The notes under the pieces were generated by a model that worked only from the letters and a program-made list of their open reading frames with translations, was not told the origin of the DNA and ran no database searches. Both the position numbers and the translations under genes were made by a program. DNA of 64,000 bases from NCBI GenBank assembly GCA_964395625.1, contig CAYNAR010000002.1, positions 781-64,780 of the forward strand, given 5' to 3'. The stretch is from an uncultured Gammaproteobacteria bacterium. GTDB lineage: Bacteria > Patescibacteriota > Patescibacteriia > Patescibacteriales > WJLG01. Shown here one piece after another: positions 1 through 64,000 of this stretch. Each line of letters starts with the position of its first letter. The first letter of the stretch is position 1.

Positions 1-1
1 C

Positions 2-166
2 AAGCAAGAATTTAGCTTAAAAGACGCCTGCTTTGATTATATAAAGTTCATAGAGAAACGCCATAAACAGCTGAATACTAAAACGGCGAAAGAGTTGGTT
101 AAAACCGATTATGAAAAATGCAAGAAATTCGTTGAAGATATTTTGAAGGTGTATAATGTAAAGTAA
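2..166 (+). CDS. 3' end of an unidentified protein-coding gene truncated by the window edge
   Basis: The frame is open from the first bases to TAA at 164-166 (...KFVEDILKVYNVK*). It has no recognisable motif and is AT-rich like the next gene. Confidence 0.3.
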   Translation, partial: KQEFSLKDACFDYIKFIEKRHKQLNTKTAKELVKTDYEKCKKFVEDILKVYNVK

Positions 167-235
167 TTATGTGGTTACGACAAGCTTGATAGTTGTTGAA
201 ATAATTTTTTAAATTATAATTAATTTGCGTAGAAG

Positions 236-745
236 ATGATTATAACAGCCGAATATTATAAAGAGAGAAGTTTTAAATTAGCGAATTTTTTAGTTGATGA
301 ATTTAATGATATTCCCGACATGGTTTATTTTTTAAATTTATCAATGGCGATAGAGCTGTTGTTAAAAAATTTAATTATTTTTCAAGTTTTTAATGTGTAT
401 AAAAATAAAGACAAAAACGAAACTAATTATCAGTTATTTTTAATTGAAGTGAGAAAGGAAATGAGAAGGGCGTCTCATTGCTTGAATGATTTGTTAAGCT
501 TTGATGAAGACTTAAAAAGTGAATTGTCGATAAAATTTGTTGAAAAAAAAGAAAATGAGTTTATTGATCAATATGTAGTTAGTTTTAATAATGGGGATAT
601 TTTAATAATTCCAACCTTGGAAGCTTTGAGGTATGGACCGTTTTCTTCTCAAGGGCATGTTGCGGAATTTTATGATAAAAAATTAGCGTTGAAATTTGTT
701 ACTGATATTAAAAGATATGTGGAATCTAGGGTGGTTTATTATTGA
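236..745 (+). CDS. hypothetical protein, loosely HEPN-like all-helical protein
   Basis: 169-aa track ORF. The SMAIELLLKNLII helix and an RRASH motif only loosely resemble HEPN proteins. The region is visibly AT-rich compared with neighbouring genes. Confidence 0.5.
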   Translation: MIITAEYYKERSFKLANFLVDEFNDIPDMVYFLNLSMAIELLLKNLIIFQVFNVYKNKDKNETNYQLFLIEVRKEMRRASHCLNDLLSFDEDLKSELSIKFVEKKENEFIDQYVVSFNNGDILIIPTLEALRYGPFSSQGHVAEFYDKKLALKFVTDIKRYVESRVVYY

Positions 746-777
746 TTAATGATAAAGAATTGTGAAGTTTTTAATTC

Positions 778-806
778 TTGACACTTTTGTTAGAATAATA
801 TAACAT
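778..806 (+). promoter_or_regulatory. sigma70-like promoter TTGACA-17-TAACAT for the membrane-protein/XRE operon
   Basis: TTGACA lies at 778-783, followed by a 17-nt spacer and TAACAT at 801-806, about 40 nt upstream of ATG 845. Confidence 0.5.
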
Positions 807-840
807 TGTAATTAGTTAGAAATAATTAACTAATTACAAT
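805..840. promoter_or_regulatory. perfect 14-bp inverted repeat (candidate operator)
   Basis: ATTGTAATTAGTTA (805-818) and TAACTAATTACAAT (827-840) are exact reverse complements separated by 8 nt. The repeat overlaps the -10/+1 region and ends 4 nt before ATG 845. Confidence 0.6.
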
Positions 841-844
841 TTTT

Positions 845-1396
845 ATGCAACTCTCCGCTAAGCAATATCGGGCCGTCAAATTGGCCATCGTTTTGGTTCT
901 GGCCGCTCTCTTTAGCCAGCCGGTTATTTTTAAGAATTATCTCATTTCTGTGCCGGTACTCATCGTCGGCTCTGCGACATTGATTTTCTTCCGCAAGTAT
1001 GTCAAAGACGTCATGGTCGACGAGCGCGACTATGCCACGGCCGGAAAAGCGTCGGCGATAGCCATTCAGCTTTATTCGTATATCGCCGTCATTGGCATGT
1101 TTATCTTTTATTCCTTAGCCGAGCGTAATCCTTTCTATCAGGTCATTGGCATGACTTTGGCTTTGTCCACTGTCGTCTTGCTACTTTTGAGCGCGGCCAT
1201 CTTTCATTATTATAATAAATTCAAATTCACCGATAAAAAATTTCTTTTCACGGTGGCGGTTATAATCTTCTTCTTGATCTTGTCAGTATTCTCTATTCGC
1301 GCTTTGTCCGGTGAGGACGATTGGATGTGCCAAGACGGGGAGTGGGTGAAGCACGGCAATCCGTCTTTCCCAGCGCCGAATATAGAGTGTAAATAA
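845..1396 (+). CDS. integral membrane protein (about 4 TM segments; tentatively DUF2178-like) with a Cys-containing C-terminal tail
   Basis: 183-aa track ORF with several hydrophobic segments and the tail CQDGEWVKHGNPSFPAPNIECK. It is paired with a small XRE regulator, as in known membrane-protein/HTH pairs. Confidence 0.7.
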   Translation: MQLSAKQYRAVKLAIVLVLAALFSQPVIFKNYLISVPVLIVGSATLIFFRKYVKDVMVDERDYATAGKASAIAIQLYSYIAVIGMFIFYSLAERNPFYQVIGMTLALSTVVLLLLSAAIFHYYNKFKFTDKKFLFTVAVIIFFLILSVFSIRALSGEDDWMCQDGEWVKHGNPSFPAPNIECK

Positions 1397-1400
1397 ATAA

Positions 1401-1445
1401 CCACACACCCCGGCCTTGCGGCCACCCCTCTGACAGAGGGGAATT
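1401..1445 (-). repeat. copy A of a ~45-bp two-hairpin palindromic repeat (inverted orientation, intergenic)
   Basis: The reverse complement reads AATTCCCCTCTGTCAGAGGGGTGGCCGCAAGGCCGGGGTGTGTGG. This is nearly identical to two segments inside ileS (21962-22009 and 22361-22403). Confidence 0.85.
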
Positions 1446-1451
1446 AAATCT

Positions 1452-1643
1452 ATGAAGAATAACATAAAGGAACTGCGGGCAAAATTGAATATGACCCAAG
1501 AAGACTTGGCTAAGAAGGCTGGCGTTAGGCGCGAGACTATCGTTTTCTTAGAGCAAGGGAAATACAATCCGTCTTTAGGGTTGGCTAATGATGTGGCTAA
1601 GGCTCTTAAAAAGAGAATCGACGAAGTTTTTGATTTGGCTTAA
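1452..1643 (+). CDS. XRE (Cro/C1) family helix-turn-helix transcriptional regulator
   Basis: 63 aa. [41 protein letters not shown] is a textbook XRE HTH. Confidence 0.85.
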
Positions 1644-1742
1644 TTTTTGGACATCGACCGCCTACTATTGACTTTTTTGTGTAAATGTTGTATTGTTTAG
1701 TCATAAATTTGTCATTTTAAAGTACAAGCAAAGGAGGATATC

Positions 1743-1919
1743 TTGAAAAAACCGTTTAAATTCGGAAACAATAAGGGTTTTACCCTCGTTGAGCTTATTA
1801 TCACTGTTGCGATTATCGGAATCCTTTCTCTTATGGTTCTTCAGCGCTTCGGTTGTGTCAAAGACTATGGCTATGGAAATTACCATCACCATTATCATCA
1901 CGCCGAAGACGATGATTGA
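1743..1919 (+). CDS. minimal prepilin-type (type IV pilin-like) protein, 58 aa, TTG start
   Basis: Absent from the ORF track (under 60 aa). A GGAGG SD lies 5 nt upstream of the TTG. MKKPFKFGNNKG|FTLVELIITVAIIGIL is a class III signal with G-1, F+1 and E+5. The tail is YGYGNYHHHYHHAEDDD, and a hairpin plus T-tract follows. Confidence 0.75.
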   Translation: MKKPFKFGNNKGFTLVELIITVAIIGILSLMVLQRFGCVKDYGYGNYHHHYHHAEDDD

Positions 1920-1948
1920 TCTTTGCTTGAATGTGTAGTTTTATGCTC

Positions 1949-1985
1949 CCTCGCTGTCTTTAAAGATGGCGAGGTTTTTTATTTG
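1949..1985 (+). terminator. intrinsic terminator after the pilin gene
   Basis: CCTCGC (1949-1954) pairs with GCGAGG (1969-1974), followed by TTTTTTATTT. Confidence 0.6.
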
Positions 1986-2079
1986 CAAAAAGTATTTGTG
2001 TGTGTTAAATTTGTCGTCTGTTCTTTTTTAATCAAATATTCAATAAATAACCGCGTATAATACGCAGAAGGAGTTCGCG

Positions 2080-3135
2080 ATGACTAGGAGAAGTTTGTTT
2101 ATGGATAGAAACAGTCTAGTGGATAAAATTAAGGCGACATTTTTAGGAGTCGCGATTGGTGATGCCTTGGGAATGCCTTATGAGAAATTGAAGCACGAGG
2201 AGGTGATAGCTTTGACCGGTGGCGACGTCAGTCGCTATGTCGATCCGAACGACAAGCATTTTCTCAAAGGGATACTTCGAGCCGGCGATACGACCGACGA
2301 CACCCAGCTTACGCTGGTCGTGGCCGAATCTTTGATAGCCTGCAGTGGATTCAATATCGAAGATTGCATCGCTAAACATGTCGTCGCCATGAAGAAGTCT
2401 ACTTTCGGTTGGGGGAAAGGGACGGTTTCCGCCATCAACAGATTAATAGACGGTGTCGATCCGCGTCTTAGCGGAACGATCGACGGTGCCGGAAATGGTG
2501 TTTCCATGAAGATAGCTCCTTTCGGAATCCTGATGGCGTTGTCTTATTTGCATCATGGTTGTTTGTCTAAAAGCGAAATTTTTAGAAGGGACATTTTTGA
2601 CCTTGGACTGATGACGCATCGCTCCGCCATGGCGCAGGCGTCCGGTTGGGTTCAGGCTCGGTCGGTCATGAATTGTTTTATCAGTGATTCCAAAGAGGGT
2701 GGATTCGCGGATCGTTTCTTGGCGGATGCCGTCGGGGCATGTGCCGATGGTGAATCGATAAATAGAGGGATAGATGGCATAAAGGAACGACTCGTCGACA
2801 GATTTGTCGAGATGCTTTATGATCAGATTTATTTTAAAGACATTCCTTTTTTGGCGACTCATTATGGGAAAGCTCCTTTTTATGTCTATGATTCTCTGCC
2901 TCTTTCTTACGCCTGCTTTCTTAAGAATCCTTATAGCATAGAATCGCTTTATGATGCCATCAGGGCGGGCGGGGACACCGATACGAACGCCTCCATGGTT
3001 GGGGCTCTCTTGGGGGCACTGAATGGGACGGCTGTTTTTCCGAGGTATTTGTTGGATAATTTGAATGACTACAAAGAAGTCGTAAGAATCGCCCATCTTT
3101 TTTGCGATCGATTCTTGGACTCGGCTCTTTTGTAA
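2080..3135 (+). CDS. ADP-ribosylglycohydrolase family protein
   Basis: 351 aa. GVAIGDALGMPYE, GDTTDDTQLTL and GGDTDTNASMVGALLGALNG match ARH/DraG-family motifs. A GAAGGAG SD lies 6 nt upstream. Confidence 0.85.
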   Translation: MTRRSLFMDRNSLVDKIKATFLGVAIGDALGMPYEKLKHEEVIALTGGDVSRYVDPNDKHFLKGILRAGDTTDDTQLTLVVAESLIACSGFNIEDCIAKHVVAMKKSTFGWGKGTVSAINRLIDGVDPRLSGTIDGAGNGVSMKIAPFGILMALSYLHHGCLSKSEIFRRDIFDLGLMTHRSAMAQASGWVQARSVMNCFISDSKEGGFADRFLADAVGACADGESINRGIDGIKERLVDRFVEMLYDQIYFKDIPFLATHYGKAPFYVYDSLPLSYACFLKNPYSIESLYDAIRAGGDTDTNASMVGALLGALNGTAVFPRYLLDNLNDYKEVVRIAHLFCDRFLDSALL

Positions 3136-3144
3136 TTTTTTTTA

Positions 3145-3179
3145 AACGGTGATTTTTATCGCCGTTTTTTTATTTTTTG
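3145..3179 (+). terminator. intrinsic terminator
   Basis: AACGGTGA pairs with TCGCCGTT (one G-U pair), followed by a long T-tract. Confidence 0.6.
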
Positions 3180-3205
3180 ACCGCACCATTCTTTTGAGTT
3201 AGAAT
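3177..3205 (+). promoter_or_regulatory. promoter TTGACC-17-TAGAAT
   Basis: The -10 hexamer ends at 3205, exactly 7 nt before ATG 3213. It overlaps the track start ATG 3204. Confidence 0.5.
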
Positions 3206-3212
3206 GTATTTT

Positions 3213-4007
3213 ATGGATGCTATAATAAAAGTTGAAAAACTGACTAAAAAATTCAAAGATTTTACTGCTGTTGATGATATTTCTTTCGAAGTTAAACCGG
3301 GAGAGATTCTGGCTTTTTTGGGCCCGAACGGTGCTGGCAAGACTACGACGATTAAGATGTTGACGACGATACTTAAGCCGACATCGGGTAGTATCGTGAT
3401 AGCCGGGCATGATCCGGTAAAACAGCAAGACGAAGTTCGTCGTTCTTTCGGTATCGTCTTTCAAGATTCCAGTATCGATGACGATTTGACGGCTCAGGAG
3501 AATATGGAGATTCATGCCGCCTTGTATCACTTACCGCCGACCGGACGCAGAGAGTATATCGCCAAACTTCTGCAGTTCGTAGAATTGGACGATAGACGCA
3601 AGGAATTGGTGAAGAATTTTTCCGGCGGTATGCGTCGTCGTTTGGAGATAGCCAAGGGTTTATTGCATCACCCGAAGATTTTATTTTTGGACGAACCGAC
3701 GCAAGGGCTCGATCCGCAGACGCGCAATCATATCTGGGAGTATGTTAAGAAGATGAATCAAGAAGAGGGGATGACCGTGTTTTTCACCACTCATTACATA
3801 GAAGAGGCTGATCGCTATGCCAGTCGTGTGATGGTTGTCGACCATGGTAAAATCGTCGCCTCCGGCACGCCGGATGAAATAAAAGCTCAAGCAGGAAAAG
3901 ACGATTTAGAGGATGCCTTTATCGCTTTGACCGGCCACGAGATTCGTGAAGAGAAGGTTGATGCCGGCGATCGTATGAAAATGCACGTTCGCGCCAGGAG
4001 GGGTTAA
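3213..4007 (+). CDS. ABC transporter ATP-binding protein (ABC-2/DrrA type)
   Basis: Walker A GPNGAGKTT, signature FSGGMRRRL and Walker B ILFLDEPT. The track start is 3204; I prefer ATG 3213 (MDAIIKVEKLTKKF) because the -10 box covers 3204. Confidence 0.9.
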   Translation: MDAIIKVEKLTKKFKDFTAVDDISFEVKPGEILAFLGPNGAGKTTTIKMLTTILKPTSGSIVIAGHDPVKQQDEVRRSFGIVFQDSSIDDDLTAQENMEIHAALYHLPPTGRREYIAKLLQFVELDDRRKELVKNFSGGMRRRLEIAKGLLHHPKILFLDEPTQGLDPQTRNHIWEYVKKMNQEEGMTVFFTTHYIEEADRYASRVMVVDHGKIVASGTPDEIKAQAGKDDLEDAFIALTGHEIREEKVDAGDRMKMHVRARRG

Positions 4008-4016
4008 ATATAAAAT

Positions 4017-4763
4017 ATGGAAATAGTCTATCAACTTTGGCTTAGGCAAGTAAAAAAATATTTTCGTTCCAAGTCGCGCATCTTCGGCTCTTTAGGTCAA
4101 CCGATACTTTTTATGTTGGCTTTCGGCTTCGGCTTCGGTCCGGTCTTCGCGCGTGCCGGCGAGGGGAATTATTTGGAATTTTTGGTGCCTGGCATAATCA
4201 CGATGAGTATAGTATTTATGTCGGTGTTTTCGGGTTTGGAGATAATCTGGGATAGGCAATTCGGTTTCTTGAAGGAGATGTTGGTGGCGCCGGTCGGTCG
4301 AATAAGAATAATGTTTTCACGTTGTTTGGGCGGGGCGACTGTGGCGTCTTTTCAGGGATTGATAGTTTTATTGTTGTCGCTTTTTGTGGGTTTTAGACCG
4401 GATGGCGTTTTAGCTGTGCTTTTTTCCGTATTTTTCATGTTCGTCGTCGCCTTTATCTTTACGCTTGTCGGCACCGGCATAGCCTGTCTGCTTAAAGATT
4501 TTCACGCCTTTCAGCTGATAGTCAATTTCTTGATCATGCCATTGGTTTTTCTTTCCGGCACTTTCTTTCCATTGAACGGATTACCGAAGGCGTTAGCCAT
4601 CGTCGTCAAGATTAATCCATTATCCTATGGTGTGGATGCGATTCGTTCTTGCCTGGTCGGATATGGTAATTTTCACATCTTTCATAGTTTATCCGTCCTT
4701 GGCGTGATAATGGTCGTGTTTTTGGCTGTGGCCAGCTATCTTTTTTCTAAGATCGAAATTTGA
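4017..4763 (+). CDS. ABC-2 type transporter permease
   Basis: 248 aa with multiple TM segments, immediately downstream of the ATPase gene. Confidence 0.85.
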   Translation: MEIVYQLWLRQVKKYFRSKSRIFGSLGQPILFMLAFGFGFGPVFARAGEGNYLEFLVPGIITMSIVFMSVFSGLEIIWDRQFGFLKEMLVAPVGRIRIMFSRCLGGATVASFQGLIVLLLSLFVGFRPDGVLAVLFSVFFMFVVAFIFTLVGTGIACLLKDFHAFQLIVNFLIMPLVFLSGTFFPLNGLPKALAIVVKINPLSYGVDAIRSCLVGYGNFHIFHSLSVLGVIMVVFLAVASYLFSKIEI

Positions 4764-4798
4764 ACTGTCGTTTAAAGACTCGAATAGACTATATTTTC

Positions 4799-4826
4799 AA
4801 GGGGGTGTTTGACACCTCCTTTTGTT
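4799..4826 (+). terminator. intrinsic terminator
   Basis: GGGGGTGT-TTG-ACACCTCC followed by TTTTGTT. The loop and 3' arm also contain a TTGACA that, with TAGATT at 4832-4837, could serve the next gene. Confidence 0.55.
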
Positions 4827-4856
4827 AAGGCTAGATTGTATAGTTAAAAGTAACTT

Positions 4857-6011
4857 ATGAAGAAGGCGATATTTTTTTCGATAATAATTTTTTTCTGTAT
4901 ATCCTTGCCTAGGCCTATTTTGGCGGCCTTCGAGGACAATGCCTCCAGCGTTTTGGCCGGACGCATTTTAAAGGGCGGTTCTTTTTTGTCCGAATTTTGG
5001 TATGTCGACCCCACCGATTTTCATCGCTACGATATCGGCCTAGGGAAAGTCGAATATTCCAAGATGAAAGAACTCGCTGTCGTTCTAAAGGGTGTTAAGC
5101 TGGGGGGCGCTTCTTTGGGGGATGAAAAAATGCTTAACGGAAGGTTTGTTGTCGACGATTCGAAAAAACTTTATTACGTGAGTCGCTCCGGCGATTTCTT
5201 TTGGGATATGAGCGATGAAACTAATAATCCATTTCTCATGGAAGTGCTGGCGACTTCGACTTGTCTTTTGGCCGATATCCCGACCGCTAAAATAGTTTTC
5301 AATGAAAAAGGCGAAGAAGTCGGAAGGAAATGGCAATATCTTGGCTGGTGGGGTAAGGGCAACGCTAAGTATATTCCGGCGATGTCGGAGCCGAGTGTTA
5401 AAAGTAAGCGAGTCGGAGCTTATTCTGTAAAAAATCGGTTAAAGATTTTGATAGCTAAAAAAATAGACGGCAAAGATTGGTATCAGGTGGATGGCGGTAT
5501 GCACAAGGGCGCTTGGGTGGAAGCGAAATTCGTCGATCCGATCCCGCAACCGGTTCCTGAAAAAAGGCCGGCTTTATTACGGAGGCCGGTGAAGGATGAT
5601 GAGTATTGGGTCGATGTCGATATGACTAGATATGTCCTGACTATGTTCAAAGGACAAGATCCGGTTTTCGCTACCTATGTCTCGATCGGCATGGACGACA
5701 GTCCGACTTTGCCCGGCTCTTATAGTGTCACTCATAAATATAAGAAGACCAGAATGCATGGCGCCCCGCCGACGGCTACCCATTATTACGACCTTGAAGA
5801 CGTTCCTTGGACGATGTATTATTTCGATTCTTACGCCCTGCATGGCGCTTATTGGCAGGACGAGTTCGGCGGGAAGAGGAGTTCCGGCTGTACTAATTTG
5901 ACTATCGGCGACGCTAAATTCATTTTTGATTCGCTCGGCCCGAAAGGGGACGCTGAAAAAATACGTTACTCTAAGACCAATTTAGGGTCGATGGTCTATA
6001 ATCACTATTGA
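4857..6011 (+). CDS. secreted L,D-transpeptidase (YkuD domain) with an SH3-like segment
   Basis: N-terminal signal peptide. The C-terminal HGAYWQDEFGGKRSSGCTNL matches the YkuD His...SxGCxN catalytic motif. Confidence 0.8.
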   Translation: MKKAIFFSIIIFFCISLPRPILAAFEDNASSVLAGRILKGGSFLSEFWYVDPTDFHRYDIGLGKVEYSKMKELAVVLKGVKLGGASLGDEKMLNGRFVVDDSKKLYYVSRSGDFFWDMSDETNNPFLMEVLATSTCLLADIPTAKIVFNEKGEEVGRKWQYLGWWGKGNAKYIPAMSEPSVKSKRVGAYSVKNRLKILIAKKIDGKDWYQVDGGMHKGAWVEAKFVDPIPQPVPEKRPALLRRPVKDDEYWVDVDMTRYVLTMFKGQDPVFATYVSIGMDDSPTLPGSYSVTHKYKKTRMHGAPPTATHYYDLEDVPWTMYYFDSYALHGAYWQDEFGGKRSSGCTNLTIGDAKFIFDSLGPKGDAEKIRYSKTNLGSMVYNHY

Positions 6012-6038
6012 CATTTTTCTTAAAATGTTATATTATTG

Positions 6039-6080
6039 GAGCTAATATTTGGAATAATCTAATATTAGCTCTTTTAAAAT
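6039..6080 (+). terminator. intrinsic terminator of the L,D-transpeptidase gene
   Basis: Perfect 11-bp arms GAGCTAATATT (6039-6049) and AATATTAGCTC (6061-6071), followed by TTTTAAAATTT. Confidence 0.55.
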
Positions 6081-6172
6081 TTATTGGAAGGAGAGAATTT
6101 TTTTATTTTATCGCTTCACTTGTTTTTATAATGGATATTTCGCAATGTTTACCAGTTTTTAAGGAGTTTAAG

Positions 6173-7018
6173 ATGGGATCAGAGAAAAAAAGTGAATTCG
6201 TAAAAGCCATCGTCAAACATGATGGTTACACAAGGATATTCGATGATATTCAAGTGGATAAAGAAGCTCAGAGTAACGAACAGCGTGTTATAGTCGGAAA
6301 AAGTCCGTTCTTGGGAAAATTGTTGATTATCGATGACGAGATTCAATTCACAGAATCTTGTTATAAGATTTATCATGAATTATTCTGCTACCCGGCAATG
6401 ATTTTAAGACGTAGTGATAATATCGCTATTTACGGTGGTGGCGATGGCCTTTTGGCATCGGAAATCGTCAAACTCGGTTGCAGGCCAACTATGGTGGAAC
6501 TCGATCCGCAGGTTGTGAAGATGTGCGGTGAATATTTTCCAGACCTTAATTCTTTGGGTTTCGATAAAGAGAAAGGTGCGAAAATAGTCTATGAAAATGT
6601 GTTGTTGCACAAACCGCAGAAACTTTACGATGTCATTTTTGTAGATTTGACCGATCATGTGGCTTGTCCGTTCCTTTATGATGACAGCGCCCTGGATAAA
6701 TATAAAAAAGATTTAGCCCCTGGTGGCTTAATAGTCTTTTATGCCGAACCGAAAATAGGCGCTGATGGCTTTTATAATAAGCTTCGTCGGCATTTCAAAT
6801 ATAATGTCCTCTATGGGGCTTATATGCATTTTGTCGGTTCATTCTTCACGTTCGGGATATTTTCCGATCGACAAATAAGCGTAAAGAAGATTAAACAAAC
6901 CAGCTGGGTCGGGGATTATTTTTCAGGAACTCTCTTCCATGAGATAGATGATCGCTTTTTGTCTTTTTATAAGACGAATGCTGTCGAAGAATTCGACATC
7001 GAAGACGAAGAAGATTGA
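6173..7018 (+). CDS. spermidine synthase-like (polyamine aminopropyltransferase fold) protein
   Basis: IYGGGDGLLASEIVKLG, VELDPQVVKMCGEYFP and YDVIFVDLTD match SpeE-type motifs. The start was moved from track 6008 to ATG 6173, which has an AAGGAG SD. Confidence 0.7.
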   Translation: MGSEKKSEFVKAIVKHDGYTRIFDDIQVDKEAQSNEQRVIVGKSPFLGKLLIIDDEIQFTESCYKIYHELFCYPAMILRRSDNIAIYGGGDGLLASEIVKLGCRPTMVELDPQVVKMCGEYFPDLNSLGFDKEKGAKIVYENVLLHKPQKLYDVIFVDLTDHVACPFLYDDSALDKYKKDLAPGGLIVFYAEPKIGADGFYNKLRRHFKYNVLYGAYMHFVGSFFTFGIFSDRQISVKKIKQTSWVGDYFSGTLFHEIDDRFLSFYKTNAVEEFDIEDEED

Positions 7019-7026
7019 TTCGCTAT

Positions 7027-7056
7027 AGCGGGGTATTAAAACACCCTGCTTTTTTA
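7027..7056 (+). terminator. intrinsic terminator
   Basis: AGCGGGGT pairs with ACCCTGCT, followed by TTTTT. Confidence 0.55.
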
Positions 7057-7105
7057 TTGGCGCCATTATCTTATTTTATGTTATAATTTTAGTTCACGAT
7101 AACAT

Positions 7106-9667
7106 ATGAAAAAAGGAGAAAATAAAAAAGAAGTCCCGGCCGAAAATTTATCGGCTTGGGCAATTTTGTCTTCAGAGGCTGTCTTGAAAAAAGCCAAGGT
7201 GGATAGCGATGGAATTAAGGATGTCGAAGCTCATCGTCGCTTGAGGCAGTATGGGTATAATATTTCCGAGAAAGAGGAAAAGCTTGGCGTCGTAAAGGAG
7301 TTGCTCTCTAAATTCAAAAGTCCATTGATAATCCTTTTGATTTTCGCCGCTGTTGTAGAAGCTTATTTCGGCGAGTTGGTGAACGCCTGGATAATCACCG
7401 TCATGGTCTTTTTGTCCGCCGTTTTGGATTTTGTCGAGGAGCATAACGCCGGTAAGGCGGCGAAGAAGCTTCTTGAGCAGGTCAGATCAACGGCCGTCGT
7501 GCGTCGCGGAGGAAAGGAGAAAGAGATAGATTCCTCTTCTGTAACCATCGGAGATATTCTAATCCTCAACTCCGGCGACCTCGTGCCGGCTGACGCTAGA
7601 ATAATCAAAGCCAATGACTTCTTTGTTAATCAATCTTCTTTAACCGGCGAATCGCAACATTGCGAGAAGACATCAGAAAAGATCTCTTCTGGCGAGAAAT
7701 CTTTACCAGAATATATCAATTTCGTCTTTTCCGGAACTAACGTAGTCTCCGGCTCGGCTGAAGCCGTCGTCGTCAGGACAGGTAGCAACACCGAATTTGG
7801 TAAGATCGCCAAGACTCTTATTAGACCGGCGGCTAAGTCGGAGTTCGAGATGGGTATAACCGGTTTCGGCATATTAGTCATGAAGGTAATGTTCGTCTTG
7901 GTGTTGTTTATTTTTTTGTTTAATTCTGTTGTGGAGCGTAAGGTTTTAGAGTCGTTTTTGTTCGCCGTTGCGATAGCCGTCGGTGTGACGCCGGAGCTTT
8001 TGCCGATGATTATGTCGATCACTATGGCGAGAGGAGCTATTAGTATGTCTAAGAAGGGGGCTATCGTTAAAAAGTTGTCGGCGATACCGAATTTTGGCGG
8101 ATTGGATATACTTTGCACCGATAAGACAGGGACGCTTACAGAAGGTAAAATCGCCTTAGTGAGTAATGTCGATCTTTTTGGCAATACTTCGGACGAGGTT
8201 TTGAAACTAGCCTATTTCAATAGTTATTTCCAGACCGGTATCGAGAATCCTTTGGATGAGGCTGTTCTTAATTATCGGGATATCTGCGTGGAGCAGGCTA
8301 AGAAGATAGATGAGATACCTTTCGATTTCACTCGTAAGCGTCTAAGTGTCATAGTCGAGACTTGCGGTGAGAAATTATTGGTGGTTAAAGGCGCTCCTGA
8401 GGAGATTTTTAGCTGTTCTACATCTTATTGCTCAAAAGGGGAGATAATCCAATTCGATGACGAAACGAGACAGCGCGCTTGGCGCGTCTATCGAGATCTT
8501 TCCAGCGATGGTTTTAGAGTCTTGGCCCTAGCTACCAAGAAAATAGATGCCAACAAGAACGTCTTCGCCAAGGAAGATGAAAGTGATCTAGCCATTTGCG
8601 GTTTCATAGGATTCTTGGATCCGCCGAAGCAGGGCGTTAAGGAGGCTATACAAAGCTTGGAGGACTCTGGTATCGAGGTTAAGATAATAACCGGAGATAA
8701 CGAATTGGTAGCTCAAAAGATATGCGCCGGAATAGAACTTCCCGTGAAAGGAATTCTTTTGGGTGGAGACATGGATCGTCTGTCTGATGAGGCTTTAAAT
8801 AGAAGAGTGGAGACGACCACTATTTTTGCCAGATTTTCTCCCGAACAGAAGAATCGTATTATCCTAGCTTTAAAAGCCAACCATCACGTGGTTGGTTATA
8901 TGGGTGACGGCATCAATGATGCGCCTTCTCTTAAGACCGCCGATGTAGGAATTTCCGTCAATAACGCCGTCGATGTCGCCAAAGAGTCGGCCGATATAAT
9001 ATTGACCAAAAAGAATTTGGGGATTTTGGTCGATGGTGTGGTCGAGGGGCGCAAGGTTTTCGCCAATACGATGAAATACATCCAGATGGGTTTGTCGTCT
9101 AATTTCGGAAACATGTTCTCCGCTGCCGGTGCCGTCGTATTTTTGCCTTTTTTTCCGATGCTTCCTTTACAGATACTTTTGAATAATTTCATTTATGATT
9201 TGTCGCAGGTAACGATTCCGATAGATAATGTTGATAAGGAAATGACACAAGGGCCGAGACGTTGGAATATGAAGTTCGTCAAGAATTACATGATAACATT
9301 CGGGTTGATTAGTTCGCTATTCGATTTCTTGACTTTTTTCGTCTTGTTTTCGGTGTTTAAATTGCAAGAGAGTGCTTTTCAGACAGGATGGTTTTTGGAG
9401 TCGTTGGCTACGCAGATATTGGTCATTCATATTATACGCACGAGAAAAATACCGTTCATCGAAAGTCGTCCGCATATCCTTTTATTGCTTAGCACCGTTA
9501 CGATGTTGATATTCAGTTGGATGATACCTTATACTCCGATAGCCGCGTTCTTTGGTCTGCAACCTTTGCCACCGCTCGTCCTTTTGGCGATTTCCGGAAT
9601 AGTCGTGATGTATTTGATGGTTGTAGAGATAGGCAAGCGTTGTTTCTATAGGTTCAATAAGATTTAG
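7106..9667 (+). CDS. mgtA: magnesium-translocating P-type ATPase
   Basis: 853 aa. DKTGTLT, TGDN, MGDGINDAPSLKTADVGISV and a C-terminal LLNNFIYDLSQ typical of MgtA-type pumps. Confidence 0.9.
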   Translation: MKKGENKKEVPAENLSAWAILSSEAVLKKAKVDSDGIKDVEAHRRLRQYGYNISEKEEKLGVVKELLSKFKSPLIILLIFAAVVEAYFGELVNAWIITVMVFLSAVLDFVEEHNAGKAAKKLLEQVRSTAVVRRGGKEKEIDSSSVTIGDILILNSGDLVPADARIIKANDFFVNQSSLTGESQHCEKTSEKISSGEKSLPEYINFVFSGTNVVSGSAEAVVVRTGSNTEFGKIAKTLIRPAAKSEFEMGITGFGILVMKVMFVLVLFIFLFNSVVERKVLESFLFAVAIAVGVTPELLPMIMSITMARGAISMSKKGAIVKKLSAIPNFGGLDILCTDKTGTLTEGKIALVSNVDLFGNTSDEVLKLAYFNSYFQTGIENPLDEAVLNYRDICVEQAKKIDEIPFDFTRKRLSVIVETCGEKLLVVKGAPEEIFSCSTSYCSKGEIIQFDDETRQRAWRVYRDLSSDGFRVLALATKKIDANKNVFAKEDESDLAICGFIGFLDPPKQGVKEAIQSLEDSGIEVKIITGDNELVAQKICAGIELPVKGILLGGDMDRLSDEALNRRVETTTIFARFSPEQKNRIILALKANHHVVGYMGDGINDAPSLKTADVGISVNNAVDVAKESADIILTKKNLGILVDGVVEGRKVFANTMKYIQMGLSSNFGNMFSAAGAVVFLPFFPMLPLQILLNNFIYDLSQVTIPIDNVDKEMTQGPRRWNMKFVKNYMITFGLISSLFDFLTFFVLFSVFKLQESAFQTGWFLESLATQILVIHIIRTRKIPFIESRPHILLLLSTVTMLIFSWMIPYTPIAAFFGLQPLPPLVLLAISGIVVMYLMVVEIGKRCFYRFNKI

Positions 9668-9677
9668 AAATAAAATA

Positions 9678-9699
9678 CCCGGCCTTTTAAAAGACCGGG
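9678..9699. terminator. bidirectional terminator hairpin between convergent genes
   Basis: Near-palindrome CCCGGCCTTTT/AAAAGACCGGG flanked by an A-run (9668-9677) and a T-run (9702-9708). Confidence 0.6.
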
Positions 9700-9706
9700 C
9701 GTTTTT

Positions 9707-10087
9707 TTATTTTTCAATAATTTCATCACGATATACTTCTATCACTTTGGAAGCTGAGCATGAATAGCCGTTTCCTTCGGCTTCTTTTCTCCAGCTGAAG
9801 TAAAGTTCTGGGAGGCTATTTTTTTCTTCGTTCTTTTCATGGCGAAGAAAGTATCTTTTGTTTTCTTTGCAGTAACACCCTTCGGTTATATGGAATTCTC
9901 CTGTTAATTCGTATTTTTTGAAGACATAGGCGATTAATCCATCTTCTCCGATATCTGATAAAAGCGAATTAGCCGGTGCTGTTATAAGCATATAGCCGTC
10001 AGCAGTTTTGGCGAAAAATATTACTTTTTCGTCTTTATCGCAGGTTACTTTTGGAATTTCGTCGCCCTTTTTTTCGATTACTACCAT
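9707..10087 (-). CDS. hypothetical protein (orphan)
   Basis: Track ORF trimmed to ATG 10087 (MVVIEKKGDEIPKV...), which is preceded by AGGAGGA. This is the only credible minus-strand gene in the window. Confidence 0.5.
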   Translation of the reverse strand: MVVIEKKGDEIPKVTCDKDEKVIFFAKTADGYMLITAPANSLLSDIGEDGLIAYVFKKYELTGEFHITEGCYCKENKRYFLRHEKNEEKNSLPELYFSWRKEAEGNGYSCSASKVIEVYRDEIIEK

Positions 10088-10316
10088 TTTTCCTCCTGAG
10101 CTCGTGTGGTTAAAGAACATTTTTATTGTTGATATTATAATATTTAAAATTAAAAAAGTCAAGATTAGCTTAAAAATGCGTTTTTCCTCTTGCTTTTTGA
10201 GTGACTTGGGAGTATTATTAACAATTCAAGGGGTATTATCATTTTTGATACCTTTTTGTTTTATATAAAACATTGCCATTGTCAACTTTCGCTTGTCAAT
10301 CGGCAAAATAATACCT

Positions 10317-12524
10317 ATGTCCGATAACATTTTAAAGAAAATCGTCAATCCGTCTGGACGCGGTCGCTTGTGGCAGGTCGTCGTCTTGGTGATCGTTTTG
10401 GCGTCGGCCGCTTTCTTGATCGATGGCGGTAGCTATTACAATCGCGGAGTCGATTGGCTTTCCGCTAAGACCAACGGCTTCGCTCAATTGCCGAAGGCTA
10501 GTGAGAAGAATTTTCGTCTCGGTTTGGATTTACAGGGTGGAACGCATCTGGTCTATAAGGCCGATACGTCACAGGTTCCTGCCGGAGGTGAGGCTGATGC
10601 AGCCGAGGGTGTTCGCGACGTCATAGAAAAGAGAGTTAATGCTTATGGCGTGGCCGAACCTTTGGTTCAGGTCAATAAAGCCGGAGCCGATGACTATCGT
10701 GTAATCGTCGAATTGGCTGGCGTGAAAGATGTCGACGAGGCCATTAAAATGATCGGTGAGACTCCGATTTTGGAATTTAAGGAGCAAGTTTTCGGTCGTG
10801 AATTGACTGACGACGAACAAACTAAGATAAACGATGCCAATATCGCAGCCGAGAAGAAGGCCGAGGAGGTCCTTGGCAAGGTTCTGTCTCGTGGTGATTT
10901 CAATAAGTTAGCTAAAGAATATAACGAGAAAGGCACCTCTACCGCCGATGGTGTTTGGGTGGACTTGGAGAGCGATCCTGAATTGGCCGCCGCCTTGGCA
11001 AAGGTCAAGATTAACGGTGCCACTGATGTTGTCGAGACGGACGATGCTTATGTCGTTGCTAAATTGTTAGAAAAGAAGGTCGCTAAGAATTCTTTGACTG
11101 GTGAGGAGAAGAAACAGATTAAAGCTAGCCACATTTTGATTTGCTATCAGGGCGCGGAGTCTTGCAATAGCAGTACCACCAAGGAAGAGGCTTATGGCAA
11201 GATAAAGGAACTTAAGGAAAAAGCCACTAAAGATAATTTCGCCAAACTAGCTAGAGAGAATTCCACTGAACCAGGTGCCGATCAAACCGGCGGAGCTCTT
11301 GGTTGGTTCAGCAAGGGGATGATGGTTAAGCCTTTTGAGGATGCCGTCTTCTCTCAAAAGACAGGAACCGTCTCCTATGTCGTAGAGACAAAATTCGGCT
11401 ATCATTTGATACTCAAGGAGGATGAGAGAATTTTGGACAATTATCGCGTCCAAGAGATAGCCATCGCTAAGGTTAAGAAAGAAGAGTTTACTGGCACGGA
11501 CGAGAATTGGGTTGCCACTAAGTTGACCGGAAAATATCTCAAGCGTTCCAGTGTCGAGTACAGTGGACAGACCATGATGCCGGAAGTCGCTTTGGAATTC
11601 GATAGCGAGGGGGCTAAATTGTTCGAAGAGCTGACTGGAAGGAATATCGGCAAGCCTATTGCTATATTTTTGGACGGAGATGTCATTAGCGCTCCGACCG
11701 TTAATCAGAAGATTACTGGCGGCAGTGCTGTCATCTCTGGAAAGTTCAACATCATCGAGGCTAGGGATCTTTCTCGCCGTTTGAACTCCGGTGCTTTGCC
11801 TGTGCCGATAACATTGGTCAGTCAGCAGACCGTCGGCGCTTCGTTAGGTAAAGTTTCGATTAACCAGTCTTTGCAGGCGGCTTTGTGGGGTATTTTGTTG
11901 GTCGCCGCTTTCATGATAATTTTCTATAGATTGCCAGGCGTAGCGTCTGTCATCGCTTTATCCGTCTATAGTTTGATTCTTTTGGCTTTCTTCAAGTGTT
12001 GGGGTGTCGCCGTGGCTGCAGCTATAATCGCCATTATAGCCTATACAAAGCCTAAGGGGCCAGCTCTCGGTATTTCATTGGTCGCTTTATTAGCTTGGAT
12101 TGTGTTGATGATGAGTAACTCCTTCTTCTGGAGTTGGCCGATCACTTTGACTTTGCCGGGTATCGCCGGTTTGATTTTATCCGTCGGTATGGCCGTCGAT
12201 GCCAATATATTGATTTTTGAGCGCTATAAGGAGGAGATGCGAGCCGGTCGCGATAACGACAAAGCTATTGATATCGGATTCAAGCGCGCATGGCCTTCGA
12301 TTTTCGATGGTCATATGTCGACCGTATTGACTTGCGTCATTTTGTATTCCTTCTCCACAGGAATGGTCAAAGGTTTTGCCGTTTCCTTGCTTTTGGGTGT
12401 CTTGGCTTCGCTTTTTACCGCCGTTACGGTCACTAGAATAGTGTTGGAGGTGTTTCCGGAAAAATTATTCAATAATTCTTTCTTGGCCGGAGTAAAAAAA
12501 GGCGGAGAGCATAAAAAATCCTAA
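10317..12524 (+). CDS. secD: protein translocase subunit SecD carrying an inserted tandem parvulin-type PPIase module
   Basis: LGLDLQGGTHLVY, ...GALPVPI..., and LPGIAGLILSVGMAVDANILIFER are SecD hallmarks. An internal ASHILI...GGALGWFSKGMMVKPFEDAVF...KFGYHLILK is a canonical parvulin. The start was moved to ATG 10317. Confidence 0.9.
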   Translation: MSDNILKKIVNPSGRGRLWQVVVLVIVLASAAFLIDGGSYYNRGVDWLSAKTNGFAQLPKASEKNFRLGLDLQGGTHLVYKADTSQVPAGGEADAAEGVRDVIEKRVNAYGVAEPLVQVNKAGADDYRVIVELAGVKDVDEAIKMIGETPILEFKEQVFGRELTDDEQTKINDANIAAEKKAEEVLGKVLSRGDFNKLAKEYNEKGTSTADGVWVDLESDPELAAALAKVKINGATDVVETDDAYVVAKLLEKKVAKNSLTGEEKKQIKASHILICYQGAESCNSSTTKEEAYGKIKELKEKATKDNFAKLARENSTEPGADQTGGALGWFSKGMMVKPFEDAVFSQKTGTVSYVVETKFGYHLILKEDERILDNYRVQEIAIAKVKKEEFTGTDENWVATKLTGKYLKRSSVEYSGQTMMPEVALEFDSEGAKLFEELTGRNIGKPIAIFLDGDVISAPTVNQKITGGSAVISGKFNIIEARDLSRRLNSGALPVPITLVSQQTVGASLGKVSINQSLQAALWGILLVAAFMIIFYRLPGVASVIALSVYSLILLAFFKCWGVAVAAAIIAIIAYTKPKGPALGISLVALLAWIVLMMSNSFFWSWPITLTLPGIAGLILSVGMAVDANILIFERYKEEMRAGRDNDKAIDIGFKRAWPSIFDGHMSTVLTCVILYSFSTGMVKGFAVSLLLGVLASLFTAVTVTRIVLEVFPEKLFNNSFLAGVKKGGEHKKS

Positions 12525-12538
12525 TTATTTATAAAAAT

Positions 12539-13411
12539 ATGCTCAAAATAGTTCAAAAGAAAAAAATATGGTTCGCGGTGGCCGCTATTTTGGTTGTCAC
12601 TTCACTCTTTGCTCTGTTCTCTTGGAAATTGAAGTTCGGTCTCGACTTCACCGGAGGTAGTTTGTTGGAGTTGAATTTTGCCGGAGATCGTCCCCCTGTC
12701 GCCGAGATGCAGGACAAAATGGCTGATTTGAATCTTGGTAATTTAGTGGCTCAGCCCATTGGAGACAATGGTGTAATATTGAGATTCCAGAACACCGATG
12801 CCGATATTCATGACAAAATTTTAGCTAAATTCTCAACTTCTACCGAAGAATTAAGATTCGATTCCGTTGGTCCTTCCATCGGTAACGAATTGAAGAAGAA
12901 GACTTTTTCAGCCTTGTTTATAGCCATTATCGGTATTTTGATGTACATAGCTTGGGCTTTCCGCAAGGTGTCTCGTCCTGTGGAGTCTTGGAAATACGGT
13001 TTGGCTTCTATTATTTCTTTGGCTTTCAACGTTTTGGTCGTGCTTGGCGCTTTCGCTTTCCTCGGCAAGTTTAAGGGTGTCGAGATAAATACGCCGTTTA
13101 TAGCCGCTTTATTGACGATTCTCGGTTATACCATCAACGATACTATCGTCGTATTCGATCGCGTCCGTGAGAATTTGCCTAAGAGCGAAGAGGATTTTCA
13201 AGGTACTATCAACACCAGTTTGAATCAGGCTTTGGTTAGATCGTTGAACACCTCCATCACTACCGCTTTGGTATTGGTTTCAGTATTGATATTCGGCGGT
13301 GCGACTATACGCGATTTCGTATTGGCGATGTTAATAGGTGTCGTCGTGGGAACTTGGAGTTCTATCTGTTTAGCCTCACCGGTGCTCATATTGTTCGAAA
13401 AGAAGAAGTAA
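12539..13411 (+). CDS. secF: protein translocase subunit SecF
   Basis: 290 aa. GLDFTGGS, INDTIVVFDRVREN. Follows secD. Confidence 0.9.
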   Translation: MLKIVQKKKIWFAVAAILVVTSLFALFSWKLKFGLDFTGGSLLELNFAGDRPPVAEMQDKMADLNLGNLVAQPIGDNGVILRFQNTDADIHDKILAKFSTSTEELRFDSVGPSIGNELKKKTFSALFIAIIGILMYIAWAFRKVSRPVESWKYGLASIISLAFNVLVVLGAFAFLGKFKGVEINTPFIAALLTILGYTINDTIVVFDRVRENLPKSEEDFQGTINTSLNQALVRSLNTSITTALVLVSVLIFGGATIRDFVLAMLIGVVVGTWSSICLASPVLILFEKKK

Positions 13412-13431
13412 TTAGACGTCTTATATTAAGC

Positions 13432-13467
13432 AAAAATCCGCCACGAAAAAGGCGGGTTTTTGTTTTT
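13432..13467 (+). terminator. intrinsic terminator after secF
   Basis: CCGCC-ACGAAAAA-GGCGG followed by GTTTTTGTTTTT. Confidence 0.6.
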
Positions 13468-13494
13468 GACAAGGACCCTTTTTTGCGGTAATAT
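13466..13494 (+). promoter_or_regulatory. promoter TTGACA-17-TAATAT for mreB
   Basis: The -10 hexamer ends 8 nt before ATG 13503, and there is no SD. Confidence 0.55.
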
Positions 13495-13502
13495 TTATTA
13501 TT

Positions 13503-14546
13503 ATGTTAAATAGGATATTAGGAAAATTCAGTAAGGATTTGGCGGTGGATTTGGGTACTAAAAATACCTTAGTTTTCACTAAAGATAAGGGTATAATCAT
13601 AAACGAACCCTCAGTCGTGGCCGTCAATACTCGCACCGACGAGATCTTGGCCGTTGGCGACGATGCCAAGAAGATGGTCGGCAAGACACCGGCTCATATC
13701 AAGGCAATTAAACCGCTTAACGAAGGCGTTATTTCCGATTTCGAGGTGACCGAGAAGATGCTTAAATATTTCGTCGACAAAATACACAGCGAGAGCTTTA
13801 ATATAGTTCCGCGTCCACGCATGATTATCGGTATACCGATCGAGATAACCGAGGTGGAGAAGAAAGCCGTAGAGGATGCGGCCAAATCAGCCGGAGCTCG
13901 CGAGGTCTTTTTGATCGAAGAGGCGATGGTTGCCGCTATCGGCGCTCGTTTACCCGTTACGGAGGCTGTGGCCAATATGATCGTCGATGTCGGCGGCGGA
14001 ACTACGGAGATAGCCGTGATATCTTTGGGTGGCGTCGTGACTTATAAGTCGCTTCCCGTAGCCGGCAATTCTTTGGATAACGATATCATCGATTATATAC
14101 GCGAGGATTTTAATCTTCTGATAGGCGAGCAGGTCGCCGAAAGCATAAAGACGAAGATAGGTTCGGCTATGGCCGGCAAGGAGTCCATGGAGATGGAGGT
14201 ACGCGGTCGCGACCTTCTGAATGGTTTGCCGAAGGCCGTTATCGTCGACGATGGTCAGATTCGCGAGGCTATCAGTAAATCGCTTAGCAAAATAATCGAG
14301 AATATAAAAATAACCCTCGAAACTACGCCGCCCGAGTTAGTGGCCGATATCTACGAGAACGGCATCAGGCTTTCCGGAGGCGGGGCTTTGCTTAGAGGTT
14401 TCGACAAACAGATATCGCAGGCGACGAAGATTCCCGTCCATTTGGCCGATGATCCTTTGACTTGCGTAGTTCGCGGTTTAGGTGTTTTACTCTCGGATAG
14501 CGAGCTTTTGAAGAGAGTTTTGGCTCCTAACAGTGAGCAGTTATGA
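13503..14546 (+). CDS. mreB: rod shape-determining protein MreB
   Basis: 347 aa. DLGTKNTLV, NEPSVVA, DVGGGTTEIAVISLGG. The stop codon is TGA. Confidence 0.95.
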   Translation: MLNRILGKFSKDLAVDLGTKNTLVFTKDKGIIINEPSVVAVNTRTDEILAVGDDAKKMVGKTPAHIKAIKPLNEGVISDFEVTEKMLKYFVDKIHSESFNIVPRPRMIIGIPIEITEVEKKAVEDAAKSAGAREVFLIEEAMVAAIGARLPVTEAVANMIVDVGGGTTEIAVISLGGVVTYKSLPVAGNSLDNDIIDYIREDFNLLIGEQVAESIKTKIGSAMAGKESMEMEVRGRDLLNGLPKAVIVDDGQIREAISKSLSKIIENIKITLETTPPELVADIYENGIRLSGGGALLRGFDKQISQATKIPVHLADDPLTCVVRGLGVLLSDSELLKRVLAPNSEQL

Positions 14547-14550
14547 TTAA

Positions 14551-15360
14551 ATGAAAAAAATAAATTTAAAATTGTTTTTTTTCTTCGCGGCAACCGTCGG
14601 GTTGCTTGTTTTTTTGCATAATAGCGGGATAATCTCTCCACTCGAGAAAGGGTTGCAGTCATTGCTGAACCCCGTCGCCTCGCGTCTGCATTTTTTCTCC
14701 GGCAAGATAAATATCTTCTACCATGATCAGACGAGAAAAGGTGATTTATCGTCCAGAATAGGTGAATTGGAGGAGGAAGTGGAGAGGCTCGTCGTTCAAA
14801 ACGCTTCGCTCGAGAAGATGGAGGAGGAGAATATAAAACTGCGTCAGTATTTGAATTTTTTTAATGATAATGATGATGTAAAGAGATTGATGGCTAATGT
14901 CGTGGCGCGCGATTTCCTTTCTTCCGACAGCGGTAAGCAGGATTTCATCATCGATCGCGGTAGTGGAGATGGAATTTATCCTGGTTTGGCGGTCGTCGAT
15001 GAAAAAGGAGCGATGGTTGGCAAGGTGTCGTCGGTCGAGGAAAAATCCGCCCGCATCTCCCTTTTGACTAGTGACGATTGTAAGGTCGCCATAACTATCC
15101 TGAATGGTAATAGGACTATAGGCTCGACTGCCGGTAATCTCGGCTTGACCATGAACGTCGAATTTGTCCCTCAATCGGCCGAATTGGAAAAAGGCAATAT
15201 ACTCGTAACTTCCGGTTTGGAGTCGAATATCCCGGCGGGATTGGCGGTTGGTCGTGTCATTTACGTGGACAAGGGCACTAACGAGATATGGCAAAAAGTT
15301 GGAGCCGAGCCGGTAGTGGATTTCGATAAGATTTTTATGGTCGCGGTCATCATGCCTTAA
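14551..15360 (+). CDS. mreC: rod shape-determining protein MreC
   Basis: N-terminal TM segment, a coiled coil, then a beta-rich domain (GDGIYPGLAVVDEKGAMVGKV). Located after mreB. Confidence 0.85.
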   Translation: MKKINLKLFFFFAATVGLLVFLHNSGIISPLEKGLQSLLNPVASRLHFFSGKINIFYHDQTRKGDLSSRIGELEEEVERLVVQNASLEKMEEENIKLRQYLNFFNDNDDVKRLMANVVARDFLSSDSGKQDFIIDRGSGDGIYPGLAVVDEKGAMVGKVSSVEEKSARISLLTSDDCKVAITILNGNRTIGSTAGNLGLTMNVEFVPQSAELEKGNILVTSGLESNIPAGLAVGRVIYVDKGTNEIWQKVGAEPVVDFDKIFMVAVIMP

Positions 15361-15362
15361 TT

Positions 15363-15899
15363 ATGTTCGGTAAGATATTGTTAAAGACGATAATTTTTTC
15401 TATATTGGCCATCGTTCAGATGTCCGTGGTCTTTTATCTTCCTTCTTATTTTTCCAAAATAAATATCCTGCTTGTTTTTCTAGTTTTTTTCTTGGAGGTC
15501 GATAGCAGTATGAAGACTATCTGGTGGTTCTTGGTCGTTGGATTCATCTTTGATTTATATAATTCTCCCATCTTCGGTTTCTGGTTGCTTTTTTGGCCGT
15601 TGATATTTCTCTTCTGCCGATTTTTCTATGTCAATATTTTGACCGATAAATCCTTGTATTCTTTTTTGGGCCTATCTTCGCTAACCTCCATCTTCTACTC
15701 TTTGCTTTTTGCGATTATGTCCTATATGGCAAGCGTCTTCGGTGGCGAAGAGGCGAAGTTGATTTTTGCATCTTTGTCGTTTTGGAGGGATCTGCTTTTG
15801 GGGGTAGTCCTTAATTCGTTGGCCGTTTTTTTCCTTTTCCATCTTACTAATCAGGCTACCAACAGATTGCGTCCGGTATTTATTTTTAGAAAAAGATGA
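15363..15899 (+). CDS. mreD: rod shape-determining protein MreD (by position and multi-TM character)
   Basis: 178-aa polytopic membrane protein between mreC and mrdA. Its end overlaps the next start (ATGA). Confidence 0.6.
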   Translation: MFGKILLKTIIFSILAIVQMSVVFYLPSYFSKINILLVFLVFFLEVDSSMKTIWWFLVVGFIFDLYNSPIFGFWLLFWPLIFLFCRFFYVNILTDKSLYSFLGLSSLTSIFYSLLFAIMSYMASVFGGEEAKLIFASLSFWRDLLLGVVLNSLAVFFLFHLTNQATNRLRPVFIFRKR

Positions 15900-17893
15900 A
15901 CAAACGTTTTCAAAACAAAGAGATGTCTTCCGATCCTTTCGTCATACAGCAAGGGAAGTTCGGCTCTGGAGGACACTTGGAAAAATACTCCCATCTACGC
16001 GAGTGGATAGAGAGCTCTTTTACGCCTCGCGGTTACGAGGGGGAGGTTATTGGTAAGACTTTTGATGCGCGAAGGGTTAGAGCGATAGTCGCTGTCCTTT
16101 TTTTATTTTTAGCCGGCCTCATAAGCAGAACTTTCTATTTACAGATATATAAAGGGGACTATTATTCTTCTAAGGCTGAGGTTAATAGTGTGCGTTATGA
16201 AAGGGTCGCTTCTCAAAGAGGAATCATCTATGATCGTGATCAGAAGCCTTTGGTTCGCAATGTCGCCAATTTTTTACTCTACGTCGTGCCGGCAAACTTA
16301 CCAAAGGACGAAGAGCAGACGAAGCTTCTGGTGACTTCGGCCATTGGGATGGCCTTCTATGGCGATGCCACATCCACCTTGGATTTTTCTTCCTCTTCCT
16401 TGAAAAAGATAGCTAAGGTCGGGAAGAAGACCTTGGAGGCTTATCAGCCGCTCCTTTTGGCCGAAAATATTCCCTATGAAAATGCCTTGAAATTCGATTT
16501 GGAGAGCTTTAGATTTCCAGGCTTCTTTGTTTCGCATAAGGGGAGGAGGGAATATCTCATTGATGGGGCCGTCTCGATGTCACACCTATTGGGTTATACC
16601 GGCAAGGTTAGTGAAGCCGATTTGGAGAAGAACAGTGATGATTATAAGATGGACGATTATATCGGCAAGACTGGCCTGGAGAGTTATTGGGAGAAAGAGT
16701 TGAAAGGGGTGGATGGTTATAAAAAGTACGAGGTCGACGCTTTAGGTAATAGAAAGAAGATAATATCCGACTCTCCGGCCGAGGATGGCCATAATCTTCT
16801 ATTATCGATAGACTTGGACCTGCAAAGAAAGAGCGAGGAGATATTGTCCGATAATTTGCAGAAGATGAAATTGAAGAAGGGTTCGGTCATAGTCATGGAT
16901 CCGAAAAGCGGTGAGCTTTTGGCTATGGTCAGTTTGCCTTCCTACGACAATCGTCTATTCGCCAAAGGAATAGATAGTTCCATATATCAATCCTTGTTAA
17001 GCGACGACAGCCAACCATTGTTTAATCGTTCTATTTCCGGAGAATATCCTTCCGGGTCGACGGTCAAGATGGTCGTAGCGTCGGCGGCTTTGCAGGAGAA
17101 AGTGGTCACGGAAAAGACCACTTTCTATTCCACTGGCGGTCTGCGAGTCAGTCAGTGGTTCTTTCCCGATTGGAAGGCTGGCGGTCACGGTTGGACCGAC
17201 GTACGTAAGGCGATCGCGGATTCGGTGAACACCTTTTTCTATTATGTCGGCGGAGGATTCGAGAATTTCCCCGGTCTTGGCATAGATAGGTTGGTGAAAT
17301 ATTTCAAATTGTTCAATCTCGGAGAGAAGACCGGTGTCGATTTGCCTAGCGAGGCCGATGGTTTCGTGCCGAGTAAGGAATGGAAAGAGAAGGTCGTCAA
17401 AGAAAAGTGGTATATCGGCGACACTTATCATCTCTCTATCGGTCAGGGTGATTTGCTCGTCACTCCTTTGCAGGTCGCGCAATGGACGGCTTTTTTCGCC
17501 AATCGCGGACAAATCGTTCGCCCGCATTTGGCTAAGTATATTTTGAATAAGGACAATCAATTGCTTTCCGCCATCGACAATAAACCAATTAAAGAAGGTA
17601 TTATAGACGACTACAATATCGAAGTGGTTAGACAGGGTATGAGGAAGACGGTGACGACCGGTTCGGCTAAGCGCATGCAGGATTTGCCGGTGGAGGCGGC
17701 GGCTAAGACCGGTACGGCGCAATGGAACACCAAGAAGGATCCGCACGCTTGGTTTACTTCTTTCGCTCCTTATAAGAATCCGGAAATAGTCGTGACGGTT
17801 TTGGTCGAGGAGGGCAAGGAAGGCAGTCAGGTGGCCTTGACCGTGGCGCACGATGTGATGAAATATTATTTCGAAAATAATGATAAACGATAA
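15896..17893 (+). CDS. mrdA: penicillin-binding protein 2 (elongation transpeptidase)
   Basis: 665 aa. The motifs SGSTVK, SIGQG (SxN-like region) and KTGTA define a class B PBP. Confidence 0.9.
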   Translation: MNKRFQNKEMSSDPFVIQQGKFGSGGHLEKYSHLREWIESSFTPRGYEGEVIGKTFDARRVRAIVAVLFLFLAGLISRTFYLQIYKGDYYSSKAEVNSVRYERVASQRGIIYDRDQKPLVRNVANFLLYVVPANLPKDEEQTKLLVTSAIGMAFYGDATSTLDFSSSSLKKIAKVGKKTLEAYQPLLLAENIPYENALKFDLESFRFPGFFVSHKGRREYLIDGAVSMSHLLGYTGKVSEADLEKNSDDYKMDDYIGKTGLESYWEKELKGVDGYKKYEVDALGNRKKIISDSPAEDGHNLLLSIDLDLQRKSEEILSDNLQKMKLKKGSVIVMDPKSGELLAMVSLPSYDNRLFAKGIDSSIYQSLLSDDSQPLFNRSISGEYPSGSTVKMVVASAALQEKVVTEKTTFYSTGGLRVSQWFFPDWKAGGHGWTDVRKAIADSVNTFFYYVGGGFENFPGLGIDRLVKYFKLFNLGEKTGVDLPSEADGFVPSKEWKEKVVKEKWYIGDTYHLSIGQGDLLVTPLQVAQWTAFFANRGQIVRPHLAKYILNKDNQLLSAIDNKPIKEGIIDDYNIEVVRQGMRKTVTTGSAKRMQDLPVEAAAKTGTAQWNTKKDPHAWFTSFAPYKNPEIVVTVLVEEGKEGSQVALTVAHDVMKYYFENNDKR

Positions 17894-17935
17894 AATACGA
17901 GATTTTTTATCGCAAAAATATTATAGTTCCTTCGA

Positions 17936-17964
17936 TTGACAATGGTTCAGTGAGATCCTATTAT
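17936..17964 (+). promoter_or_regulatory. promoter TTGACA-17-TATTAT
   Basis: Consensus-like hexamers about 55 nt upstream of ATG 18020. Confidence 0.5.
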
Positions 17965-18019
17965 ATGTAAAGCGTTAAAAGATGGTGGTTTTTTAGGGGG
18001 TTTTGAAAAGGAGTACTAG

Positions 18020-18415
18020 ATGAAGATGATAAGTTTCAATTGCCGTTGTCAGCTAGGATTGAGTGGTGTGCTCTGTTATGACGAATTAAAACGCGTGAAT
18101 AGGGGTAGTGTCTTTATTGGGGGTAAGTCTTTCGGTTTTATTTCGTCGGACGAGACCTATGTCATAGAGAAAGGTCTTGACATGGGTGGCGTAAGATCAT
18201 TCGCCTTGCTAGTGGAAAGGTCGCGGGACTTTAAAGACGCCGTCTCCGTATTGATCTCTTATTCAAGTAAAGAGGAGTCTGCGGACGTGACAGATGAAAG
18301 CGCTTTTTCTAGTGGTCAATACTTGCAAAGACAAGTGATGATCATAATGAGGGATAGTGATGCGACCATGTTTTTAGCCTATGTTCTGCAGGCTAGTATA
18401 AAAAACTTGCAGTAG
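18020..18415 (+). CDS. hypothetical protein (orphan)
   Basis: 131-aa track ORF with an AAAGGAG SD, its own promoter and its own terminator. No recognisable motif. Confidence 0.45.
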   Translation: MKMISFNCRCQLGLSGVLCYDELKRVNRGSVFIGGKSFGFISSDETYVIEKGLDMGGVRSFALLVERSRDFKDAVSVLISYSSKEESADVTDESAFSSGQYLQRQVMIIMRDSDATMFLAYVLQASIKNLQ

Positions 18416-18433
18416 TGTATCGTTCTTTTTAAT

Positions 18434-18468
18434 ACCCCCTAAGTTCTCGACTTACGGGGTCTTATTTT
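18434..18468 (+). terminator. intrinsic terminator
   Basis: CCCCCTAAG pairs with CTTACGGGG (one mismatch), followed by TCTTATTTTT. Confidence 0.5.
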
Positions 18469-18548
18469 TGACAAAAAAGTTAATATTGTTTATAAAGATT
18501 CGATATGTTTTTATGAGTTTTTTGTTGTTTTTTTGGAAGGAGAGCGCG

Positions 18549-18974
18549 ATGAGAATAATCAATGGTGATGGTTTCTGGACGTTGATTCCGGTAAGTGATG
18601 ATGAGAAGAAGATGGTGAATTCTTTGCTGGATTCAGGGACCGTTAAAGGGGATTTGCTTTGGTTCTTTGAAAAAGAGTCCTATAGCGGGTTGAATATGAG
18701 ATTCAACGGTCTTAGTTTTGATTTTTGTGGTGATGACGATCGATCCGCATTAGAGGGGATTCGTCGTTATGCCAGAAAAAGCAGTCAATCTATAATGTTC
18801 TTTAAAGAGGGTGTCATTGACAATGTCAGGGCAATGTCCATAACCACGGGTTTTTGTAAAAAATGCAAAAAACCAATTAATGATGAAATTTCTTTGGAAT
18901 TTGGTAATATTTGCAGGGATTGTGCTAAAAAGCACCAATACGCTCTTACTCATAAAGAGAAAGTTTGCGGGTAG
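18549..18974 (+). CDS. hypothetical protein with a C-terminal CxxC...CxxC zinc-ribbon-like motif
   Basis: Track ORF trimmed to ATG 18549 (GGAAGGAGAG SD). Contains CKKCKKPINDEISLEFGNICRDCAKK. Confidence 0.45.
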   Translation: MRIINGDGFWTLIPVSDDEKKMVNSLLDSGTVKGDLLWFFEKESYSGLNMRFNGLSFDFCGDDDRSALEGIRRYARKSSQSIMFFKEGVIDNVRAMSITTGFCKKCKKPINDEISLEFGNICRDCAKKHQYALTHKEKVCG

Positions 18975-19074
18975 TATTACGGGAGTCGTAAGATGCTCGA
19001 ATTCAGTAAAAGAAGGAAAAAAGTAAAAAGCAGAAATAGCTAAAATTTCTTCTAAAATCATTGATTTTGGATGT

Positions 19075-19109
19075 AGCGCGGGAATTGATTTTTCGCGCTT
19101 TTTTATTTT
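19075..19109 (+). terminator. intrinsic terminator
   Basis: AGCGCG pairs with CGCGCT, followed by TTTTTATTTT. Confidence 0.55.
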
Positions 19110-19150
19110 GACAAAAAGGCCAAAAAACGCTAAGATTGATGTATAAAATT

Positions 19151-19243
19151 ACCACAGTGTCATACCGGCGAAGGCCGGTATCTGTGATTTAGTGGTACAA
19201 GGAATAGATGGCGTTTTTCACAGGAATGACACTATAAATAGAT
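19151..19243 (+). promoter_or_regulatory. structured ileS leader with a 9-codon uORF
   Basis: Long hairpin at 19151-19196 (core ATACCGGC-GAAG-GCCGGTAT). AGTGTCAT (19156-19163) can alternatively pair with ATGACACT (19226-19233). An AAGGA SD precedes the uORF ATG 19208..TAA 19237. Confidence 0.4.
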
Positions 19244-22200
19244 ATGGAAAACAACAATCAGGAAAGGAAAAATATCTTCACAGGGATGGAGACTGATGTC
19301 TTGGCGTTTTGGGAGGCGAATAAGATTTTCGAGAAATCGGTTGAGAATCCGCCAGTTGGCGGAGCGCCGAAAGGTGAGTATGTTTTTTATGACGGTCCGC
19401 CGTTCGCGACTGGTACTCCGCATTATGGACATTTGGTCGCTTCGCTGATGAAGGATGTTGTGCCTCGTTATTGGACTATGAATGGTTTTTCCGTGCATCG
19501 CCGCTGGGGTTGGGATTGTCATGGTTTGCCGATCGAGAATATCGTCGAAAAAGAATTAGGACTCTCTTCGAAGAAGGAGATCGAGGAAAAGGTTGGCGTG
19601 GCCGAATTCAACCGCCTTTGCCGTTCCAAAGTTTTGTCATACGCCGACGAATGGAAGAAGACCGTCAAGCGTCTCGGTCGCTGGGTGGACATGGAATATC
19701 CATATCGCACCATGGACTTGCCGTTCATGGAAACGATTTGGCACAACATCAAACAGCTTTATGATAAGGGCTTGGTCTATAAGGATTATCGCTCCATGCA
19801 TATCTGTCCGCGCTGCGAGACGACTTTGTCGCAATCGGAAGTGGCGGAAGGGTATAAAGATGTTAAAGATATTACAGTAACCGCGAAATTCGAATTGGTT
19901 GATGAACCAGGCACTTTTGTTCTGGCTTGGACAACTACGCCGTGGACTTTACCGGGGAATGTGGCGCTCGCTGTTGGAGCTGATATCGATTATATTCTAG
20001 TTAAGGATTTGTATATACCAGAAAAAACAGCTAATCCGATAGGAGCTGTTGGAGAGGTCGTCATGAAAGAAGAGAAAACATCGCAATATATTTTAGCCAA
20101 AGAAAGATTTGAAAGTTACAAGAAGAGTTTTAACAATCAAGAACCAAAAATAATTAGAGAATTTAAAGGTTCCGAATTGGTTGGCAAAAGCTATAAGCCT
20201 GTTTTCGATAATTATGCCAGCGATGAAAAATTAGTTAATCGTGAACGCGGTTGGAAGATTTACGCCGCCGATTTTGTCGATACAGAGACTGGTACCGGCA
20301 TCGTTCATATCGCACCGGCTTTCGGCGAAGACGACATGAAGCTCGGTCGCGCGGAAAAATTGCCGTTCATTCAGCATGTTGGCATGGACGGAACTTTCAA
20401 GTCGGAAATGGGTGAGATGGCCGGTCTGCATGTCAAACCGAAAGACGATGTTCAAGCGACCGATGTGGCTATCATAAAATATTTAGCCGCCAAGGGTTTA
20501 TTATTCTCCAAAGAAAAGCATGAGCACTCTTATCCGCATTGTTGGCGCTGCGATACGCCGTTATTAAATTATGCTACTTCGTCTTGGTTCGTCGATATCA
20601 CCAAGATGAAAGACAAGATGCTGGAAGAAGCCAAGAACATCAACTGGTCGCCGGAACACGTCAAAGACGGCCGTTTCGGTCAGTGGCTCTCCGGTGCGCG
20701 CGACTGGTCGATTTCTCGCCAGCGTTTTTGGGCATCCTGCATACCGATTTGGGAATGCGCTTGCGGTAAAAAAGAAGTCTTGGGCTCTTTGGAAGAATTG
20801 TATAGAAAATCCAATGGCGCCATAACAAAGTTGATTTTGGTGCGTCATGGCCAGGCCGAGAACAATGTCGAGAATATCATTACTAATCGCACCGATAAAT
20901 ACGATTTGACCGAGCTTGGTAAGAAGCAGATCGCCGAGGCGGCGGAAAAAGTCGCTGGCGAGATTTCACAATATCCTGAGAAGGTTCTTTTCTTGGCCTC
21001 TCCGGTCTTGCGCGCCCACGAGAGCGCCGAGATGATTTCCAAAAAGATCGGCATCGGGTACAAGATGGATGATGGTATCAAGGACATGGACTTCGGTCAA
21101 TGGGAGGATCGGGACGAGGATGACGATTTGGATTATAACGACGAATTACGCATCAAGTATAACAAACTCACTAAGGAGGAGAAGTGGGCCTTTAAGCGTG
21201 GAGGCACCGGCGAGAGCAGTAAGGATGTTGGCGAAAGGGTCTTCATTTGGTTCAAAGATATTTTGAAAGAGAATGCTGGCAAGACGATCATTGCCGTATC
21301 GCACGCCGATCCGATCATTGATTTGGTTAATAAATTGAAGAGCAGAAGCGACCATGAATCTTATCTGGCTTGGGATGGTCAGGAGTATCCGAAGAATGGC
21401 GAGGTGAAGGTTTTGTATGTCGATAATTCCACCGGTTTAGAGGTGGATATTCATAAAGATTCTTTAGATAAAATCGGTCTTTTGTGCGACAAGTGCGGCG
21501 GCACGATGAAGCGCATCCCGGATGTCTTGGATTGTTGGTTCGAGTCCGGCTCCATGCCTTATGCGCAATGGCATTATCCTTTTGAGAATAAAGAGCGTTT
21601 GGATAAGAATTTTCCCGCGCAGTTCATTGCCGAAGGTATTGATCAGACTCGTGCTTGGTTCTATTATCTGCATGCTATTTCCGTCGGCATTAAAGACAAG
21701 CATGCTTTCGACAACGTCATAGTCAACGGCATCGTTTTGGCCGAGGATGGCAAGAAGATGTCTAAGAAGCTCAAGAACTATCCTGATCCGAACGAGGTTT
21801 TGGAGAGACAGGGTGCTGACGCTTTGCGTTATTATCTTCTGACTTCTCCGGTCATGCAGGCCGAGAATCTGAGCTTCTCCGAGAAGGGTGTGGCCGAGTG
21901 TTTGCGCAAGGTCAATATGCTTTTGTGGAACGTCTATAAGTTCTACGAAACTTATGCAGAAAATTCCCCTCTTGAGAGGGGTGGTGCCGTAATCGGCGAC
22001 GGGGTGTGTGAGGCTGGTCAGAAGAATGTTCTCGATAAATGGATTGTGGCAAGATTGAATCAATTGGTAAGCGAAGTTAGTGGGGGAATGAATAAATATG
22101 ATTTGCCAAAAGCTACTCGCCCAATAGCCGCATTCATCGATGATTTCTCCACTTGGTATTTAAGAAGGAGTCGCGACAGATTTAAAGAAGAAGGTGAGGA

Positions 22201-22915
22201 CAAGAATAACGCCTTGGCGACCACGAAATTCGTTTTGATAGAATTATCCAAGGTCATGGCGCCATTCACGCCGTTCATCGCCGAACAAATATGGCAGAAG
22301 GTGACAGGAAATAATCTTGCTAATGTTGAGAAGTCGGTTCATCTAGAAAAATGGCCTGATAATTCCCCTCTAGAAAGAGGGGTGGCCGAAGGCCGGGGTG
22401 TGTCCAGTGATTCCGAAGAAGGTGATGTTGTCGCGGAAATGGCAACTGTTCGTAAAATCGTAGAACTTGGTTTATCCAAGAGAGATGAAGTTGGAATCAA
22501 AGTTCGCCAACCGCTTTCTGAATTACGAATTACGAATTACGAGCTACGAAACGAATACGTTGATTTGATTAAAGACGAATTGAATGTAAAAAATATCTCT
22601 TGCAATGATGGTGAAGGTGAGTTAAGCGTCGAATTGGATACAACAATGACCCCGGAACTTCTTGCCGAAGGTGCTAAGCGCGAATTAGTCCGCTTAGTTA
22701 ACGCCGAACGCAAGAACGCCGACCTGACTATCGCCGACCGCATCAAGCTGTATTGCGACGCGCAGGGCGAGATGACTAAAAAGGCCTTGACCGATTTTGG
22801 CGATGAGCTTAAGAAGGATGTCTTGGCCGAAGAGATAATCATCGGCGGTGTCGAAGGCGGTAAAGAAGTCGATGTCAACGGAGAGAAAGCTGTTATTAAA
22901 ATAGAGAAGATATAA
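19244..22915 (+). CDS. ileS: isoleucine--tRNA ligase with an embedded histidine-phosphatase domain and two in-frame repeat insertions
   Basis: 1223 aa. PPFATGTPHYGHL (HIGH region), KMSKKLKNYPDP (KMSKS) and an editing domain. An internal LVRHGQ...SPVLRAHESA...VSHADP block spans 20822-21421. Confidence 0.95.
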   Translation: MENNNQERKNIFTGMETDVLAFWEANKIFEKSVENPPVGGAPKGEYVFYDGPPFATGTPHYGHLVASLMKDVVPRYWTMNGFSVHRRWGWDCHGLPIENIVEKELGLSSKKEIEEKVGVAEFNRLCRSKVLSYADEWKKTVKRLGRWVDMEYPYRTMDLPFMETIWHNIKQLYDKGLVYKDYRSMHICPRCETTLSQSEVAEGYKDVKDITVTAKFELVDEPGTFVLAWTTTPWTLPGNVALAVGADIDYILVKDLYIPEKTANPIGAVGEVVMKEEKTSQYILAKERFESYKKSFNNQEPKIIREFKGSELVGKSYKPVFDNYASDEKLVNRERGWKIYAADFVDTETGTGIVHIAPAFGEDDMKLGRAEKLPFIQHVGMDGTFKSEMGEMAGLHVKPKDDVQATDVAIIKYLAAKGLLFSKEKHEHSYPHCWRCDTPLLNYATSSWFVDITKMKDKMLEEAKNINWSPEHVKDGRFGQWLSGARDWSISRQRFWASCIPIWECACGKKEVLGSLEELYRKSNGAITKLILVRHGQAENNVENIITNRTDKYDLTELGKKQIAEAAEKVAGEISQYPEKVLFLASPVLRAHESAEMISKKIGIGYKMDDGIKDMDFGQWEDRDEDDDLDYNDELRIKYNKLTKEEKWAFKRGGTGESSKDVGERVFIWFKDILKENAGKTIIAVSHADPIIDLVNKLKSRSDHESYLAWDGQEYPKNGEVKVLYVDNSTGLEVDIHKDSLDKIGLLCDKCGGTMKRIPDVLDCWFESGSMPYAQWHYPFENKERLDKNFPAQFIAEGIDQTRAWFYYLHAISVGIKDKHAFDNVIVNGIVLAEDGKKMSKKLKNYPDPNEVLERQGADALRYYLLTSPVMQAENLSFSEKGVAECLRKVNMLLWNVYKFYETYAENSPLERGGAVIGDGVCEAGQKNVLDKWIVARLNQLVSEVSGGMNKYDLPKATRPIAAFIDDFSTWYLRRSRDRFKEEGEDKNNALATTKFVLIELSKVMAPFTPFIAEQIWQKVTGNNLANVEKSVHLEKWPDNSPLERGVAEGRGVSSDSEEGDVVAEMATVRKIVELGLSKRDEVGIKVRQPLSELRITNYELRNEYVDLIKDELNVKNISCNDGEGELSVELDTTMTPELLAEGAKRELVRLVNAERKNADLTIADRIKLYCDAQGEMTKKALTDFGDELKKDVLAEEIIIGGVEGGKEVDVNGEKAVIKIEKI
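21962..22009 (+). repeat. copy B of the two-hairpin palindromic repeat, in frame in ileS
   Basis: AATTCCCCTCTTGAGAGGGGTGGTGCCGTAATCGGCGACGGGGTGTGT, translated as NSPLERGGAVIGDGVC. Confidence 0.85.
22361..22403 (+). repeat. copy C of the two-hairpin palindromic repeat, in frame in ileS
   Basis: AATTCCCCTCTAGAAAGAGGGGTGGCCGAAGGCCGGGGTGTGT, translated as NSPLERGVAEGRGV. Confidence 0.85.
22520..22547 (+). repeat. tandem heptamer GAATTAC x3 plus one degenerate unit, inside ileS
   Basis: GAATTAC GAATTAC GAATTAC GAGCTAC, encoding ELRITNYEL. Confidence 0.7.
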
Positions 22916-22917
22916 AT

Positions 22918-23043
22918 ATGATAAGCATGGTATTTCTTTTGGGAATCTTGGCGGTCGGGGCCTTCATCACCGTAATCGTCGTCGTGGCCATTCGCGAGGA
23001 AAAGGAGAGGAATAAGGAGATTGAGAAGGGTAAGAAAAATTAA
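22918..23043 (+). CDS. possible small single-pass membrane protein (41 aa)
   Basis: The ATG lies 2 nt after the ileS stop. MISMVFLLGILAVGAFITVIVVVAIREEKERNKEIEKGKKN has one TM segment plus a charged tail. Not in the track. Confidence 0.35.
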   Translation: MISMVFLLGILAVGAFITVIVVVAIREEKERNKEIEKGKKN

Positions 23044-23094
23044 AATATAATTAGGTCGTTTTTGTAAAAAGCAAACACGACAAATAAAATTACT

Positions 23095-23655
23095 ATGGAC
23101 AAAATCCTATTGATCGTCATCGGAGCCGTAGCCCTTTTGGCCGGCTGGTTGGTGGCCATGTACAACGGCTTGATCCGCGCCAAGAATCGCGTGGAAGAGG
23201 CCTGGAGCGACATCAGCGTCCAGCTGAAGCGCCGTTACGACTTGATTCCGAATTTAGTGGAGACCGTTAAAGGTTATGCCACTCATGAGCAGACCGCTTT
23301 CGAAAAAGTCATCGATGCCCGCGCTCGCGCCATGGGCGTGGAGGGCGGACCATCCAACGCCAAGGCCGAGGCCGAGAATATGCTTAGCGGTGCGTTGAAA
23401 TCCATCTTCGCTTTAGCCGAAGCTTACCCGGATTTGAAAGCCAACCAGAATTTCTTGGAATTGCAGAGAGAATTGTCCGACACAGAGGACAAGATCATGG
23501 CTTCTCGCCGTTTCTACAACGGGAATGTCCGTGATTTCAACACTCCCATTCAGGTCTTTCCGACCAACATCATCAATGGCATGTTGAAATTCAAGGCCTA
23601 CGACTTCTTTCAGTCCGCCGAGGACGAGAAAGCTCCGGTCCAGGTCAAATTCTAG
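23095..23655 (+). CDS. lemA: LemA family protein
   Basis: 186 aa. N-terminal TM segment, YNGLIRAKNRVEEAWSDISVQLKRRYDLIPNLVETVKGYA. Confidence 0.9.
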   Translation: MDKILLIVIGAVALLAGWLVAMYNGLIRAKNRVEEAWSDISVQLKRRYDLIPNLVETVKGYATHEQTAFEKVIDARARAMGVEGGPSNAKAEAENMLSGALKSIFALAEAYPDLKANQNFLELQRELSDTEDKIMASRRFYNGNVRDFNTPIQVFPTNIINGMLKFKAYDFFQSAEDEKAPVQVKF

Positions 23656-23716
23656 TGGTTTGTTTTCTTCTTGCCTTGTTCAATCTTTGGACAAGGCCGA
23701 TAAGATAATAAATTTT

Positions 23717-24115
23717 ATGGAAAATTTTAATCAAAGCGGTCCGGCGGAGAGTTATTTCGAAAGATGTCAGAGGTTGGAACGGGAGAAAAGGGAAAGTTTG
23801 AGGCCTGAGATAGAAAGCTCTCTTGGCGGCTCATTGAAAGAATTTATTATTAAAAAATTCTCACCAAGAGAGGGTAAATCCGATTTTCCCCAGCTTAAGG
23901 AATTACGGGAAAAATATTCGGCGGTTGCCGACAGGATTAGTACTGAAAACATTGAAGCTGATGATTTGTTGGATGTTGAAGAATTGATCAAGAATATCGG
24001 TCAGTATGTTGGTTATTGGAGAGAGAAATCAAGAGGCGATCAAGAAATGACGGATGAGGTAATGAAATTTGAGGTACTGAAAGAGGAGTTGGAAAAATAT
24101 TTAAGTAGGGTATAA
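23717..24115 (+). CDS. hypothetical charged/coiled-coil protein between lemA and htpX
   Basis: Track ORF trimmed to ATG 23717 (MENFNQSG...). No motif recognised. Confidence 0.5.
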   Translation: MENFNQSGPAESYFERCQRLEREKRESLRPEIESSLGGSLKEFIIKKFSPREGKSDFPQLKELREKYSAVADRISTENIEADDLLDVEELIKNIGQYVGYWREKSRGDQEMTDEVMKFEVLKEELEKYLSRV

Positions 24116-24116
24116 T
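24089..24116 (+). promoter_or_regulatory. promoter TTGGAA-16-TATAAT for htpX
   Basis: The TATAAT (24111-24116) ends exactly 7 nt before ATG 24124, and there is no SD. Confidence 0.55.
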
Positions 24117-24123
24117 TCTATAT

Positions 24124-25029
24124 ATGACATTGTATACAAATTCATCGTCTAATGCTCGTAAGACTTGGCTATTGATGTCGATATTCTTTGTCGTCGTCAT
24201 CGCCATCGGTTGGGTATTCTCTTATGCTATGGAGACGCCCGGTATTTTGTATGTCGCCGTGCTTTTTAGCATCATCTCTTCTTTTGTCAGTTATTGGTGG
24301 AGCGATAAGATAGTTTTAGCGATGTCTTCGGCTAGGGAGGTCGATCATGATAGTGCTCGCGAACTATATCACTTAGTGGAGAATCTTTGCATCACTGCCG
24401 GTTTACCGGTGCCGAAAATCTATATCATCGACGATACGGCTCCGAACGCTTTCGCCACTGGTCGTGATCCGCAACATGCTGTCATCGCTGTGACTACAGG
24501 TCTTCTGCAAAAATTGGAGAAGGCGGAATTGGAGGGCGTCTTGGCTCACGAATTGTCGCATATCGGCAATCGCGATATCTTAATTTCCACCATCGCCACC
24601 GTCATGGTCGGCGTTATTGTGCTTATGGCCGATTGGTTCTGGCGCTGGTCGCTTTTCGGTGGACGTCGTAAGTCGGATAACGAGAATAATCAGATTGGGT
24701 TGATTATAACGATAGCGGCGCTGGTGTTGATGATTTTGGCACCGCTTTTCGCCCAGCTTCTGCAGATGGCCATTTCTCGTAAGCGCGAATTCAAGGCCGA
24801 TGCCGATGGCGCCTTGCTTACTCGCTATCCGGATGGCTTGGCGCGCGCTTTGGAGAAGATTTCGGCCGATCGTGAACCGTTGGAAGTGGCTAATCGCGCC
24901 ACAGCTCATATGTATATCGTCTCACCGCTCAAGGGCGACGAGAATGGACATATCAGTTTTTTCACTAAATTATTCATGACCCATCCGCCGGTCGAGGAGA
25001 GAGTTGCCGCGCTTAGGGGGATGAAATAA
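24124..25029 (+). CDS. htpX: zinc metalloprotease HtpX (peptidase M48)
   Basis: 301 aa. HELSHIGNRD (HExxH), TM segments and a C-terminal THPPVEERV. Confidence 0.9.
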   Translation: MTLYTNSSSNARKTWLLMSIFFVVVIAIGWVFSYAMETPGILYVAVLFSIISSFVSYWWSDKIVLAMSSAREVDHDSARELYHLVENLCITAGLPVPKIYIIDDTAPNAFATGRDPQHAVIAVTTGLLQKLEKAELEGVLAHELSHIGNRDILISTIATVMVGVIVLMADWFWRWSLFGGRRKSDNENNQIGLIITIAALVLMILAPLFAQLLQMAISRKREFKADADGALLTRYPDGLARALEKISADREPLEVANRATAHMYIVSPLKGDENGHISFFTKLFMTHPPVEERVAALRGMK

Positions 25030-25084
25030 AAAAATAAATAAAAAAATAATGAGGGGTTATTTTTGTTTTGATCGTTTTTTGCGT

Positions 25085-25159
25085 CCGGGATGACCAGTCT
25101 CTTGGTGCCCGGGGGTGAAAAGCTTAAGGAGGGCCGGGCGGCAGGTTTCTGTCGTCCCG
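25085..25159. other. GC-rich structured element (two hairpins flanking an orphan AAGGAGG)
   Basis: Hairpin 25085-25112 (CCGGG...ACCA/TGGT...CCCGG) and hairpin 25135-25159 (CGGGCGGCAG-GTTT-CTGTCG-T-CCCG), with AAGGAGG at 25126-25132. The strand is undetermined. Confidence 0.3.
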
Positions 25160-25195
25160 AACGGAGAAAATGATTTTAAATTTATAACTAGCAGT

Positions 25196-26146
25196 ATGAC
25201 AACACAGGAAATTTTTGATTTAGCGTTGAGACTTGGCATTAAAGCTGACTTGCGAGGGGAGAAAAAGGTCAAAGAGTTTTTGGAAAGGACTAAGAAGAAA
25301 TACGATAAATTAGGCAAGGACAAGAAGGAGGATTTTGATATGGACCGTTTGACTAATCCTTATTCCGATAGTCGTATCTTGGTCGACAATAAAAAGAAGA
25401 AAGAGGTTAAAAAGATTATGGTCGGCGTCGATGTCGAGGCGCAGGAGATGTTGTTGGCCGACAAGCTGGGTATCGATGTCATCATCACTCATCACCCGGA
25501 AGGCAAGGCCTTGGCCGATTTACATACCGTCATGGAGCTTCAGGCTGAGGTGTTGGCCGACTACGGAGTGCCGATAAATGTCGCCGAATCAGTCATTAAA
25601 TCGCGTATCAGTGAGGTTGGTAGGAGTGTCACTTCTGGAAATTATAATCGCAACGTCGATTTTGCTCGCGCTTTGAAGATGGACTATATGTGTGTTCATA
25701 CTCCTTGCGACAATTTGGCTGCCTCTTTCGTTAAAAAATTGATAGAAAGCAAGAAGCCGGAGTATGTCGACGACTTGATGTCTTTGTTGAAAGAGATTTC
25801 GGAATATAAGGAGGCTGGAAAGTCTAAGGCCGGCCCGAAATTGTTCGCCGGTTCACCGGACAGTCATTGTGGTAAGATTGCGGTCACGGAATTTACCGGT
25901 GGCACGTCCGGATCCAAAGATATGTTCGAGAAAATGGCTCAAGCCGGCATCGGGACTATCGTCGGTATGCATATGAGCGAGGAGCACCGCAAGGAAGCGG
26001 AGAAGAATCACATCAACGTCGTCATCGCCGGGCACATGTCTTCCGATTCTTTGGGTTTGAATCTCTTCTTGGATGAATTGGAAAAGAAAGGTGTGGAAAT
26101 CGTGCCGATTGCCGGATTGATCAGGGTTAAAAGGGGTAATAAATAA
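25196..26146 (+). CDS. NIF3-like (dinuclear metal centre) family protein
   Basis: DVIITHHPEG, CVHTPCDN and VIAGHMSSDSLG resemble NIF3 motifs. The start was moved from GTG 25115 to ATG 25196 (TATAAC ends 7 nt upstream). Confidence 0.6.
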   Translation: MTTQEIFDLALRLGIKADLRGEKKVKEFLERTKKKYDKLGKDKKEDFDMDRLTNPYSDSRILVDNKKKKEVKKIMVGVDVEAQEMLLADKLGIDVIITHHPEGKALADLHTVMELQAEVLADYGVPINVAESVIKSRISEVGRSVTSGNYNRNVDFARALKMDYMCVHTPCDNLAASFVKKLIESKKPEYVDDLMSLLKEISEYKEAGKSKAGPKLFAGSPDSHCGKIAVTEFTGGTSGSKDMFEKMAQAGIGTIVGMHMSEEHRKEAEKNHINVVIAGHMSSDSLGLNLFLDELEKKGVEIVPIAGLIRVKRGNK

Positions 26147-26838
26147 TGTTATCTATAAAGAATAGAAACGTTTGGATTTTTTTAGTCGTACTTCCGGCTT
26201 TATTCTTTCAATTAGTCGGTACTTATTTTTATTATGTCTATCCAGGTGCGCAGTTTCCGCAAGTCATCTATGTCGCGACTAAAGTATTATTGATAGCTTG
26301 GCCTCTTTTATGCTGGGCTTTGATCGGTAAATTTTTGTTCATCAAAAGCGAGAAGAATAATAAAGAATCCTTCGTTCTTGGCTTGATTTCCGGTTTGATA
26401 TTTTTGGCGACGATCTTGGGTGTTTATTTCTCTTGGCAGGATTATTTTCAGCAATACGCCTATTTGGTCAAAGAGAAAGTGGACAGCCTTGGAATAGGCG
26501 GGTTCAAGTTTTTGATTTTCGCAGTATTTCTTAGTCTTATCCATTCTTTTATCGAGGAGTACTATTGGCGGTCGTTCGTTTTTCGCGGACTTCTTGGTTT
26601 GGTGAAGTTTTGGCCGGCGTTAATAGTCGGCGGAATAGCTTTCGCCCTTCATCACTATTTGCTTCTATCGCAATTTTTCCCTTGGCCAATAGTCGTTTTA
26701 TTCGGTACAATGGTAGGAGCGGCCGGCGCTTGGTGGAGTTGGGTGTATTTTAAGACTAATAGTCTCTTGGGTGCATGGATTAGTCATGCGTTTGCCGATT
26801 TAGCCGTAATGATAGTGGCTTATTTTTTAATTTTTTAA
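26146..26838 (+). CDS. CPBP family intramembrane glutamic endopeptidase
   Basis: EEYYWRSFVFRG, FALHH and SHAFAD motifs. Polytopic. Confidence 0.8.
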   Translation: MLSIKNRNVWIFLVVLPALFFQLVGTYFYYVYPGAQFPQVIYVATKVLLIAWPLLCWALIGKFLFIKSEKNNKESFVLGLISGLIFLATILGVYFSWQDYFQQYAYLVKEKVDSLGIGGFKFLIFAVFLSLIHSFIEEYYWRSFVFRGLLGLVKFWPALIVGGIAFALHHYLLLSQFFPWPIVVLFGTMVGAAGAWWSWVYFKTNSLLGAWISHAFADLAVMIVAYFLIF

Positions 26839-26839
26839 A

Positions 26840-28123
26840 ATGAAAAACAAAAAAAAGCAACAGCTGGAGTTGATAGCTCCGGCCGGGAATCCCGAAAAAG
26901 CCTTGACGGCCTTCGCGTTCGGCGCCGATGCTATCTATCTTGGCATTCCTGATTTTTCTTTGCGTGTACGCATCAACGACTTTACTTTAAAGAGTATCGC
27001 CAAGACTGTCGAAGAGGCTAAGCGACAGAAGAAAAAAGTCTATATCACCGTCAATATCTTCGCTCATAATCGTCATTTAGAAAAATTACCAGCATACGTC
27101 AAGTTTATAAAAGAGTTGAAAGTCAACGCTTTGATAATTTCCGATCCTGGGGTGATGGCTATCGTGAAAAAGATTTGGCCGGAGGCTAGAATCCATTTAT
27201 CCACTCAGGCTAATTGTACTAACTGGTCTTCGGCGCAGTTTTGGTATAAGCAAGGCGTTAAGAGAGTGGTTTTGGGTCGCGAGACGACTCTCGACGAAAT
27301 CAAGGAAATTCACAAGAAGTGCCCGAAGTTGGAATTGGAATATTTCGTCCATGGCGCGATGTGCATGGCTTATTCCGGGCGTTGTTTCCTGTCCAAAGAG
27401 TTCACCGGTCGTTCCGGCAATCTTGGCGATTGTTCGCAGCCGTGTCGCTGGCAATATTATTTGCGCGAGGCGAAAGTTGATGGACGCGAGATGGAGATCG
27501 TCGAAGAGGAGCACGGAACCTATCTGCTCAATTCCAAGGATTTATGTTTGATAAAATATTTGGACAAGCTTAAGGCGGCCGGTATCTCATCTTTTAAGAT
27601 AGAAGGTCGCGCCAAGAGCGTCTATTATCAGGCGGTCGTCGTCAACGCTTATCGTGCGGCGATAGAACAAATGAAGAATAAGAAAGAGGCGATCAAAAAA
27701 AGGGAGATAAACAGGCTGTATGAGGAGTTGAACACCAGACTTGTTCACCGTGGATATACGACCGGATTCTTGTTGGGCGGCAAAGGCGAGCAGAATTTGG
27801 ACAACAGTCACGTGGAATGCGATTGGGAGTTTTGCGGAGTGGCCCTTCCTTCTTCCGACGAGTTTATAGTGGTAAGGAACGAAAGTAATAGAAAATCCCA
27901 TTTCATTTTGACTAAAGTGCACAATACCATTAAAATAGGTGATCAATTGGAGGCGGTTCGTCCCTATTCTTCGACAATAAAAATCGAGCTTAAAAGGATA
28001 TTGGACGGCAAGAACGGAAAAGAATTGTCCGAGGCGCATGGCGGAGGTGGTAGTACGGAAGTGATTTTGGAAACAAATCAGGAAGTGCCGGAATTTAGTG
28101 TGATGAGGAGGAGAATAAAATAA
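26840..28123 (+). CDS. peptidase U32 family protein
   Basis: 427 aa. EYFVHGAMCMAYSGRCFLS and CSQPCRW are typical of U32. Confidence 0.85.
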   Translation: MKNKKKQQLELIAPAGNPEKALTAFAFGADAIYLGIPDFSLRVRINDFTLKSIAKTVEEAKRQKKKVYITVNIFAHNRHLEKLPAYVKFIKELKVNALIISDPGVMAIVKKIWPEARIHLSTQANCTNWSSAQFWYKQGVKRVVLGRETTLDEIKEIHKKCPKLELEYFVHGAMCMAYSGRCFLSKEFTGRSGNLGDCSQPCRWQYYLREAKVDGREMEIVEEEHGTYLLNSKDLCLIKYLDKLKAAGISSFKIEGRAKSVYYQAVVVNAYRAAIEQMKNKKEAIKKREINRLYEELNTRLVHRGYTTGFLLGGKGEQNLDNSHVECDWEFCGVALPSSDEFIVVRNESNRKSHFILTKVHNTIKIGDQLEAVRPYSSTIKIELKRILDGKNGKELSEAHGGGGSTEVILETNQEVPEFSVMRRRIK

Positions 28124-28124
28124 T

Positions 28125-28694
28125 ATGATTTCATATCTTAAAGGAAGAATAATTAAACGAGGGGGGAATTTCGTCATTTTGAATAACGCCGATATCGGTT
28201 ACAAGATTTTCGTCGGCGAGGGCGCAGTCGCCGATTTGGCGACTGGCAATGAGGTGGAATTTTGGATATATCAAAATATTCGCGAGGACGCTAACGAACT
28301 TTACGGCTTTTTATCCTATGAAAAGTTGGAAATGTTTGAATTGCTTTTGAATGTCAACGGTATCGGTCCGAAGTCGGCTATGGGTATTATGACTGCCATC
28401 AATGCCGAGGAGCTTAAAGAGGCGATAGCGACCGGCGATTTGGCGATGCTCACTAAGGTTTCCGGTATCGGCAAAAAAACTGCCGAGAGGATCGTCTTGG
28501 ATTTGCGCGACAAGGTTGGTTTTCTATCTCCTGTCATTGGTTCGACTTCTGCCGCTCGTGGCGACGAAATCGACGCCTTGATGGCTCTCGGCTATTCCAT
28601 GCAAGAATCGCGCGAGGCTTTGTCTGGGGTCGATAAATCCATTACTGATAGCGGAAAGAGGATTCGCGAGGCTCTTAAGTCAATGAAGAAATAA
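28125..28694 (+). CDS. ruvA: Holliday junction DNA helicase subunit RuvA
   Basis: 189 aa. MISYLKGRI..., HhH motifs (VNGIGPKSA, VSGIGKKTAERIVL). Confidence 0.9.
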   Translation: MISYLKGRIIKRGGNFVILNNADIGYKIFVGEGAVADLATGNEVEFWIYQNIREDANELYGFLSYEKLEMFELLLNVNGIGPKSAMGIMTAINAEELKEAIATGDLAMLTKVSGIGKKTAERIVLDLRDKVGFLSPVIGSTSAARGDEIDALMALGYSMQESREALSGVDKSITDSGKRIREALKSMKK

Positions 28695-28702
28695 GATTTT
28701 AT

Positions 28703-29680
28703 ATGCAGTTAGTGGAGATAAAAGATAAAAATAAGTTGAATGATTTTGTCGGTTCGCAAGAACGGGCGGAACTTTTGCAATCTTGGGAGTGGGGTGAATT
28801 TCAAGAGAAGGCTGGTGCCAAGGTTTTGCGTTTTGGAGTGGAGGAGAATCGTCAACTTGTCGCTGTCGCGACGTTGATCAAAAAATCCTTACCGCTGGGG
28901 ATGAACTATCTATATTGCCCCAGAGGGCCGGTGATTGATTATAAATCATCGATTACGAATGATAAGCTGGAAGATTTTTTATTTTTGGAAATAGAAAAGA
29001 TTTTTAATAAGGAGAAGATCGTATTTTTAAGAATCGAGCCTAGGGAAAAAATCAATAATTCACGATTCATAATTAATAGTTCATTGGATATTCAGGTCAG
29101 CAAGACGATATTTTTGGATTTAAAAAAGACCGAAGAGGAGTTATTAAAAGAGATGCACCAGAAAACTCGTTACAACATCCGCTTGGCCGAGAAGAAGGGC
29201 GTTAAAATCGTCGAGGTGGGCGTCGATAGGTTCGAGGAGTTTTGGAATTTGATGTCGCAGACCGTGAATCGTGATGGTTTTAGACTGCACGAGAAAGAGT
29301 ATTATAAAAAAATGCTAGAGCTCGACAATATAAAGTTGTTTTTCGGTATATTCGACGAAAAAATACTTTGCGCCGGAATATTTTCTTTCTTCGGCGACAC
29401 AGTTACGTACCTACACGGTGCTTCCTCTAACGAGAACCGTGAACTGATGGCTCCGTATCTTTTACAATGGGAATTGGTTAGGCGTGCCAAAGCTGACGGC
29501 TACAAGTTGTATGATTTTTTCGGTATCGACGAGAAGAAATGGCCCGGGGTCACTCGTTTTAAAAAGGGGTTTGGCGGTGAGGAGGTTCGGTATCCAGGAA
29601 CTTTCGATGTGATTTTGGATGGTTTCAAATATCGAGCTTATGGCGTGCTTCGTAAAATCAGAAGATTTATAAGAATTTAA
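28703..29680 (+). CDS. FemAB-family peptidoglycan bridge-forming aminoacyl transferase
   Basis: 325 aa. The length and the QSWEWGEF..., MHQKTRYNIRLAEKKGV and ...YDFFGI patterns fit the FemX/MurM family. Confidence 0.8.
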   Translation: MQLVEIKDKNKLNDFVGSQERAELLQSWEWGEFQEKAGAKVLRFGVEENRQLVAVATLIKKSLPLGMNYLYCPRGPVIDYKSSITNDKLEDFLFLEIEKIFNKEKIVFLRIEPREKINNSRFIINSSLDIQVSKTIFLDLKKTEEELLKEMHQKTRYNIRLAEKKGVKIVEVGVDRFEEFWNLMSQTVNRDGFRLHEKEYYKKMLELDNIKLFFGIFDEKILCAGIFSFFGDTVTYLHGASSNENRELMAPYLLQWELVRRAKADGYKLYDFFGIDEKKWPGVTRFKKGFGGEEVRYPGTFDVILDGFKYRAYGVLRKIRRFIRI

Positions 29681-29693
29681 TCGTTGGAATATA

Positions 29694-30008
29694 ATGGTTA
29701 TCGATAATACTATTTTAGCTATCTTGATTTTTTTAGCCTTGGTCAATTTTTTGTCTTTTTACACGATGTTGATGGACAAAAGTTTGGCTATAGAAGGAAA
29801 GCGCCGCATCAGCGAGGGCGCTCTATTTTTTTGGGCGATATTTTTCGGCGGCTTCGGTATCTATGCCGGCATGATTCTTTTTCATCATAAGACTAGAAAA
29901 TGGTATTTTTATTTTGGAATACCTTTGGTAATGGTTCAGAATATTTGTTTCTTGTTAGTCTTATATCAATTCGTCAAAGGTGTTTGCTTCGCTGTGTCGA
30001 CGACTTAG
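29694..30008 (+). CDS. DUF1294 family small membrane protein
   Basis: 104 aa. DKSLAIEGKRRISEGALFFWAIFFGGFGIYAGMILFHHKTRK. Confidence 0.75.
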   Translation: MVIDNTILAILIFLALVNFLSFYTMLMDKSLAIEGKRRISEGALFFWAIFFGGFGIYAGMILFHHKTRKWYFYFGIPLVMVQNICFLLVLYQFVKGVCFAVSTT

Positions 30009-30050
30009 CGCCTGGTTGATTGAAAAATGCCCCTTTGCTATTATAAGGAT

Positions 30051-30182
30051 AGTACAGATGCACCTTTTTGTTACAATCCCACCTCGGAGCGGATATCTCC
30101 ATTTTTTATCCTCTAAAGTAATGATGTCCTCTCCAGTTAGTAGGGTGTTTTCTTGGCAGAGAAAACACCCTTTTATTTTTTT
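30051..30182 (+). ncRNA. candidate small RNA or cis-acting leader bounded by a promoter and an intrinsic terminator
   Basis: TTGATT(30016-30021)-17-TATTAT(30039-30044) upstream. Terminator GGGTGTTTTCT (30143-30153) pairs with AGAAAACACCC (30160-30170), followed by a T-run. No convincing ORF. Confidence 0.3.
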
Positions 30183-30265
30183 GTAAGAAAAAAAGTTTTC
30201 CCTTTTCTTTTGCGTGTTTCCTTGATATTCTTAAGGTATGATTCACGGTGCATAACTTCAACAAT

Positions 30266-31681
30266 ATGGATAAAATATTCTCTTTGATTAAAAGGTTCAT
30301 CCCGAAAAGATTGTTTAAGGCGGTTCAGCCGGCTTATCACTTCTTATTATCTTGGTCGTCGGCCTTTTTTTGTGGCTTTCCTTCTGAAAAGATGGTTGTC
30401 ATTGGTGTGACGGGGACCATTGGTAAAACTACTACATCGTATTTATTATTGCGAACATTAAAGGCTTGTGGATATAAGGTCGGATTGACGTCGACGGCCA
30501 TTTTCGACGATGGGGAGAAGGAGTGGCTTAACGACAAGAGGATGACTATGGTCGGGCGTTTCTTTTTGCAAAGATTATTAGCCAAAATGGTTAAAAACGG
30601 TTGTCAATTCGCCATCGTGGAGACGACTTCGGAGGGTATTCGCCAGTTTCGTCATCGTTTTATAAATTATGATTGGTTGATTTTTACCGGCCTTTACCCT
30701 GAACATATCGAATCTCATGGCGGTTTTGAGAACTATAAAAAGGCTAAAGGTAAATTATTCGAACATTTGAAGAATTGCAAGGTTAAATACACGACGCCTG
30801 ATTGGAAAATCAAGAAGGATGCCTCTGGTTTAGAAAAAATAGATTTGAATAGGGTGAAAAAGACAGTTGTCGCTAATATCGACGACGAGCATGCGCCGTA
30901 TTTTACTTCTTTCTGGCAGGAGGATTGCATCGGTTTCTCTTTAGATCCGGAAAATGCTAAGAAAAAAGGGGATTGGCCGGATAATTTAGCGATTGAGAGG
31001 TATGACAATATACATACCGAAGAGGCGGGTGTCTCCTTCGACGCTTTTGGCACTGAGATAGATTTGGCTATTTTTGGCGAGTTCAATGCCGCCAATGCTA
31101 TGGCCGCGGCTTGTGTGACGCGATTGGTCGAAAAAGATATAAATAAAATAAAAGAAGGGTTGTTTGGTATCAAGGGTGTCGCCGGTCGCATGGAGACTAT
31201 CGATGAAGGGCAACCTTTTAAGGTTATCGTCGACTATGCCTTTGAGCCGAACTCTTTGGCTAAGTTTTATGACACTATCGAGAAAATCCCGCATAATCGC
31301 ATAATCAACGTCTTTGGCGCGGCCGGAGGCGGTCGCGACACTGCTCGTCGTCCGAAAATGGGGCTTTTGGCTGGAAAAAGAGCGGATTTTGTCGTCGTTA
31401 CCAACGAGGATCCTTATGATGACGACCCCGGTCTGATAATAGATCAGATAGGCGCCGGAGCCGAGACGGCCGGAAAAAAATTGAATCAGGATTATTTCAA
31501 GATACCCGATCGTCGTGAGGCTATCAGGAAAGCTATGGAATTGGCCCAGGAGGGGGATCTAGTCTTGATTACCGGCAAGGGGTCGGAACAGCTTATTTGG
31601 ATGGCTAATGGAGAGAAAATCCCTTGGGACGATAGGAGGGTGGCCAGGGAAGAGATTAATAATTTAAAGGGCGTGGCATAG
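30266..31681 (+). CDS. murE: Mur ligase family protein (MurE-like)
   Basis: VIGVTGTIGKTTTSYLL P-loop, DYAFEPNSL, VVVTNEDPYDDDP. Track start is GTG 30248; ATG 30266 is preferred. Confidence 0.8.
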   Translation: MDKIFSLIKRFIPKRLFKAVQPAYHFLLSWSSAFFCGFPSEKMVVIGVTGTIGKTTTSYLLLRTLKACGYKVGLTSTAIFDDGEKEWLNDKRMTMVGRFFLQRLLAKMVKNGCQFAIVETTSEGIRQFRHRFINYDWLIFTGLYPEHIESHGGFENYKKAKGKLFEHLKNCKVKYTTPDWKIKKDASGLEKIDLNRVKKTVVANIDDEHAPYFTSFWQEDCIGFSLDPENAKKKGDWPDNLAIERYDNIHTEEAGVSFDAFGTEIDLAIFGEFNAANAMAAACVTRLVEKDINKIKEGLFGIKGVAGRMETIDEGQPFKVIVDYAFEPNSLAKFYDTIEKIPHNRIINVFGAAGGGRDTARRPKMGLLAGKRADFVVVTNEDPYDDDPGLIIDQIGAGAETAGKKLNQDYFKIPDRREAIRKAMELAQEGDLVLITGKGSEQLIWMANGEKIPWDDRRVAREEINNLKGVA

Positions 31682-31824
31682 TGGCGTCTGTTGCGCTGAT
31701 TTCCTGTGAGTCAAAATCTGTGGAAAACTAAAAGCCTATACAATATAATAATACTTTGTTTTTAAATTTTTGTATTAATATAAGCAATATTTGACATTAA
31801 GGCAAAATTGCCCTTTTGTTTTTC

Positions 31825-31853
31825 TTGACAATTTAAAAAATCCTTGTTAACAT
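31825..31853 (+). promoter_or_regulatory. promoter TTGACA-17-TAACAT upstream of rpoB
   Basis: Same hexamer pair as at 778-806. It would give a roughly 270-nt leader. Confidence 0.45.
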
Positions 31854-32133
31854 ACATAATTATCGGAAAATTCCCCCATTTTAGACACTTTAAGAGTACC
31901 AAAACTCCTTTGGCACAAGGTGCTTGGTCTTAAAAGGTGATTATCTCAATCAATTAAACTAAATATTTTATTTAAAACTCAGACCAAGAGCGGCTTTGAG
32001 ATTTTTTTGTCGTCTTAGCCTCTATTGTTTGGCCGAGTTTTTGTAGTTTATTCTGATAATTAATATGAATATTGCTAATTTTAGTTAATTAATTAGCCCC
32101 ATTCATATAATTAGCAGATAAATTGTCAATTTT

Positions 32134-35100
32134 ATGTCTAAAAATTCTTCCAAGGATTACGTGATAACACCAGCCGGTCGCCGTCTGTATTCGACAGCCA
32201 AAGAAGTGGTGGAAATGCCTGATTTGATCGAGATGCAAAAGGACTCTTACCAGTGGTTCATCAAAGAGGGTTTGGCCGAATTATTTGACGAAATTTCACC
32301 TGTCACCGATTTTATCGGTCGTGATTTGGAGCTTTATTTCGAGGACTACTACTTGGACGAGCCTAAATTCGATGAAATGACGTCTCGTGCCAAGAACGTC
32401 ACTTACGAATCTCCTCTTCGCGTCAGAACTCGCTTGGTCAATAAACGTACTAACGAGACTATCAAGCAGGAGGTTTTCTTGGGAGATTTTCCGTTGATGA
32501 CTTATAACGGTACTTTTATCGTCAACGGCATCGAGAGAGTCGTCGTCTCTCAGTTGATTCGTAGCGCCGGTGTCATCTTCTCGTCGGAATTCGTCAAGGG
32601 GAAGAAGTATTATGGTGCCAAAATCATCCCTAATCGCGGTGCTTGGTTGGAAATCGAGACGGATGTCAATAAAGTCCTCTGGGTTCGTATCGATCGTAAG
32701 AGAAAAGTCGCCGTCACATCTCTTTTGAGAGCTTTGGGCTATGGCGACGACGATCATATCCGCGCTTTGTTTAAGAACGCCGAAGTCGTCAAGAATCCTG
32801 ATGAGCAGACTTATATAGAAGCCACCTTGAGCAAAGATGCCGCCAAGAACGAAGAGGAAGGTTTGGAGGAAGTCTACAAGAAGATTCGTCCGGGCGATTT
32901 GGCTAACGTCGAGAACGCCAGACAGTTGATCCATTCCATGTTCTTCCGTTTCGATCGTTATGATTTTGGTCGCGTCGGTCGTTATAAGTTGAATCGTCGT
33001 TTTCAAGAGGATCTCCCTGTTAACAAGGAGACTCGTGTTTTGCGCAAGGAAGATTTGGTCAATATCATAACCGAAGTCATACGTTTGAATATCACTCAGG
33101 ATCCGGAAGACGATATCGATCATTTGTCTAATCGTCGCGTTCGTGCCATCGGCGAATTGATCCAGAATCGTTTCCGCGTCGGTTTGGCTCGTATGGAGCG
33201 CATCATAAAGGACAGAATGTCCACCGCCGATATACACACCTTGACTCCTAATAAGTTGATAAACGCCCGTCCTGTCATTTCCGTGGTCAAGGAATTCTTC
33301 ATGTCCTCTCAGTTGTCTCAATTCATGGATCAGACTAATCCTTTGGCCGAGTTGGAGCATAAACGTCGCTTGTCCGCCATGGGCCCTGGAGGTCTCACTC
33401 GCGAGCGTGCCGGTTTCGATGTCCGCGATGTGCACACCACTCACTATGGACGTATTTGTCCGATCGCCACTCCGGAAGGACCGAACATCGGTTTGGTCGG
33501 TCACTTGGCCAGTTATGCCCGTCTGAATTCTTACGGCTTTTTGGAAACTCCGTATCGCGTCGTTCTTCATGATTTGGCTATCAATGACACTCGCTTGGAC
33601 GGTCAGGTTTTGCGCGAGGACGTCTTTGAGGTCAAAGATAGCGATGTCGAACTTCCTTTTGGTAAGAAGAACGTCTTGATGTCCGATGTCTTGTCCGAAA
33701 AAAGAGGCAAGGTCGTCGCCAAAGCCGGTGATAAGATCGACTCTTCTTTGATAAAAGAATTAAATAGCAAAGTATCTTCCAAGGTCTTGATTCCTGTAGT
33801 GCCTGCCGTTACCGATGAGGTCGTGTATCTCGACGCTTTCGAGGAAGAGAAATTTATATCCGCCGCCGCCACTACTCCTATCGACGAGAACGGCCATTTC
33901 TTGGTCGGTCGTTGCGAGGTGAGAAAATATGGCGAGCCGACCACCGACGCCGTTCATCGTGTCGATCTTTTCGGTGTGGCCGCCAATCAGATTATCTCTA
34001 TAGCCACTTCCTTGATTCCTTTCATCGAGCATAACGATGGACAGCGCGCTTTGATGGGTACGAACATGCAACGTCAGGCTGTTCCGTTGGTTACTGCCGA
34101 ATCCCCGATAGTCGGTACCGGCGCCGAGGCTCGCGCAGCTCGCGATAGTGGTCACTGCATGATCGCCGCCGAGGATGGCGAGGTCGAATCCGTCGATTCC
34201 ACTCGCATAGTCATTCGCAATAAGAAGGGTGAACCTAAGGAATATTTGTTGACTAAGTTTTTGCGTTCCAATGCCTCCACTTGCATTAATCAGCGTCCGA
34301 CCGTAAATGTCGGCGACAAAATCAAGAAGGGCGACATCATCTCCGATGGCCCGGTCATCGACAACGGTGAATTGGCTTTAGGTAAGAACGCTTTGGTCGC
34401 TTTTATGGTTTGGGATGGTTTCAACTACGAAGATGCCGTCATTATTTCCGAGCGTGTCGTCGCCAATGATGTCTATACTTCCATATATATCGAGAATTAC
34501 ACTGTCGACGTCCGCGACACCAAGCTTGGGCCGGAACTCATTACTAATGACATACCGAACATCAGCGAGGAGAAATTGAAGAATCTCGACGAGGAAGGCG
34601 TCATCCGTATCGGTGCCGAAGTTTCTTCCGGTGATATCTTGGTCGGTAAGATCACTCCTAAAGGTGAAACCGAGCTTTCCGCGGAAGAAAAATTGCTCCG
34701 TGTCATATTCGGCGAAAAGGCCAAGGATGTTCGCGACACCTCTCTTTATTTGGAGCATGGCGAACATGGAAAAGTCGTCGATATAAAATACTTCTCTCGC
34801 GACGACGGCGATAAGTTGCAGACTGGCGTCATCCGTTCCGTTCAGGTCAGTGTCGCCAATTTGCGCAAGGTTCAGGTCGGTGACAAGATGGCCGGTCGTT
34901 ATGGTAATAAGGGTGTTATTTCACGCGTCGTTCCTGTCGAAGATATGCCTTACTTGGAAGACGGTACACCGGTTGATATCATTTTGTCTCCTCTCGGTAT
35001 CATCTCTCGTATGAACTTGGGTCAGGTTTTGGAGACCCATCTCGGTTTCGCAGCAAAGAAATTAGGATACAAGGTCGCCACTCCGGCTTTGAACGGAATG

Positions 35101-35691
35101 AACGAGGATCAGATTAAGGAAGAATTGAAGAAGGCTGGCTTGCCTGAAGATGGTAAGGTCGTCTTGCATGATGGTCGCACCGGTTTGCCGTTCGAGAATA
35201 AGATCGTCGTCGGCATGAAATATCTCTTGAAACTCAACCATATGGTCGAGGACAAGATGCACCAGCGTTCTATCGGTCCTTACTCCTTAATCACTCAGCA
35301 GCCTTTGGGCGGTAAAGCTCAATTCGGTGGACAGAGATTCGGAGAAATGGAAGTCTGGGCTTTGGAAGGTTATGGCGCAGCTCATATGTTGCAAGAAATT
35401 TTGACCATTAAATCCGACGATGTCCCTGGTCGCAGTGCCGCTTACGAATCCATCATCAAGGGCGAGAAGATCCACAAGGTCAACGTCCCTGAATCTTTCA
35501 ACGTTTTGGTTCGCGAGTTGAAGGGCTTGTGCTTGGATGTACAGCTTTTGGGTGGTGATGGCGGTCAGGTTGGCGAAGAGGTTACGGATACCGAAAACGA
35601 TCGCAGGAACGACAGAGTCTTGGAAGGAGCCGAAATGCCTACTTGGGGAAAGGAAGTGACTGAAGAGAAAGGCGAGAAAGTTGAAGAATAA
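32134..35691 (+). CDS. rpoB: DNA-directed RNA polymerase subunit beta
   Basis: 1185 aa, unmistakable RpoB (for example GRYGNKGVISRV and NLGQVLETHLG). Confidence 0.98.
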   Translation: MSKNSSKDYVITPAGRRLYSTAKEVVEMPDLIEMQKDSYQWFIKEGLAELFDEISPVTDFIGRDLELYFEDYYLDEPKFDEMTSRAKNVTYESPLRVRTRLVNKRTNETIKQEVFLGDFPLMTYNGTFIVNGIERVVVSQLIRSAGVIFSSEFVKGKKYYGAKIIPNRGAWLEIETDVNKVLWVRIDRKRKVAVTSLLRALGYGDDDHIRALFKNAEVVKNPDEQTYIEATLSKDAAKNEEEGLEEVYKKIRPGDLANVENARQLIHSMFFRFDRYDFGRVGRYKLNRRFQEDLPVNKETRVLRKEDLVNIITEVIRLNITQDPEDDIDHLSNRRVRAIGELIQNRFRVGLARMERIIKDRMSTADIHTLTPNKLINARPVISVVKEFFMSSQLSQFMDQTNPLAELEHKRRLSAMGPGGLTRERAGFDVRDVHTTHYGRICPIATPEGPNIGLVGHLASYARLNSYGFLETPYRVVLHDLAINDTRLDGQVLREDVFEVKDSDVELPFGKKNVLMSDVLSEKRGKVVAKAGDKIDSSLIKELNSKVSSKVLIPVVPAVTDEVVYLDAFEEEKFISAAATTPIDENGHFLVGRCEVRKYGEPTTDAVHRVDLFGVAANQIISIATSLIPFIEHNDGQRALMGTNMQRQAVPLVTAESPIVGTGAEARAARDSGHCMIAAEDGEVESVDSTRIVIRNKKGEPKEYLLTKFLRSNASTCINQRPTVNVGDKIKKGDIISDGPVIDNGELALGKNALVAFMVWDGFNYEDAVIISERVVANDVYTSIYIENYTVDVRDTKLGPELITNDIPNISEEKLKNLDEEGVIRIGAEVSSGDILVGKITPKGETELSAEEKLLRVIFGEKAKDVRDTSLYLEHGEHGKVVDIKYFSRDDGDKLQTGVIRSVQVSVANLRKVQVGDKMAGRYGNKGVISRVVPVEDMPYLEDGTPVDIILSPLGIISRMNLGQVLETHLGFAAKKLGYKVATPALNGMNEDQIKEELKKAGLPEDGKVVLHDGRTGLPFENKIVVGMKYLLKLNHMVEDKMHQRSIGPYSLITQQPLGGKAQFGGQRFGEMEVWALEGYGAAHMLQEILTIKSDDVPGRSAAYESIIKGEKIHKVNVPESFNVLVRELKGLCLDVQLLGGDGGQVGEEVTDTENDRRNDRVLEGAEMPTWGKEVTEEKGEKVEE

Positions 35692-35707
35692 ACATAGTCT
35701 CTCATAA

Positions 35708-35810
35708 GGATGCCTTAGTCGTTTCGCTAAGGCATCCGATCTGTGAGAATATCCGTTAAATTTAATAGTTTATAAATAAGATTATCAATCGACAACTAAG
35801 GATTGATAAT
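35708..35810 (+). promoter_or_regulatory. two strong hairpins in the rpoB-rpoC spacer
   Basis: GGATGCCTTAG pairs with CTAAGGCATCC (35708-35737), and ATTATCAATC pairs with GATTGATAAT (35781-35810). Neither is followed by a T-run. Confidence 0.5.
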
Positions 35811-35822
35811 TGAAGATTAAAT

Positions 35823-38800
35823 ATGTTAAACCCGATTAAAATCTCCGATTTCGACGCGATCAAGTTGAAGTTGGCTTCTCCCGAGGAGATGCAGAGTTGG
35901 TCTCATGGCGAGGTGACCCGCCCGGAAACCATCAACTATCGCACGCAGAAGGCCGAAAAAGACGGCTTGTTCTGTGAAAAGATTTTCGGTCCTTCCAAGG
36001 ATTGGGAGTGCTATTGCGGAAAGTATAAGAAGATCCGTTACAAAGGGATCGTCTGCGATAAGTGCGGTGTCGAAGTGACTCGCAGCGCCGTTCGTCGTGA
36101 GCGTTTCGGCCACATCACCCTAGAGAGTCCTTGCGCTCATATCTGGTTCTTGCGCGGTATCGCTTCCAAGATCGGCTTGGCTTTGAATTTGAGCATGCAG
36201 GCTTTAGAGAAGGTCGTCTATTTCGCCAGCTTCATAATCACCGACGTCAACGAGGATTTGAAGGAGGCTACGATGGAACAAATTAAGCAAGAGTTTAAGG
36301 AAAAGAAGAAGAACATCGTCGACGATTATAATAATCAGGTTAAACAGATCAAGAATAGAAAGGGTAAGATGATGAATGACGGTATGGGTGCCGACGAGGC
36401 CGAGGAGACTTTGAATAAGGAGATAGAGACGTTGACCAAATTGCGCGACGAGAAGAATGAGACTTTGTCTGTTTATTTCGCCGAATCCATCAAGGAGCTC
36501 AAGGATTTGAAGGCCATGGTCGTCATCAGTGAAGAGACTTATCAGAAATTGTCTTTGAAATATGGACACATCTTCGAGGCCGGTATCGGCGCCGATGCCA
36601 TCAAGAGCCTCTTGGAGAAGATAGATTTGGAGAAGACTATCGAGAACTTGGAGAAGGAATCGGAGAGCGCCATCGATTCGAAGCAGGAAAAGATCACCAA
36701 GCGCTTGAAGCTCTTGAAATCTTTGTCCGTCAACAATATTCGCCCGGAATGGATGGTTCTTTCCATTGTTCCGGTCATTCCGCCGGATCTGAGACCGATG
36801 GTCTCCTTGGAAGGTGGACGTTTCGCCACTTCCGATTTGAACGACCTCTATCGTCGCGTCATCAATCGTAATAATCGCTTGAAACAGCTTGTCGAGCTCA
36901 ACGCTCCAGAGGTCATTTGTCGTAATGAAAAGAGAATGTTACAGGAAGCCGTCGACGCTTTAATCGATAACAGCGCCCGCGCCTCTAAGACCACTATCGC
37001 TTCCACCGGTCAAAAGAGACAGCTCAAGTCTTTGGCCGATTCTTTGAAGGGTAAGCAGGGTCGTTTCCGTCAGAACTTACTCGGTAAGAGAACCGACTAT
37101 TCCGGTCGTAGCGTCATCGTCGTCAATCCGAAATTGAATTTGGACCAGTGCGGTCTACCGAAGAGAATGGCTTTGGAACTCTTCAAGCCTTTTATAATCT
37201 CGAAATTGATCGCTAGTGAAGTCGTTCACAATGTCCGTAGCGCTTCCAGATATATAGAGGCCGGTACCGACGATGTGTGGGATATCTTGGAGGAGATCGT
37301 CAACAAGTCTTTCGTGCTCTTGAACCGCGCCCCGACCTTGCATCGTTTAGGTATTCAGGCTTTCCGTCCGATTTTGATCGAAGGTAAAGCTATTCAGATA
37401 CATCCGATGGTTTGTACCGCCTTTAACGCCGACTTCGATGGCGACCAGATGGCTGTTCACGTCCCATTGACCGAAGAGGCTAAGTGGGAGGCTGAACATT
37501 TGATGTTGTCTTCTCATAATCTTTTGAAACCAGCTACCGGCGAACCTATCGTGACTCCTAACCAGGATATCGTTTGGGGAGCTTATTATTCCACTTTCTC
37601 TTTTGTCGATCCGGAAAAGATCGAGGATAAGGATTTGAGAAGTTTCACCGACGAGATGGAGGTCAAGATGGCCTATGATTATGGTTATATCAAACTCCAG
37701 GATCCGATCAGGGTCAGATTGAACAATGGAAATATCGTCAAAACCACTGTCGGACGCATGATGTTCAACGAGATTCTCCCTGAGAAATTGCGTTATATAA
37801 ATAAAGTCGTCAAGAAAGGCGATTTGAAACAGATAGTCAAGGAGTGTTTACGCCATTACGGAGAAGAGGAGTCCGTCAAATTCGTCGACAACTTAAAGAA
37901 CCGTTCGTTCCAGCTCATTACCAGATCCGGTATGTCCTTCGGTATGAGCGATTTGCCTGATTTCACTCAGGTCGACGATTTGATCAAGGACGGTGAGGGC
38001 AAGGTCTTCGAGATTCAATCTCAATATGAAGAAGGTCTTTTGACCGATTCCGAGCGCGCCAGCCAAGTAATCGAGCTTTGGGGCGACATTAAAGAGGATA
38101 TCACTAATATCTGCAAGAAGAGTTTGCCACCGGAATCTTCCGTCTATTCCATGATTGATTCCGGCGCTCGCGGTTCTTGGGCTCAGCTCACGCAGATTCT
38201 CGGTATGAAGGGTTTGGTGACTTCTCCTTCGGGCGGAATCATCGAATTGCCGATTAAGAGAAATTTCAAGAAAGGCTTCGACGTTTTGGAATACTTTATC
38301 GCCACTCATGGTACTCGTAAGGGTCTTTCCGATACCGCTTTAAGAACCGCTAACGCCGGTTACTTGACTCGTCGTTTGGTGGATGTCGCTCAAGATATCA
38401 TTATTTCTCACGAGGATTGTGGAGACGAAAATGGTACTATAATAACCAAAAAGGAGAGTGATGAATTGGGCGAACCGTTGCTCAAGAGAATCGTCGGTCG
38501 TTATTTGGCTCAAGATTTGAAAGATAAGAATGGTGAAGTCCTTTACAAGAAGGATGAGCTCATAAGCGAAGAGAAGGCTGATGCCATCAAGGATAAGGAA
38601 ATAGAAGAAGTCGCTATCCGTTCCGTTTTGTCTTGCACCTTGTCTCGCGGAGTCTGCGCGAAGTGCTACGGCTTCGACTTAGCTAGAAATAGGCCTGTGG
38701 ACGTCGGCGTCCCTGTTGGTATCATCGCCGCTCAGTCGATCGGTGAACCTGGAACCCAGCTCACCATGAGAACCTTTCATACCGGCGGTGTGGCCGGAGG

Positions 38801-39764
38801 CGGAGATATCACGCAGGGTCTTCCTCGCGTCGAAGAAATATTCGAGAACCGCACTCCTAAGAAAAAGGCGATCATTTCCGATGTGGATGGTAAGGTCAAG
38901 ATAGAGATGGAGCAGAAGATTATTCGCAACGAGGATGGTAAGGAAGTCGTGGTGTCCAATCAGCGTACAAGAATATTGAAGATATACTACGAAGGAGAGG
39001 TTTTTGAGAAATATCGCATCGCTTCTTCCAATGATGAAGAGGGTAGTGACAAGAAGGAAGTTAAAGTCTTGGTTAAGGACGGAGAGGAAGTCATTACTGG
39101 ACAAGGTCTCTATTCCATCGGAAAGAAGGTTATTATCGCCAAAGAAGGCGGTAAAGTGGAGATTTCCGGAAAGACCATCAAGATCACTCGCAGAACCGAG
39201 AAAGTCGAGGAGATGATAATTCCTAAGGGTACCGCCCTTTTAGTGAAAGACGGAGAAGAGGTCAAGCGTGGACAGCAATTGACCGACGGATCTTTGGACC
39301 TCGATCAACTCTATCGTTTGAACGGTCGTTTGGCCGTCCAGAAGTACATCATCAAAGAGATTCAATACGTCTACTCTTCTCAAGGTCAGCCTTTGAATGA
39401 TAAACATGTCGAAATAATAGCTCGCCAGATGTTCTCCCGCTTTTTGATTACCGATTCCGGCAAGTCAGAATTGTTGCCTGGAGAGGTTGTCGAAGAGGGT
39501 GTCATTAATCGCTTACCTGAAGATGTGAGCTCTACGATCAAGGCGGATAGACTTTTATCCGGAATCACGAAAGCTTCTTTGACTACCGAATCGTTCTTGT
39601 CCGCAGCTTCCTTCCAAGAGACGGCTCGTGTCTTGATCGAAGCTGCTTTGTCCGGTAAGGTCGATTATTTGGAAGGTCTGAAGGAGAACGTCATTATCGG
39701 TTGTTTGATTCCTGCCGGAACCGGATATAAGGGAAAGCAAGAAAGAGCTGTTTACGAAAAATAA
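35823..39764 (+). CDS. rpoC: DNA-directed RNA polymerase subunit beta'
   Basis: 1313 aa. NADFDGDQM catalytic motif and an N-terminal zinc-binding Cys cluster. Confidence 0.98.
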   Translation: MLNPIKISDFDAIKLKLASPEEMQSWSHGEVTRPETINYRTQKAEKDGLFCEKIFGPSKDWECYCGKYKKIRYKGIVCDKCGVEVTRSAVRRERFGHITLESPCAHIWFLRGIASKIGLALNLSMQALEKVVYFASFIITDVNEDLKEATMEQIKQEFKEKKKNIVDDYNNQVKQIKNRKGKMMNDGMGADEAEETLNKEIETLTKLRDEKNETLSVYFAESIKELKDLKAMVVISEETYQKLSLKYGHIFEAGIGADAIKSLLEKIDLEKTIENLEKESESAIDSKQEKITKRLKLLKSLSVNNIRPEWMVLSIVPVIPPDLRPMVSLEGGRFATSDLNDLYRRVINRNNRLKQLVELNAPEVICRNEKRMLQEAVDALIDNSARASKTTIASTGQKRQLKSLADSLKGKQGRFRQNLLGKRTDYSGRSVIVVNPKLNLDQCGLPKRMALELFKPFIISKLIASEVVHNVRSASRYIEAGTDDVWDILEEIVNKSFVLLNRAPTLHRLGIQAFRPILIEGKAIQIHPMVCTAFNADFDGDQMAVHVPLTEEAKWEAEHLMLSSHNLLKPATGEPIVTPNQDIVWGAYYSTFSFVDPEKIEDKDLRSFTDEMEVKMAYDYGYIKLQDPIRVRLNNGNIVKTTVGRMMFNEILPEKLRYINKVVKKGDLKQIVKECLRHYGEEESVKFVDNLKNRSFQLITRSGMSFGMSDLPDFTQVDDLIKDGEGKVFEIQSQYEEGLLTDSERASQVIELWGDIKEDITNICKKSLPPESSVYSMIDSGARGSWAQLTQILGMKGLVTSPSGGIIELPIKRNFKKGFDVLEYFIATHGTRKGLSDTALRTANAGYLTRRLVDVAQDIIISHEDCGDENGTIITKKESDELGEPLLKRIVGRYLAQDLKDKNGEVLYKKDELISEEKADAIKDKEIEEVAIRSVLSCTLSRGVCAKCYGFDLARNRPVDVGVPVGIIAAQSIGEPGTQLTMRTFHTGGVAGGGDITQGLPRVEEIFENRTPKKKAIISDVDGKVKIEMEQKIIRNEDGKEVVVSNQRTRILKIYYEGEVFEKYRIASSNDEEGSDKKEVKVLVKDGEEVITGQGLYSIGKKVIIAKEGGKVEISGKTIKITRRTEKVEEMIIPKGTALLVKDGEEVKRGQQLTDGSLDLDQLYRLNGRLAVQKYIIKEIQYVYSSQGQPLNDKHVEIIARQMFSRFLITDSGKSELLPGEVVEEGVINRLPEDVSSTIKADRLLSGITKASLTTESFLSAASFQETARVLIEAALSGKVDYLEGLKENVIIGCLIPAGTGYKGKQERAVYEK

Positions 39765-39820
39765 TTTAAATTATCAGCGATCGTCGATTGCAAGATCGTC
39801 TATCGCTAATTGAAAAATAT

Positions 39821-40033
39821 ATGGCTAAAAGATGTGTAGTTTGCGGACGCGGTTCAACTTCTGGTGCACAGCGCTCCCATTCCAATCGCCAGACCTTAAA
39901 GAGACAGAACATCAATCTTCAGACTAGAAAGTTGGAAGGTCAGACTGTCAAGGTTTGCGTCAATTGTTTGAAGACCGCTAAGAAGATCTCCACTCCGAAG
40001 AAGGCTGTCGCAAAAAAGACCGCTAAGAAATAG
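39821..40033 (+). CDS. rpmB: 50S ribosomal protein L28 with a Lys-rich C-terminal tail
   Basis: MAKRCVVCGRGSTSGAQRSHSNRQTLKRQNINLQ. Start moved from the track TTG 39788 to ATG 39821. Confidence 0.85.
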   Translation: MAKRCVVCGRGSTSGAQRSHSNRQTLKRQNINLQTRKLEGQTVKVCVNCLKTAKKISTPKKAVAKKTAKK

Positions 40034-40057
40034 TTTCGTTTAATTTTGCGAAAGCTG

Positions 40058-40666
40058 ATGTCTTTAGCGATTTTCACTGTAATAATATTCATCTTCTCGG
40101 CCGTCGTGCATGAATATATGCATGGCTTGGCCGCTGACGAGCAAGGCGACCCAACTCCTCGGATGATGGGTCGCCTTACGTTGAACCCAATAGCCCATCT
40201 TGATGTTTGGGGGTCTTTTTTAGTGCCAGTCATACTTTATTTAGCGTCCGGAGGTGGTTTCGTTTTTGGGTATGCGAAGCCGGTTCCGTACAATCCGTTG
40301 GCCTTGCGCGACAAGGTCTATGGTTCGGCCAAAGTAGCTATGGCTGGTCCGGCTGCTAATTTGGCCATGGCCATCGTGTTCGCCATGATTATGCGTTTTG
40401 TCCCTATCGACAACTCCGCATTGACCGGTGCCTTCGCTTTGATAGTCCAGATTAATTTGGTTTTAGCCGTCATTAATTTAATACCGTTGCCGGGGTTGGA
40501 TGGCTCCAAAATTCTTATGCCTTTTATGCCGATCTCCTGGCAGAATTTCTATCATAGATTGGAACAACAGTCGATGTTCTTGATTTTTATCCTGATAATG
40601 TTGATTTTTCCTTTTCTAGCGATAATAATCGATTTTCTCTTTCGACTTTTGACCGGATACAGGTAG
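40058..40666 (+). CDS. site-2 protease (peptidase M50) family protein
   Basis: HEYMHGLAA (HExxH), GRLTLNPIAHLD, NLIPLPGLDGSKIL. Track start is TTG 40046. Confidence 0.8.
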   Translation: MSLAIFTVIIFIFSAVVHEYMHGLAADEQGDPTPRMMGRLTLNPIAHLDVWGSFLVPVILYLASGGGFVFGYAKPVPYNPLALRDKVYGSAKVAMAGPAANLAMAIVFAMIMRFVPIDNSALTGAFALIVQINLVLAVINLIPLPGLDGSKILMPFMPISWQNFYHRLEQQSMFLIFILIMLIFPFLAIIIDFLFRLLTGYR

Positions 40667-40677
40667 TCTAATAAATT

Positions 40678-40704
40678 CGGGCCTTTAGGCCCGTTTTTTA
40701 TTTT
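40678..40704 (+). terminator. intrinsic terminator
   Basis: CGGGCC-TTTA-GGCCCG followed by TTTTTTATTTT. Confidence 0.65.
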
Positions 40705-40824
40705 GTCGGGTTTTTTGCGGGAAAAAGTTGACAAAATCGGTTGAAAAGACTATTTTTAAATAAAATCTTCGATAATTTAAAATTATTAAAAGATACTGGT
40801 TCTTTATAACTTAAGGAGGTCCAT

Positions 40825-41847
40825 ATGGTTAGAAAACCGGAAAAGGTCAATGCTTTGTTTGACGATTTTGAGAGTGGAGTGGTTGACGACCGGAAAAGGT
40901 ACGATAGCACCGATGAGGATTTTTCTCTTGATGAGTTGGATGTTTTTCAATTGTTGTCATTATGGAGGGTTTCTGGGCAATATGCCTTAAAACAAATGAG
41001 GATATTGGAAAGAATGAGATATGTGGTGCTGTCTCTTGATTTGGAGGAGCTGATAGCCGCTGTCGCTTGTTCCCCTGTGGATTCAGAAATTAGCCAGGTT
41101 ATTTCCTCACAATTGATAAAGACATTGGAGAATGGAATTCATAATTATAGACTTAATGTCGGAGATTTGAAAGCTATTTGTTCGTTTTTGTCCGGAAATA
41201 AAAAGGCCATCCTCTCCATAAATGATATTTCTTGTCGAAAATTCGGGTATTCGTTGTATTCAAAGGAGTTCAACGCCGCTTTGCAGGAGTATAAGAAATC
41301 GATAATTGGACGAAAACAGTCTTTGTGCTATGGATTATTTAATCTTATATTAAAGCACAATCCTCAGTTGGAGGATGACGAATTGTTTCCCTTGAGGGCA
41401 TATTTAAGCAAACTCATCATCGAGAAGAGGAATAGCCCGACATTTGCCGAAGCTTTTAAGATGTGGCAAAATTCGGTCAGATTTCCGGAAATAGAGTCGA
41501 TGCTTGTGGAATTTATGGTGGGGGAGATAGCATCCATTAAATCATTGACCCCATGTAATAAAATGCCCAGCTGGTTTTTGACCGCATTAAGCAAAAGACA
41601 AGAATTTCCGGACGAAGTCGTTACTGCGATGTCTGAAAAGATTATGGATTTTCGATTTTTCGGAGCCGAGGGCGTTTCTGGATTTTTGAAAAATATCGAA
41701 AGCACGGCAGAGGAATCTCAGAGCCAAGAAGAGGTATCTGTCAGCGATGGTATTTTTGCTAATTTCAAGACAGAGCTTTTTTTAAGAATCAGGAATTTTT
41801 TTGGCCATTCATGGCAGGCGCCAGAAGTCGAGTGCGCGGAGCGTTAG
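40825..41847 (+). CDS. hypothetical protein (orphan, predicted helical)
   Basis: 340-aa track ORF. AAGGAGG SD 5 nt upstream and TTGACA-17-TATTTT upstream. No motif recognised. Confidence 0.55.
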   Translation: MVRKPEKVNALFDDFESGVVDDRKRYDSTDEDFSLDELDVFQLLSLWRVSGQYALKQMRILERMRYVVLSLDLEELIAAVACSPVDSEISQVISSQLIKTLENGIHNYRLNVGDLKAICSFLSGNKKAILSINDISCRKFGYSLYSKEFNAALQEYKKSIIGRKQSLCYGLFNLILKHNPQLEDDELFPLRAYLSKLIIEKRNSPTFAEAFKMWQNSVRFPEIESMLVEFMVGEIASIKSLTPCNKMPSWFLTALSKRQEFPDEVVTAMSEKIMDFRFFGAEGVSGFLKNIESTAEESQSQEEVSVSDGIFANFKTELFLRIRNFFGHSWQAPEVECAER

Positions 41848-41933
41848 GCTTGTGTTTTTTCTCTAAAATAAACGGTTTTATCTTAATAGGTAGGGCCGTT
41901 TTTAATTTGTTGCAAAAAATGGCCTTGGGAGTC

Positions 41934-41962
41934 TTGACTAATTTTGAAGCTTTTGCTAAAAT
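41934..41962 (+). promoter_or_regulatory. promoter TTGACT-17-TAAAAT for the str operon
   Basis: Consensus-like hexamers about 90 nt upstream of rpsL. A leader hairpin ATCCCGA-ATTG-TCGGGAT lies at 41976-41993. Confidence 0.55.
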
Positions 41963-42049
41963 AATCTTGAAATATATCCCGAATTGTCGGGATTGTTTTA
42001 ATACTCTGAAAAATATTTTTTATCAAAGCATAAAATCACACAAGAACAT

Positions 42050-42472
42050 ATGCCGACAATGAATCAATTGGTGCGCAAAGGAAGAGTTAATAAGAGAAAG
42101 AAGATGAAGTCAGCCGCTTTACATCTTTCCAACGACTCTCTGCACAGAAAGAAGAAAATTAGAGAGGTTGGCGCTCCATTCAAGCAGGGCGTCTGCGTTA
42201 AGGTTACTACCATGACCCCGAAGAAACCGAACTCGGCTCTTCGCAAAATCGCTCGTGTCCGCTTGTCTAACGGTATGGAAGTCACTGCCTATATCCCTGG
42301 AATCGGCCATAACTTACAGGAGCACTCCATCGTGTTGCTCAAAGGTGGAAGAACCAAAGATCTTCCAGGTTTGCGCTACAAGATAATCCGTGGCGTCTTC
42401 GACGCTCAGGGTGTGGAAGGTCGCAAGCAGTCTCGTTCCCGCTATGGTGCCAAGAGACCAAAGGCTAAATAA
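42050..42472 (+). CDS. rpsL: 30S ribosomal protein S12
   Basis: [12 protein letters not shown]...[11 protein letters not shown]...GGRTKDLPG. Contains a roughly 13-17 aa N-terminal insertion. Confidence 0.95.
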
Positions 42473-42538
42473 TATCTAATAATTTCTTAGAAATAAACTT
42501 TATAAGCTACGTGCGTGGTTGCGCGTCGTTAGAAAAAT

Positions 42539-43006
42539 ATGAGAGGAAAACAAGCCCCAAAAAGAAAGAAGGACGGAGATCTCCGCTATAACGATCAAAA
42601 TATCGCCAAGTTGATTTGCTACGTCATGAAAGATGGCAAGAAGAGCGTTGCCGAAAAGATCGTTTACGATTCTTTTGAATTCATCAAGCAGGATGCCAAG
42701 CAGGATCCTCGCCATGTTTTCAATAAGGCCATGAAGAAGGTTGCCCCTTTGATTGAGGTCAGAAGCAAGAGAGTCGGTGGTGCCAACTTCCAGGTTCCGT
42801 GCCAAGTTCGCGGTAATCGCCGTTTCATTTTGGGTTGCCGTTGGATGCTCGATGCCGCTAAGGCTAGAAAGGGTATGCCTATGTCCAAGAGATTGGCTTT
42901 GGAGATTCTCGATGCCGCTAAGGGCGAAGGTTCCGCTGTCCGCAAGCGCGATGATGTGCATCGCATGGCCGAGGCCAACAAGGCTTTTGCCCATTTCGCC
43001 AAGTAG
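42539..43006 (+). CDS. rpsG: 30S ribosomal protein S7
   Basis: 155 aa. VEVRSKRVGGANFQVP. Follows rpsL. Confidence 0.95.
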   Translation: MRGKQAPKRKKDGDLRYNDQNIAKLICYVMKDGKKSVAEKIVYDSFEFIKQDAKQDPRHVFNKAMKKVAPLIEVRSKRVGGANFQVPCQVRGNRRFILGCRWMLDAAKARKGMPMSKRLALEILDAAKGEGSAVRKRDDVHRMAEANKAFAHFAK

Positions 43007-43022
43007 AATCATAAAACATCCT

Positions 43023-43056
43023 TTTTTGGAAGGGATGTTTTATTTTCAAAAATAAT
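43023..43056 (+). terminator. terminator-like hairpin between rpsG and fusA
   Basis: AAAACATCC pairs with GGATGTTTT, followed by ATTTTC. Confidence 0.4.
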
Positions 43057-43106
43057 TTTAAAAAGTAAGAATATAAAATATTCAATCTTTAATTATCAGT
43101 TTCTAC

Positions 43107-43134
43107 AATTGGTAATTGATAATTGACAATTGAA
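43107..43134 (+). repeat. four tandem AATTGNN heptads immediately upstream of the fusA start
   Basis: AATTGGT AATTGAT AATTGAC AATTGAA, ending 3 nt before ATG 43138. Confidence 0.7.
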
Positions 43135-43137
43135 CAT

Positions 43138-45243
43138 ATGCCTCGAGATTACGCCTTAGACAAAATGAGAAATATCGGTATTTGCGCTCACATCGATGCC
43201 GGAAAGACGACTTTTTCCGAACGTGTTTTGTTTTACACCGGAAAGAAGTATAAAATCGGAGAAGTTCATGAGGGTGCCGCCGAAATGGATTGGATGGAAC
43301 AGGAGAAGGAAAGAGGTATCACCATCACTTCCGCCGCTACCACTTGTTTTTGGAAGAATCACAAAATCAACTTGATCGATACTCCGGGGCACGTCGATTT
43401 CACCGTCGAAGTCGAGCGCTCTATGCGCGTCTTGGATGGCGCTGTCGCGGTGTTCGATGGTTCTCAAGGCGTTGAGCCACAGTCCGAGACTGTTTGGCGT
43501 CAAGCTGACAAATATCACGTCCCTCGTATTTGCTTCATTAACAAAATGGATAAATTGGGCGCTGATTTCTATATGAGCTTCGATTCTATATTGAAGCGTT
43601 TGAATCCTAATGCCGTCGCCATTCAATTGCCGATCGGTGCCGAGAGCACTTTCTCCGGTATAATCGATTTGGTCGAAATGAAGGCTCGTCGCTTCGAGGG
43701 CGCTAATGGTGAGAATATCTTAGAATTCGATATCCCGGCCGACATGCTCGAGAAGTGCAAGGAGTATCGCGCTAATATGGTCGAGAAAGTCGTGGAGTGC
43801 GATGAGGCTATGATGGAGAAGTATTTGAATGGTGAGGAGATTTCTATCGATGAATTGAAGAAGACTATTCGCAAGGGCGTCGTCGCCAGTGAAATCTACC
43901 CTGTTATGTGTGGAAGTGCTTTGCAGAACGTCGGTGTTCAATTGGCTTTGGATAACGTCGTCAATTATTTGCCGTCTCCTTCCGACGTCGAGAATATTAA
44001 GGGTACCGATGTCGACGATCCGGAAAAGAAGATCGAAATCCATCCTTCTGATGACGAACCGTTTACCGGATTGGCTTTTAAAATCGCCACTGATCCTTTT
44101 ATTGGTAAATTGTGTTTCGTCCGCGTCTATTCCGGAAAACTGGAATCCGGTTCTTATGTTATAAATTCTTCTAATGGAAACAAGGAACGTATCGGACGCT
44201 TGGTTAGAATGCATGCCAATCGTCGTGAAGAAGTCTCCGAAGTCTTCGCTGGTGACATTGTCGCCGTCGTTGGCTTGAAGGATACTACCACTGGTAACAC
44301 CTTGTGCGACGAGAGACGTTTGGTCCACTTGGAGAGCATCGAGTTTCCTGAGCCGGTCATTCAGATCGCCGTGGAGCCGAAGACTAAAGCCGATCAGGAA
44401 AAAATGGGTGTGGCTTTGTCTAAATTAGCCGAAGAAGATCCTACTTTCCGCGTCGAGACCGACGAGGAGACCAATCAGACTTTGATTTCCGGTATGGGCG
44501 AATTACACCTCGACATCATCGTCGATCGTATGCGTCGCGAGTTCGGTGTCGAAGCCAACGTCGGCAATCCTCAAGTTTCTTATCGTGAAACTATTAATGC
44601 CCCGGCTTCTGCCGAAGGTAAATATATCAAGCAGTCCGGCGGACGCGGTCAATACGGACATTGCTATCTCCGTGTCGAACCGGCTGTCGCCGATCCAGAG
44701 ACTGGAGAAATCAAGCCTTTCGAATTCGTCAGCGAAGTCAAAGGTGGAACCGTTCCTCGCGAATACATCCCAGCTATCGAAAAGGGTGTTAAGGAAGCTG
44801 TTACTGGCGGTGTTGTCGCCGGTTACCCGTTGATCAATATCAAAGTCGCCGTTACTGATGGTTCTTATCATGAAGTCGACTCTTCGGAAATCGCCTTTAA
44901 GATGGCCGCTATCATGGGCTTCAAGGAGGCTTGTTCCAAGGCTAGTGCCGTCTTGCTCGAACCTATCATGAAAGTCGAGGTTACCACTCCTGAGGAATAC
45001 ATGGGTAACGTCGTCGGAGACCTTAGCTCTCGCCGCGGACAGATCGAAGAGATGGCTCAGAGAGGTTTGGCCAAGGTCGTCAACGCCAAGGTCCCACTTT
45101 CGGAGATGTTCGGATACGCGACGGAATTGAGATCCCTCACACAGGGTCGCGCCAACTACGTAATGGAGTTCTATCAATATAAGGAAGTTCCGAGAAATGT
45201 CCTCGAGAAGATAATCGAAAAAGAAGGAAAGTCCGGCAAGTAA
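43138..45243 (+). CDS. fusA: elongation factor G
   Basis: [21 protein letters not shown]. Start moved from TTG 43123 to ATG 43138 ([15 protein letters not shown]). Confidence 0.97.
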
Positions 45244-45272
45244 AAGTCAAAAGCAAAATAACATCGCTCAAA

Positions 45273-45851
45273 ATGAAAAAACAATTACAAAAAGCTATCG
45301 ACTTGGCTGCTTATACTGGAGATAAAATCATCGTGGTAGATGATAAAAACGACCACGGAACAGTGATTTTACCGCTTGATGAATATGAGAGAATGATATT
45401 CGGTCAAGACGACGGCGGTGATTGGGGTGAAAACTTGACAGGGGAAGAAATGCTTGATAAGATTAATCGCGAAATCACCCTCGGTAAAAGCGTTGAAGGT
45501 AGCGATGAATCCGACGATCAAGAGGAGACGCATAATGAGGATGATTTTTTGACCTTTGGAAATGATTCTGTCGAAGACTTGAATCCTTCGCAGGAGTTGC
45601 CTCCGAATCTTCCGGTGGAGGACGATTTCCAAGAAGAAGAGGATTTGAACGATCCGGAAAAGGAAGAGAATATCTATTACTACGAAGAAGCTCCTATCGC
45701 ACCGGTCATTGCCGAAGAGAAAGCCGATACCATTAAAGACGAGGAAGAGAAAGAGAGTGATACCTTCACGAGTGTCGGAGAAGAATTGAAGAATAGACAT
45801 ACTTGGGATATATCGAATAATATAAAAAGCGGTGCCCAAGAAATAAAGTAA
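45273..45851 (+). CDS. hypothetical acidic protein; the N-terminus loosely resembles a Phd/YefM antitoxin fold
   Basis: 192-aa track ORF. KIIVVDDKNDHGTVILPLDEYERMI is followed by a long Asp/Glu-rich, low-complexity tail. It sits between fusA and tuf. Confidence 0.6.
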   Translation: MKKQLQKAIDLAAYTGDKIIVVDDKNDHGTVILPLDEYERMIFGQDDGGDWGENLTGEEMLDKINREITLGKSVEGSDESDDQEETHNEDDFLTFGNDSVEDLNPSQELPPNLPVEDDFQEEEDLNDPEKEENIYYYEEAPIAPVIAEEKADTIKDEEEKESDTFTSVGEELKNRHTWDISNNIKSGAQEIK

Positions 45852-45885
45852 TAAAATTTTAAAAAAATAATTAACAAATACGGCT

Positions 45886-45945
45886 GGTTTCCGCCTTTTG
45901 GCGGATAGAAACCCGGGACCCTGATTTTAAGGGAGGACTGGGGTC
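45886..45945 (+). promoter_or_regulatory. structured tuf leader (two hairpins, orphan AAGGGAGG)
   Basis: GGTTT-CCGCC-TTTT-GGCGG-ATAG-AAACC (45886-45913). GACCC...GGGTC (45917-45945) encloses AAGGGAGG, which is 23 nt from the ATG. Confidence 0.4.
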
Positions 45946-45959
45946 GTTAATTAAAACAC

Positions 45960-47147
45960 ATGGCAGGAAAATTTGAACGCACAAAGCCACATGTCAACGT
46001 AGGTACTATTGGCCACGTCGACCATGGCAAAACCACCCTTACAGCCGCTATCCTTGCGGTTTTGTCCGCTAAAGGTTTAACCGCTCAGAGCAAGAGTGTT
46101 AATGATTTGGATAAAGCTCCTGAATCTAAGGCTCGCGGTATCACTATTAATACCGCCCACGTCGAATACGAATCTGAAAAGAGACATTATGCCCACGTCG
46201 ACTGCCCGGGTCATGCTGACTACGTCAAGAACATGATCACCGGTGCCGCTCAGATGGATGGCGCTATCTTGGTCGTTGCCGCTACTGATGGCCCTATGCC
46301 TCAGACTCGTGAGCACATCCTTTTGGCTGGTCAGGTCGGTGTTCCTTACATCATCGTTTTCTTGAACAAGTGCGATATGGTCGAGGACAAAGAATTGATT
46401 GATTTGGTCGAAGAGGAAGTCCGCGATCTCTTGAAACAGTACAAATTCCCTGGCGATACTACCCCAGTCGTTCGCGGTAGCGCTTTGCAGGCTTTGAACA
46501 ACCCGACCGGAGAGTGGGCTGACAAGGTCATGGAATTGGTCGGTCATTTGGATGCCTACATCCCTGAGCCGATTCGCGACACCGAGAAACCTTTCTTGAT
46601 GCCTATCGAAGACATCTTCTCCATCGAAGGCCGTGGAACCGTGGTCACTGGAAGAATCGAGAGGGGTATTTGCAAATTGAACGATGCCGTTGAAATCGTC
46701 GGTTTGAAGGACACCCAGAACACCGTTATCACTGGTATCGAAATGTTCAACAAGCAGTTGGAAGAGGGTCAGAGCGGCGACAATGCCGGTCTCTTGCTCC
46801 GCGGTACTAAGAAGGACGATGTCGAGCGCGGTATGGTTTTGGCCAAACCGGGTTCCATCACTCCTCACACCGAATTCGATGCCGAGGTCTACGTTTTGAC
46901 CAAGGAAGAAGGCGGTCGTCACAAACCTTTCTTCAAGGGTTACAAGCCACAGTTTTACATCCGTACCACTGATGTTACCGGTGAAATCGAGCTTCAGGCT
47001 GGTATTGAGATGGTTATGCCTGGTGATACTACCAATTTGAAGATCAAATTGATCGCTCCGATCGCTTTGGAAGATAAAATGAAGTTCGCTATCCGCGAAG
47101 GTGGCAGAACTGTCGGCGCTGGTGTTGTTACCAAGATTCACAAATAA
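45960..47147 (+). CDS. tuf: elongation factor Tu
   Basis: 395 aa. [21 protein letters not shown]. Confidence 0.98.
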
Positions 47148-47159
47148 ACTGATATTTTT

Positions 47160-47183
47160 CCGGCCGCAGATTTTTGCGGCCGG
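47160..47183 (+). other. GC-rich hairpin without a U-tract between tuf and rpsJ
   Basis: CCGGCCGCA-GATTTT-TGCGGCCGG followed by GTGTAATG. Confidence 0.5.
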
Positions 47184-47225
47184 GTGTAATGTCCATTTAT
47201 TATTTAAAATAAGACAGGTAAAGCC

Positions 47226-47597
47226 ATGACTGCTGAAAAAATCAAGAAAGAGGAAAAAGAGGTAACTAAGGCCAAGAAGGGTGAAGAAGCGAGACAGAAG
47301 ATTCGCATCAAAATCAAGGCTTTTGATCACAAGATAATCGACAAGTCTACCAAGACGATTATCGATACTGTTCAAAAGAGTGGTGCCCAAATTTTTGGCC
47401 CTATTCCTTTGCCAACCGAGAAAGTGCGCTACACCGTTAACAGGTCGACCTTCGTTAACAAAGATGCTCGCGACCAGTACGAAATGAGAGTGCACAAGAG
47501 AATCGTTGACATTGTGGAGCCTTCCGCCAAGACCGTGGAGGATTTATCAAGTTTAAATCTCCCAGCTGGTGTTGACGTTGAGATAAAGATGGTCTAA
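47226..47597 (+). CDS. rpsJ: 30S ribosomal protein S10 with a Lys/Glu-rich N-terminal extension
   Basis: 123 aa. [18 protein letters not shown]...[20 protein letters not shown]. Confidence 0.95.
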
Positions 47598-47756
47598 AGA
47601 CCCTTTTTTCCGGCACTTTCAAGAAACAAATAAAGCTCAAAGTTATCTTTTTGACAACTCCTATTTTTTTATATAAAAATAGGAAAGTGTTAGATTGATA
47701 AAAAAGAAGCTAAAACAGGAGGAAAAAACAACAAACATAAGCGAAAAAATCTAATA

Positions 47757-47785
47757 TTGACTTTTCTTTGTTAATAAGTTATAAT
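47757..47785 (+). promoter_or_regulatory. near-consensus promoter TTGACT-17-TATAAT inside the rpsJ-rplC gap
   Basis: TTGACT at 47757-47762, a 17-nt spacer, and TATAAT at 47780-47785. Confidence 0.55.
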
Positions 47786-47823
47786 TCTTAGACCTATTAA
47801 CATAAATAGTTGGTGATTTTACG

Positions 47824-47863
47824 CATTGACCGTTTGTTGTGAGGTCAGTGTTTTATTTTTTTT
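47824..47863 (+). terminator. hairpin plus T-tract (candidate attenuator) 16 nt upstream of rplC
   Basis: CATTGACC (47824-47831) pairs with GGTCAGTG (47843-47850), followed by TTTTATTTTTTTT. Confidence 0.5.
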
Positions 47864-47878
47864 ATAAGGTATATCAGT

Positions 47879-48634
47879 ATGAAATTCATCATAGGCAAAA
47901 AAGTCGAAATGACTCAAATTTGGCAGGGTAGCAATGTGATTGGCGTAACCAAGGTTGCCGTCGGTCCTTGCACAGTCGTTCAGGTAAAAGACATGGAGAA
48001 AGATGGCTACAAGGCCGTTCAGCTTGGTTTTGGTGAAAGAAAAGCCAAAAATATCGCTAAACCGCAATTAGGTCATTTTAAGAAAGTTGGAAAGAACTTT
48101 TCCGTTTTGCGCGAGTTCCGCTTGGATAAGCCGACTCATGAGGAGAAAGCCGATGTCGTCGTTGGCGATGTCGTCAAGGCCGATTCTTTTGTCGCTGGTG
48201 ATATAGTCAAGATAACTTCAGTTTCCAAAGGTAAGGGCTTTCAAGGACCTGTCAAACGTCATCATTTCGCCGGAGGTCGCGCTTCTCATGGTAATAAAGA
48301 TCAATTGAGAATGCCTGGCTCTATCGGTAGCGTCGGTGCCGGACACGTTTTCAAGGGAACCAGAATGGCCGGTCGTATGGGTGGCGATAGAGTGACTATC
48401 CAGAATGTCGAGGTTATCGAAGTCGATGAACAGAATGGTTTTATATATTTGAAGGGTCCGGTTTCCGGAGCTCGTAATTCCGTCGTCGTTATGGAGGGTA
48501 ATGGTGATTTGAAGGTCGAAAAGCCGGAAGTCGCCAAAGAGGTTAAGGAAGAGGTCAAGGCCGAGGAGGCTGTGGCCGTAGTCGCAGAAACTGTCGCTCC
48601 GAAAGTTGAAGAGGGCGTCGAAGCTAAACAATAA
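47879..48634 (+). CDS. rplC: 50S ribosomal protein L3 with an Ala/Glu/Lys-rich C-terminal tail
   Basis: 251 aa. FIIGKKVEMTQIW..., GKGFQGPVKRHHF. Confidence 0.95.
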   Translation: MKFIIGKKVEMTQIWQGSNVIGVTKVAVGPCTVVQVKDMEKDGYKAVQLGFGERKAKNIAKPQLGHFKKVGKNFSVLREFRLDKPTHEEKADVVVGDVVKADSFVAGDIVKITSVSKGKGFQGPVKRHHFAGGRASHGNKDQLRMPGSIGSVGAGHVFKGTRMAGRMGGDRVTIQNVEVIEVDEQNGFIYLKGPVSGARNSVVVMEGNGDLKVEKPEVAKEVKEEVKAEEAVAVVAETVAPKVEEGVEAKQ

Positions 48635-48657
48635 GTTATTAGTAAAGTTTTGATCAT

Positions 48658-49347
48658 ATGTCCATCAAGCTAAAAGTCTATAATCAGAAAGGCGAAAACA
48701 CCAAGGAGATCGAGGTTTCCGACAAAGTTTTTGGAGTTAAGGCCAATCAGGTCGTCATCAACGAGGCCGTTGCCGCTCAGCGTGCTAACGAGCGCCAAGT
48801 TTTGGCCAATACTTTGGATAGATCCGAAGTTCGCGGTGGCGGTAAGAAACCGTGGCGTCAAAAGGGTACTGGTCGCGCTCGCGCCGGTTCTTCTCGTTCC
48901 CCGATTTGGATCGGTGGTGGTGTCACTTTCGGCCCTACCAAGGATAGAAATTTCAAGAAGAAGATAAATAAAAAGGCTCGTCAGGCCGCCATGTATATGG
49001 TTTTGTCCGATCGTTTGTCGGATAACCGTCTATTGGTCGTCGAGAATCCGGCTTTGGCCGAAATCAAGACTAAGGTCATGAACGAGGCTGTCACCAATTT
49101 GGAAGAGAAGGTTTTGAAGGTCGTCTCCACTGACGCTAAGAGCGGAAAGAAGACTCGCACCGAGAGAAGAAGCGTTTTGATGGTTTCCGCCGAGTATGAC
49201 GATAAATTGATCCGTTCCGTCAGAAATTTGTCAGGTGTTTCCATTATCAATTTCGAGAATATGAACATCCTTGATTTATTGAAGGGAAAGACTTTGGTCT
49301 TGACCGAGGGATGTGTTAAGAAGATTAATGGTGTTTATAAGAAATAA
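48658..49347 (+). CDS. rplD: 50S ribosomal protein L4
   Basis: 229 aa. RGGGKKPWRQKGTGRARAGSSRSPIW. Confidence 0.95.
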   Translation: MSIKLKVYNQKGENTKEIEVSDKVFGVKANQVVINEAVAAQRANERQVLANTLDRSEVRGGGKKPWRQKGTGRARAGSSRSPIWIGGGVTFGPTKDRNFKKKINKKARQAAMYMVLSDRLSDNRLLVVENPALAEIKTKVMNEAVTNLEEKVLKVVSTDAKSGKKTRTERRSVLMVSAEYDDKLIRSVRNLSGVSIINFENMNILDLLKGKTLVLTEGCVKKINGVYKK

Positions 49348-49369
49348 ATAACGGTTAATAGATAAAAAT

Positions 49370-49834
49370 ATGTCTTTGTTCAGCAATAAAAGTCAAACCG
49401 AAGAGAAGGACGGAAAGAAGGCCGTCAATTCTGCCGAGACCAAGCCAAGCATGAAAGAGCTTTATGGCGATGAAGCGGCTAAAAAGGAAGTCGTTTCCGG
49501 CGACAATAAAGCCGTCGAGGCTGCTACCAAATCCAAGAAACCGTCGGCTAACAAGTTATCCGGAGTTTTGGTTAAGCCTTTAGTCACCGAAAAGAGTAGT
49601 GTCTTGGGTGTTGAGAATAAATATATTTTCATGGTCGCTATCGATGCCAACAAGATTAAGGTTGCCGAGGCTATCGAAGCCGCTTATGGTATTAGACCGA
49701 CCAAGGTCAATATCATCAATGTCGAAGGTAAGACCAAGAATCGCGGTCGCATCGTCGGCAAGAGAAAGGATTGGAAGAAGGCGATCGTCACTTTGCCTGA
49801 AGGTAAGACCATCCAAGTTTACGAAGGTATTTAA
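49370..49834 (+). CDS. rplW: 50S ribosomal protein L23 with an N-terminal extension
   Basis: 154 aa. LVKPLVTEKS...FMVAIDANKIKVAEAIE. Confidence 0.9.
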   Translation: MSLFSNKSQTEEKDGKKAVNSAETKPSMKELYGDEAAKKEVVSGDNKAVEAATKSKKPSANKLSGVLVKPLVTEKSSVLGVENKYIFMVAIDANKIKVAEAIEAAYGIRPTKVNIINVEGKTKNRGRIVGKRKDWKKAIVTLPEGKTIQVYEGI

Positions 49835-49858
49835 TAAACAAATTTTTAGAAGATACAT

Positions 49859-50698
49859 ATGGGCGTTAGAAAAGTCAGACCAACAACCAATGCAAGGAGA
49901 CAGCTGGTTTACAGCGATTTTTCCGATATCACCGGCATGCCGGAGGTAAAGGGTTTGTTGAAGTCAAAAAAATCTACCAATGGTCGCAATAATCAGGGCA
50001 AGATCACTGTTCGTCATCGTGGCGGCGGAGTCAAGCGCATGGTTAGAGTCGTCGACTACAAGAGAAATAAATTCGATATCCCTGCCATAGTCAAGTCCAT
50101 CGAGTACGATCCGGGCCGCGGAGCTCGCATCGCTTTGCTTAATTATGCCGATGGAGAGAAGAGATATATCATCGCCCCCGATGCCTTGAATGTCGGTGAA
50201 AAGATTTTGAGCTCCAAGAAGGAGATCGAGATAAAGATCGGCAACGCTATGCCTGTCCAGTATATTCCGGCCGGCGTCGAGGTTCATGCCGTTGAATTGG
50301 AAGTCGGTAAAGGAGCCAGCGTGGCTCGTGGCGCCGGTAATTCCATAATGGTCATGGGTGTCGAAGGTAAATTCGCCCAGATCAAGATGCCTTCCGGTGA
50401 GATTCGCTTAGTTTGGAAGGATTGTCTTTGCACTGTTGGTAAAGCTAGTAATCCTGATCGTCGTCATATAACTTGGGGAAAGGCTGGACGTTTGAGAAAG
50501 ATGGGTATTCGCCCTGCTACTGTCGGTAAAGCCATGAACCCATGCGACCATCCTCATGGTGGTGGTGAAGGTCATCAGCCGATCGGTTTGAAAGGACCTA
50601 AGACTAAATGGGGTAAACCGGCTTTGGGTGTTAAGACTAGAGGCAGAAAGCCTACTGACAAGTTCATTGTTCAGAGGAGAAAGAAGAAGAATAGATAA
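49859..50698 (+). CDS. rplB: 50S ribosomal protein L2
   Basis: 279 aa. GRNNQGKITVRHRGGG, MNPCDHPHGGGEG. Confidence 0.97.
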   Translation: MGVRKVRPTTNARRQLVYSDFSDITGMPEVKGLLKSKKSTNGRNNQGKITVRHRGGGVKRMVRVVDYKRNKFDIPAIVKSIEYDPGRGARIALLNYADGEKRYIIAPDALNVGEKILSSKKEIEIKIGNAMPVQYIPAGVEVHAVELEVGKGASVARGAGNSIMVMGVEGKFAQIKMPSGEIRLVWKDCLCTVGKASNPDRRHITWGKAGRLRKMGIRPATVGKAMNPCDHPHGGGEGHQPIGLKGPKTKWGKPALGVKTRGRKPTDKFIVQRRKKKNR

Positions 50699-50719
50699 AT
50701 AATTTGAAATTTATTCAAT

Positions 50720-51007
50720 ATGTCTAGAAGTTCAAAAAAAGGCCCTTATATCAATGAAAGATTGGTCAATAAGATCAAAGCCTTAAAACCAACCGATAAG
50801 ACCGTCTTAAAGACTTGGGATCGCTCTTGTACAGTGACCCCGGAAATGGTCGGTTTCACTATCGGCGTCCATAATGGCAAGACCCATGTTCCGGTCTATG
50901 TCGTCGAAAATATGGTCGGCCACAAGCTTGGAGAGTTTTCCGCTACCAAGAAGTTTATCTCCCATGGCGGTAAAATGGCCAAGGAAGAGGCAGGTGCTAA
51001 AAAATAA
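50720..51007 (+). CDS. rpsS: 30S ribosomal protein S19
   Basis: 95 aa. SRSSKKGPYI..., GVHNGKTHVPVYV. Confidence 0.95.
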   Translation: MSRSSKKGPYINERLVNKIKALKPTDKTVLKTWDRSCTVTPEMVGFTIGVHNGKTHVPVYVVENMVGHKLGEFSATKKFISHGGKMAKEEAGAKK

Positions 51008-51036
51008 TTTCGGAATAAAAAGTAACCTTTAAGGAT

Positions 51037-51573
51037 ATGGAAATAAAAGCTAAAGCCAAATATATCAGAATGTCGCCGAAGAAAGTTCGCTTGCTGGCCG
51101 GTTTAGTGCGCGGTTTGAATGTCAAAGCAGCTATCGAGCAGTTGAATTTTTCAGGCAAGAAAGCCGCTTTGCCGGTTTCTAAACTGATTGAGTCGGCTAT
51201 CGCCAACGCCGAGCACAATTTCGAGATGGACAAAAACAATTTGTTCGTCAAAGAGATCAGTGTCGACGAGGCTCCGATGTTGCATCGTTGGACTCCGAAA
51301 GCTCATGGTCGCGCTGGTGCTATTCGCAAGAGAAATAGCCACATCAACTTGATTTTGGGTGAATTGAAGGAGAGTGGTATCAAGGAAGCTAAAAAGAGAA
51401 AGATCGACGATCCTATCTCTTTGGCTGAATTGGCCGGAAAGGGGACCGAGGCTAAGGCTGTTGATAATAAAGATGTAGAAAAGAAGGAGAAGACCGCTAA
51501 AACTAAGGTTGAAGGTGCTGGCAAGAAAGGTTTCGTCGGCAAGATGTTCAATCGTAAGAGCGGTCGCAATTAA
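51037..51573 (+). CDS. rplV: 50S ribosomal protein L22 with a C-terminal extension
   Basis: 178 aa. AKAKYIRMSPKKVRLLAGLVRG. Confidence 0.93.
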   Translation: MEIKAKAKYIRMSPKKVRLLAGLVRGLNVKAAIEQLNFSGKKAALPVSKLIESAIANAEHNFEMDKNNLFVKEISVDEAPMLHRWTPKAHGRAGAIRKRNSHINLILGELKESGIKEAKKRKIDDPISLAELAGKGTEAKAVDNKDVEKKEKTAKTKVEGAGKKGFVGKMFNRKSGRN

Positions 51574-51602
51574 AATAAATAAATCCGCAAATATTTTATC
51601 AT

Positions 51603-52298
51603 ATGGGGAAAAAAGTCAATCCAAAGGTAATGAGAATAGGCATCAGCCGGACTTGGCCGTCCGTCTGGTTCGGCCAGGGCGAGGATTATCGCCGCAATCT
51701 CAAGCAAGACATTTTGTTGCGCCGTCACATCATTCATTCTTTGAAGGATGCCGGTATAGACAGCGTTAAGATTGAGAGAGGTCCGAAGAAGATCACTGTC
51801 GAGATAGTTACCGCCAAACCTGGTATCATCATCGGTCGCGGTGGAAACGGAGCCGAAGATTTGAAGAAGAAGATTCATGATAAATATTTAAAGAATTTCC
51901 GCTTAGGAGAGATCAACTTGGTCATTAAGGAATGCGATCGTCCTAACCTTTCCTCTCAGGTCGTCCTTCAGTCCATGATCGACGAGATCGAGAAGCGTAT
52001 GGCTTTCAAGAGAGTGATGAAGCAGACTATCGCCAGAGTTGAGAAGGCCGGAGCTTTGGGTGTCAAGGTTATGATGTCCGGACGCTTGAACGGTGCCGAA
52101 ATCGCCAGAGAAGAGATGCTCGTCTCGGGAAAGATACCTTTACAGACTTTGCGCGCCGATATCGATTATTCCCGCGGTGTCGCTAAGACGACCTATGGAA
52201 CTATCGGAATCAAGATTTGGATATATAAGGGTGAAGTTTTCGATAAAGAAGTCGCCGCCAAGGATAACAGGGGCGAAGTAGTCGGTAGAAAAAAATAA
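51603..52298 (+). CDS. rpsC: 30S ribosomal protein S3
   Basis: 231 aa. MGKKVNPKVMRIG..., KH domain, GRLNGAEIAR. Confidence 0.95.
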   Translation: MGKKVNPKVMRIGISRTWPSVWFGQGEDYRRNLKQDILLRRHIIHSLKDAGIDSVKIERGPKKITVEIVTAKPGIIIGRGGNGAEDLKKKIHDKYLKNFRLGEINLVIKECDRPNLSSQVVLQSMIDEIEKRMAFKRVMKQTIARVEKAGALGVKVMMSGRLNGAEIAREEMLVSGKIPLQTLRADIDYSRGVAKTTYGTIGIKIWIYKGEVFDKEVAAKDNRGEVVGRKK

Positions 52299-52347
52299 AA
52301 TATAACGCCAATGTCGCGATGTGTCGCGAATTAGCGTCAGGAAGATT

Positions 52348-52758
52348 ATGTTAATGCCAAAAAAAACCAAATATAGAAAGTCCCACAAAGGTACCCGTGG
52401 AGGAAAGGCTACTGCCGGAATCCATGTCTCCTATGGTAGCTATGGATTGAAGGCCTTGGAGAATTGCTGGGTCACTGCCAGACAAATCGAATCCGCTCGC
52501 CGTGTCATAACTCGTTATGTCGCAAAGGGTGGTCGTTTGTTCATCCGCATTTTCCCGGACAAGCCGGTAACGGCCAAGGGCGGTGAATTGCCGATGGGTA
52601 AAGGTAAAGGCGGTGTCGACCATTATGTCGCAGTCGTCAAACCGGGCATGATTATGTTCGAAATGGAGGGTGTCACTGAAGAGCAGGCTCGCGAGGCTTT
52701 GGAATCGGCAGGCTACAAGCTTCCGATCAAGACAAAATTCATCAAAGCTAACGAATAA
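52348..52758 (+). CDS. rplP: 50S ribosomal protein L16
   Basis: MLMPKKTKYRKSHKG. Start moved from the track GTG 52321 to ATG 52348. Confidence 0.93.
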   Translation: MLMPKKTKYRKSHKGTRGGKATAGIHVSYGSYGLKALENCWVTARQIESARRVITRYVAKGGRLFIRIFPDKPVTAKGGELPMGKGKGGVDHYVAVVKPGMIMFEMEGVTEEQAREALESAGYKLPIKTKFIKANE

Positions 52759-52764
52759 ACTTAT

Positions 52765-52959
52765 ATGGAAATAGAATTGAAAGATTTAAAGAAAAAAAGC
52801 GAGAAAGAACTGCAAGAGCTTTTGGCTTCCGGCCGTGAGAAGCTTCGTGTCGCCCGCTTTAAGGATGCTAACAAACAGCTTAAGGATGTTCGCGAGATAA
52901 GACGCGAGAAGAAGATGGTCGCTCAGGTCTTGACCTTGCTTAATTCAATGAAAAAATAA
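52765..52959 (+). CDS. rpmC: 50S ribosomal protein L29
   Basis: 64 aa, at the conserved position after rplP. Confidence 0.9.
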   Translation: MEIELKDLKKKSEKELQELLASGREKLRVARFKDANKQLKDVREIRREKKMVAQVLTLLNSMKK

Positions 52960-52969
52960 TTTTTTTAAT

Positions 52970-53218
52970 ATGGAAAACGATAAGAAGGTCATAAAAAAGA
53001 AATTTTCCGGCGTCGTGATCAGCAATAAGATGGACAAGACCGCCGTCGTGCGCGTCGATAGCGTCAAAAAGGATCCGAAATACGGCAAGCGCTATACTGT
53101 TTCCAGAAAGTTCAAGGTTCATGACGAGAACAATAAGCTCGAAGTCGGCAAGAAGGTGGAATTCATTGAATGCCGCCCGCTGTCTAAAGAGAAAAAGTGG
53201 AGAGTTATCTATAAATAA
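52970..53218 (+). CDS. rpsQ: 30S ribosomal protein S17
   Basis: 82 aa. GVVISNKMDKTAVVRV...VHDENN. Confidence 0.93.
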   Translation: MENDKKVIKKKFSGVVISNKMDKTAVVRVDSVKKDPKYGKRYTVSRKFKVHDENNKLEVGKKVEFIECRPLSKEKKWRVIYK

Positions 53219-53243
53219 GAATTATTAATTTAAGTTTTTTAAT

Positions 53244-53612
53244 ATGATTCTGGTTGGAACAAAATTAAGAGTAGCTGATAACACCGGTGCAAAGATCGCT
53301 GAATGTATTCGCGTTCGTGGTGGTTATCGCAAAAGATATGGCCATGTCGGCGACATCATCGTCGCTGCGGTCAAAGAGGCTACCCCTCATGCTCCTATCA
53401 AAAAGAGCGATGTGGTGAAGGCGGTCATTGTCCGCACTAAAAAGGAAATCCGTCGCAAGGATGGAACCTATTTGCGTTTTGATGAGAACGCCTGCGTTAT
53501 CATTGACGACAAGGGCGAGCCAAAGGGGAGCAGAATTTTTGGTCCTATTGCCAGAGAGGTAAGAAAGAGGGGATATGTTAAGATCGCTTCTTTAGCCCCG
53601 GAGGTTTTATAA
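53244..53612 (+). CDS. rplN: 50S ribosomal protein L14
   Basis: 122 aa. [10 protein letters not shown]. Confidence 0.96.
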
Positions 53613-53631
53613 AAAGTATAAAGCAAGATAT

Positions 53632-53964
53632 ATGAAGATAAAAAAAGGTGACAAAGTTAAAATCTTGGCCGGAAAAGACAAGGGCAAAGAAGGTAAAGTG
53701 ATGCAGGTTTTCGTCGACAAAGAGAAAGTCAGCGTCGAAGGCTTGAATCTTTCCATTAAGCATCTTCGTCCTCGCCGCCAGGGAGAGAAAGGTCAGAGAA
53801 TAGAATTCCCGGCTCCGTTGGATATGTCCAATTTGCTTTTGGTCTGCCCGAAGTGCGGTAAGGCCACTAGAGTCGGTTTTAAGATTACCGAGGAGGTCGT
53901 CGGCGACAAGAAAGTTTCTAAGAAGGAACGCATTTGCAAGAAGTGCGATAAGAATATCGACTAA
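53632..53964 (+). CDS. rplX: 50S ribosomal protein L24 (Cys4 zinc-ribbon form)
   Basis: 110 aa. MKIKKGDKVKILAGKDKGKEG; CPKCG...CKKCD. Confidence 0.93.
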   Translation: MKIKKGDKVKILAGKDKGKEGKVMQVFVDKEKVSVEGLNLSIKHLRPRRQGEKGQRIEFPAPLDMSNLLLVCPKCGKATRVGFKITEEVVGDKKVSKKERICKKCDKNID

Positions 53965-53978
53965 GCCAGTATAAAAAT

Positions 53979-54521
53979 ATGAGATTACAAGAAATATACA
54001 AAAAAGAGATAGCGAAGCAATTGAAGGAGAAGCTTGACATTAAAAATGTCATGCAGATTCCTCGCCTCAAAAAGGCCGTTATCAATGTCGGCTTCGGTCG
54101 TAATGCTAAGGACAAGGATTTGATCGATAGAGTCAAGATGAGTCTTACCGCCATTTCCGGACAGAGACCTGTCCTGACCAAGGCCAAAAAGGCTATCTCC
54201 GCTTTCAAGATCAGAGAGGATATGATCATTGGCGCCATGGTGACCATGCGCGGCAAGAGGATGTGGGATTTTATCGAGAAATTGGTAAATATTTATTTCC
54301 CGCGCGTTAGAGATTTCCGTGGTATCAGCGACACTGTCGTCGATAGAAACGGAAATATCACCGTCGGTTTTAAGGATATATTGGCTTTTCCGGAAATAGA
54401 CGTTCAGGATCTGGAAAAGGTGCATGGCTTGGAGATCAGCATCTCCACCACTGCCGGTAATCGCGAGGCCGGTTTGGAGCTTTTCAAGGCTTTGAACTTC
54501 CCTCTCAAGGATAATAAATAA
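53979..54521 (+). CDS. rplE: 50S ribosomal protein L5
   Basis: 180 aa, conserved L5 sequence and position. Confidence 0.95.
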
Positions 54522-54535
54522 ATTATTTTGATAAT

Positions 54536-54721
54536 ATGGCTAGAAAAGCAATGATTGTTAAGGCTAAAAGAAAGCCGAAATTTTCCACCAGAGTGATCAG
54601 ACGTTGCTGGCGCTGTGGCCGCAATCATGGATACATCCGTGATTTCGGAATCTGCCGCATTTGCTTCCGCGAATTAGCGGACAAAGGGGAACTCCCCGGA
54701 ATCAGGAAAGCCTCCTGGTAA
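54536..54721 (+). CDS. rpsZ: 30S ribosomal protein S14, type Z (zinc-binding)
   Basis: 61 aa. [23 protein letters not shown]. Confidence 0.95.
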
Positions 54722-54758
54722 TTTTAACCAAAGCAATCAATTAAGCTAAGATAAAAAT

Positions 54759-55166
54759 ATGACTGATCCAATAGCAGACATGCTCACAAGAATCAGAAAC
54801 GCGGCCTTGAGCGGCAAAAACGAAATAGTTTTGCCAATGAGCAAAATCAAATACCAAATCGCCAAAATTTTCGAAAGAGAAGGATGGATACAGAAATGCG
54901 AAGAGGTTTTGCCGGTCGAGGGCGAGAAAGGCGCTTTCAAGGAATTGAAAATCGTTTTGAAATACAAGAAGAGCGGTCGTCCGGCCATAACTTCGATAAA
55001 GCGTGTTTCTAAACCGAGTTTGCGCGTTTACGCCAAGAAAACTGAAATGCCCGTCGTTTTGAACGGCTTCGGTACGGCTATCGTTTCCACTCCGAGCGGT
55101 TTGATGACTGCCAAAGAGGCTAAACAACAGAAAGTCGGCGGAGAAATAATTTGCGAAGTATTCTAA
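54759..55166 (+). CDS. rpsH: 30S ribosomal protein S8
   Basis: 135 aa. MTDPIADMLTRIRNA. Confidence 0.96.
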   Translation: MTDPIADMLTRIRNAALSGKNEIVLPMSKIKYQIAKIFEREGWIQKCEEVLPVEGEKGAFKELKIVLKYKKSGRPAITSIKRVSKPSLRVYAKKTEMPVVLNGFGTAIVSTPSGLMTAKEAKQQKVGGEIICEVF

Positions 55167-55252
55167 TAAAAAATCGGCGGGTCGCCGCTATCCATTAAGC
55201 GCAATGTCAAAGTCGCACTTAATGGGTTGAACATCGGCTCGCGAGTAAATAT

Positions 55253-55801
55253 ATGTCTCGTTTAGGAAAATTACCAATCAAGATACCAGCCGGCGTCCAG
55301 GTCAAAGTGGATAAGGATTTTATCGTTGTCAAAGGACCGAAAGCCGAGCTTAAAGAGGTGACCAATGAATCGGTTAATATCGAAATCAATGGTGAACAGA
55401 TCGAGGTGAGCGTCAAGGACCCGGAAAACAAAAAGCAAAGAGCTTTGTGGGGTCTTTATCGTAACTTGGTCAACAATTTGGTCGAGGGAGTCACTAAAGG
55501 ATTCGAGAGAAAACTCGAGATTAATGGTGTCGGTTATCGCGTTCAGGCCCAAGGAAGAAAGTTGATTTTGAGCGTCGGTTATTCTCATCCTGTTGAATTC
55601 GATTTGCCGGAAGGTGTCGATGGCAAGGTTCAGGACAATCTCATCACTTTGACTTGCCCTGACAAGAGATTGCTTGGCGAGACTGCTTTCAAATTGAGAA
55701 GCGTTAAGAAACCGGAGCCTTATAAGGGCAAGGGTATAAAATACTTAGAAGAGGTTATCCGCCGCAAAGAGGGTAAAGCTGCCGCCGGCAAAGGCGAATA
55801 A
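55253..55801 (+). CDS. rplF: 50S ribosomal protein L6
   Basis: 182 aa. MSRLGKLPIKIPAGV. Confidence 0.95.
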   Translation: MSRLGKLPIKIPAGVQVKVDKDFIVVKGPKAELKEVTNESVNIEINGEQIEVSVKDPENKKQRALWGLYRNLVNNLVEGVTKGFERKLEINGVGYRVQAQGRKLILSVGYSHPVEFDLPEGVDGKVQDNLITLTCPDKRLLGETAFKLRSVKKPEPYKGKGIKYLEEVIRRKEGKAAAGKGE

Positions 55802-55821
55802 TATTTTAAGATAAAGAATAT

Positions 55822-56178
55822 ATGAATAAGCAGAAAAAAATACAACAGGGTAGAGAGAGAAGACACAAGAGAATCAGAGCTAAAATCGCCGGTACCGCAG
55901 AAAAGCCTCGTTTTTCCGTTTTCCGCTCTAATCGCGGGATGTATTTGCAATTGATCGACGATGTTCGCGGTCAGACTTTGGTTAGCGCTCATTCCAAGGA
56001 GATCACTGCCAAGGTTGAGGGCAAAGTCGGTTTGGCTACCGAGCTCGGCAAACTTCTTGCCTCTAAGGCGGTTGCTAAGAAAATATCCACTGTCGTTTTC
56101 GATAAATCTTTTTATAAATACCATGGTCGCGTCAAGGCAGTTGCCGACGGAGCCAGAGAGGGTGGATTGAAATTTTAA
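55822..56178 (+). CDS. rplR: 50S ribosomal protein L18
   Basis: 118 aa. [24 protein letters not shown]. Confidence 0.95.
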
Positions 56179-56203
56179 GCATCTAATAAAAATTTTTTAG
56201 AAT

Positions 56204-56935
56204 ATGAACGAAGAGAAAAAACAGCCAATAGTTAATAAAGAAGGAACGGCCGCGGCTGGCGGCAATGTTTCGGCCATGGAGCAAAAGCAAGGCGCCGGAC
56301 GCGGTTCTTCTGGTTTTCGTCCTCGCGGAAAGGGCTTCGGTCCTCGTCGCGGAGCCAAGCCGGTGGAGAAGAAAGACGAGTACGAGCAGAGAATTTTGGA
56401 CATCGCTCGCGTTACTCGCGTTATGGCCGGTGGAAAAAGAATGCGCTTTAGAGCTTGCGTAGCCATTGGCGACGGCAAGGGTAAAGTCGCTGTCGGTCTC
56501 GGAAAGGGTATTGATGTCACCTTGGCAGTCAACAAGGCCGTCAATAGAGCCAAGAGAGAGATAATCGATGTGCCGATAATCAAAGAGACTATTCCTCACG
56601 AAGTCTATTATAAGTATTGCGCCGCTAAGATCCTCTTCAAGCCAGCCTCTGCTGGTCGCGGTGTGAAAGCCGGTGGTATCGTCAGATCCATTTTAGAGCT
56701 CGCCGGTGTCAAGAACATCACTTCCAAAGTTTTGGGTTCTGGCAACAAAGTCGCCAACGCTCATTGCACCATCGAAGCTTTGAAGAGATTGAAGAGAGTC
56801 GAACAGCCATCCGCCCCTAAGGCCGAGGTCGTCAAGGAAGATAAGGTCGCTAAGGTCGAGGATGATAAGAAGGCTGAAGCAGAGAATAAAGAGGAAGTCA
56901 AAAAAGAAGCCAAAAAAATTAACAAGAAAAAATAA
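56204..56935 (+). CDS. rpsE: 30S ribosomal protein S5 with N- and C-terminal extensions
   Basis: 243 aa. RVTRVMAGGKRMRFRACVAIGDGKGKVAVGLGK. Confidence 0.95.
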   Translation: MNEEKKQPIVNKEGTAAAGGNVSAMEQKQGAGRGSSGFRPRGKGFGPRRGAKPVEKKDEYEQRILDIARVTRVMAGGKRMRFRACVAIGDGKGKVAVGLGKGIDVTLAVNKAVNRAKREIIDVPIIKETIPHEVYYKYCAAKILFKPASAGRGVKAGGIVRSILELAGVKNITSKVLGSGNKVANAHCTIEALKRLKRVEQPSAPKAEVVKEDKVAKVEDDKKAEAENKEEVKKEAKKINKKK

Positions 56936-56937
56936 GT

Positions 56938-57351
56938 ATGCTCGGATTAAATACTATTAAAGCGAAGAAGGGTCAGAAGAGGGCCAAATACGTCGGTCGC
57001 GGTTGCGGCTCAGGTATTGGTACCACTGCTGGTCGCGGTACAAAGGGTCAGAAAGCCCGTTCCGGTGTCTCCGGTTTGAAGAAACTGGGCATGCGTCCTA
57101 GAATTTTGCAGACTCCGAAATTGAGAGGTTTCACCTCTATGTATCACAAGCATCAAATAGTCCAGGTTGCCGACATCAACAAGTCTTTTAAGGATGGAGA
57201 TATCGTCAATGCTAAGGCTTTATTGAAGCTTGGCTTAACCAAGAGAGATGATCGCGAGGTCAAAATCTTGGGCAAGGAAAAACTCACCGTCAAGGTTACT
57301 TTTGACGGAATAAAGCTTAACAGCTCGGTTGCCGAGCAAGTTAAGAAATAA
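56938..57351 (+). CDS. rplO: 50S ribosomal protein L15
   Basis: 137 aa. GRGCGSGIGTTAGRGTKGQKARSG. It starts 2 nt after the rpsE stop, leaving no room for rpmD. Confidence 0.95.
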   Translation: MLGLNTIKAKKGQKRAKYVGRGCGSGIGTTAGRGTKGQKARSGVSGLKKLGMRPRILQTPKLRGFTSMYHKHQIVQVADINKSFKDGDIVNAKALLKLGLTKRDDREVKILGKEKLTVKVTFDGIKLNSSVAEQVKK

Positions 57352-57412
57352 GGAGCGGTTAGCCCTACCAAGGGTTGACTGCTTTTCTTTTCAAATTCAA
57401 ACTCTTATCGAT

Positions 57413-58681
57413 ATGCAAGAAAAACTTTTGAAAATCTGGAAGGCTAGAGATTTGCGTAATAGCATACTTTTTGTTATTGGTCTTTTGGCCGTATTCAGAT
57501 TATTCGCTCATATCCCAGTCCCAGGTGTTGACGTAATGGCTTTGCGCAATATCTTTGCCGGCAACCAGATGCTTGGTCTTCTGAATGTCTTTTCCGGCGG
57601 AAGCATGGAAAATTTCTCCATCGTCATGATGGGTGTCGGTCCTTACATAACTTCTTCGATCATCTTCCAATTATTGGCGATGATAATCCCTTCTTTGGAG
57701 GAGATGCAGAAAGAGGAGACCGGTCGTCAGAAGATAAACATGTGGACTCGTTGGTGCGCAGTACCATTCAGTATGTTGCAGGCTTATGGTATGATCACCT
57801 TACTTGAGCGTTCTTCGGCCGGAGTCATCACCAGTTTGACCGCCTTTGATAAATTGGTTATAGCTATCACCGTTTCCGCCGGTACTATATTTTTAATGTG
57901 GCTCGGCGAATTGATCAGCGAGAAGAAGATCGGTAACGGTCTTTCTATTATGATTTTTGCCGGTATCGTTTCCGGATTACCTGGTGCCATACAGCAGACA
58001 TTGGCGACCGGCGCCAGCAATGTTGTGACGATAGTGGCTTTCTTGGCCGTAACCTTGGCCACCATCTGGAGCATAGTCAAGATAAACGAAGCGCAAAGAA
58101 ATATTCCGATACAGCACGCCCGTCAGGTTCGTGGCAATCATACATATGGAGGAGCTACGACATCTTTGCCTTTGCGTGTCAATATGGGCGGCGTGATACC
58201 GATAATCTTTGCTATCTCGGTCTTGGTTTTCCCGTCGATGATAGCTCAATTCTTCATGCAAGCCAGAACAGAATGGCTCAGGAATAGCGCCGAATGGCTA
58301 GCCAATATAATGAACGATAATTGGATTTATGGAATAAGTTACTTCGTCTTAGTTTTCGGCTTCACTTATTTCTATACGGAAGTCATCTTCCATCCGGAGA
58401 GAATCGCCGAGAATCTTCAAAAACAAGGCGCTTTCATTCCTGGTATTCGTCCTGGTGAACATACTCGCGACTATATAGCTTCTACCGTTTATAAAATAAT
58501 ATTGGTCGGAGCTTTGTTCTTGGCCATAATCGCCGTCCTGCCTCTTGTAGTTAAAGGATTTACGCATACTAGCGCTTTACAAATCGGTGGCACAGGAATA
58601 CTGATCGTCGTTTCCGTCGTTATAGATATGGTTAAGCAGATTGAGGCGCAATTGACCATGAGAGAGTACGAAAGCAATTAA
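57413..58681 (+). CDS. secY: preprotein translocase subunit SecY
   Basis: Start moved from track 57329 to ATG 57413 (MQEKLLKIWKARDLRNSILF). 10-TM SecY pattern. Confidence 0.95.
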   Translation: MQEKLLKIWKARDLRNSILFVIGLLAVFRLFAHIPVPGVDVMALRNIFAGNQMLGLLNVFSGGSMENFSIVMMGVGPYITSSIIFQLLAMIIPSLEEMQKEETGRQKINMWTRWCAVPFSMLQAYGMITLLERSSAGVITSLTAFDKLVIAITVSAGTIFLMWLGELISEKKIGNGLSIMIFAGIVSGLPGAIQQTLATGASNVVTIVAFLAVTLATIWSIVKINEAQRNIPIQHARQVRGNHTYGGATTSLPLRVNMGGVIPIIFAISVLVFPSMIAQFFMQARTEWLRNSAEWLANIMNDNWIYGISYFVLVFGFTYFYTEVIFHPERIAENLQKQGAFIPGIRPGEHTRDYIASTVYKIILVGALFLAIIAVLPLVVKGFTHTSALQIGGTGILIVVSVVIDMVKQIEAQLTMREYESN

Positions 58682-58706
58682 TATTTTCTTGATACAGAAT
58701 TTTCGA

Positions 58707-58742
58707 AGACCTGCTCCAGTGATTGGAGTGGGTCTTTTTTTT
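58707..58742 (+). terminator. strong intrinsic terminator directly after secY
   Basis: AGACC..CTCCA-GTGAT-TGGAG..GGTCT followed by TTTTTTTT. Confidence 0.7.
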
Positions 58743-58783
58743 GATTCAATCATCTGGTTTTTTGGACATAGAACGGTTATTAA

Positions 58784-58792
58784 TGCTATAAT
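58784..58792 (+). promoter_or_regulatory. extended -10 promoter TGcTATAAT
   Basis: TG at 58784-58785 and TATAAT at 58787-58792, about 30 nt upstream of ATG 58822. Confidence 0.45.
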
Positions 58793-58821
58793 TGGTAAAA
58801 GATGTAAATAATTAAGGTTTT

Positions 58822-59121
58822 ATGGGGTTATTTAATAGTTTGCCTAAAGCTAGCATAAATTTTAGCTTCGATAAAGCTTATAGCGGTTTCGAGGATAAAT
58901 TAAGGCATATAGCTCGTCGAGGGTCGTTGAAGAATTTAGAGGATAATATAGAGGATATTCTCGGTGTTTTACGCGAATATGAGGATTCTATCCGGCATGG
59001 TGGATTGTCGTATGGACAACGAGAAAGGATTTGGCAAAAGATACGCACTGTCAGCGGTAGCGAGATTACTAACGACGACAAGAAAGAAATTAAAGAGTTG
59101 CTTCAATATTTAGGTAAATAA
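58822..59121 (+). CDS. hypothetical protein (orphan)
   Basis: 99-aa track ORF. No motif recognised. Confidence 0.45.
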   Translation: MGLFNSLPKASINFSFDKAYSGFEDKLRHIARRGSLKNLEDNIEDILGVLREYEDSIRHGGLSYGQRERIWQKIRTVSGSEITNDDKKEIKELLQYLGK

Positions 59122-59124
59122 TTT

Positions 59125-59745
59125 ATGCCTTTTTTCACGCAAAAATCATTGCGCCAGACGGTCGGCTCCAAGAGTCTTGGTAGTGATATAAATAAAAAGT
59201 TGCAAGCTGCTACCGGTTCTTCTAATATTAGCGAGGCTAGAAAGCAGTTCGCTAAATCTTTGATCGGTAAGAATGATCGGCAAAGAGAGTCGATCTATAA
59301 GCAATATGGATTAGGTCAAGAGAACCGCAAGCAAGTGGAGAAAGCCCTTGATAAGGGGGAGAAGAATTTTTCCAAGACGGAGCTTGGTAAAATCCGTGAA
59401 GCTGAAGAGGCTAAAAAGAGATTGAACGTCATATTGTCCGGTGAAGAATTGTCCGGTGGCGGGCCAGTGAGACTTGGGGTTAGCAGAAATAATCTTTCAA
59501 GAGGGGCCGGTAGTTTCAACTTTCGTGATCTACCTGGTGGAGACACTGATTTACAGCAGAAGACCGGGTTAGCTGTCGGCGGAAGGCCGAAGATAGGGTA
59601 TGGGGTGGCCGGCGGTGGCGCGGGAGGTAGAAGTACTAGTTCGGCGCTATCGGCATCATCCAAAGTGAATGGTTCGAAAATTGACGAAGAGGAAAAAAGG
59701 GATAAACCTAATATATTTATCGGCGGTCTTGGTGCCGGAGTTTAA
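59125..59745 (+). CDS. hypothetical Gly/Ser/Lys-rich low-complexity protein (orphan)
   Basis: 206-aa track ORF that starts 3 nt after the previous stop. Confidence 0.45.
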   Translation: MPFFTQKSLRQTVGSKSLGSDINKKLQAATGSSNISEARKQFAKSLIGKNDRQRESIYKQYGLGQENRKQVEKALDKGEKNFSKTELGKIREAEEAKKRLNVILSGEELSGGGPVRLGVSRNNLSRGAGSFNFRDLPGGDTDLQQKTGLAVGGRPKIGYGVAGGGAGGRSTSSALSASSKVNGSKIDEEEKRDKPNIFIGGLGAGV

Positions 59746-59749
59746 AATT

Positions 59750-60733
59750 ATGACAATATTATTATTCGTTTTATTCCTCGCTGTCGGTTTTTTCCTTTTG
59801 ATAAAAGGTGCTGACTACTTAGTTGATGGCGCATCTTCTCTGGCTAAGCGTTTTAAAGTTTCCGATTTAGTCATTGGTTTGACTATCGTAGCTTTTGGAA
59901 CGTCGGCTCCGGAGCTTATTGTTAGTCTTGTGTCGGCTATAAAAGGGCAGGGCGATATTTCCATCGGAAACGTCGTCGGTTCTAATATTGTCAATTTGTT
60001 GTTTATTCTGGGTTTGTCGGCGATTGTTAGGCCTTTAATAGTAAAGAGGAATACTGCTCACAAAGAGATTCCTTTCTCGCTTTTGGCCGCCATAGCCGCT
60101 CTGATTTTGCTCAATGATCGTTTTTTTAGTGATGGCGGCGGTGATGTTTTGGGTCGTGGCGACGGATTGATACTCATTCTCTTTTTTATCATATTCGTTT
60201 TTTATAGTTTTGCCACGGCTAAGGGGGAGCAAGGCGTCGTCGAGGATATTAAAGAAGAGAATAGAGATATTAAAAAACTGAAGTTCGCCACTATCTCTTT
60301 TATGATAATTGGAGGACTTGCCGCTTTATCGATCGGTGGTAATTTGGTGGTTCGCGGTGCTTCAGGAATAGCTTTGGCGATGGGCATTAGCGAGAAATTG
60401 ATAGGATTGACGATAGTGGCGATAGGAACCTCTTTACCGGAACTTTTCTCGTCGATAATCGCTGCCCGCAAAGGAAATAGCGATATGGCCATAGGTAACG
60501 TCGTCGGATCCAATATCTTTAATATTTTTTGGATATTGGGAATGGCTTCATTGATTAGTCCTTTGAAATTTAATTCTGTCATGAATTTCGATTTGGTGTT
60601 TCTGGTTGTAGTGACTTCCGTTATGCCGATATTGATATATACTGGGAAGAAGAGAGTTATCGATAAGAGAGAGGGGTGGTTCATGGTGTCTTCTTATTTC
60701 GCCTACGTGATATTTTTGATAATAAGAAAATAA
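59750..60733 (+). CDS. calcium/sodium antiporter (CaCA family, YrbG-like)
   Basis: Two alpha-repeats (GTSAPELIVS and GTSLPELFSS...GNVVGSNIFN). Start moved from track 59669 to ATG 59750. Confidence 0.85.
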   Translation: MTILLFVLFLAVGFFLLIKGADYLVDGASSLAKRFKVSDLVIGLTIVAFGTSAPELIVSLVSAIKGQGDISIGNVVGSNIVNLLFILGLSAIVRPLIVKRNTAHKEIPFSLLAAIAALILLNDRFFSDGGGDVLGRGDGLILILFFIIFVFYSFATAKGEQGVVEDIKEENRDIKKLKFATISFMIIGGLAALSIGGNLVVRGASGIALAMGISEKLIGLTIVAIGTSLPELFSSIIAARKGNSDMAIGNVVGSNIFNIFWILGMASLISPLKFNSVMNFDLVFLVVVTSVMPILIYTGKKRVIDKREGWFMVSSYFAYVIFLIIRK

Positions 60734-60742
60734 AAATAAAAT

Positions 60743-61417
60743 ATGTTCGGTAAAAAAGTGGTTTTAATATTTATGGGTCCTCCAGGTTCCGGAAAGGGGA
60801 CTCAAACCGATATGTTGGCTAAAAAGCTTCGTATACCGGCTATTTCTCCTGGGGAGCTTTTGCGTCAAGAAGTTAAAAAGAATACAAAAATCGGAAAGGA
60901 GATAAAGGACGTTTTGTCGTCTGGAGCTTTTGTAGATAACAAGATTGTGGAAAAATTATTGGAAAAACGTTTACTAGAAAAAGACGCTCAAAAAGGCATT
61001 ATTTTTGACGGTTTTCCGCGTAATCATAAGCAAATAACTTATTTGGAGAAGAAATTTGATAATTTTAACAAGCGGCGCTATAATGCTTGGACTGTTTATA
61101 TAGATATTTCCGATAAAGAGGCTAAAAAACGCCTGACCGCTCGTCGAGTTTGTTTCTGCGGGGCCACCTATCATCTAATAACCAAGCCACCTAAAAAGAA
61201 GGGGATTTGTGATGAGTGTGGTCGGCACATCGAACAACGCTTGGATGATAGGCCAAACATTGTCACTAAGCGCTTGAAGATTTTCCATAAAGAGAATAAT
61301 CCTTTATTGCGGTTCTTTGTGAAAAAGAAGATGGTTATCGTCGTTGACGGCGAGAAAGACATTAAGGATATTTTCAAGAATTTGACTGATAAATTAAAAA
61401 AGAAAGGTATTAAATGA
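60743..61417 (+). CDS. adk: adenylate kinase (zinc-lid form)
   Basis: GPPGSGKGTQ P-loop. LID with CFCG...CDECG. Confidence 0.93.
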   Translation: MFGKKVVLIFMGPPGSGKGTQTDMLAKKLRIPAISPGELLRQEVKKNTKIGKEIKDVLSSGAFVDNKIVEKLLEKRLLEKDAQKGIIFDGFPRNHKQITYLEKKFDNFNKRRYNAWTVYIDISDKEAKKRLTARRVCFCGATYHLITKPPKKKGICDECGRHIEQRLDDRPNIVTKRLKIFHKENNPLLRFFVKKKMVIVVDGEKDIKDIFKNLTDKLKKKGIK

Positions 61418-62247
61418 GCTTCGAGGTCATAAAAACAAAAGAGGAGATAGAGGTTTTGCGCGAAGGCGGAAGACTGCTTAGTCGTATACTAAAAGACTTG
61501 CTCTCTAAAGTGAAGCCTGGCGTCTCGACGGAGTATTTGGAGGAGTTGGCTTGCGAATGGATGGATAAGGTCGGTGGTCGCCCGGCATTCAAAAATTACG
61601 AAGTTTGGGGTGGACATTTTTTTCCTACCGCTTTGTGCACTTCTGTAAACGAGGAGATAGTTCATGCACCGTCCGTCCCTGGTAGGATTTTGCACGAAGG
61701 GGATATTTTGAGCATCGATATCGGTATGGAGTGGCCGATAGACCCGTCCAAGGTGAAAAAGAATTTAGTCAGTAATCGTTTTTCCATTGGCGGTGGTTTC
61801 TATACCGATATGGCTAGTACCATCGCTGTCGGCAAGATCGATAAAAAGGCGCAAAAATTGATAGAAGTCACTAAGGCGGCGCTAGCCATCGGTATCGCGG
61901 AGGCTAAGCCGGGAAATAAGCTTAGTAAATTAGGCGGAGCCATACAGAAATATGTCGAGAGGAAAGGTTTTGCCGTAGTCCGTGATATGGTCGGGCATGG
62001 CGTCGGTCACAAAGCTCACGAGGATCCGCAAATTTTCAATTATGATTTTAGGCCATATGGCGTAGACGACTTAGTTTTGGAACCGGGAATGGTCATAGCC
62101 ATCGAGCCGATGGTGACGGCCGGGACGTGGCGCATTAAGACCGGTAAAGATGGTATGGCTGTAGTGACTGCCGACGGTTCATTGTCTGCTCACTTCGAGC
62201 ACACTGTAGCCATAACAGAGAAAGGGAATATTATTATTACGGAATAG
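61414..62247 (+). CDS. map: type I methionine aminopeptidase
   Basis: 277 aa. DIGMEW..., GHGVGHKAHEDPQI, EPMV..., EHTV. Confidence 0.93.
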   Translation: MSFEVIKTKEEIEVLREGGRLLSRILKDLLSKVKPGVSTEYLEELACEWMDKVGGRPAFKNYEVWGGHFFPTALCTSVNEEIVHAPSVPGRILHEGDILSIDIGMEWPIDPSKVKKNLVSNRFSIGGGFYTDMASTIAVGKIDKKAQKLIEVTKAALAIGIAEAKPGNKLSKLGGAIQKYVERKGFAVVRDMVGHGVGHKAHEDPQIFNYDFRPYGVDDLVLEPGMVIAIEPMVTAGTWRIKTGKDGMAVVTADGSLSAHFEHTVAITEKGNIIITE

Positions 62248-62252
62248 TCAAT

Positions 62253-62657
62253 ATGGATTTGGATAATAGGATATATTTAGGCGTGGATTGGGGAGAGAAG
62301 CGTATCGGATTGGCTTTGGCTGATAGTGAGTTACGTTTGGCTACCCCTTTCAAGACCGTTGCCAACCTTAAAGAACTTGTGGTCGTCGTCAAAGAGGAGA
62401 TGGTTGATATTTTGGTTTTGGGCAAGCCGGTCAAGATGCGCGGAGAAGAGGATGGACTCAATCCTGATTTTTTAAAATTCTTCGACGACTTGGAAAGCAC
62501 TTTACCGGATGTGAAGATTGAATTGGTGGACGAGCGTCTCTCTAGTCAAGAGGCGGATGCTAGAGTTGGTGGCAAAAAAACGAAGGCTGGTCGCGATGAA
62601 GTGGCTGCCATGATCATATTGCAGAGCTATTTGGACAAAATGACGAATAATAGTTGA
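62253..62657 (+). CDS. ruvX: Holliday junction resolvase-like RuvX/YqgF
   Basis: 134 aa. LGVDWGEKRIGLALAD...DERLSS. Confidence 0.88.
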   Translation: MDLDNRIYLGVDWGEKRIGLALADSELRLATPFKTVANLKELVVVVKEEMVDILVLGKPVKMRGEEDGLNPDFLKFFDDLESTLPDVKIELVDERLSSQEADARVGGKKTKAGRDEVAAMIILQSYLDKMTNNS

Positions 62658-62658
62658 T

Positions 62659-63138
62659 ATGGAACAGACGTTTAACACTAGAGCTATAATATTGTCCAGA
62701 CATGACTTCCGGGAGGATGATTCCCGGATTATTGTTTTTAGTGAGGAAAAAGGGAAAATGAGCTTAGTGGTTCGTGGTGCCAAGAAGATGAAATCTAAAT
62801 TGTCCGGACACGTCGAGCCTCTAACCTTATCTCGTTTAATGATAGTCAAAGGTAAGGATTTCGACTACGTCGGGTCGGCTAAGGGTGAGAATTTTTTTAT
62901 TGACGTGAAGGAGAATTTGGGCAAATTAGCCCTTGCTGGAAAGGCTTTGTTTTTGGTGGATAAAATGACCAGGGAAGGGGAAATTGATGAACAGAGGGAT
63001 CTTTATGAGCTTTTGAGGGGTTTTTTAAGCGAGCTAGATGGTTGCGGCGAACAAAATATTGATATTAATGATTTTTCGGAAAAATTAGCTAACATAACAG
63101 GATTTTCCTTGGAGGAGATGAAAGAGTTTTGCCGGTAG
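62659..63138 (+). CDS. recO: short RecO-like DNA repair protein (mainly the OB-fold N-terminal domain)
   Basis: 159 aa. RAIILSRHDFREDDSRIIVFSEEKGKMSLVVRGAKK matches the RecO N-terminal domain. No Cys zinc-finger region is present. Confidence 0.7.
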   Translation: MEQTFNTRAIILSRHDFREDDSRIIVFSEEKGKMSLVVRGAKKMKSKLSGHVEPLTLSRLMIVKGKDFDYVGSAKGENFFIDVKENLGKLALAGKALFLVDKMTREGEIDEQRDLYELLRGFLSELDGCGEQNIDINDFSEKLANITGFSLEEMKEFCR

Positions 63139-63162
63139 CTTATAGATTTTTTTGTTTATTAT

Positions 63163-63196
63163 AAGCCTAAATTTAGTTAGGCTTTTTATTTTTTAG
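63163..63196 (+). terminator. intrinsic terminator after recO
   Basis: AAGCCTAA-ATTTAG-TTAGGCTT followed by TTTATTTTTT. Confidence 0.65.
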
Positions 63197-63213
63197 TTGC
63201 TAAAGTGGTACTA

Positions 63214-63242
63214 TTGACAAAAAATTATTTTCGTGATAATAT
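63214..63242 (+). promoter_or_regulatory. promoter TTGACA-17-TAATAT with a TG extension
   Basis: TTGACA at 63214-63219, TGaTAATAT at 63234-63242, about 60 nt upstream of ATG 63303. Confidence 0.55.
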
Positions 63243-63302
63243 ATAGTGAATTTTGCTCATTAATAATTTAATTTATTTACAAAAAATAAGGAGAGGTGCC
63301 CA

Positions 63303-64000
63303 ATGGGTTCTGATTTTTCTTTGGCCCCTTCCTTGTATATCAAGAAGGTTGGGGAGAGTACAAGTAAACTTGAGCTTAAATTGACGACAGCCGTCGACAA
63401 AGTGTTAGTTCGTTTTACTGGAGGGTGTGGCGGTATGTCGGAGGAAGACGCTCAAGGTTTGTATGGAATATTCACGGAAGCTTTTGATGGTTTTGCCGGA
63501 GGGATTATTTTTGGCGGAACCAGAATGCTTAAAAGAGGTGATGCTGAAAAAATCGTTCCAGGGATAACCGAGATTCCACCCATGATAAGAAGGAAGTGTT
63601 CAAGGTCGGTGATTTTAGGCGTTGTTCCTAAGTCGCAGGATTTGCGTCTTTCTGAACATGGTCTTGTCGTGTCCAATGAAGATGGCAATGATTTTTTTAC
63701 TATTATCCATCCAGAGCAAGACCAGTGTCTTGTCGTTCAGCAATCAGTCGATCAAGGAGTGGATTGGGAGGCGGAATTTAAGGAGTGTATTCGGATAACC
63801 GAAGACTTGAAAAATTTCGCTGGCTTTCAGTCGCTTCTTGTAAGCTATAATGGTGGAGGGGTTACCGAGAAGGAGATTTTAGCGACCGCTGAATTGGGTT
63901 GGCCGATTTTATTGATAAACGGATCTGGCCGCAAGACAGAAGAGTATGCCAATAACCCTTGGTTTTTAAAGAAGTATCCCAATGTCGTCGTGGTCGAAAA
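63303..64000 (+). CDS. SLOG-superfamily (LOG/LSDAT-like) Rossmannoid protein, 3'-truncated by the window edge
   Basis: Not in the track because it is open to the window end. AAGGAGAGG SD. FTGGCGG...GGIIFGGT...ILGVVP...YNGGGVTEKEI...WPILLINGSGRKTEEYA matches the SLOG glycine-rich loop pattern. Confidence 0.6.
   Translation, partial: MGSDFSLAPSLYIKKVGESTSKLELKLTTAVDKVLVRFTGGCGGMSEEDAQGLYGIFTEAFDGFAGGIIFGGTRMLKRGDAEKIVPGITEIPPMIRRKCSRSVILGVVPKSQDLRLSEHGLVVSNEDGNDFFTIIHPEQDQCLVVQQSVDQGVDWEAEFKECIRITEDLKNFAGFQSLLVSYNGGGVTEKEILATAELGWPILLINGSGRKTEEYANNPWFLKKYPNVVVVE

Follow-up and report, generated by a model that had tools for sequence, protein, structure and literature searches.

The plus-strand ORF at 1743-1919 of the window (the whole 64,000-nucleotide stretch of DNA analyzed here) appears from its sequence to be a genuine gene, neither a chance ORF nor a fragment. 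Its product is probably a minimal type IV pilin-like protein that would be processed by PilD and serve as a filament subunit of the lineage's type IV machinery; we put the probability of this reading at roughly 0.6. The gene seems to belong to a real family of mini-prepilins, confined to a narrow clade of three related CPR (Patescibacteria) species. What looks new is a type IVa-style prepilin at Flp-like size with a lineage-specific His/Tyr/Gly tail. An earlier note on this DNA had proposed a real minimal prepilin-type gene on the plus strand, and the proposal is supported by conservation at a syntenic locus and by substitutions that favor the plus frame.

The ORF, its translation (MKKPFKFGNNKGFTLVELIITVAIIGILSLMVLQRFGCVKDYGYGNYHHHYHHAEDDD), the GGAGG and the TTG start are all present as that note described them (Table 1), and the open frame 5′ of the TTG holds no ATG, GTG or TTG. 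The terminator that it placed after the ORF was recovered as well: the hairpin is followed by TTTTTTATTT, and the fold energy is -20.3 kcal/mol (z = -3.7). Judged by its own promoter-like site and terminator, the mini-prepilin gene would be a monocistronic, independently transcribed orphan. Four metagenome runs yielded contigs that encode the exact protein (L001-L003 and L089). The description of the gene as unannotated held in part. It appears to be missing from the NCBI record of the 119-kb source contig, since Logan is the only listed source of the protein, but it has been called, with an N_methyl match, on three Logan metagenome contigs from the same organism. Within-species polymorphism was uninformative because the gene is identical in all copies. 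The L002 contig differs from the window at 17 sites (16 substitutions and one 1-base indel) in 3164-3350, outside the mini-prepilin. All 16 substitutions fall within 88 bp (3263-3350) at the start of an ABC ATPase gene, are spaced in multiples of three and occupy third codon positions; the preceding 1.6 kb has no substitution, only the 1-base indel at 3164. This patch looks like a recombination or strain boundary.

Table 1. Positions of the mini-prepilin gene, its signals and its neighbors in the window.
Feature	Position	Strand	Remarks
Mini-prepilin CDS	1743..1919	+	58 codons + stop, TTG start
Shine-Dalgarno GGAGG	1733..1737	+	5-nt spacer to TTG at 1743
Promoter-like site TTGACT-17 nt-TATTGT, sigma-70-like	1668..1696	+	putative, from consensus scan
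Intrinsic terminator, hairpin + T-run	1949..1984	+	11-bp hairpin, 6 GC, at 1949-1974
Leader peptide MKKPFKFGNNKG	1743..1778	+	12 residues, basic, last residue Gly-1
alpha1-N segment FTLVELIITVAIIGILSLMVLQRFG	1779..1853	+	mature residues 1-25; Phe+1, Glu+5; HMM matches
Polar tail CVKDYGYGNYHHHYHHAEDDD	1854..1916	+	5 His, 4 Tyr, 5 acidic
HHHYHH cluster, inside polar tail	1884-1901	+	
Antisense ORF, 66 codons, judged spurious	1701..1901	-	no family match
DUF2178 membrane protein	845-1396	+	Pfam
XRE-type HTH_3 regulator, 63 aa	1452-1643	+	Pfam
ADP-ribosylglycohydrolase	2080-3135		downstream of mini-prepilin

The N-terminus has the class III layout, which can be written as MKKPFKFGNNKG|FTLVELIITVAIIGILSLMVL, with the bar at the predicted cleavage site. 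A short basic leader, Gly-1, Phe+1, Glu+5 and a run of ~20 hydrophobic residues are all in place. The earlier note had read this as a prepilin peptidase signal and suggested a search with the TIGR02532 and Pfam N_methyl HMMs; both profiles score above their curated cut-offs, N_methyl (PF07963) at 36.2 bits (cut-off 21.2, E = 3.7e-9) and TIGR02532 at 34.1 bits (cut-off 16.3). By the HMMs the protein thus belongs among the prepilin-type N-terminal cleavage/methylation domain proteins. The two relatives described below score 34.5 and 36.3 bits with N_methyl, also above 21.2, the E-value is about 1e-9 in three independent members, and Gly-1, Phe+1 and Glu+5 are invariant across all three. A combined regex and profile scan of the six frames of the 64 kb gave no second convincing class III signal; the other three regex matches are frame fragments of 22-68 codons that the family profile does not match. 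The signal of the window protein is far beyond chance. Cleavage after G12 is predicted from the class III signal rule (PMC4471445) and would leave 46 residues in the window protein (40 and 51 in its relatives), with N-methyl-FTLVELIITVAIIGILSLMVLQR as the predicted N-terminal peptide and DYGYGNYHHHYHHAEDDD as the C-terminal peptide.

Homologous mini-ORFs in relatives, which the earlier note advised seeking, turned up as divergent, syntenic genes in L005/L090 and in L093. L005 was reached as the locus of the closest relative of the window's ADP-ribosylglycohydrolase (63% identity). Its member is an uncalled 50-codon ORF (L005:1049-1201) with the product MKRPKLNKSG|FTLVELIVVVAIIAILAFAICGKINQGVGSHNSYHGHQDR; its start context is AAAGGAGGAG and then GTG, and a terminator lies 3′ of the gene. 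This member is identical in L090, an NCBI MAG contig (GCA_964547855.1), and in L091, and partial in L092, the latter two copies coming from further Logan runs. The third member (MTNPCKSRKSGKNAG|FTLIELLVVIVIIGILVTLALPRFGVKIGNGYHNNGHYGYQHQHHGDFNNP, L093:3270-3470) was found on L093/L094, where DUF2178 is 75% identical. It starts with AAGGAGG, 5 nt and ATG, and it too has a terminator 3′ of the gene. Its promoter-like site, TTGACA-17-TATTAT with an upstream TG, is nearer the consensus than that of the window. As in the window, a DUF2178-HTH pair, orthologous to that of the window, stands upstream of the mini-prepilin in L005/L090 and L093. The order in L005 is DUF2178, HTH, a 348-nt 'empty' gap that holds the mini-prepilin, and YkuD; in L093 the mini-prepilin sits one gene further downstream, after NDK.

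The gene was not found beyond these species at the loci searched. L095-L101, where DUF2178 is 56-61% identical, have no mini-prepilin, nor was one found at eleven more distant DUF2178-HTH loci. An HTH-anchored metagenome scan of 80 loci gave no mini-prepilin after the HTH gene in distant lineages, and the regex matches in distant HTH loci were false positives. L006 and L007 carry an ADP-ribosylglycohydrolase 62% identical to that of the window, and the partial gene upstream of it is not a pilin. A reference-genome scan with the ADP-ribosylglycohydrolase returned only L004 from Paceibacter, 28% identical and non-syntenic. Its absence from the next relatives out makes the gene dispensable at the family/order scale.

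A word-indexed protein search matched only the window protein itself. Exhaustive phmmer over 1.84 billion protein representatives gave no full-length relative; it returned 48 other proteins, and those examined align through the N-terminal helix only. The phmmer result could be read as a lack of conservation, a reading overturned by the uncalled ORF in L005. Database relatives of full length are missing because gene callers skipped the counterparts or placed them on the wrong strand. That callers mishandle this family is plain from the records. In the NCBI MAG contig nothing is annotated at the mini-prepilin locus (L090:7723-8071), at L093:3198-3497 (-) the caller chose a 99-aa antisense ORF over the mini-prepilin, and the ORF list behind the earlier note had only the antisense ORF at 1701-1901 (-) of the window. 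One protein from the exhaustive search, a 99-aa prepilin, has LPRFGC after the helix where the window protein has LQRFGC; its helix may be of the same lineage, which would make it a longer relative.

The call in L093 bears on which strand is coding. If the antisense ORF of Table 1 were the gene, or the region were non-coding altogether, the plus-strand ORF would encode nothing. The antisense ORF is indeed open in all three species and was the caller's choice in one of them, but we consider this account barely credible. The antisense product has no family match in a profile search, and the mini-prepilin region has neither an Rfam match nor a tRNA. The Shine-Dalgarno sequences, promoter-like sites and terminators point along the plus strand, as do the N_methyl matches in three independent sequences. 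Substitutions also favor the plus frame. In the comparison of the window with L005, the GFTLVELI..IL block of 17 codons has 11 with synonymous changes only, three with conservative changes and three identical ones. Over 25 codons, differences in the three pairs are most frequent at third positions (18/16/13), ahead of first (11/8/11) and second positions (6/6/9), and these third positions are the first codon positions of the antisense ORF. Amino-acid identity is 0.48-0.56 in the plus frame and at most 0.46 in any other, with 0.17-0.46 between relatives in the antisense frame. The antisense ORF, with no family match and a less conserved frame, is accordingly judged spurious, as it was in the earlier note.

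The ORF might still be a decaying 5′ remnant of a full-length pilin gene, i.e., an N-terminal pseudogene fragment. Known families match only the N-terminal signal and helix, the 1.84 billion representatives hold no full-length homolog, and the next relatives out lack the gene, all of which would fit such decay. The start, Shine-Dalgarno sequence, short ORF and terminator are, however, intact in three species at ~50-60% nucleotide identity in the block, and changes in the helix are mostly synonymous. In addition, no pilin-like continuation occurs in any frame of the 160 nt to the next gene, and the tails share a common composition and an RFG..GY..H motif. We regard a remnant as very unlikely.

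The tails align poorly across the three members, sharing an RFG..GY..H(x)H pattern and an enrichment in His, Tyr and Gly. Long ORFs of the window contain 4.4% His plus Tyr, and the tail of the window protein contains 43% (binomial P = 1e-7); the corresponding values in the relatives' tails are 31% (P = 1e-5) and 20% (P = 1e-2). The likeness beyond the signal is seen when RFG-VK..GYGNYHHHYHH of the window is set against RFGVKIGNGYHNNGHYGYQHQHH, and homology between the members thus appears to extend past the class III signal. A conserved Cys or disulfide was ruled out because the mature L093 protein has no Cys. Overall identity among the members is 47-48%, and the neighbors reach 89% (HTH), 75% (DUF2178) and 63% (ADP-ribosylglycohydrolase) to the relatives. 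The mini-gene diverges faster than its neighbors, as would commonly be seen in surface-exposed pilins. A single-sequence AlphaFold2 model (mean pLDDT 70.6) has one helix over precursor residues 15-44, ending at about residue 32 of the mature protein. Confidence was highest in the alpha1-N block (pLDDT 86-94) and lower in the last 14 residues (45-58), which have no regular secondary structure.

These features suggest a mechanism in which the 58-aa precursor would insert into the membrane via its class III signal, and the prepilin peptidase (PilD) would cleave it after Gly12 and N-methylate Phe+1. The 46-aa product would consist of a hydrophobic alpha1-N helix (~25 residues) and an extracytoplasmic tail of ~20 residues, rich in His, Tyr and Gly and with an acidic end. 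Having neither alpha1-C nor a globular domain, it would therefore behave like a minimal pilin of the Flp/Tad type. The helix would pack in the filament core, with assembly by the lineage's PilB, PilC and PilM, leaving the tail exposed at the filament surface, where coordination of divalent metals or adhesion would be possible roles for it. What we infer for this protein is its processing, its entry into a filament and the function of the tail. For class III signals in general, membrane insertion, PilD cleavage, N-methylation and extraction of alpha1-N into the filament core by a PilB/PilC-type machine have been described (PMC4471445).

Canonical type IVa pilins have a full alpha1 helix of ~53 residues and a globular alpha/beta domain. 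The window protein, with 46 mature residues and a single helix, does not have the features of a canonical type IVa major pilin (PilA/PilE), and it scores 25.8 bits with NF041775 PilA (cut-off 400). The Flp/Tad pilins (type IVb/IVc; Caulobacter PilA, Aggregatibacter Flp1) share its size class and architecture: a mature protein of ~40-50 residues that is essentially the alpha1-N helix with a short C-terminal stretch and lacks a globular beta-sheet domain. Flp/Tad prepilins may be as short as 44 residues (PMC4471445), and globular-domain-free Tad/Flp pilins of equal size form filaments (PMC11067988, PMC10710030, PMC4471445). They offer the best model for how a mini-prepilin subunit could work. 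The signals differ, however. That of the mini-prepilins is G|FTL(V/I)EL across the three members (G|FTLVEL in the window), an N_methyl signal in the type IVa/T2SS style with Phe+1, and not the G|xxxxEY of Flp; the tail rich in His, Tyr and Gly is a further difference. None of the three members matched Flp_Fap (PF04964) at E ≤ 10, no tad gene was found among the window ORFs scanned, and the protein was not assigned to Flp/Tad.

The closest PDB sequences are those of the Geobacter 'Geopilin domain 1' (2m7g, 6vk9, 7tgg and 9egp; E = 2.4e-12, profile positions 6-45). The truncated type IVa PilA-N of Geobacter has the same N_methyl signal, a truncated architecture and aromatics at 1 and 24. The mini-prepilin is 15 residues shorter (46 aa mature, 40-51 in the family, against the 61-aa chain of 2m7g), its tail is unrelated and no pilA-C-like gene lies downstream. 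The earlier note's view that the protein is shorter than the truncated Geobacter-type pilins holds (46 vs. 61 aa), but Flp/Tad pilins are equally small, so size alone is not unprecedented. A split pilin (PilA-N/PilA-C) was considered and rejected because there is no conserved downstream partner; the downstream genes are not conserved between species. The aromatic density of the window product (13% FWY, 24% including His, maximum gap 22, with aromatics at positions 1, 24 and 32) reaches the thresholds of a survey (10.1101/668343) in which truncated e-pilins were found only in a Deltaproteobacteria cluster. We treat conductivity as speculation because the product is too short for the later aromatic positions.

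Minor pilins and pseudopilins (GspG-J, ComGC-GG, PpdD, FimU/PilV-type) have the same prepilin-peptidase-dependent N-terminus, and the window protein gives weak N-terminal matches to many of their NCBIfam models. They differ from the mini-prepilin in having globular domains and machinery operons, and all equivalog scores are far below cut-off (GspH 23.7 vs. 80, ComGE 21.2 vs. 49); with these low scores and an orphan gene, the protein was not placed among the T2SS/Com pseudopilins. Three phage families (phrog_10597, phrog_13280 and phrog_11263) are small, with profile lengths of 59-72, and carry the same N-terminal motif, so very short N_methyl proteins also occur in phages. The match spans residues 10-36 only, however, with no similarity in the tail, and the window locus has no phage context. 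Literature searches turned up no account of CPR N_methyl pilins that are His-rich or shorter than 50 residues. The Pam pili recently reported from CPR belong to an unrelated system based on donor-strand exchange.

The mini-prepilin gene stands apart from pilus genes. Neither pilD, pilB, pilC nor pilM was found among the 30 ORFs scanned in the window (1-31.7 kb and 40-41.8 kb), and the 6 kb upstream of the window (L088) hold no pilus machinery gene and no other pilin gene. Beyond the ADP-ribosylglycohydrolase the window continues with an ABC-2 transporter pair, a YkuD L,D-transpeptidase, a spermidine-synthase-like protein and a P-type ATPase, and further on with SecDF, MreBC, a 178-aa ORF in the MreD position, PBP2 and IleRS. 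The nearest named homologs of the neighbors are in MAGs of Candidatus Uhrbacteria, Falkowbacteria, Paceibacterota and Parcubacteria. The whole 64 kb gave neither a tRNA gene nor an Rfam family at the gathering threshold. The gene downstream of the mini-prepilin differs by species: ADP-ribosylglycohydrolase, YkuD or an ABC transporter. The window and L005/L090 are locally rearranged (window 2080-4763 vs. L005:1332-4850). The ADP-ribosylglycohydrolase follows the mini-prepilin in the window and the spermidine-synthase-like gene in L005/L090, and L005/L090 lack the ABC-2 transporter pair at this locus.

Upstream, DUF2178 and the XRE-type HTH_3 regulator form a widespread, tightly coupled two-gene module, the genes of which often overlap. 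We saw it in the window, L005, L090, L093, L095, L098 and L008-L018, and a number of distant lineages have, in place of a prepilin, a different small membrane protein after it. Two other products of the window have embedded domains. The IleRS (19244-22915 (+), 1223 aa) carries a His_Phos_1 (histidine-phosphatase) domain at residues 530-698, with a stretch of the class I synthetase catalytic domain on either side, which is an unusual insertion. The SecD/SecDF-type protein (10293-12524 (+), 743 aa) has PPIC-type rotamase matches in two stretches of its periplasmic region, an architecture also present in the related species (L090:15273-17474).

Pilus machinery was found in a relative. L095 (NCBI GCA_964486475.1) encodes PilM_2 and an MshEN+T2SSE PilB-type ATPase (L095:16535-20552), and no ORF with a class III signal was found in a 20-kb stretch of L095. 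With the PilM_2 and ATPase genes are three small genes (293, 204 and 84 aa) that are possibly PilN/O-like, and the region lies ~6 kb from the DUF2178-HTH pair of L095. T4P are described as well conserved in CPR (PMC11623550). A minimal pilin or pseudopilin role is the likeliest one because the relative has PilM/PilB, T4P are conserved in CPR and Tad/Flp pilins polymerize.

The filament reading has its limits: the gene is an orphan, the tail is kept in composition only, and 46 aa is less than an alpha1 helix. To our knowledge, no type IVa machine polymerizes a 46-residue subunit, shorter than the full alpha1 helix. The main alternative is a real protein that is processed and does not polymerize. 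The class III signal would do no more than bring about the insertion and processing of a small, His-rich peptide anchored in the membrane by a single pass. The tail of this peptide would work at the cell surface, for instance in capturing or buffering Zn, Ni or Cu, or the peptide would compete as a substrate and so modulate PilD or pilus assembly. Such a peptide would suit an orphan location away from pilus genes, a mature length of 40-51 aa and a conserved position beside a membrane protein and regulator pair. It would also suit a tail that keeps a His/Tyr/Gly composition, typical of metal-binding or low-complexity peptides and not of a folded interface. It is less easily squared with the strict retention of Gly-1, Phe+1 and Glu+5 in three species, since Glu+5 and N-methyl-Phe are linked to filament assembly and not to mere anchoring (PMC4471445). 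Minimal Tad pilins of equal size polymerize (PMC11067988), and no metal-transport or metal-sensing gene is consistently adjacent. We consider this peptide possible but unlikely, and prefer the filament subunit.

More speculatively, the three members could represent an unrecognized class of type IVa-derived CPR 'micro-pilins' that has converged on the bare alpha1-N solution of Flp/Tad, with a dense His/Tyr surface. The His/Tyr array would then be metal-chelating, redox-active or a pH-switchable adhesive, and would act in attachment to a host or mineral. Such a class may be far commoner in Patescibacteria than protein databases indicate, because callers skip the gene or call the antisense ORF. 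We find a class of this kind doubtful.

For host attachment and DNA uptake, the leading candidates in CPR are type IV pili, and the pilin repertoires of these organisms are poorly cataloged. The mini-prepilins suggest that a type IVa-style prepilin can shrink to 40-51 residues when mature, as small as Flp, and yet be kept by selection. Genes like these are systematically lost from annotation, one having been skipped and one replaced by an antisense call, and CPR pilin inventories and protein-database searches will therefore under-count them. The conserved His/Tyr/Gly tail is a peptide that can be synthesized to address questions of metal binding or adhesion. If the product is indeed a filament subunit, the mini-prepilins would represent an independent origin of globular-domain-free pili.

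What the first reader, a model, noticed from the sequence alone, without database searches (positions are those of the whole stretch)
10800..11510. SecD carries a tandem parvulin-type PPIase module inserted in its periplasmic head domain
About 237 extra residues sit between the canonical SecD segments GETPILEFKEQ and ATKLTGKYLKRSSVEY...IAIFLDGDVISAPTV. The second half of the insert (about 11118-11423) is a canonical parvulin: ASHILICY..., NFAKLARENSTEPGADQTGGALGWFSKGMMVKPFEDAVFSQKTGTVSYVVETKFGYHLILKED. It aligns motif for motif with PpiC/PrsA/SurA rotamase domains. The first half (GDFNKLAKEYNEKGTSTADGVWVDLESDPELAAALAKVKINGATDVVETDDAYVVAKLLEK) looks like a degenerate, probably inactive, parvulin repeat. 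This fuses a PrsA/SurA-like foldase directly to the mobile P1 head that is thought to pull substrates out of SecYEG. That would couple translocation and folding in an organism with few chaperones.
Basis: partly seen in the sequence, partly recalled or inferred. Interest (0 to 1): 0.6.

Follow-up and report, generated by a model that had tools for sequence, protein, structure and literature searches.

The report
SecD translocase with built-in parvulin foldase
The protein-export motor subunit SecD of this candidate-phyla-radiation bacterium carries a prolyl-isomerase folding module (one apparently active, one degenerate) in its outward-facing domain, a conserved natural fusion that joins in one chain two partners known to cooperate as separate proteins in E. 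coli.

Summary
The ORF at 10293..12524 (probable start 10317; 735 aa) is a full SecD, followed by a separate secF. It has about 220 extra residues (aa 166-404, window 10788..11504) in the loop between the P1-base strand ILEFKEQ and the first P1-head strand.

- **Active domain:** aa 274-380 is a canonical parvulin (Pfam Rotamase_3, E 2e-35). Both catalytic histidines are invariant in 94 homologs.
- **Degenerate domain:** aa 173-263 is a degenerate parvulin. It passes Pfam thresholds and hhalign gives 96% against domain 2, but it has no catalytic His and no beta1 strand of its own.
- **Not an artefact:** the identical protein occurs in three independent assemblies. All 120 best homologs, which are from Patescibacteria, share the architecture.
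- **Topology (new here):** a spare beta1-like strand (aa 382-392) follows domain 2. Covariation and motif patterns suggest it completes domain 1, so the arrangement looks nested rather than beads-on-a-string.
- **Related forms:** a second large Patescibacteria class has a single, circularly permuted but catalytically intact parvulin at the same site. A small family of about 280-aa "P1-head + parvulin" proteins also exists.
- **Function (inferred):** a foldase or holdase tethered at the exit of the Sec channel.
- **Literature:** no paper describing the fusion was found.

Verdict: a real, new variant of a known kind.

The parts
10317..12524 (+). secD gene (735 aa from the ATG at 10317; the mechanical ORF starts at the TTG at 10293). 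Residue numbers in this report count from 10293.
10371..10427 (+). TM1 signal-anchor (aa 27-45). It is preceded by basic residues, so everything up to TM2 is extracytoplasmic.
   Evidence: sequence; AF2 helix H22-44
10611..10784 (+). N-terminal part of the P1 base (Pfam SecD_1st, aa 107-164), ending in the strand ILEFKEQ.
10788..11504 (+). The whole insert (aa 166-404), lying between the base strand and the first head strand.
10809..11081 (+). A1: degenerate parvulin body (alpha1' to beta4', aa 173-263). It has no catalytic His (beta4' is AYVVAKL; family consensus GYEIxKL) and no beta1 strand of its own.
   Evidence: Pfam Rotamase, Rotamase_2 and Rotamase_3 all above gathering score on aa 159-268 alone; hhalign against domain 2 gives prob 96%, E 3e-9; residue profile
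11112..11432 (+). B1+A2: canonical parvulin PPIase domain (aa 274-380). His280 (codon 11130-11132) and His371 (codon 11403-11405) are invariant. E326 is the Pin1 C113 equivalent. Cys284 (93 of 94) and Cys291 (90% or more) are conserved in the beta1-alpha1 loop.
11436..11468 (+). B2: spare parvulin beta1-like strand (aa 382-392, YRVQEIAIA; family consensus EYKVSHIFI, with His in 35 of 94). It is inferred to complete domain 1.
11505..11804 (+). P1 head subdomain (aa 405-504; the Pfam SecDF_P1_head hit covers 410-504).
12003..12140 (+). Extra hydrophobic helical hairpin (aa 571-616) between TM3 and TM4. It is a second, independent insertion.
12141..12521 (+). TM4-TM6 core, including the invariant Asp636 (codon 12198-12200). 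Asp636 aligns with the proton-pathway residue Asp340 of T. thermophilus SecDF.
   Evidence: alignment; invariance
12539..13411 (+). secF (290 aa), a separate gene 14 bases downstream.

Best explanation
This is a genuine SecD of a Patescibacteria (CPR) bacterium whose extracytoplasmic P1 domain has acquired a parvulin module at the base-to-head connector.

**Layout.** The module reads A1-B1-A2-B2, where A is a parvulin body (alpha1 to beta4) and B is a parvulin beta1 strand.
- B1+A2 (aa 274-380) fold as a canonical parvulin that is probably an active PPIase.
- A1 (aa 173-263) together with the distal strand B2 (aa 382-392) form a degenerate, circularly permuted parvulin. This domain has lost catalysis. 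It holds the active domain on SecD and may bind unfolded chains, as SurA P1 and the PpiD parvulin do.

**Proposed mechanism (inferred).**
1. A secretory chain leaves SecYEG.
2. The proton-driven SecDF P1 head captures the chain and pulls it out.
3. The tethered parvulin, a few nanometres from the exit, shields the unfolded chain.
4. The parvulin isomerises Xaa-Pro bonds.

Export and folding at the membrane-wall interface would then be coupled in cis.

**Shown versus inferred.** Shown: the architecture, its conservation, the intact catalytic residues and the extracytoplasmic location. Inferred: the catalytic activity, the nested topology and the coupling to head movement.
For: **Architecture and homology**
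- SecD and parvulin domain hits.
- Fold support: AF2 mean pLDDT is 83.9, with about 90 over the insert. Foldseek matches SecDF and SurA, and matches Pin1 and PrsA PPIase domains (2jzv: TM 0.82 over 105 columns, 37% identity).

**Catalytic set**
- H280 and H371 are 94/94, L336 and F348 are invariant, T366 is 88/94, and E326 is 84/94 (with D in 4).
- Domain 2 is as conserved as the SecD core: mean column identity 0.74 against 0.71-0.81. Domain 1 is at 0.56.

**Not an artefact**
- The identical 735-aa protein occurs in 3 independent assemblies.
- All 120 best hits share the architecture.
- The fusion is found in MAGs labelled Parcubacteria, Falkowbacteria, Uhrbacteria, Magasanikbacteria, Peribacteria/Peregrinibacteria and Gracilibacteria.

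**Nested topology**
- Single-parvulin SecDs have the order body then beta1, with both His conserved (92/94 and 91/94) and a variable 8-40 aa linker.
- In tandem forms the B2 His is dispensable, while the B1 His is invariant.
- Positions 254 (beta4') and 388 (B2) are reciprocal best covarying partners: E-H in 33 sequences, T-T in 15, rank 39 of 58311 pairs. The next partners of 388 are the domain-1 equivalents of Pin1 S111 and C113.
- The DSSP strand lengths 252-263/382-392 and 274-283/369-380 match this pairing.

**Functional precedent in trans**
- PpiD photo-crosslinks to the SecD P1 head and cooperates with SecDF (PMC7793623).
- The SurA parvulin domains are predicted to sit on the SecDF P1 head, and SurA binds the holotranslocon (PMC9987972).
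- The Mycoplasma PPIase lipoprotein Mpn444 crosslinks to SecD (bioRxiv 10.1101/2024.09.05.611430).

**Recurrent pairing**
- A family of about 280-aa TM-anchored proteins combines a P1-head domain with the same type of parvulin. The two domains therefore recur as a pair.
Against: - No activity data exist.
- The Pin1 C113 position is Glu rather than the Asp or Cys of characterised active parvulins. Six of 94 homologs have Gly there.
- Model coordinates could not be read, so neither the position of the parvulins relative to the head and the SecYEG exit nor the beta-strand pairing was seen directly. pTM is only 0.52.
- The covariation rests on 94 related sequences and may be partly phylogenetic.
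- Some parvulin domains in Sec-associated chaperones (PpiD, SurA P1) are catalytically dead yet functional, so conservation alone does not prove isomerase activity.
- A closely related Patescibacteria SecD has no insert at all (L037), so the module is not indispensable to SecD function.
Confidence: 0.65

Rival explanations
1. The parvulin units are non-catalytic. They serve only as an enlarged substrate-binding (holdase) surface or spacer on the P1 domain, as the PpiD parvulin and SurA P1 do, and the conserved residues maintain a peptide-binding groove.
For: - Domain 1 has clearly lost both histidines.
- The C113-equivalent in domain 2 is Glu, and Gly in 6 of 94 homologs.
- Known Sec-proximal parvulin chaperones act without PPIase activity. 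PMC7793623 describes PpiD as an ATP-independent chaperone.
Against: In domain 2 the residues equivalent to Pin1's H59, H157, T152, L122, M130 and F134 are invariant or nearly invariant in the tandem class. The two histidines are also at least 90% conserved in the permuted single-domain class. Retention of both histidines through a circular permutation is hard to explain without selection on the active site.
Confidence: 0.22
2. The module has a role unrelated to general secretion. It might dock SecDF to another envelope machine or to peptidoglycan, or mature a specific client such as pilins or surface proteins used in episymbiosis.
For: - The gene sits next to the mreB-mreC-PBP2 cell-wall genes.
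- The small P1-head+parvulin paralogs lie in accessory regions next to Zn-ribbon/TPR/trypsin proteins. This hints at client-specific use.
Against: - There is no specific partner gene conserved next to secD in the loci read.
- The substrate loop is of the non-specific parvulin type (PrsA/Par14-like), without the Pin1 phosphate-binding basic residues (alignment).
- The broad distribution across Patescibacteria classes fits a housekeeping role.
Confidence: 0.1
3. Artefact: two genes (secD and a PPIase gene) were joined by misassembly or a frameshift, or a chimeric contig.
For: - One JGI assembly splits a close homolog into 268-aa and 423-aa pieces on one contig.
- NCBI names some members 'peptidylprolyl isomerase' and others 'SecD'.
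Against: - The parvulins are internal, flanked on both sides by SecD P1 segments in one frame.
- The identical protein occurs in three independent assemblies.
- At least 240 clusters at 90% identity have an uninterrupted ORF.
- Composition is even across the region.
Confidence: 0.01

Closest known systems
Canonical SecD/SecDF (T. thermophilus SecDF, PDB 3AQP/5YHF; D. radiodurans 5XAN)
   Same: It shares TM1, the P1 base and head, the GG motif, the TM4 Asp (D636, equivalent to Tth D340) and a separate SecF partner. It passes the TIGR01129 cut-off.
   Different: It has about 220 extra residues (two parvulin units plus a spare beta1 strand) in the base-to-head connector. It also has an extra two-helix hairpin between TM3 and TM4.
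SurA (E. coli; PDB 1M5Y)
   Same: SurA has two consecutive parvulin domains, the first inactive and the second active. The NCBIfam SurA model aligns aa 185-415 to SurA 194-422 in one stretch, and Foldseek hits 1m5y. The SurA parvulin domains are predicted to contact the SecDF P1 head (PMC9987972).
   Different: No SurA_N chaperone domain was detected. The score of 53 bits is far below the 394-bit cut-off. The module is covalently part of SecD. The host is presumably a monoderm without outer-membrane protein clients. The topology is probably nested and permuted rather than two complete domains.
PrsA (Firmicutes membrane-anchored foldase; PDB 4WO7, 2JZV, 6VJ6)
   Same: It is a non-phospho-specific parvulin held at the outer face of the cytoplasmic membrane of a wall-bearing cell, and it acts after Sec translocation (own knowledge). 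The best single-domain structural match is the S. aureus PrsA PPIase (TM 0.82).
   Different: It has no lipobox and no NC dimerisation/chaperone domain. The PrsA NCBIfam scores of 57-64 bits are far below the 343-360 bit cut-offs. The anchor is SecD itself.
PpiD-YfgM at the E. coli/Vibrio translocon
   Same: PpiD is a membrane-anchored parvulin-containing chaperone that crosslinks to the SecD P1 head and cooperates with SecDF in late translocation (PMC7793623; PMC9643414).
   Different: PpiD is a separate protein with a catalytically inactive parvulin and large chaperone domains. Here the association is made permanent by fusion, and one parvulin looks active.
Mycoplasma pneumoniae Mpn444/Mpn436
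   Same: These are surface PPIase (parvulin) proteins of a minimal, wall-less bacterium that crosslink to SecD and are proposed to fold chains emerging from SecYEG (bioRxiv 10.1101/2024.09.05.611430).
   Different: They are large trimeric lipoproteins acting in trans and are unrelated in the rest of the sequence.

Membership tests
SecD (protein translocase subunit) | Match to the curated SecD equivalog-domain model above its cut-off | tested here: met
   TIGR01129 scores 356.6 bits against a cut-off of 244.4.
SecD (protein translocase subunit) | N-terminal TM, a large extracytoplasmic P1 domain with base and head, then a TM bundle of RND type | tested here: met
   Pfam Sec_GG, SecD_1st, SecDF_P1_head and SecD_SecF_C all hit. 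The AF2 topology agrees, and Foldseek matches SecDF structures at E about 1e-18.
SecD (protein translocase subunit) | Conserved proton-pathway Asp in TM4 (T. thermophilus D340) | tested here: met
   D636 aligns with Tth D340 and is invariant in alignments A1 and A3.
SecD (protein translocase subunit) | Partner SecF encoded alongside | tested here: met
   secF lies at 12539..13411. TIGR00966 scores 274.5 bits against a cut-off of 160.
Parvulin PPIase (PF00639/PF13616), domain 2 | HMM match above the gathering score | tested here: met
   On aa 269-396 alone, Rotamase_3 scores 104.7 bits (cut-off 22.5) and Rotamase scores 81.7 bits (cut-off 21.7).
Parvulin PPIase (PF00639/PF13616), domain 2 | Catalytic His pair and hydrophobic proline pocket (Pin1 H59, H157, L122, M130, F134, T152, and an acidic residue or Cys at position 113) | tested here: met
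   The equivalents are H280, H371, L336, M344, F348, T366 and E326. Glu at the 113 position is atypical.
Parvulin PPIase (PF00639/PF13616), domain 2 | Measured cis-trans isomerase activity | not testable with these tools
   This needs a biochemical assay.
Parvulin fold, domain 1 | HMM match above the gathering score | tested here: met
   On aa 159-268 alone, Rotamase_2 scores 32.6 bits (cut-off 27), Rotamase 31.9 (cut-off 21.7) and Rotamase_3 28.9 (cut-off 22.5). The hits start at model position 10-29, so beta1 is missing. hhalign against domain 2 gives 96%.
Parvulin fold, domain 1 | Catalytic His pair | tested here: not met
   The beta4' position is V in the window protein and E, T or others in homologs, never His. 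The B2 position is E in the window protein, with His in 35 of 94 homologs.
PrsA | Match to PrsA equivalog models; N- and C-terminal chaperone (NC) domain; lipoprotein signal | tested here: not met
   NF002827 scores 56.8 bits against a cut-off of 343, and NF002846 scores 52.9 against 361. No NC-domain Pfam hit was found. The N-terminus is the SecD TM1.
SurA | Match to the SurA equivalog model; SurA_N chaperone domain | tested here: not met
   NF008038 scores 53.3 bits against a cut-off of 394. No SurA_N, SurA_N_2 or SurA_N_3 hit was found at E up to 0.1.

The most novel reading that the evidence does not exclude
SecD and a parvulin form an obligate 'pull-and-fold' unit in much of the Patescibacteria. 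The proton-driven swing of the P1 head would feed the emerging chain into a PPIase site carried on its own hinge.

The family would also preserve, in living lineages, several stages of a parvulin circular permutation: a single permuted but active domain, a duplicated ABAB form that regenerates a canonical domain nested inside a degenerate permuted one, and a stand-alone P1-head+parvulin spin-off.

It would be the first natural covalent evidence that the P1 head and parvulin chaperones work on the same substrate.
Probability: 0.3. Interest if true: 0.75.

Novelty: new variant of a known kind. Interest (0 to 1): 0.55.

Why it matters
**Support for a debated interaction.** In model bacteria, the link between SecDF and periplasmic parvulin chaperones (PpiD, SurA, and in Mycoplasma Mpn444) rests on crosslinks, low-resolution EM and AlphaFold docking. 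A conserved natural fusion of the two partners at the P1 base-head junction is independent 'Rosetta-stone' support for that interaction.

**An experimental handle.** The fusion offers a single polypeptide in which translocation-coupled folding could be studied structurally.

**Envelope proteostasis in reduced genomes.** It suggests how organisms with very small genomes economise by building a foldase into the translocon accessory motor.

**Fold evolution.** The permuted and nested parvulin forms are a clean natural example of domain permutation by duplication. No paper on a circularly permuted parvulin was found in the library searched.

Tried and rejected
- **RNA genes.** Rfam and tRNA scans of the window found nothing, so there was no RNA marker to name the organism.
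- **Model coordinates.** I tried to read the AF2 coordinates to measure domain contacts and strand pairing. The model files are not exposed in /data. The topology therefore had to be inferred from DSSP, Foldseek alignment lengths, motif patterns and covariation.
- **Whole-genome check.** A genome-wide search for a stand-alone prsA, surA or ppiD was not possible. Only the 64-kb window and flanks of 4-8 kb at related loci could be searched. A domain-2 HMM found no other parvulin in them. The Pfam scans covered 37 of the window's larger ORFs, and none of those matched a PPIase or chaperone family; the rpoB/rpoC and ribosomal-protein stretch (about 32-58 kb) was not scanned.
- **Naming the nearest non-SecD relatives.** Cluster-name look-ups returned almost no names.
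- **Literature.** Searches for SecD+parvulin, SecD+peptidyl-prolyl+Patescibacteria, SecD+PPIase domain+CPR, SecD+rotamase, and 'circularly permuted'+parvulin found no description of the fusion. The one paper holding both SecD and rotamase in a CPR-adjacent context was irrelevant.
- **Alternative pairing.** I considered 'two self-contained permuted domains' (A1·B1 and A2·B2) and rejected it for three reasons. It would split the two invariant histidines between domains. It leaves the 254-388 covariation unexplained. Foldseek aligns a full sequential parvulin of 105-113 columns, which has to include beta1.
- **Artefact.** Rejected; see the rival explanations.
Full report
**1. Observation**

The region lies inside one long ORF, 10293..12524 on the + strand (743 aa from a TTG). 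Identical and homologous proteins in public data are 735 aa and start at the ATG at 10317. I number residues from 10293.

Pfam finds, in order:
- Sec_GG at aa 74-93
- SecD_1st at 107-164
- Rotamase_2 at 184-264
- Rotamase_3/Rotamase at 264-376 (E 2e-35 and 9e-30)
- SecDF_P1_head at 410-504
- SecD_SecF_C at 574-714

The curated SecD model TIGR01129 is passed (356.6 bits against 244.4). The next gene, 12539..13411, is SecF.

Against the crystallised T. thermophilus SecDF, aa 70-168 align with Tth 29-121 and aa 425-558 align with Tth 173-305. A Patescibacteria SecD with no parvulin (locus L037, 531 aa, 49-54% identical) has about 21 residues between ...LEFKEQ and W-x-x-T-E-L-T-G. The window protein has about 240 there.

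**2. It is real and conserved**

- The identical protein is encoded on contigs from three unrelated sequencing runs, each with secF downstream and the same P-type ATPase upstream.
- All 120 best database hits (50-100% identity, 670-746 aa, plus one 652-aa entry) have SecD and Rotamase domains together. The named ones are Patescibacteria or Falkowbacteria. One, P0027, is labelled Candidatus Nanoarchaeia archaeon by its source.
- A scan of species-representative genomes finds the fusion in MAGs labelled Parcubacteria, Falkowbacteria, Uhrbacteria, Magasanikbacteria, Peribacteria/Peregrinibacteria and Gracilibacteria. Several binned MAGs carry a placeholder 'Gammaproteobacteria' label. In Peribacteria the protein is further fused to SecF, giving about 1013 aa.
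- One assembly splits a close homolog into two ORFs. That is the exception.
- GC content is even across the region.

The artefact reading is therefore excluded.

**3. Anatomy of the insert**

*Domain 2 (aa 274-380)* is a complete parvulin.
- BLASTP to human Pin1 gives 36% identity.
- The alignment maps Pin1 H59, C113, L122, M130, F134, T152 and H157 to H280, E326, L336, M344, F348, T366 and H371.
- In 94 homologs, H280, H371, L336 and F348 are invariant. T366 is 88/94, M344 is at least 90%, and E326 is 84/94 with D in 4 and G in 6.
- The AF2 model has mean pLDDT 83.9 and about 90 over the insert. It matches Pin1, Ess1 and S. aureus PrsA PPIase domains over 105-113 columns, with TM up to 0.82.
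- The beta1-alpha1 loop carries two nearly invariant cysteines, C284 and C291. They may form an extracytoplasmic disulfide. This is inference only.
- Domain 2 is as conserved as the SecD core: 0.74 mean column identity against 0.71-0.81.

*Domain 1 (aa 173-263)* is a degenerate parvulin.
- On its own it passes the Pfam gathering scores for Rotamase, Rotamase_2 and Rotamase_3. The hits begin at model position 10-29, so the beta1 strand with the first histidine is missing.
- A profile-profile comparison with domain 2 gives 96% probability and E 3e-9.
- The second histidine is replaced by V in the window protein and by E, T and others in homologs.
- In many relatives domain 1 keeps the GGDLGW motif. 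In the window's clade it has drifted further, to ADGVWVD.

Directly after domain 2 comes a strand at aa 382-392, YRVQEIAIA. Its family consensus, EY-K-V-S-H-I-F-I, is the parvulin beta1 signature, and 35 of 94 sequences have His there.

The linear order is therefore A1-B1-A2-B2, where A is a body and B is a beta1 strand.

**4. Nested rather than beads-on-a-string**

Four observations point to B1 pairing with A2 (a canonical, active domain) and B2 pairing with A1 (a permuted, degenerate domain).

(a) *A second SecD class has a permuted parvulin.* This class is about 540-596 aa, forms at least 120 clusters at 90% identity, and is from Patescibacteria, including Kerfeldbacteria.
- It has only A then B: ...ETxFGYHII..., then a variable 8-40 aa E/T-rich linker, then ...A-S-H-I-L-I.
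- His is 92/94 at the first site and 91/94 at the second.
- This is a circularly permuted yet catalytically intact parvulin.
- Its AF2 model is confident (pLDDT 93-96 over the domain) and shows a strand at the relocated beta1.
- Foldseek, which aligns sequentially, lists no parvulin among its top 50 hits. For the tandem model it lists many.

(b) *His use follows the presence of B1.* Wherever an upstream B1 exists, its His is invariant, while the B2 His is lost in several lineages such as Uhrbacteria, Peribacteria, Gracilibacteria and the window's own clade. Where B1 is absent, B2 keeps the His.

(c) *Covariation.*
- Positions 254 (the His157-equivalent of A1) and 388 (the His59-equivalent of B2) are each other's best partner by APC-corrected mutual information among 342 variable columns. 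Pairs are E-H in 33 sequences and T-T in 15, and the pair ranks 39 of 58311.
- The next partners of 388 include 211 and 213, the domain-1 equivalents of Pin1 S111 and C113.
- The caveat is that the 94 sequences are related, so part of the signal can be phylogenetic.

(d) *Secondary structure.* DSSP strand extents 252-263/382-392 and 274-283/369-380 match that pairing. The single-residue break at 381 is incompatible with a beta4-B2 hairpin in the catalytic register.

I could not read the coordinates, so this remains an inference.

**5. Position in SecD**

The insert is in the first of the two chain segments that cross from the P1 base to the P1 head. The head is the element that binds the emerging polypeptide and swings with proton flow; this is established knowledge, summarised in PMC7793623.

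'Inserted in the head' is therefore approximately right. The more precise statement is that it sits at the hinge-side boundary. Whether it travels with the head is unknown.

TM1 (aa 27-45), preceded by basic residues, places the whole module outside the cytoplasm.

**6. Likely function**

Three independent lines in other bacteria put parvulin chaperones at this spot in trans:
- PpiD photo-crosslinks to SecD P1-head residue 359, and PpiD and SecDF are both required for late translocation of VemP (PMC7793623).
- SurA binds the holotranslocon, and AlphaFold places its two parvulin domains on the SecDF P1 head (PMC9987972).
- The Mycoplasma parvulin lipoprotein Mpn444 crosslinks to SecD (bioRxiv 10.1101/2024.09.05.611430).

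The Patescibacteria proteins make that association covalent. I therefore favour a tethered foldase/holdase that receives chains as SecDF pulls them out. Domain 2 would be the isomerase, and domain 1 a scaffold or binding surface.

The organism has peptidoglycan genes nearby: PBP2, MreBC, an L,D-transpeptidase, FemAB and a Mur ligase. CPR cells are generally regarded as lacking an outer membrane (own knowledge). The functional analogue is therefore PrsA rather than SurA.

Membership in PrsA or SurA is not met. There is no NC or SurA_N domain, and the scores are far below the cut-offs.

**7. An unexpected relative**

The exhaustive representative search with the insert alone returned several proteins of about 280 aa with 50-59% identity to domain 2.
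- They consist of an N-terminal TM anchor, a SecDF_P1_head domain and then a parvulin with the same Cys-containing loop.
- The domain order is opposite to that in SecD, so they are not fragments.
- About ten clusters at 90% identity exist.
- In one MAG the gene lies in an accessory-looking region next to a recombinase, HTH proteins and Zn-ribbon/TPR/trypsin proteins.

This recurrence of 'P1 head + parvulin' without the motor supports the idea that the two domains work together on substrates.

**8. Novelty**

The architecture is visible in public databases, and automated pipelines label it either SecD or peptidylprolyl isomerase. I found no paper describing it, and none describing a circularly permuted parvulin. 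It is a new variant of known kinds (SecD and parvulin foldases), not a new kind of system.

**9. Limits**

- There is no activity data and no coordinates.
- Only the 64-kb window could be searched for other chaperones. A domain-2 HMM over all its reading frames found no other parvulin. Pfam scans of 37 of its larger ORFs found no PPIase or chaperone family, but the rpoB/rpoC and ribosomal-protein stretch was not scanned.
- The direction of evolution between the single and tandem forms is unresolved.

Noticed in passing
window 12003..12140 (SecD aa 571-616): A second insertion in the same protein: a hydrophobic two-helix hairpin (VAVAAAIIAIIAY-TKPKGP-ALGISLVALLAWIVLMMSNSFF) between TM3 and TM4. 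AF2 models it as helices 571-585 and 590-608 with pLDDT around 90. It would give SecD 8 TM helices instead of 6. It is present in 43 of 94 close homologs and absent in 51. It is also found in a parvulin-less Patescibacteria SecD (L037) and in a Peribacteria SecDF (L027), so it is independent of the parvulin insert.
   Followed up: partly
window 19244..22915 (+): A 1223-aa class-I aminoacyl-tRNA synthetase (tRNA-synt_1, Anticodon_1 and DUF5915; IleRS-like) has a histidine-phosphatase-superfamily domain (His_Phos_1, E 7e-28) at aa 530-698, between the two stretches of the synthetase catalytic domain. This is another domain insertion into a housekeeping protein in the same genome.
   Followed up: no
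L034:3644-5290 and L051:3587-5236; proteins P0271-P0390: A large second class of Patescibacteria SecD (about 540-596 aa) has a single parvulin that is circularly permuted (alpha1 to beta4, then a variable 8-40 aa acidic linker, then the beta1 'ASHILI' strand). Both catalytic histidines are at least 90% conserved.
   Followed up: yes
P0148, P0150, P0158, P0168, P0254, P0396-P0401; locus L084:8001-8846: A family of about 280-aa proteins has an N-terminal TM anchor, a SecDF P1-head domain and a C-terminal parvulin closely related (50-59% identity) to domain 2 of the SecD insert. In L084 the gene sits beside a serine recombinase, HTH regulators and Zn-ribbon/TPR/trypsin-domain proteins.
   Followed up: partly
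L026, L027, L028 (Peribacteria MAGs): Here SecD-parvulin and SecF are fused into one protein of about 1013 aa. In L029, L030, L032, L033 and L035 the region before the active parvulin is about 130 aa longer and has no recognisable domain.
   Followed up: partly
window 9707..10162 (-): This is the only sizeable ORF on the minus strand in the neighbourhood (151 aa; called as 137 aa in public assemblies), between the P-type ATPase and secD. It has no Pfam match.
   Followed up: no
window 1..64000: Nearly all long ORFs are on the + strand, and GC skew is positive throughout. The cumulative skew rises monotonically across the window, consistent with one replichore in which genes are co-oriented with replication. 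No tRNA or Rfam family was found in 64 kb.
   Followed up: no

What the first reader, a model, noticed from the sequence alone, without database searches (positions are those of the whole stretch)
21962..22403. A ~45-bp two-hairpin palindromic repeat is inserted twice, in frame, inside the ileS coding sequence
Two segments of ileS are near-identical at the DNA level. Copy B (21962-22009) reads AATTCCCCTCTTGAGAGGGGTGGTGCCGTAATCGGCGACGGGGTGTGT. Copy C (22361-22403) reads AATTCCCCTCTAGAAAGAGGGGTGGCCGAAGGCCGGGGTGTGT. Each folds as hairpin 1 (CCCCTCT/AGAGGGG), then hairpin 2, then a GGGGTGTGT tail. In hairpin 2, GGCC/GGCC in copy C is replaced by GCCG/CGGC in copy B, which is a compensatory change that preserves pairing. 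Both copies keep the reading frame, encoding ENSPLERGGAVIGDGVCEAG and DNSPLERGVAEGRGVSSD. Both lie where IleRS alignments are length-variable: after YKFYETYA and after HLEKWP in the anticodon-binding/C-terminal region. A third copy sits in the opposite orientation in an intergenic spacer (1401-1445), so the conserved unit is a nucleic-acid element and not a peptide motif. This behaviour parallels the Rickettsia palindromic elements, which insert in frame into protein-coding genes. I am not aware of it being described for this kind of organism.
Basis: partly seen in the sequence, partly recalled or inferred. Interest (0 to 1): 0.8.

Follow-up and report, generated by a model that had tools for sequence, protein, structure and literature searches.

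The report
Triplex-forming DNA repeat inside ileS
Two in-frame 14-16-codon blocks in the isoleucyl-tRNA synthetase gene of a Patescibacteria bacterium are copies of a short DNA repeat found in many phyla, whose conserved parts fit a DNA triple helix formed within one strand, a known but little-studied kind of bacterial repeat so far reported only between genes.

Summary
The window holds exactly three copies of one element: two in frame in ileS and one inverted between genes. None is expected by chance.

The tail GGGGTGT is the mirror image (A->T) of the purine arm AGAGGGG of hairpin 1. That is the third strand of a class II purine-motif intrastrand DNA triplex. Hairpin 2 acts as a structured linker.

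The mirror rule holds across variant families. It also passed a prospective test on an independent metagenome scan: arm GGAGGGG is followed by tail GGGGTGG/GGGGAGG in 130 of 146 copies.

The kind is known: PIT/BoxC/TMECO repeats of E. coli (Hoyne and Maher; Holder et al. 2015), reported as strictly intergenic. This family differs in three ways:
- its second loop carries a hairpin, which earlier searches could not detect;
- it occurs in more than 15 phyla;
- it sits in frame in coding genes of one Patescibacteria clade (three IleRS linkers and a FemAB-family gene).

Empty orthologous sites, nucleotide conservation far above synonymous-site identity, and predicted disordered loops support DNA insertion over a peptide motif. 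How the element spreads is unknown. Verdict: a new variant of a known kind, behaving like Rickettsia palindromic elements.

The parts
21962..22009 (+). Triplex-motif copy B, in frame in ileS (codons N907-C922, 48 nt). Layout: AATT 21962-21965; pyrimidine arm CCCCTCT 21966-21972; loop TG 21973-21974; purine arm AGAGGGG 21975-21981; junction TGG 21982-21984; hairpin-2 linker TGCCGTAATCGGCGAC 21985-22000; third-strand tail GGGGTGT(GT) 22001-22009.
   Evidence: predicted disordered loop
22361..22403 (+). Triplex-motif copy C, in frame in ileS (N1040-V1053). Layout: AATT 22361-22364; pyrimidine arm 22365-22371; loop AGAA 22372-22375; purine arm 22376-22382; TGG 22383-22385; hairpin 2 CCGAAGGCC 22386-22394; tail GGGGTGT(GT) 22395-22403.
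1401..1445 (-). Triplex-motif copy A, intergenic, read on the - strand. Layout: AATT 1445-1442; pyrimidine arm 1441-1435; loop 1434-1432; purine arm 1431-1425; TGG 1424-1422; hairpin 2 CCGCAAGGCC 1421-1412; tail 1411-1403. It fills most of the 55-nt spacer between ORF 845-1396 and ORF 1452-1643.
   Evidence: (I1)
19244..22915 (+). ileS (IleRS, 1223 aa), the host gene of copies B and C.
28679..29680 (+). FemAB-family gene of the window. It is the empty orthologous site (..VKIVEVG|VDRFEEFW..) for the 51-nt in-frame copy present in the relative L122.

Best explanation
The three copies belong to a cross-phylum family of short dispersed DNA repeats with a 43-48-nt core. One strand of the element can fold back on itself twice to form a class II purine-motif intrastrand triple helix:
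- Hairpin 1 (CCCCTCT / AGAGGGG) is the Watson-Crick duplex.
- The 3' tail GGGGTGT lies antiparallel to the purine arm as the reverse-Hoogsteen third strand (G.G-C and T.A-T triads).
- Hairpin 2, flanked by the conserved TGG and (A)C, is a structured linker. It takes the place of the 3-nt second loop of E. coli BoxC/TMECO.

The element acts at the DNA level, as a self-propagating, structure-forming repeat. It is neither an RNA gene nor a peptide motif. In one Patescibacteria clade, copies have entered coding genes or been copied into them. Only stop-free, frame-preserving copies in tolerant surface linkers persist, and they are translated as Gly/Pro-rich 14-17-residue loops (NSPLERG...).

Shown here: the sequence architecture, arm-tail and hairpin-2 covariation, absence of strand bias, presence/absence among orthologs, and the loop location.

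Inferred: that the triplex forms in vivo on transiently single-stranded DNA; that it stalls polymerases and promotes local rearrangement and copying (as reported for BoxC); and that the ileS copies are tolerated passengers.
For: Mirror rule. The tail is the mirror of the purine arm with G->G and A->T/A in all three window copies. The same holds in 83 of 87 canonical hairpins in the other loci. Variant arms have matching variant tails: GAAGGGG->GGGGTAG 18 of 18, GGAAGGGG->GGGTAGG 3 of 3, AAAGAGGGG->GGGGTGTTT.

Prospective test. A fresh metagenome scan for arm CCCCTCC/GGAGGGG found tail GGGGTGG/GGGGAGG in 130 of 146 copies, against 2 with a GGGGTGT-type tail.

No Watson-Crick alternative. No base-pairing register explains a mirror repeat (inference from the sequence).

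Hairpin 2. It varies freely while staying paired: 90 distinct linkers, 82 with at least 4 pairs.

Orientation. Copies show no bias relative to neighbouring genes: 25 same/same against 23 opposite/opposite. No Rfam family matches.

Literature. Class II is defined as pyrimidine, purine, then reverse-Hoogsteen strand. The triads are A(T)AT and GGC. The purine motif does not form in RNA. A BoxC/TMECO triplex was shown by CD and NMR (PMC4666352).

Insertion rather than peptide motif. TM blocks are 98.7% identical against 52% at four-fold sites. Presence is patchy on the IleRS tree. The FemAB-family site is empty in the window, L124 and L125, and the L122 FemAB copy shares its hairpin 2 with the L122 ileS site-1 copy. 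Copies have 60-67% GC in a gene with 46% GC.

Tolerance. Both inserts fall in segments with pLDDT below 50, between helices with block-mean pLDDT of about 77-92, and at gaps relative to PDB 8c9d.
Against: - Triplex formation has not been measured for this family. Seven triads is short, and the linker is much longer than any tested in vitro.
- The family subdivisions are related by descent, so the counts overstate the number of independent covariation events. In effect a few arm types covary with a few tail types.
- AATT, TGG and AC are conserved, and the triplex model does not explain them.
- No mobilising enzyme, terminal inverted repeats or target-site duplication were found, so the spreading step is inference.
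- Site 2 has the same junction and frame in five orthologs. That could be one old insertion kept by selection rather than repeated insertion.
Confidence: 0.75

Rival explanations
1. It is an ordinary REP- or MITE-like hairpin repeat, moved by a transposase encoded elsewhere in the genome. The conserved AATT head and GGGGTGT tail are protein recognition or cleavage sites, and the triplex-like mirror symmetry is incidental.
For: Presence/absence among orthologs and genome-specific subfamilies. Copies often occur as inverted or head-to-head pairs, and in Verrucomicrobia as about 120-nt palindromic units. The conserved AATT/TGG/AC positions are not explained by a triplex.
Against: No transposase or other recurrent gene lies near 138 copies in 120 loci. 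No TIR or TSD could be defined. A protein site would not make the tail change T->G exactly when the arm changes A->G. The related BoxC also has no link to a transposon.
Confidence: 0.12
2. It is a structured RNA element (a two-hairpin motif) acting in transcripts, for example on mRNA stability, termination or translation.
For: There are two stable hairpins with compensatory changes. The AGAGGGG arm of the intergenic copy lies 10 nt before an ATG.
Against: Copies show no orientation bias relative to genes. No Rfam match. No terminator or promoter consensus at the intergenic copy. The conserved tail has no base-pairing partner, and purine-motif triplexes are reported not to form in RNA.
Confidence: 0.05
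3. The G-rich strand forms a G-quadruplex or switches between structures, as proposed for the archaeal rPQS repeats, and that is the selected structure rather than the triplex.
For: G runs are present (AGAGGGG, TGG, GGGGTGT). The rPQS repeats of Methanomicrobiaceae switch between hairpin, triplex and G4 in vitro (PMC8044849).
Against: Only two runs of four G are conserved, so four runs are not available within one unit. The conserved T positions of the tail track the A positions of the arm, which a quadruplex does not require.
Confidence: 0.05
4. The blocks are a conserved peptide motif of IleRS, selected at the protein level.
For: The NSPLERG peptide recurs in 8 of the 17 closest IleRS relatives (8 of the 120 homologs listed), always in one frame.
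Against: Nucleotide identity in the blocks is about 99% against about 52% at synonymous sites. The tail is read in three different frames. Intergenic and antisense copies occur in many phyla. The motif is absent from the other 112 of the 120 IleRS homologs examined, and from the closest ones, P0002-P0004. The segments are predicted to be disordered.
Confidence: 0.02

Closest known systems
Potential intrastrand triplex (PIT) elements = BoxC = TMECO of E. coli and relatives (Hoyne/Maher 2000, 2002; Holder et al. 2015, PMC4666352)
   Same: Both have the class II order: pyrimidine arm, loop, purine arm, loop, G/T(A)-rich mirror strand. Both have GC-rich stems of 7-9 triads with G.G-C plus T.A-T or A.A-T. 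Both are multi-copy dispersed repeats, often in inverted pairs, with no strand bias and no linked transposase, and both are associated with local rearrangement (here).
   Different: The sequence differs: TMECO is CCCTCNCCC-N3-6-GGGNGAGGG-N3-GGGNGAGGG. Here the second loop is a 12-to-about-90-nt linker containing a covarying hairpin, not 3 nt, so it lies outside the loop limits of both published searches (1-6 and 0-10 nt). This family also has a conserved AATT head, is spread over many phyla rather than Proteobacteria, and occurs in frame inside genes, whereas TMECO is 'always located intergenically'.
Rickettsia palindromic elements (RPEs; Ogata et al. 2000, 2002, as summarised in PMC10969869)
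   Same: Both are short palindromic repeats found between genes and in frame within unrelated housekeeping genes, at positions compatible with protein fold and function.
   Different: RPEs are about 150 bp, fall into ten Rickettsia-specific families, and each encodes a conserved peptide. The core here is 43-48 nt, is shared across phyla, has a three-part triplex architecture, and its peptide differs with frame and with hairpin 2. No homology between the two has been shown.
REP/BIME elements and bacterial MITEs
   Same: All are small, non-autonomous, hairpin-forming dispersed repeats that cluster and nest.
   Different: No RAYT or other transposase, TIR or TSD was found. REPs are species-specific, whereas this core is conserved across phyla.
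Recurrent PQS/triplex repeats of Methanomicrobiaceae (PMC8044849)
   Same: They are G-rich dispersed repeats next to a C-rich arm that form an antiparallel triplex in vitro, with no orientation bias.
   Different: Their domain order is the opposite (G-rich strand first, C-rich arm at the 3' end). They are found only in archaeal methanogens and are all intergenic.

Membership tests
Class II purine-motif intrastrand triplex motif (structural class, as defined in PMC4666352) | A 5' pyrimidine-rich domain followed by a complementary purine-rich domain, forming a Watson-Crick hairpin | tested here: met
   CCCCTCT/AGAGGGG in all three window copies; folds as DNA
Class II purine-motif intrastrand triplex motif (structural class, as defined in PMC4666352) | A 3' reverse-Hoogsteen domain antiparallel to the purine arm, giving G.G-C and A/T.A-T triads (a mirror of the purine arm) | tested here: met
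   GGGGTGT against AGAGGGG, 7 of 7 triads. Variant arms have matching tails. Prospective test: 130 of 146.
Class II purine-motif intrastrand triplex motif (structural class, as defined in PMC4666352) | Physical formation of the triplex by the single strand | not testable with these tools
   Needs CD, NMR or DMS footprinting. Shown only for TMECO in the literature (abstract).
ITxF / Hoyne operational definition of an intrastrand triplex motif | Both loops short (1-6 nt in ITxF; 0-10 nt in Hoyne et al.) | tested here: not met
   Loop 1 is 2-4 nt. The second connector is 12-19 nt in the window and up to about 90 nt elsewhere, and contains hairpin 2.
BoxC / TMECO sequence family | Consensus CCCTCNCCC-N3-6-GGGNGAGGG-N3-GGGNGAGGG | tested here: not met
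   The window copies read CCCCTCT..AGAGGGG..GGGGTGT, with 7-nt arms.
BoxC / TMECO sequence family | Strictly intergenic location | tested here: not met
   Two of the three window copies, and copies in relatives, are in frame in ileS and a FemAB-family gene (for TMECO).
Rickettsia palindromic elements | In-frame insertion in unrelated protein-coding genes as well as intergenic copies | tested here: met
   ileS (three sites), FemAB family, TsaC/Sua5, HhH-GPD glycosylase, GT4 glycosyltransferase
Rickettsia palindromic elements | Units of about 150 bp from Rickettsia-specific families, each encoding a conserved peptide | tested here: not met
   The core is 43-48 nt, occurs in many phyla, and its peptide varies with frame and hairpin 2. 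Sequence similarity to RPEs was not tested.
MITE | Terminal inverted repeats and target-site duplications; derivation from an IS element | tested here: inconclusive
   No conservation beyond AATT and the tail, and no usable empty site with a duplication. No transposase in 120 loci.
Rfam RNA families | Match to a curated covariance model | tested here: not met
   No relevant hit at E<=1 in ten loci that carry copies. The window itself was not scanned.

The most novel reading that the evidence does not exclude
This is a pan-bacterial (and possibly archaeal) family of triplex-forming DNA elements with a conserved three-part core and a freely varying hairpin 'cassette'. It spreads without a transposase of its own, through a host-universal single-stranded-DNA process such as fork stalling and template switching, or a still unknown structure-specific nuclease. 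In compact Patescibacteria genomes it has become a regular source of new surface loops in essential proteins.
Probability: 0.25. Interest if true: 0.85.

Novelty: new variant of a known kind. Interest (0 to 1): 0.65.

Why it matters
Intrastrand triplex repeats (BoxC/PIT/TMECO) have been known for more than 25 years, yet their function and means of spread are still unknown.

This family supplies something the E. coli repeats could not. It offers many naturally diverged arm/tail variants that obey the G.G-C / T.A-T rule, which is evidence from natural sequence variation that the triple-helix contacts themselves are conserved. It also offers a variable hairpin in the connector that labels subfamilies.

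The results show that the published searches, limited to short loops, miss a large cross-phylum family.

They also show that such DNA can live inside essential genes: three linkers of IleRS and a FemAB-family gene in one Patescibacteria clade. [quoted passage not shown] It also warns annotators that NSPLERG-type peptide blocks are repeat-derived.

Tried and rejected
- Rfam scan of ten loci carrying copies: no relevant family.
- Full-text search for the conserved blocks as sequence strings: only unrelated human-gene papers.
- Search for CPR plus palindromic element plus in-frame: nothing relevant.
- Search for a linked mobilising gene. All-against-all clustering of 2685 ORFs from 120 loci gave only common families: histidine kinase, ABC transporter, glycosyltransferase, RarA, oxidoreductase, DnaJ.
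- Phage origin: only 4 hits in 2.9 million viral contigs.
- Target-site duplication or precise empty site. The only syntenic pair among the scan loci (L006/L089) shows a messy array with partial units and indels, not a clean insertion.
- Other repeat families in the window: the repeat finder shows none of note; this element gives the top inverted pair.
- Terminator or promoter role for the intergenic copy: no consensus match.
- Stop codons as the cause of the NSPL frame: rejected, because each sense frame is open in 56-71% of elements.
- P0007 DNA could not be fetched because the sample file is too large.
Full report
**1. Observation**

The three sequences are present as described. Copy B is at 21962-22009 and copy C at 22361-22403, both on the + strand. 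Copy A is at 1401-1445 on the - strand.

B and C lie in the 1223-aa ORF 19244-22915. Pfam identifies this ORF as IleRS: tRNA-synt_1, Anticodon_1 and DUF5915, plus an embedded His_Phos_1 domain. The best database relatives are Patescibacteria (CPR) proteins. Both copies keep the reading frame.

Copy A sits in the 55-nt spacer between ORF 845-1396 and an HTH-type ORF at 1452-1643.

The repeat is not a chance event. CCCCTC-N2-12-GAGGGG occurs 3 times against 0.04 expected. It is the only notable repeat family in the window. The copies have 60-67% GC inside a gene with 46% GC.

**2. The element is not confined to this organism**

I scanned one genome per GTDB species for AATTCCCCTCT-N2-6-AGAGGGGTGG. 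The hits include Verrucomicrobia, Planctomycetes, Nitrospinota, Ignavibacteria, Paceibacteria, Bacillota, Bacteroidota (Pedobacter, Chryseobacterium, Cloacibacterium), Gammaproteobacteria (Cysteiniphilum), Zixibacteria, Fibrobacteria, Aminicenantes and an archaeal MAG.

The search pattern did not constrain the downstream sequence. Even so, 126 of the 138 copies continue with a variable hairpin and then (A/C)CGGGGTGT(G/T)T. There are 90 distinct connectors of 9-88 nt, and nothing is conserved upstream of AATT. In 82 of the 90 connectors at least 4 pairs are predicted.

Several negative results narrow the possibilities:
- Viral contigs hold only 4 copies.
- No Rfam family matches.
- No transposase or other gene recurs next to the copies.
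- Orientation relative to neighbouring genes is random: 25 same/same against 23 opposite/opposite, and 16 against 16 for the mixed cases. This argues for a DNA-level element and against an RNA-level one.

**3. What the 'tail' is**

Read 3'->5', the tail GGGGTGT is TGTGGGG. Aligned antiparallel to the purine arm 5'-AGAGGGG-3', every G faces a G and every T faces an A.

That is the code of a purine-motif (reverse-Hoogsteen) triple helix: G.G-C and T.A-T. The order of the domains is pyrimidine arm, loop, purine arm, connector, third strand. This matches class II of the intrastrand triplex classification (PMC4666352).

The rule is not peculiar to one sequence. Neighbouring variant units in the same loci follow it:

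| Purine arm | Tail | Count |
|---|---|---|
| AGAGGGG (canonical) | GGGGTGT | 83 of 87 |
| GAAGGGG | GGGGTAG | 18 of 18 |
| GGAAGGGG | GGGTAGG | 3 of 3 |
| GGGAGGG | GGGTGGG | seen, not counted |
| AAAGAGGGG | GGGGTGTTT | seen, not counted |

Within the canonical set, a G next to the purine arm goes with a G at tail position 8 in 34 of 35 distinct copies (Fisher p about 1e-12).

As a prospective test I scanned the metagenome collection for the variant arm ATTCCCCTCC-N2-6-GGAGGGGTG. Of 146 distinct copies with a G-run tail, 130 carry GGGGTGG or GGGGAGG and only 2 carry a GGGGTGT-type tail.

No Watson-Crick register explains a mirror repeat. This last step is inference from the sequence.

In the window, a search for the full three-part motif finds exactly the three copies, with none in 100 shuffles.

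**4. Relation to what is known**

Intrastrand triplex repeats are a described kind of element. E. coli BoxC was re-described as 'potential intrastrand triplex' (PIT) elements by Hoyne and Maher, and as TMECO by Holder et al. 2015. Holder et al. showed a triplex by CD and NMR and linked the loci to genomic instability. They found the repeats always intergenic, without strand bias and without a transposon link. They also state that purine-motif triplexes do not form in RNA.

TMECO reads CCCTCNCCC-N3-6-GGGNGAGGG-N3-GGGNGAGGG. The family described here has a connector of 12 to about 90 nt containing a hairpin, so both searches would have missed it.

A related archaeal repeat with the opposite domain order is also reported as intergenic (PMC8044849). 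A recent MITE review does not mention triplexes at all.

The window element is therefore a structural relative of BoxC (class II triplex motif) but not a member of the BoxC sequence family.

**5. Insertion in genes**

*Site 2.* At the DNA level, site 2 (after SVHLE.WP) carries the element in five orthologs: P0001 (the window protein), P0006, P0008, P0013 and P0015. Orientation and frame are the same in all five. Their three conserved blocks are 97-100% identical, while four-fold synonymous sites of the same genes are only 44-60% identical.

Hairpin 2 differs among these orthologs with full compensation:
- CCGAAGGCC in P0001, P0008 and P0013;
- CGCGTCCCTGACGCG in P0006;
- CCAGTCCCTGACTGG in P0015.

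This distribution does not follow the IleRS tree.

*Site 1.* Site 1 (after YKFYE.Y) carries the element in the window protein and in P0005. P0006 has a CCCCTCC/GGAGGGG/GGGGAGG variant there.

*Site 3.* A third site (after RSRDRFK) is occupied in P0005, P0014 and P0015.

*Orthologs without it.* The closest orthologs, P0002-P0004, lack the element. Among 120 IleRS homologs, only 8 carry it, all from the clade whose IleRS contains the His_Phos domain.

*FemAB-family gene.* In the genome of P0005, a FemAB-family gene carries a 51-nt in-frame copy, translated as KSPLERGGAAAATGCVT. The orthologs in the window, L124 and L125 have no recognisable copy at that position. Its hairpin 2 (CGCCGCCGCGGCG) differs by one base from that of the same genome's ileS site-1 copy. 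This points to copying within a genome.

*Other phyla.* In-frame copies also occur elsewhere, at about 4 of 138 copies: a Sua5/TsaC linker (antisense), an HhH-GPD glycosylase, a GT4 glycosyltransferase, and the C-terminal part of a large secreted protein.

*Reading frame.* Every canonical sense-strand genic copy is read as AAT TCC CCT CT. (N-S-P-L). Yet each sense frame is free of stop codons in 56-71% of elements. This suggests that selection acts on the encoded loop, or that the copies share ancestry.

**6. Where the inserts sit in the protein**

The closest solved IleRS (8c9d) aligns with gaps at both sites.

I ran an AlphaFold2 model of residues 760-1223, using 30 aligned relatives (mean pLDDT 74).
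- N907-C922 corresponds to fragment residues 148-163. It overlaps the coil 154-169 and the low-confidence segment 153-166.
- N1040-V1053 corresponds to fragment residues 281-294. It overlaps the low-confidence segment 283-295.

Both inserts lie between long, more confidently modelled helices, with block-mean pLDDT of about 77-92.

The inserts are thus predicted to be flexible linkers of the anticodon-binding region. This is consistent with tolerated passengers.

**7. Mechanism, and what is inferred**

Shown here:
- the three-part architecture;
- covariation of the third strand with the duplex, and of the two sides of hairpin 2;
- indifference to strand orientation;
- patchy presence among orthologs, with empty sites;
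- nucleotide-level conservation;
- location in loops.

Inferred:
- When the strand carrying the pyrimidine arm, purine arm and GT tail is single-stranded (during replication, transcription or repair), hairpin 1 forms and hairpin 2 brings the tail back into its major groove.
- As reported for BoxC, such structures block polymerases in vitro and mark unstable loci. Messy indels with partial units at an array in two related Ignavibacteria fit this.
- Stalling with template switching, or an unknown structure-specific enzyme, copies the unit to new places.
- In gene-dense Patescibacteria genomes, only frame-preserving copies in linkers survive.

The conserved AATT, TGG and AC positions and the cross-phylum spread remain unexplained.

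**8. Verdict**

The element belongs to a known kind (intrastrand triplex repeats) rather than being a new palindromic element. It is a new variant in three respects:
- a connector that carries a hairpin;
- a distribution across many phyla;
- RPE-like in-frame residence in essential genes.

Physical proof of the triplex, and the mechanism of spread, are still missing.

Noticed in passing
window 20831-21337 (IleRS aa 530-698): A complete histidine-phosphatase domain (Pfam His_Phos_1, E 7e-28) is inserted inside the class I catalytic domain of IleRS. It is shared by the closest relatives. More distant Patescibacteria IleRS proteins carry NUDIX and/or rhodanese domains, according to their precomputed Pfam lists.
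   Followed up: partly
window 22520-22560 (ileS): An in-frame tandem 7-nt repeat, GAATTAC x3 plus degenerate copies, encodes ELRITNYELRNEY. Peptides of the same ITNYEL(R/Q)ITN type fill the site-1 linker of relatives P0004, P0009 and P0021.
   Followed up: partly
L124 and L126 (ileS site 1); L121 (ileS site 2): Other palindromic insert families occupy the same IleRS linkers in relatives. Seen as DNA: TGTCATTCCGAGCGGAGCGTCAGCG.AGTCGAGGAACC (CHSERSVS.VEEP) and ATGTCATTCTGGCGAAGGCCGGAATCC (MSFWRRPES). Related SFPRRRESS and APLLSKEG blocks were seen only as peptides. These linkers appear to be general landing sites for GC-rich hairpin DNA.
   Followed up: partly
window 1397-1451: The intergenic copy fills nearly the whole spacer between two co-oriented ORFs. 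Its AGAGGGG arm lies 10 nt before the ATG at 1452 and could serve as the ribosome-binding site. No terminator or promoter consensus was found.
   Followed up: partly
L030, L064, L111 (Verrucomicrobiales); L009, L015, L072, L086: Units often occur as pairs. Some are tail-to-tail inverted pairs flanking about 40 nt, giving units of about 120 nt. Others are head-to-head pairs with a variant unit. This resembles the tandem inverted TMECO pairs of E. coli.
   Followed up: no
L006:6700-7420 versus L089:2900-4420: Two related Ignavibacteria genomes differ at an array of these and other repeats by indels that include a partial unit (connector end plus tail). This fits the local instability described for triplex repeats.
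   Followed up: partly
window, whole length: GC skew is positive throughout, so the cumulative skew rises steadily. The 64 kb therefore probably lie on one replichore. The two ileS copies have their triplex-forming strand on the G-rich (+) strand, and copy A has it on the other.
   Followed up: no
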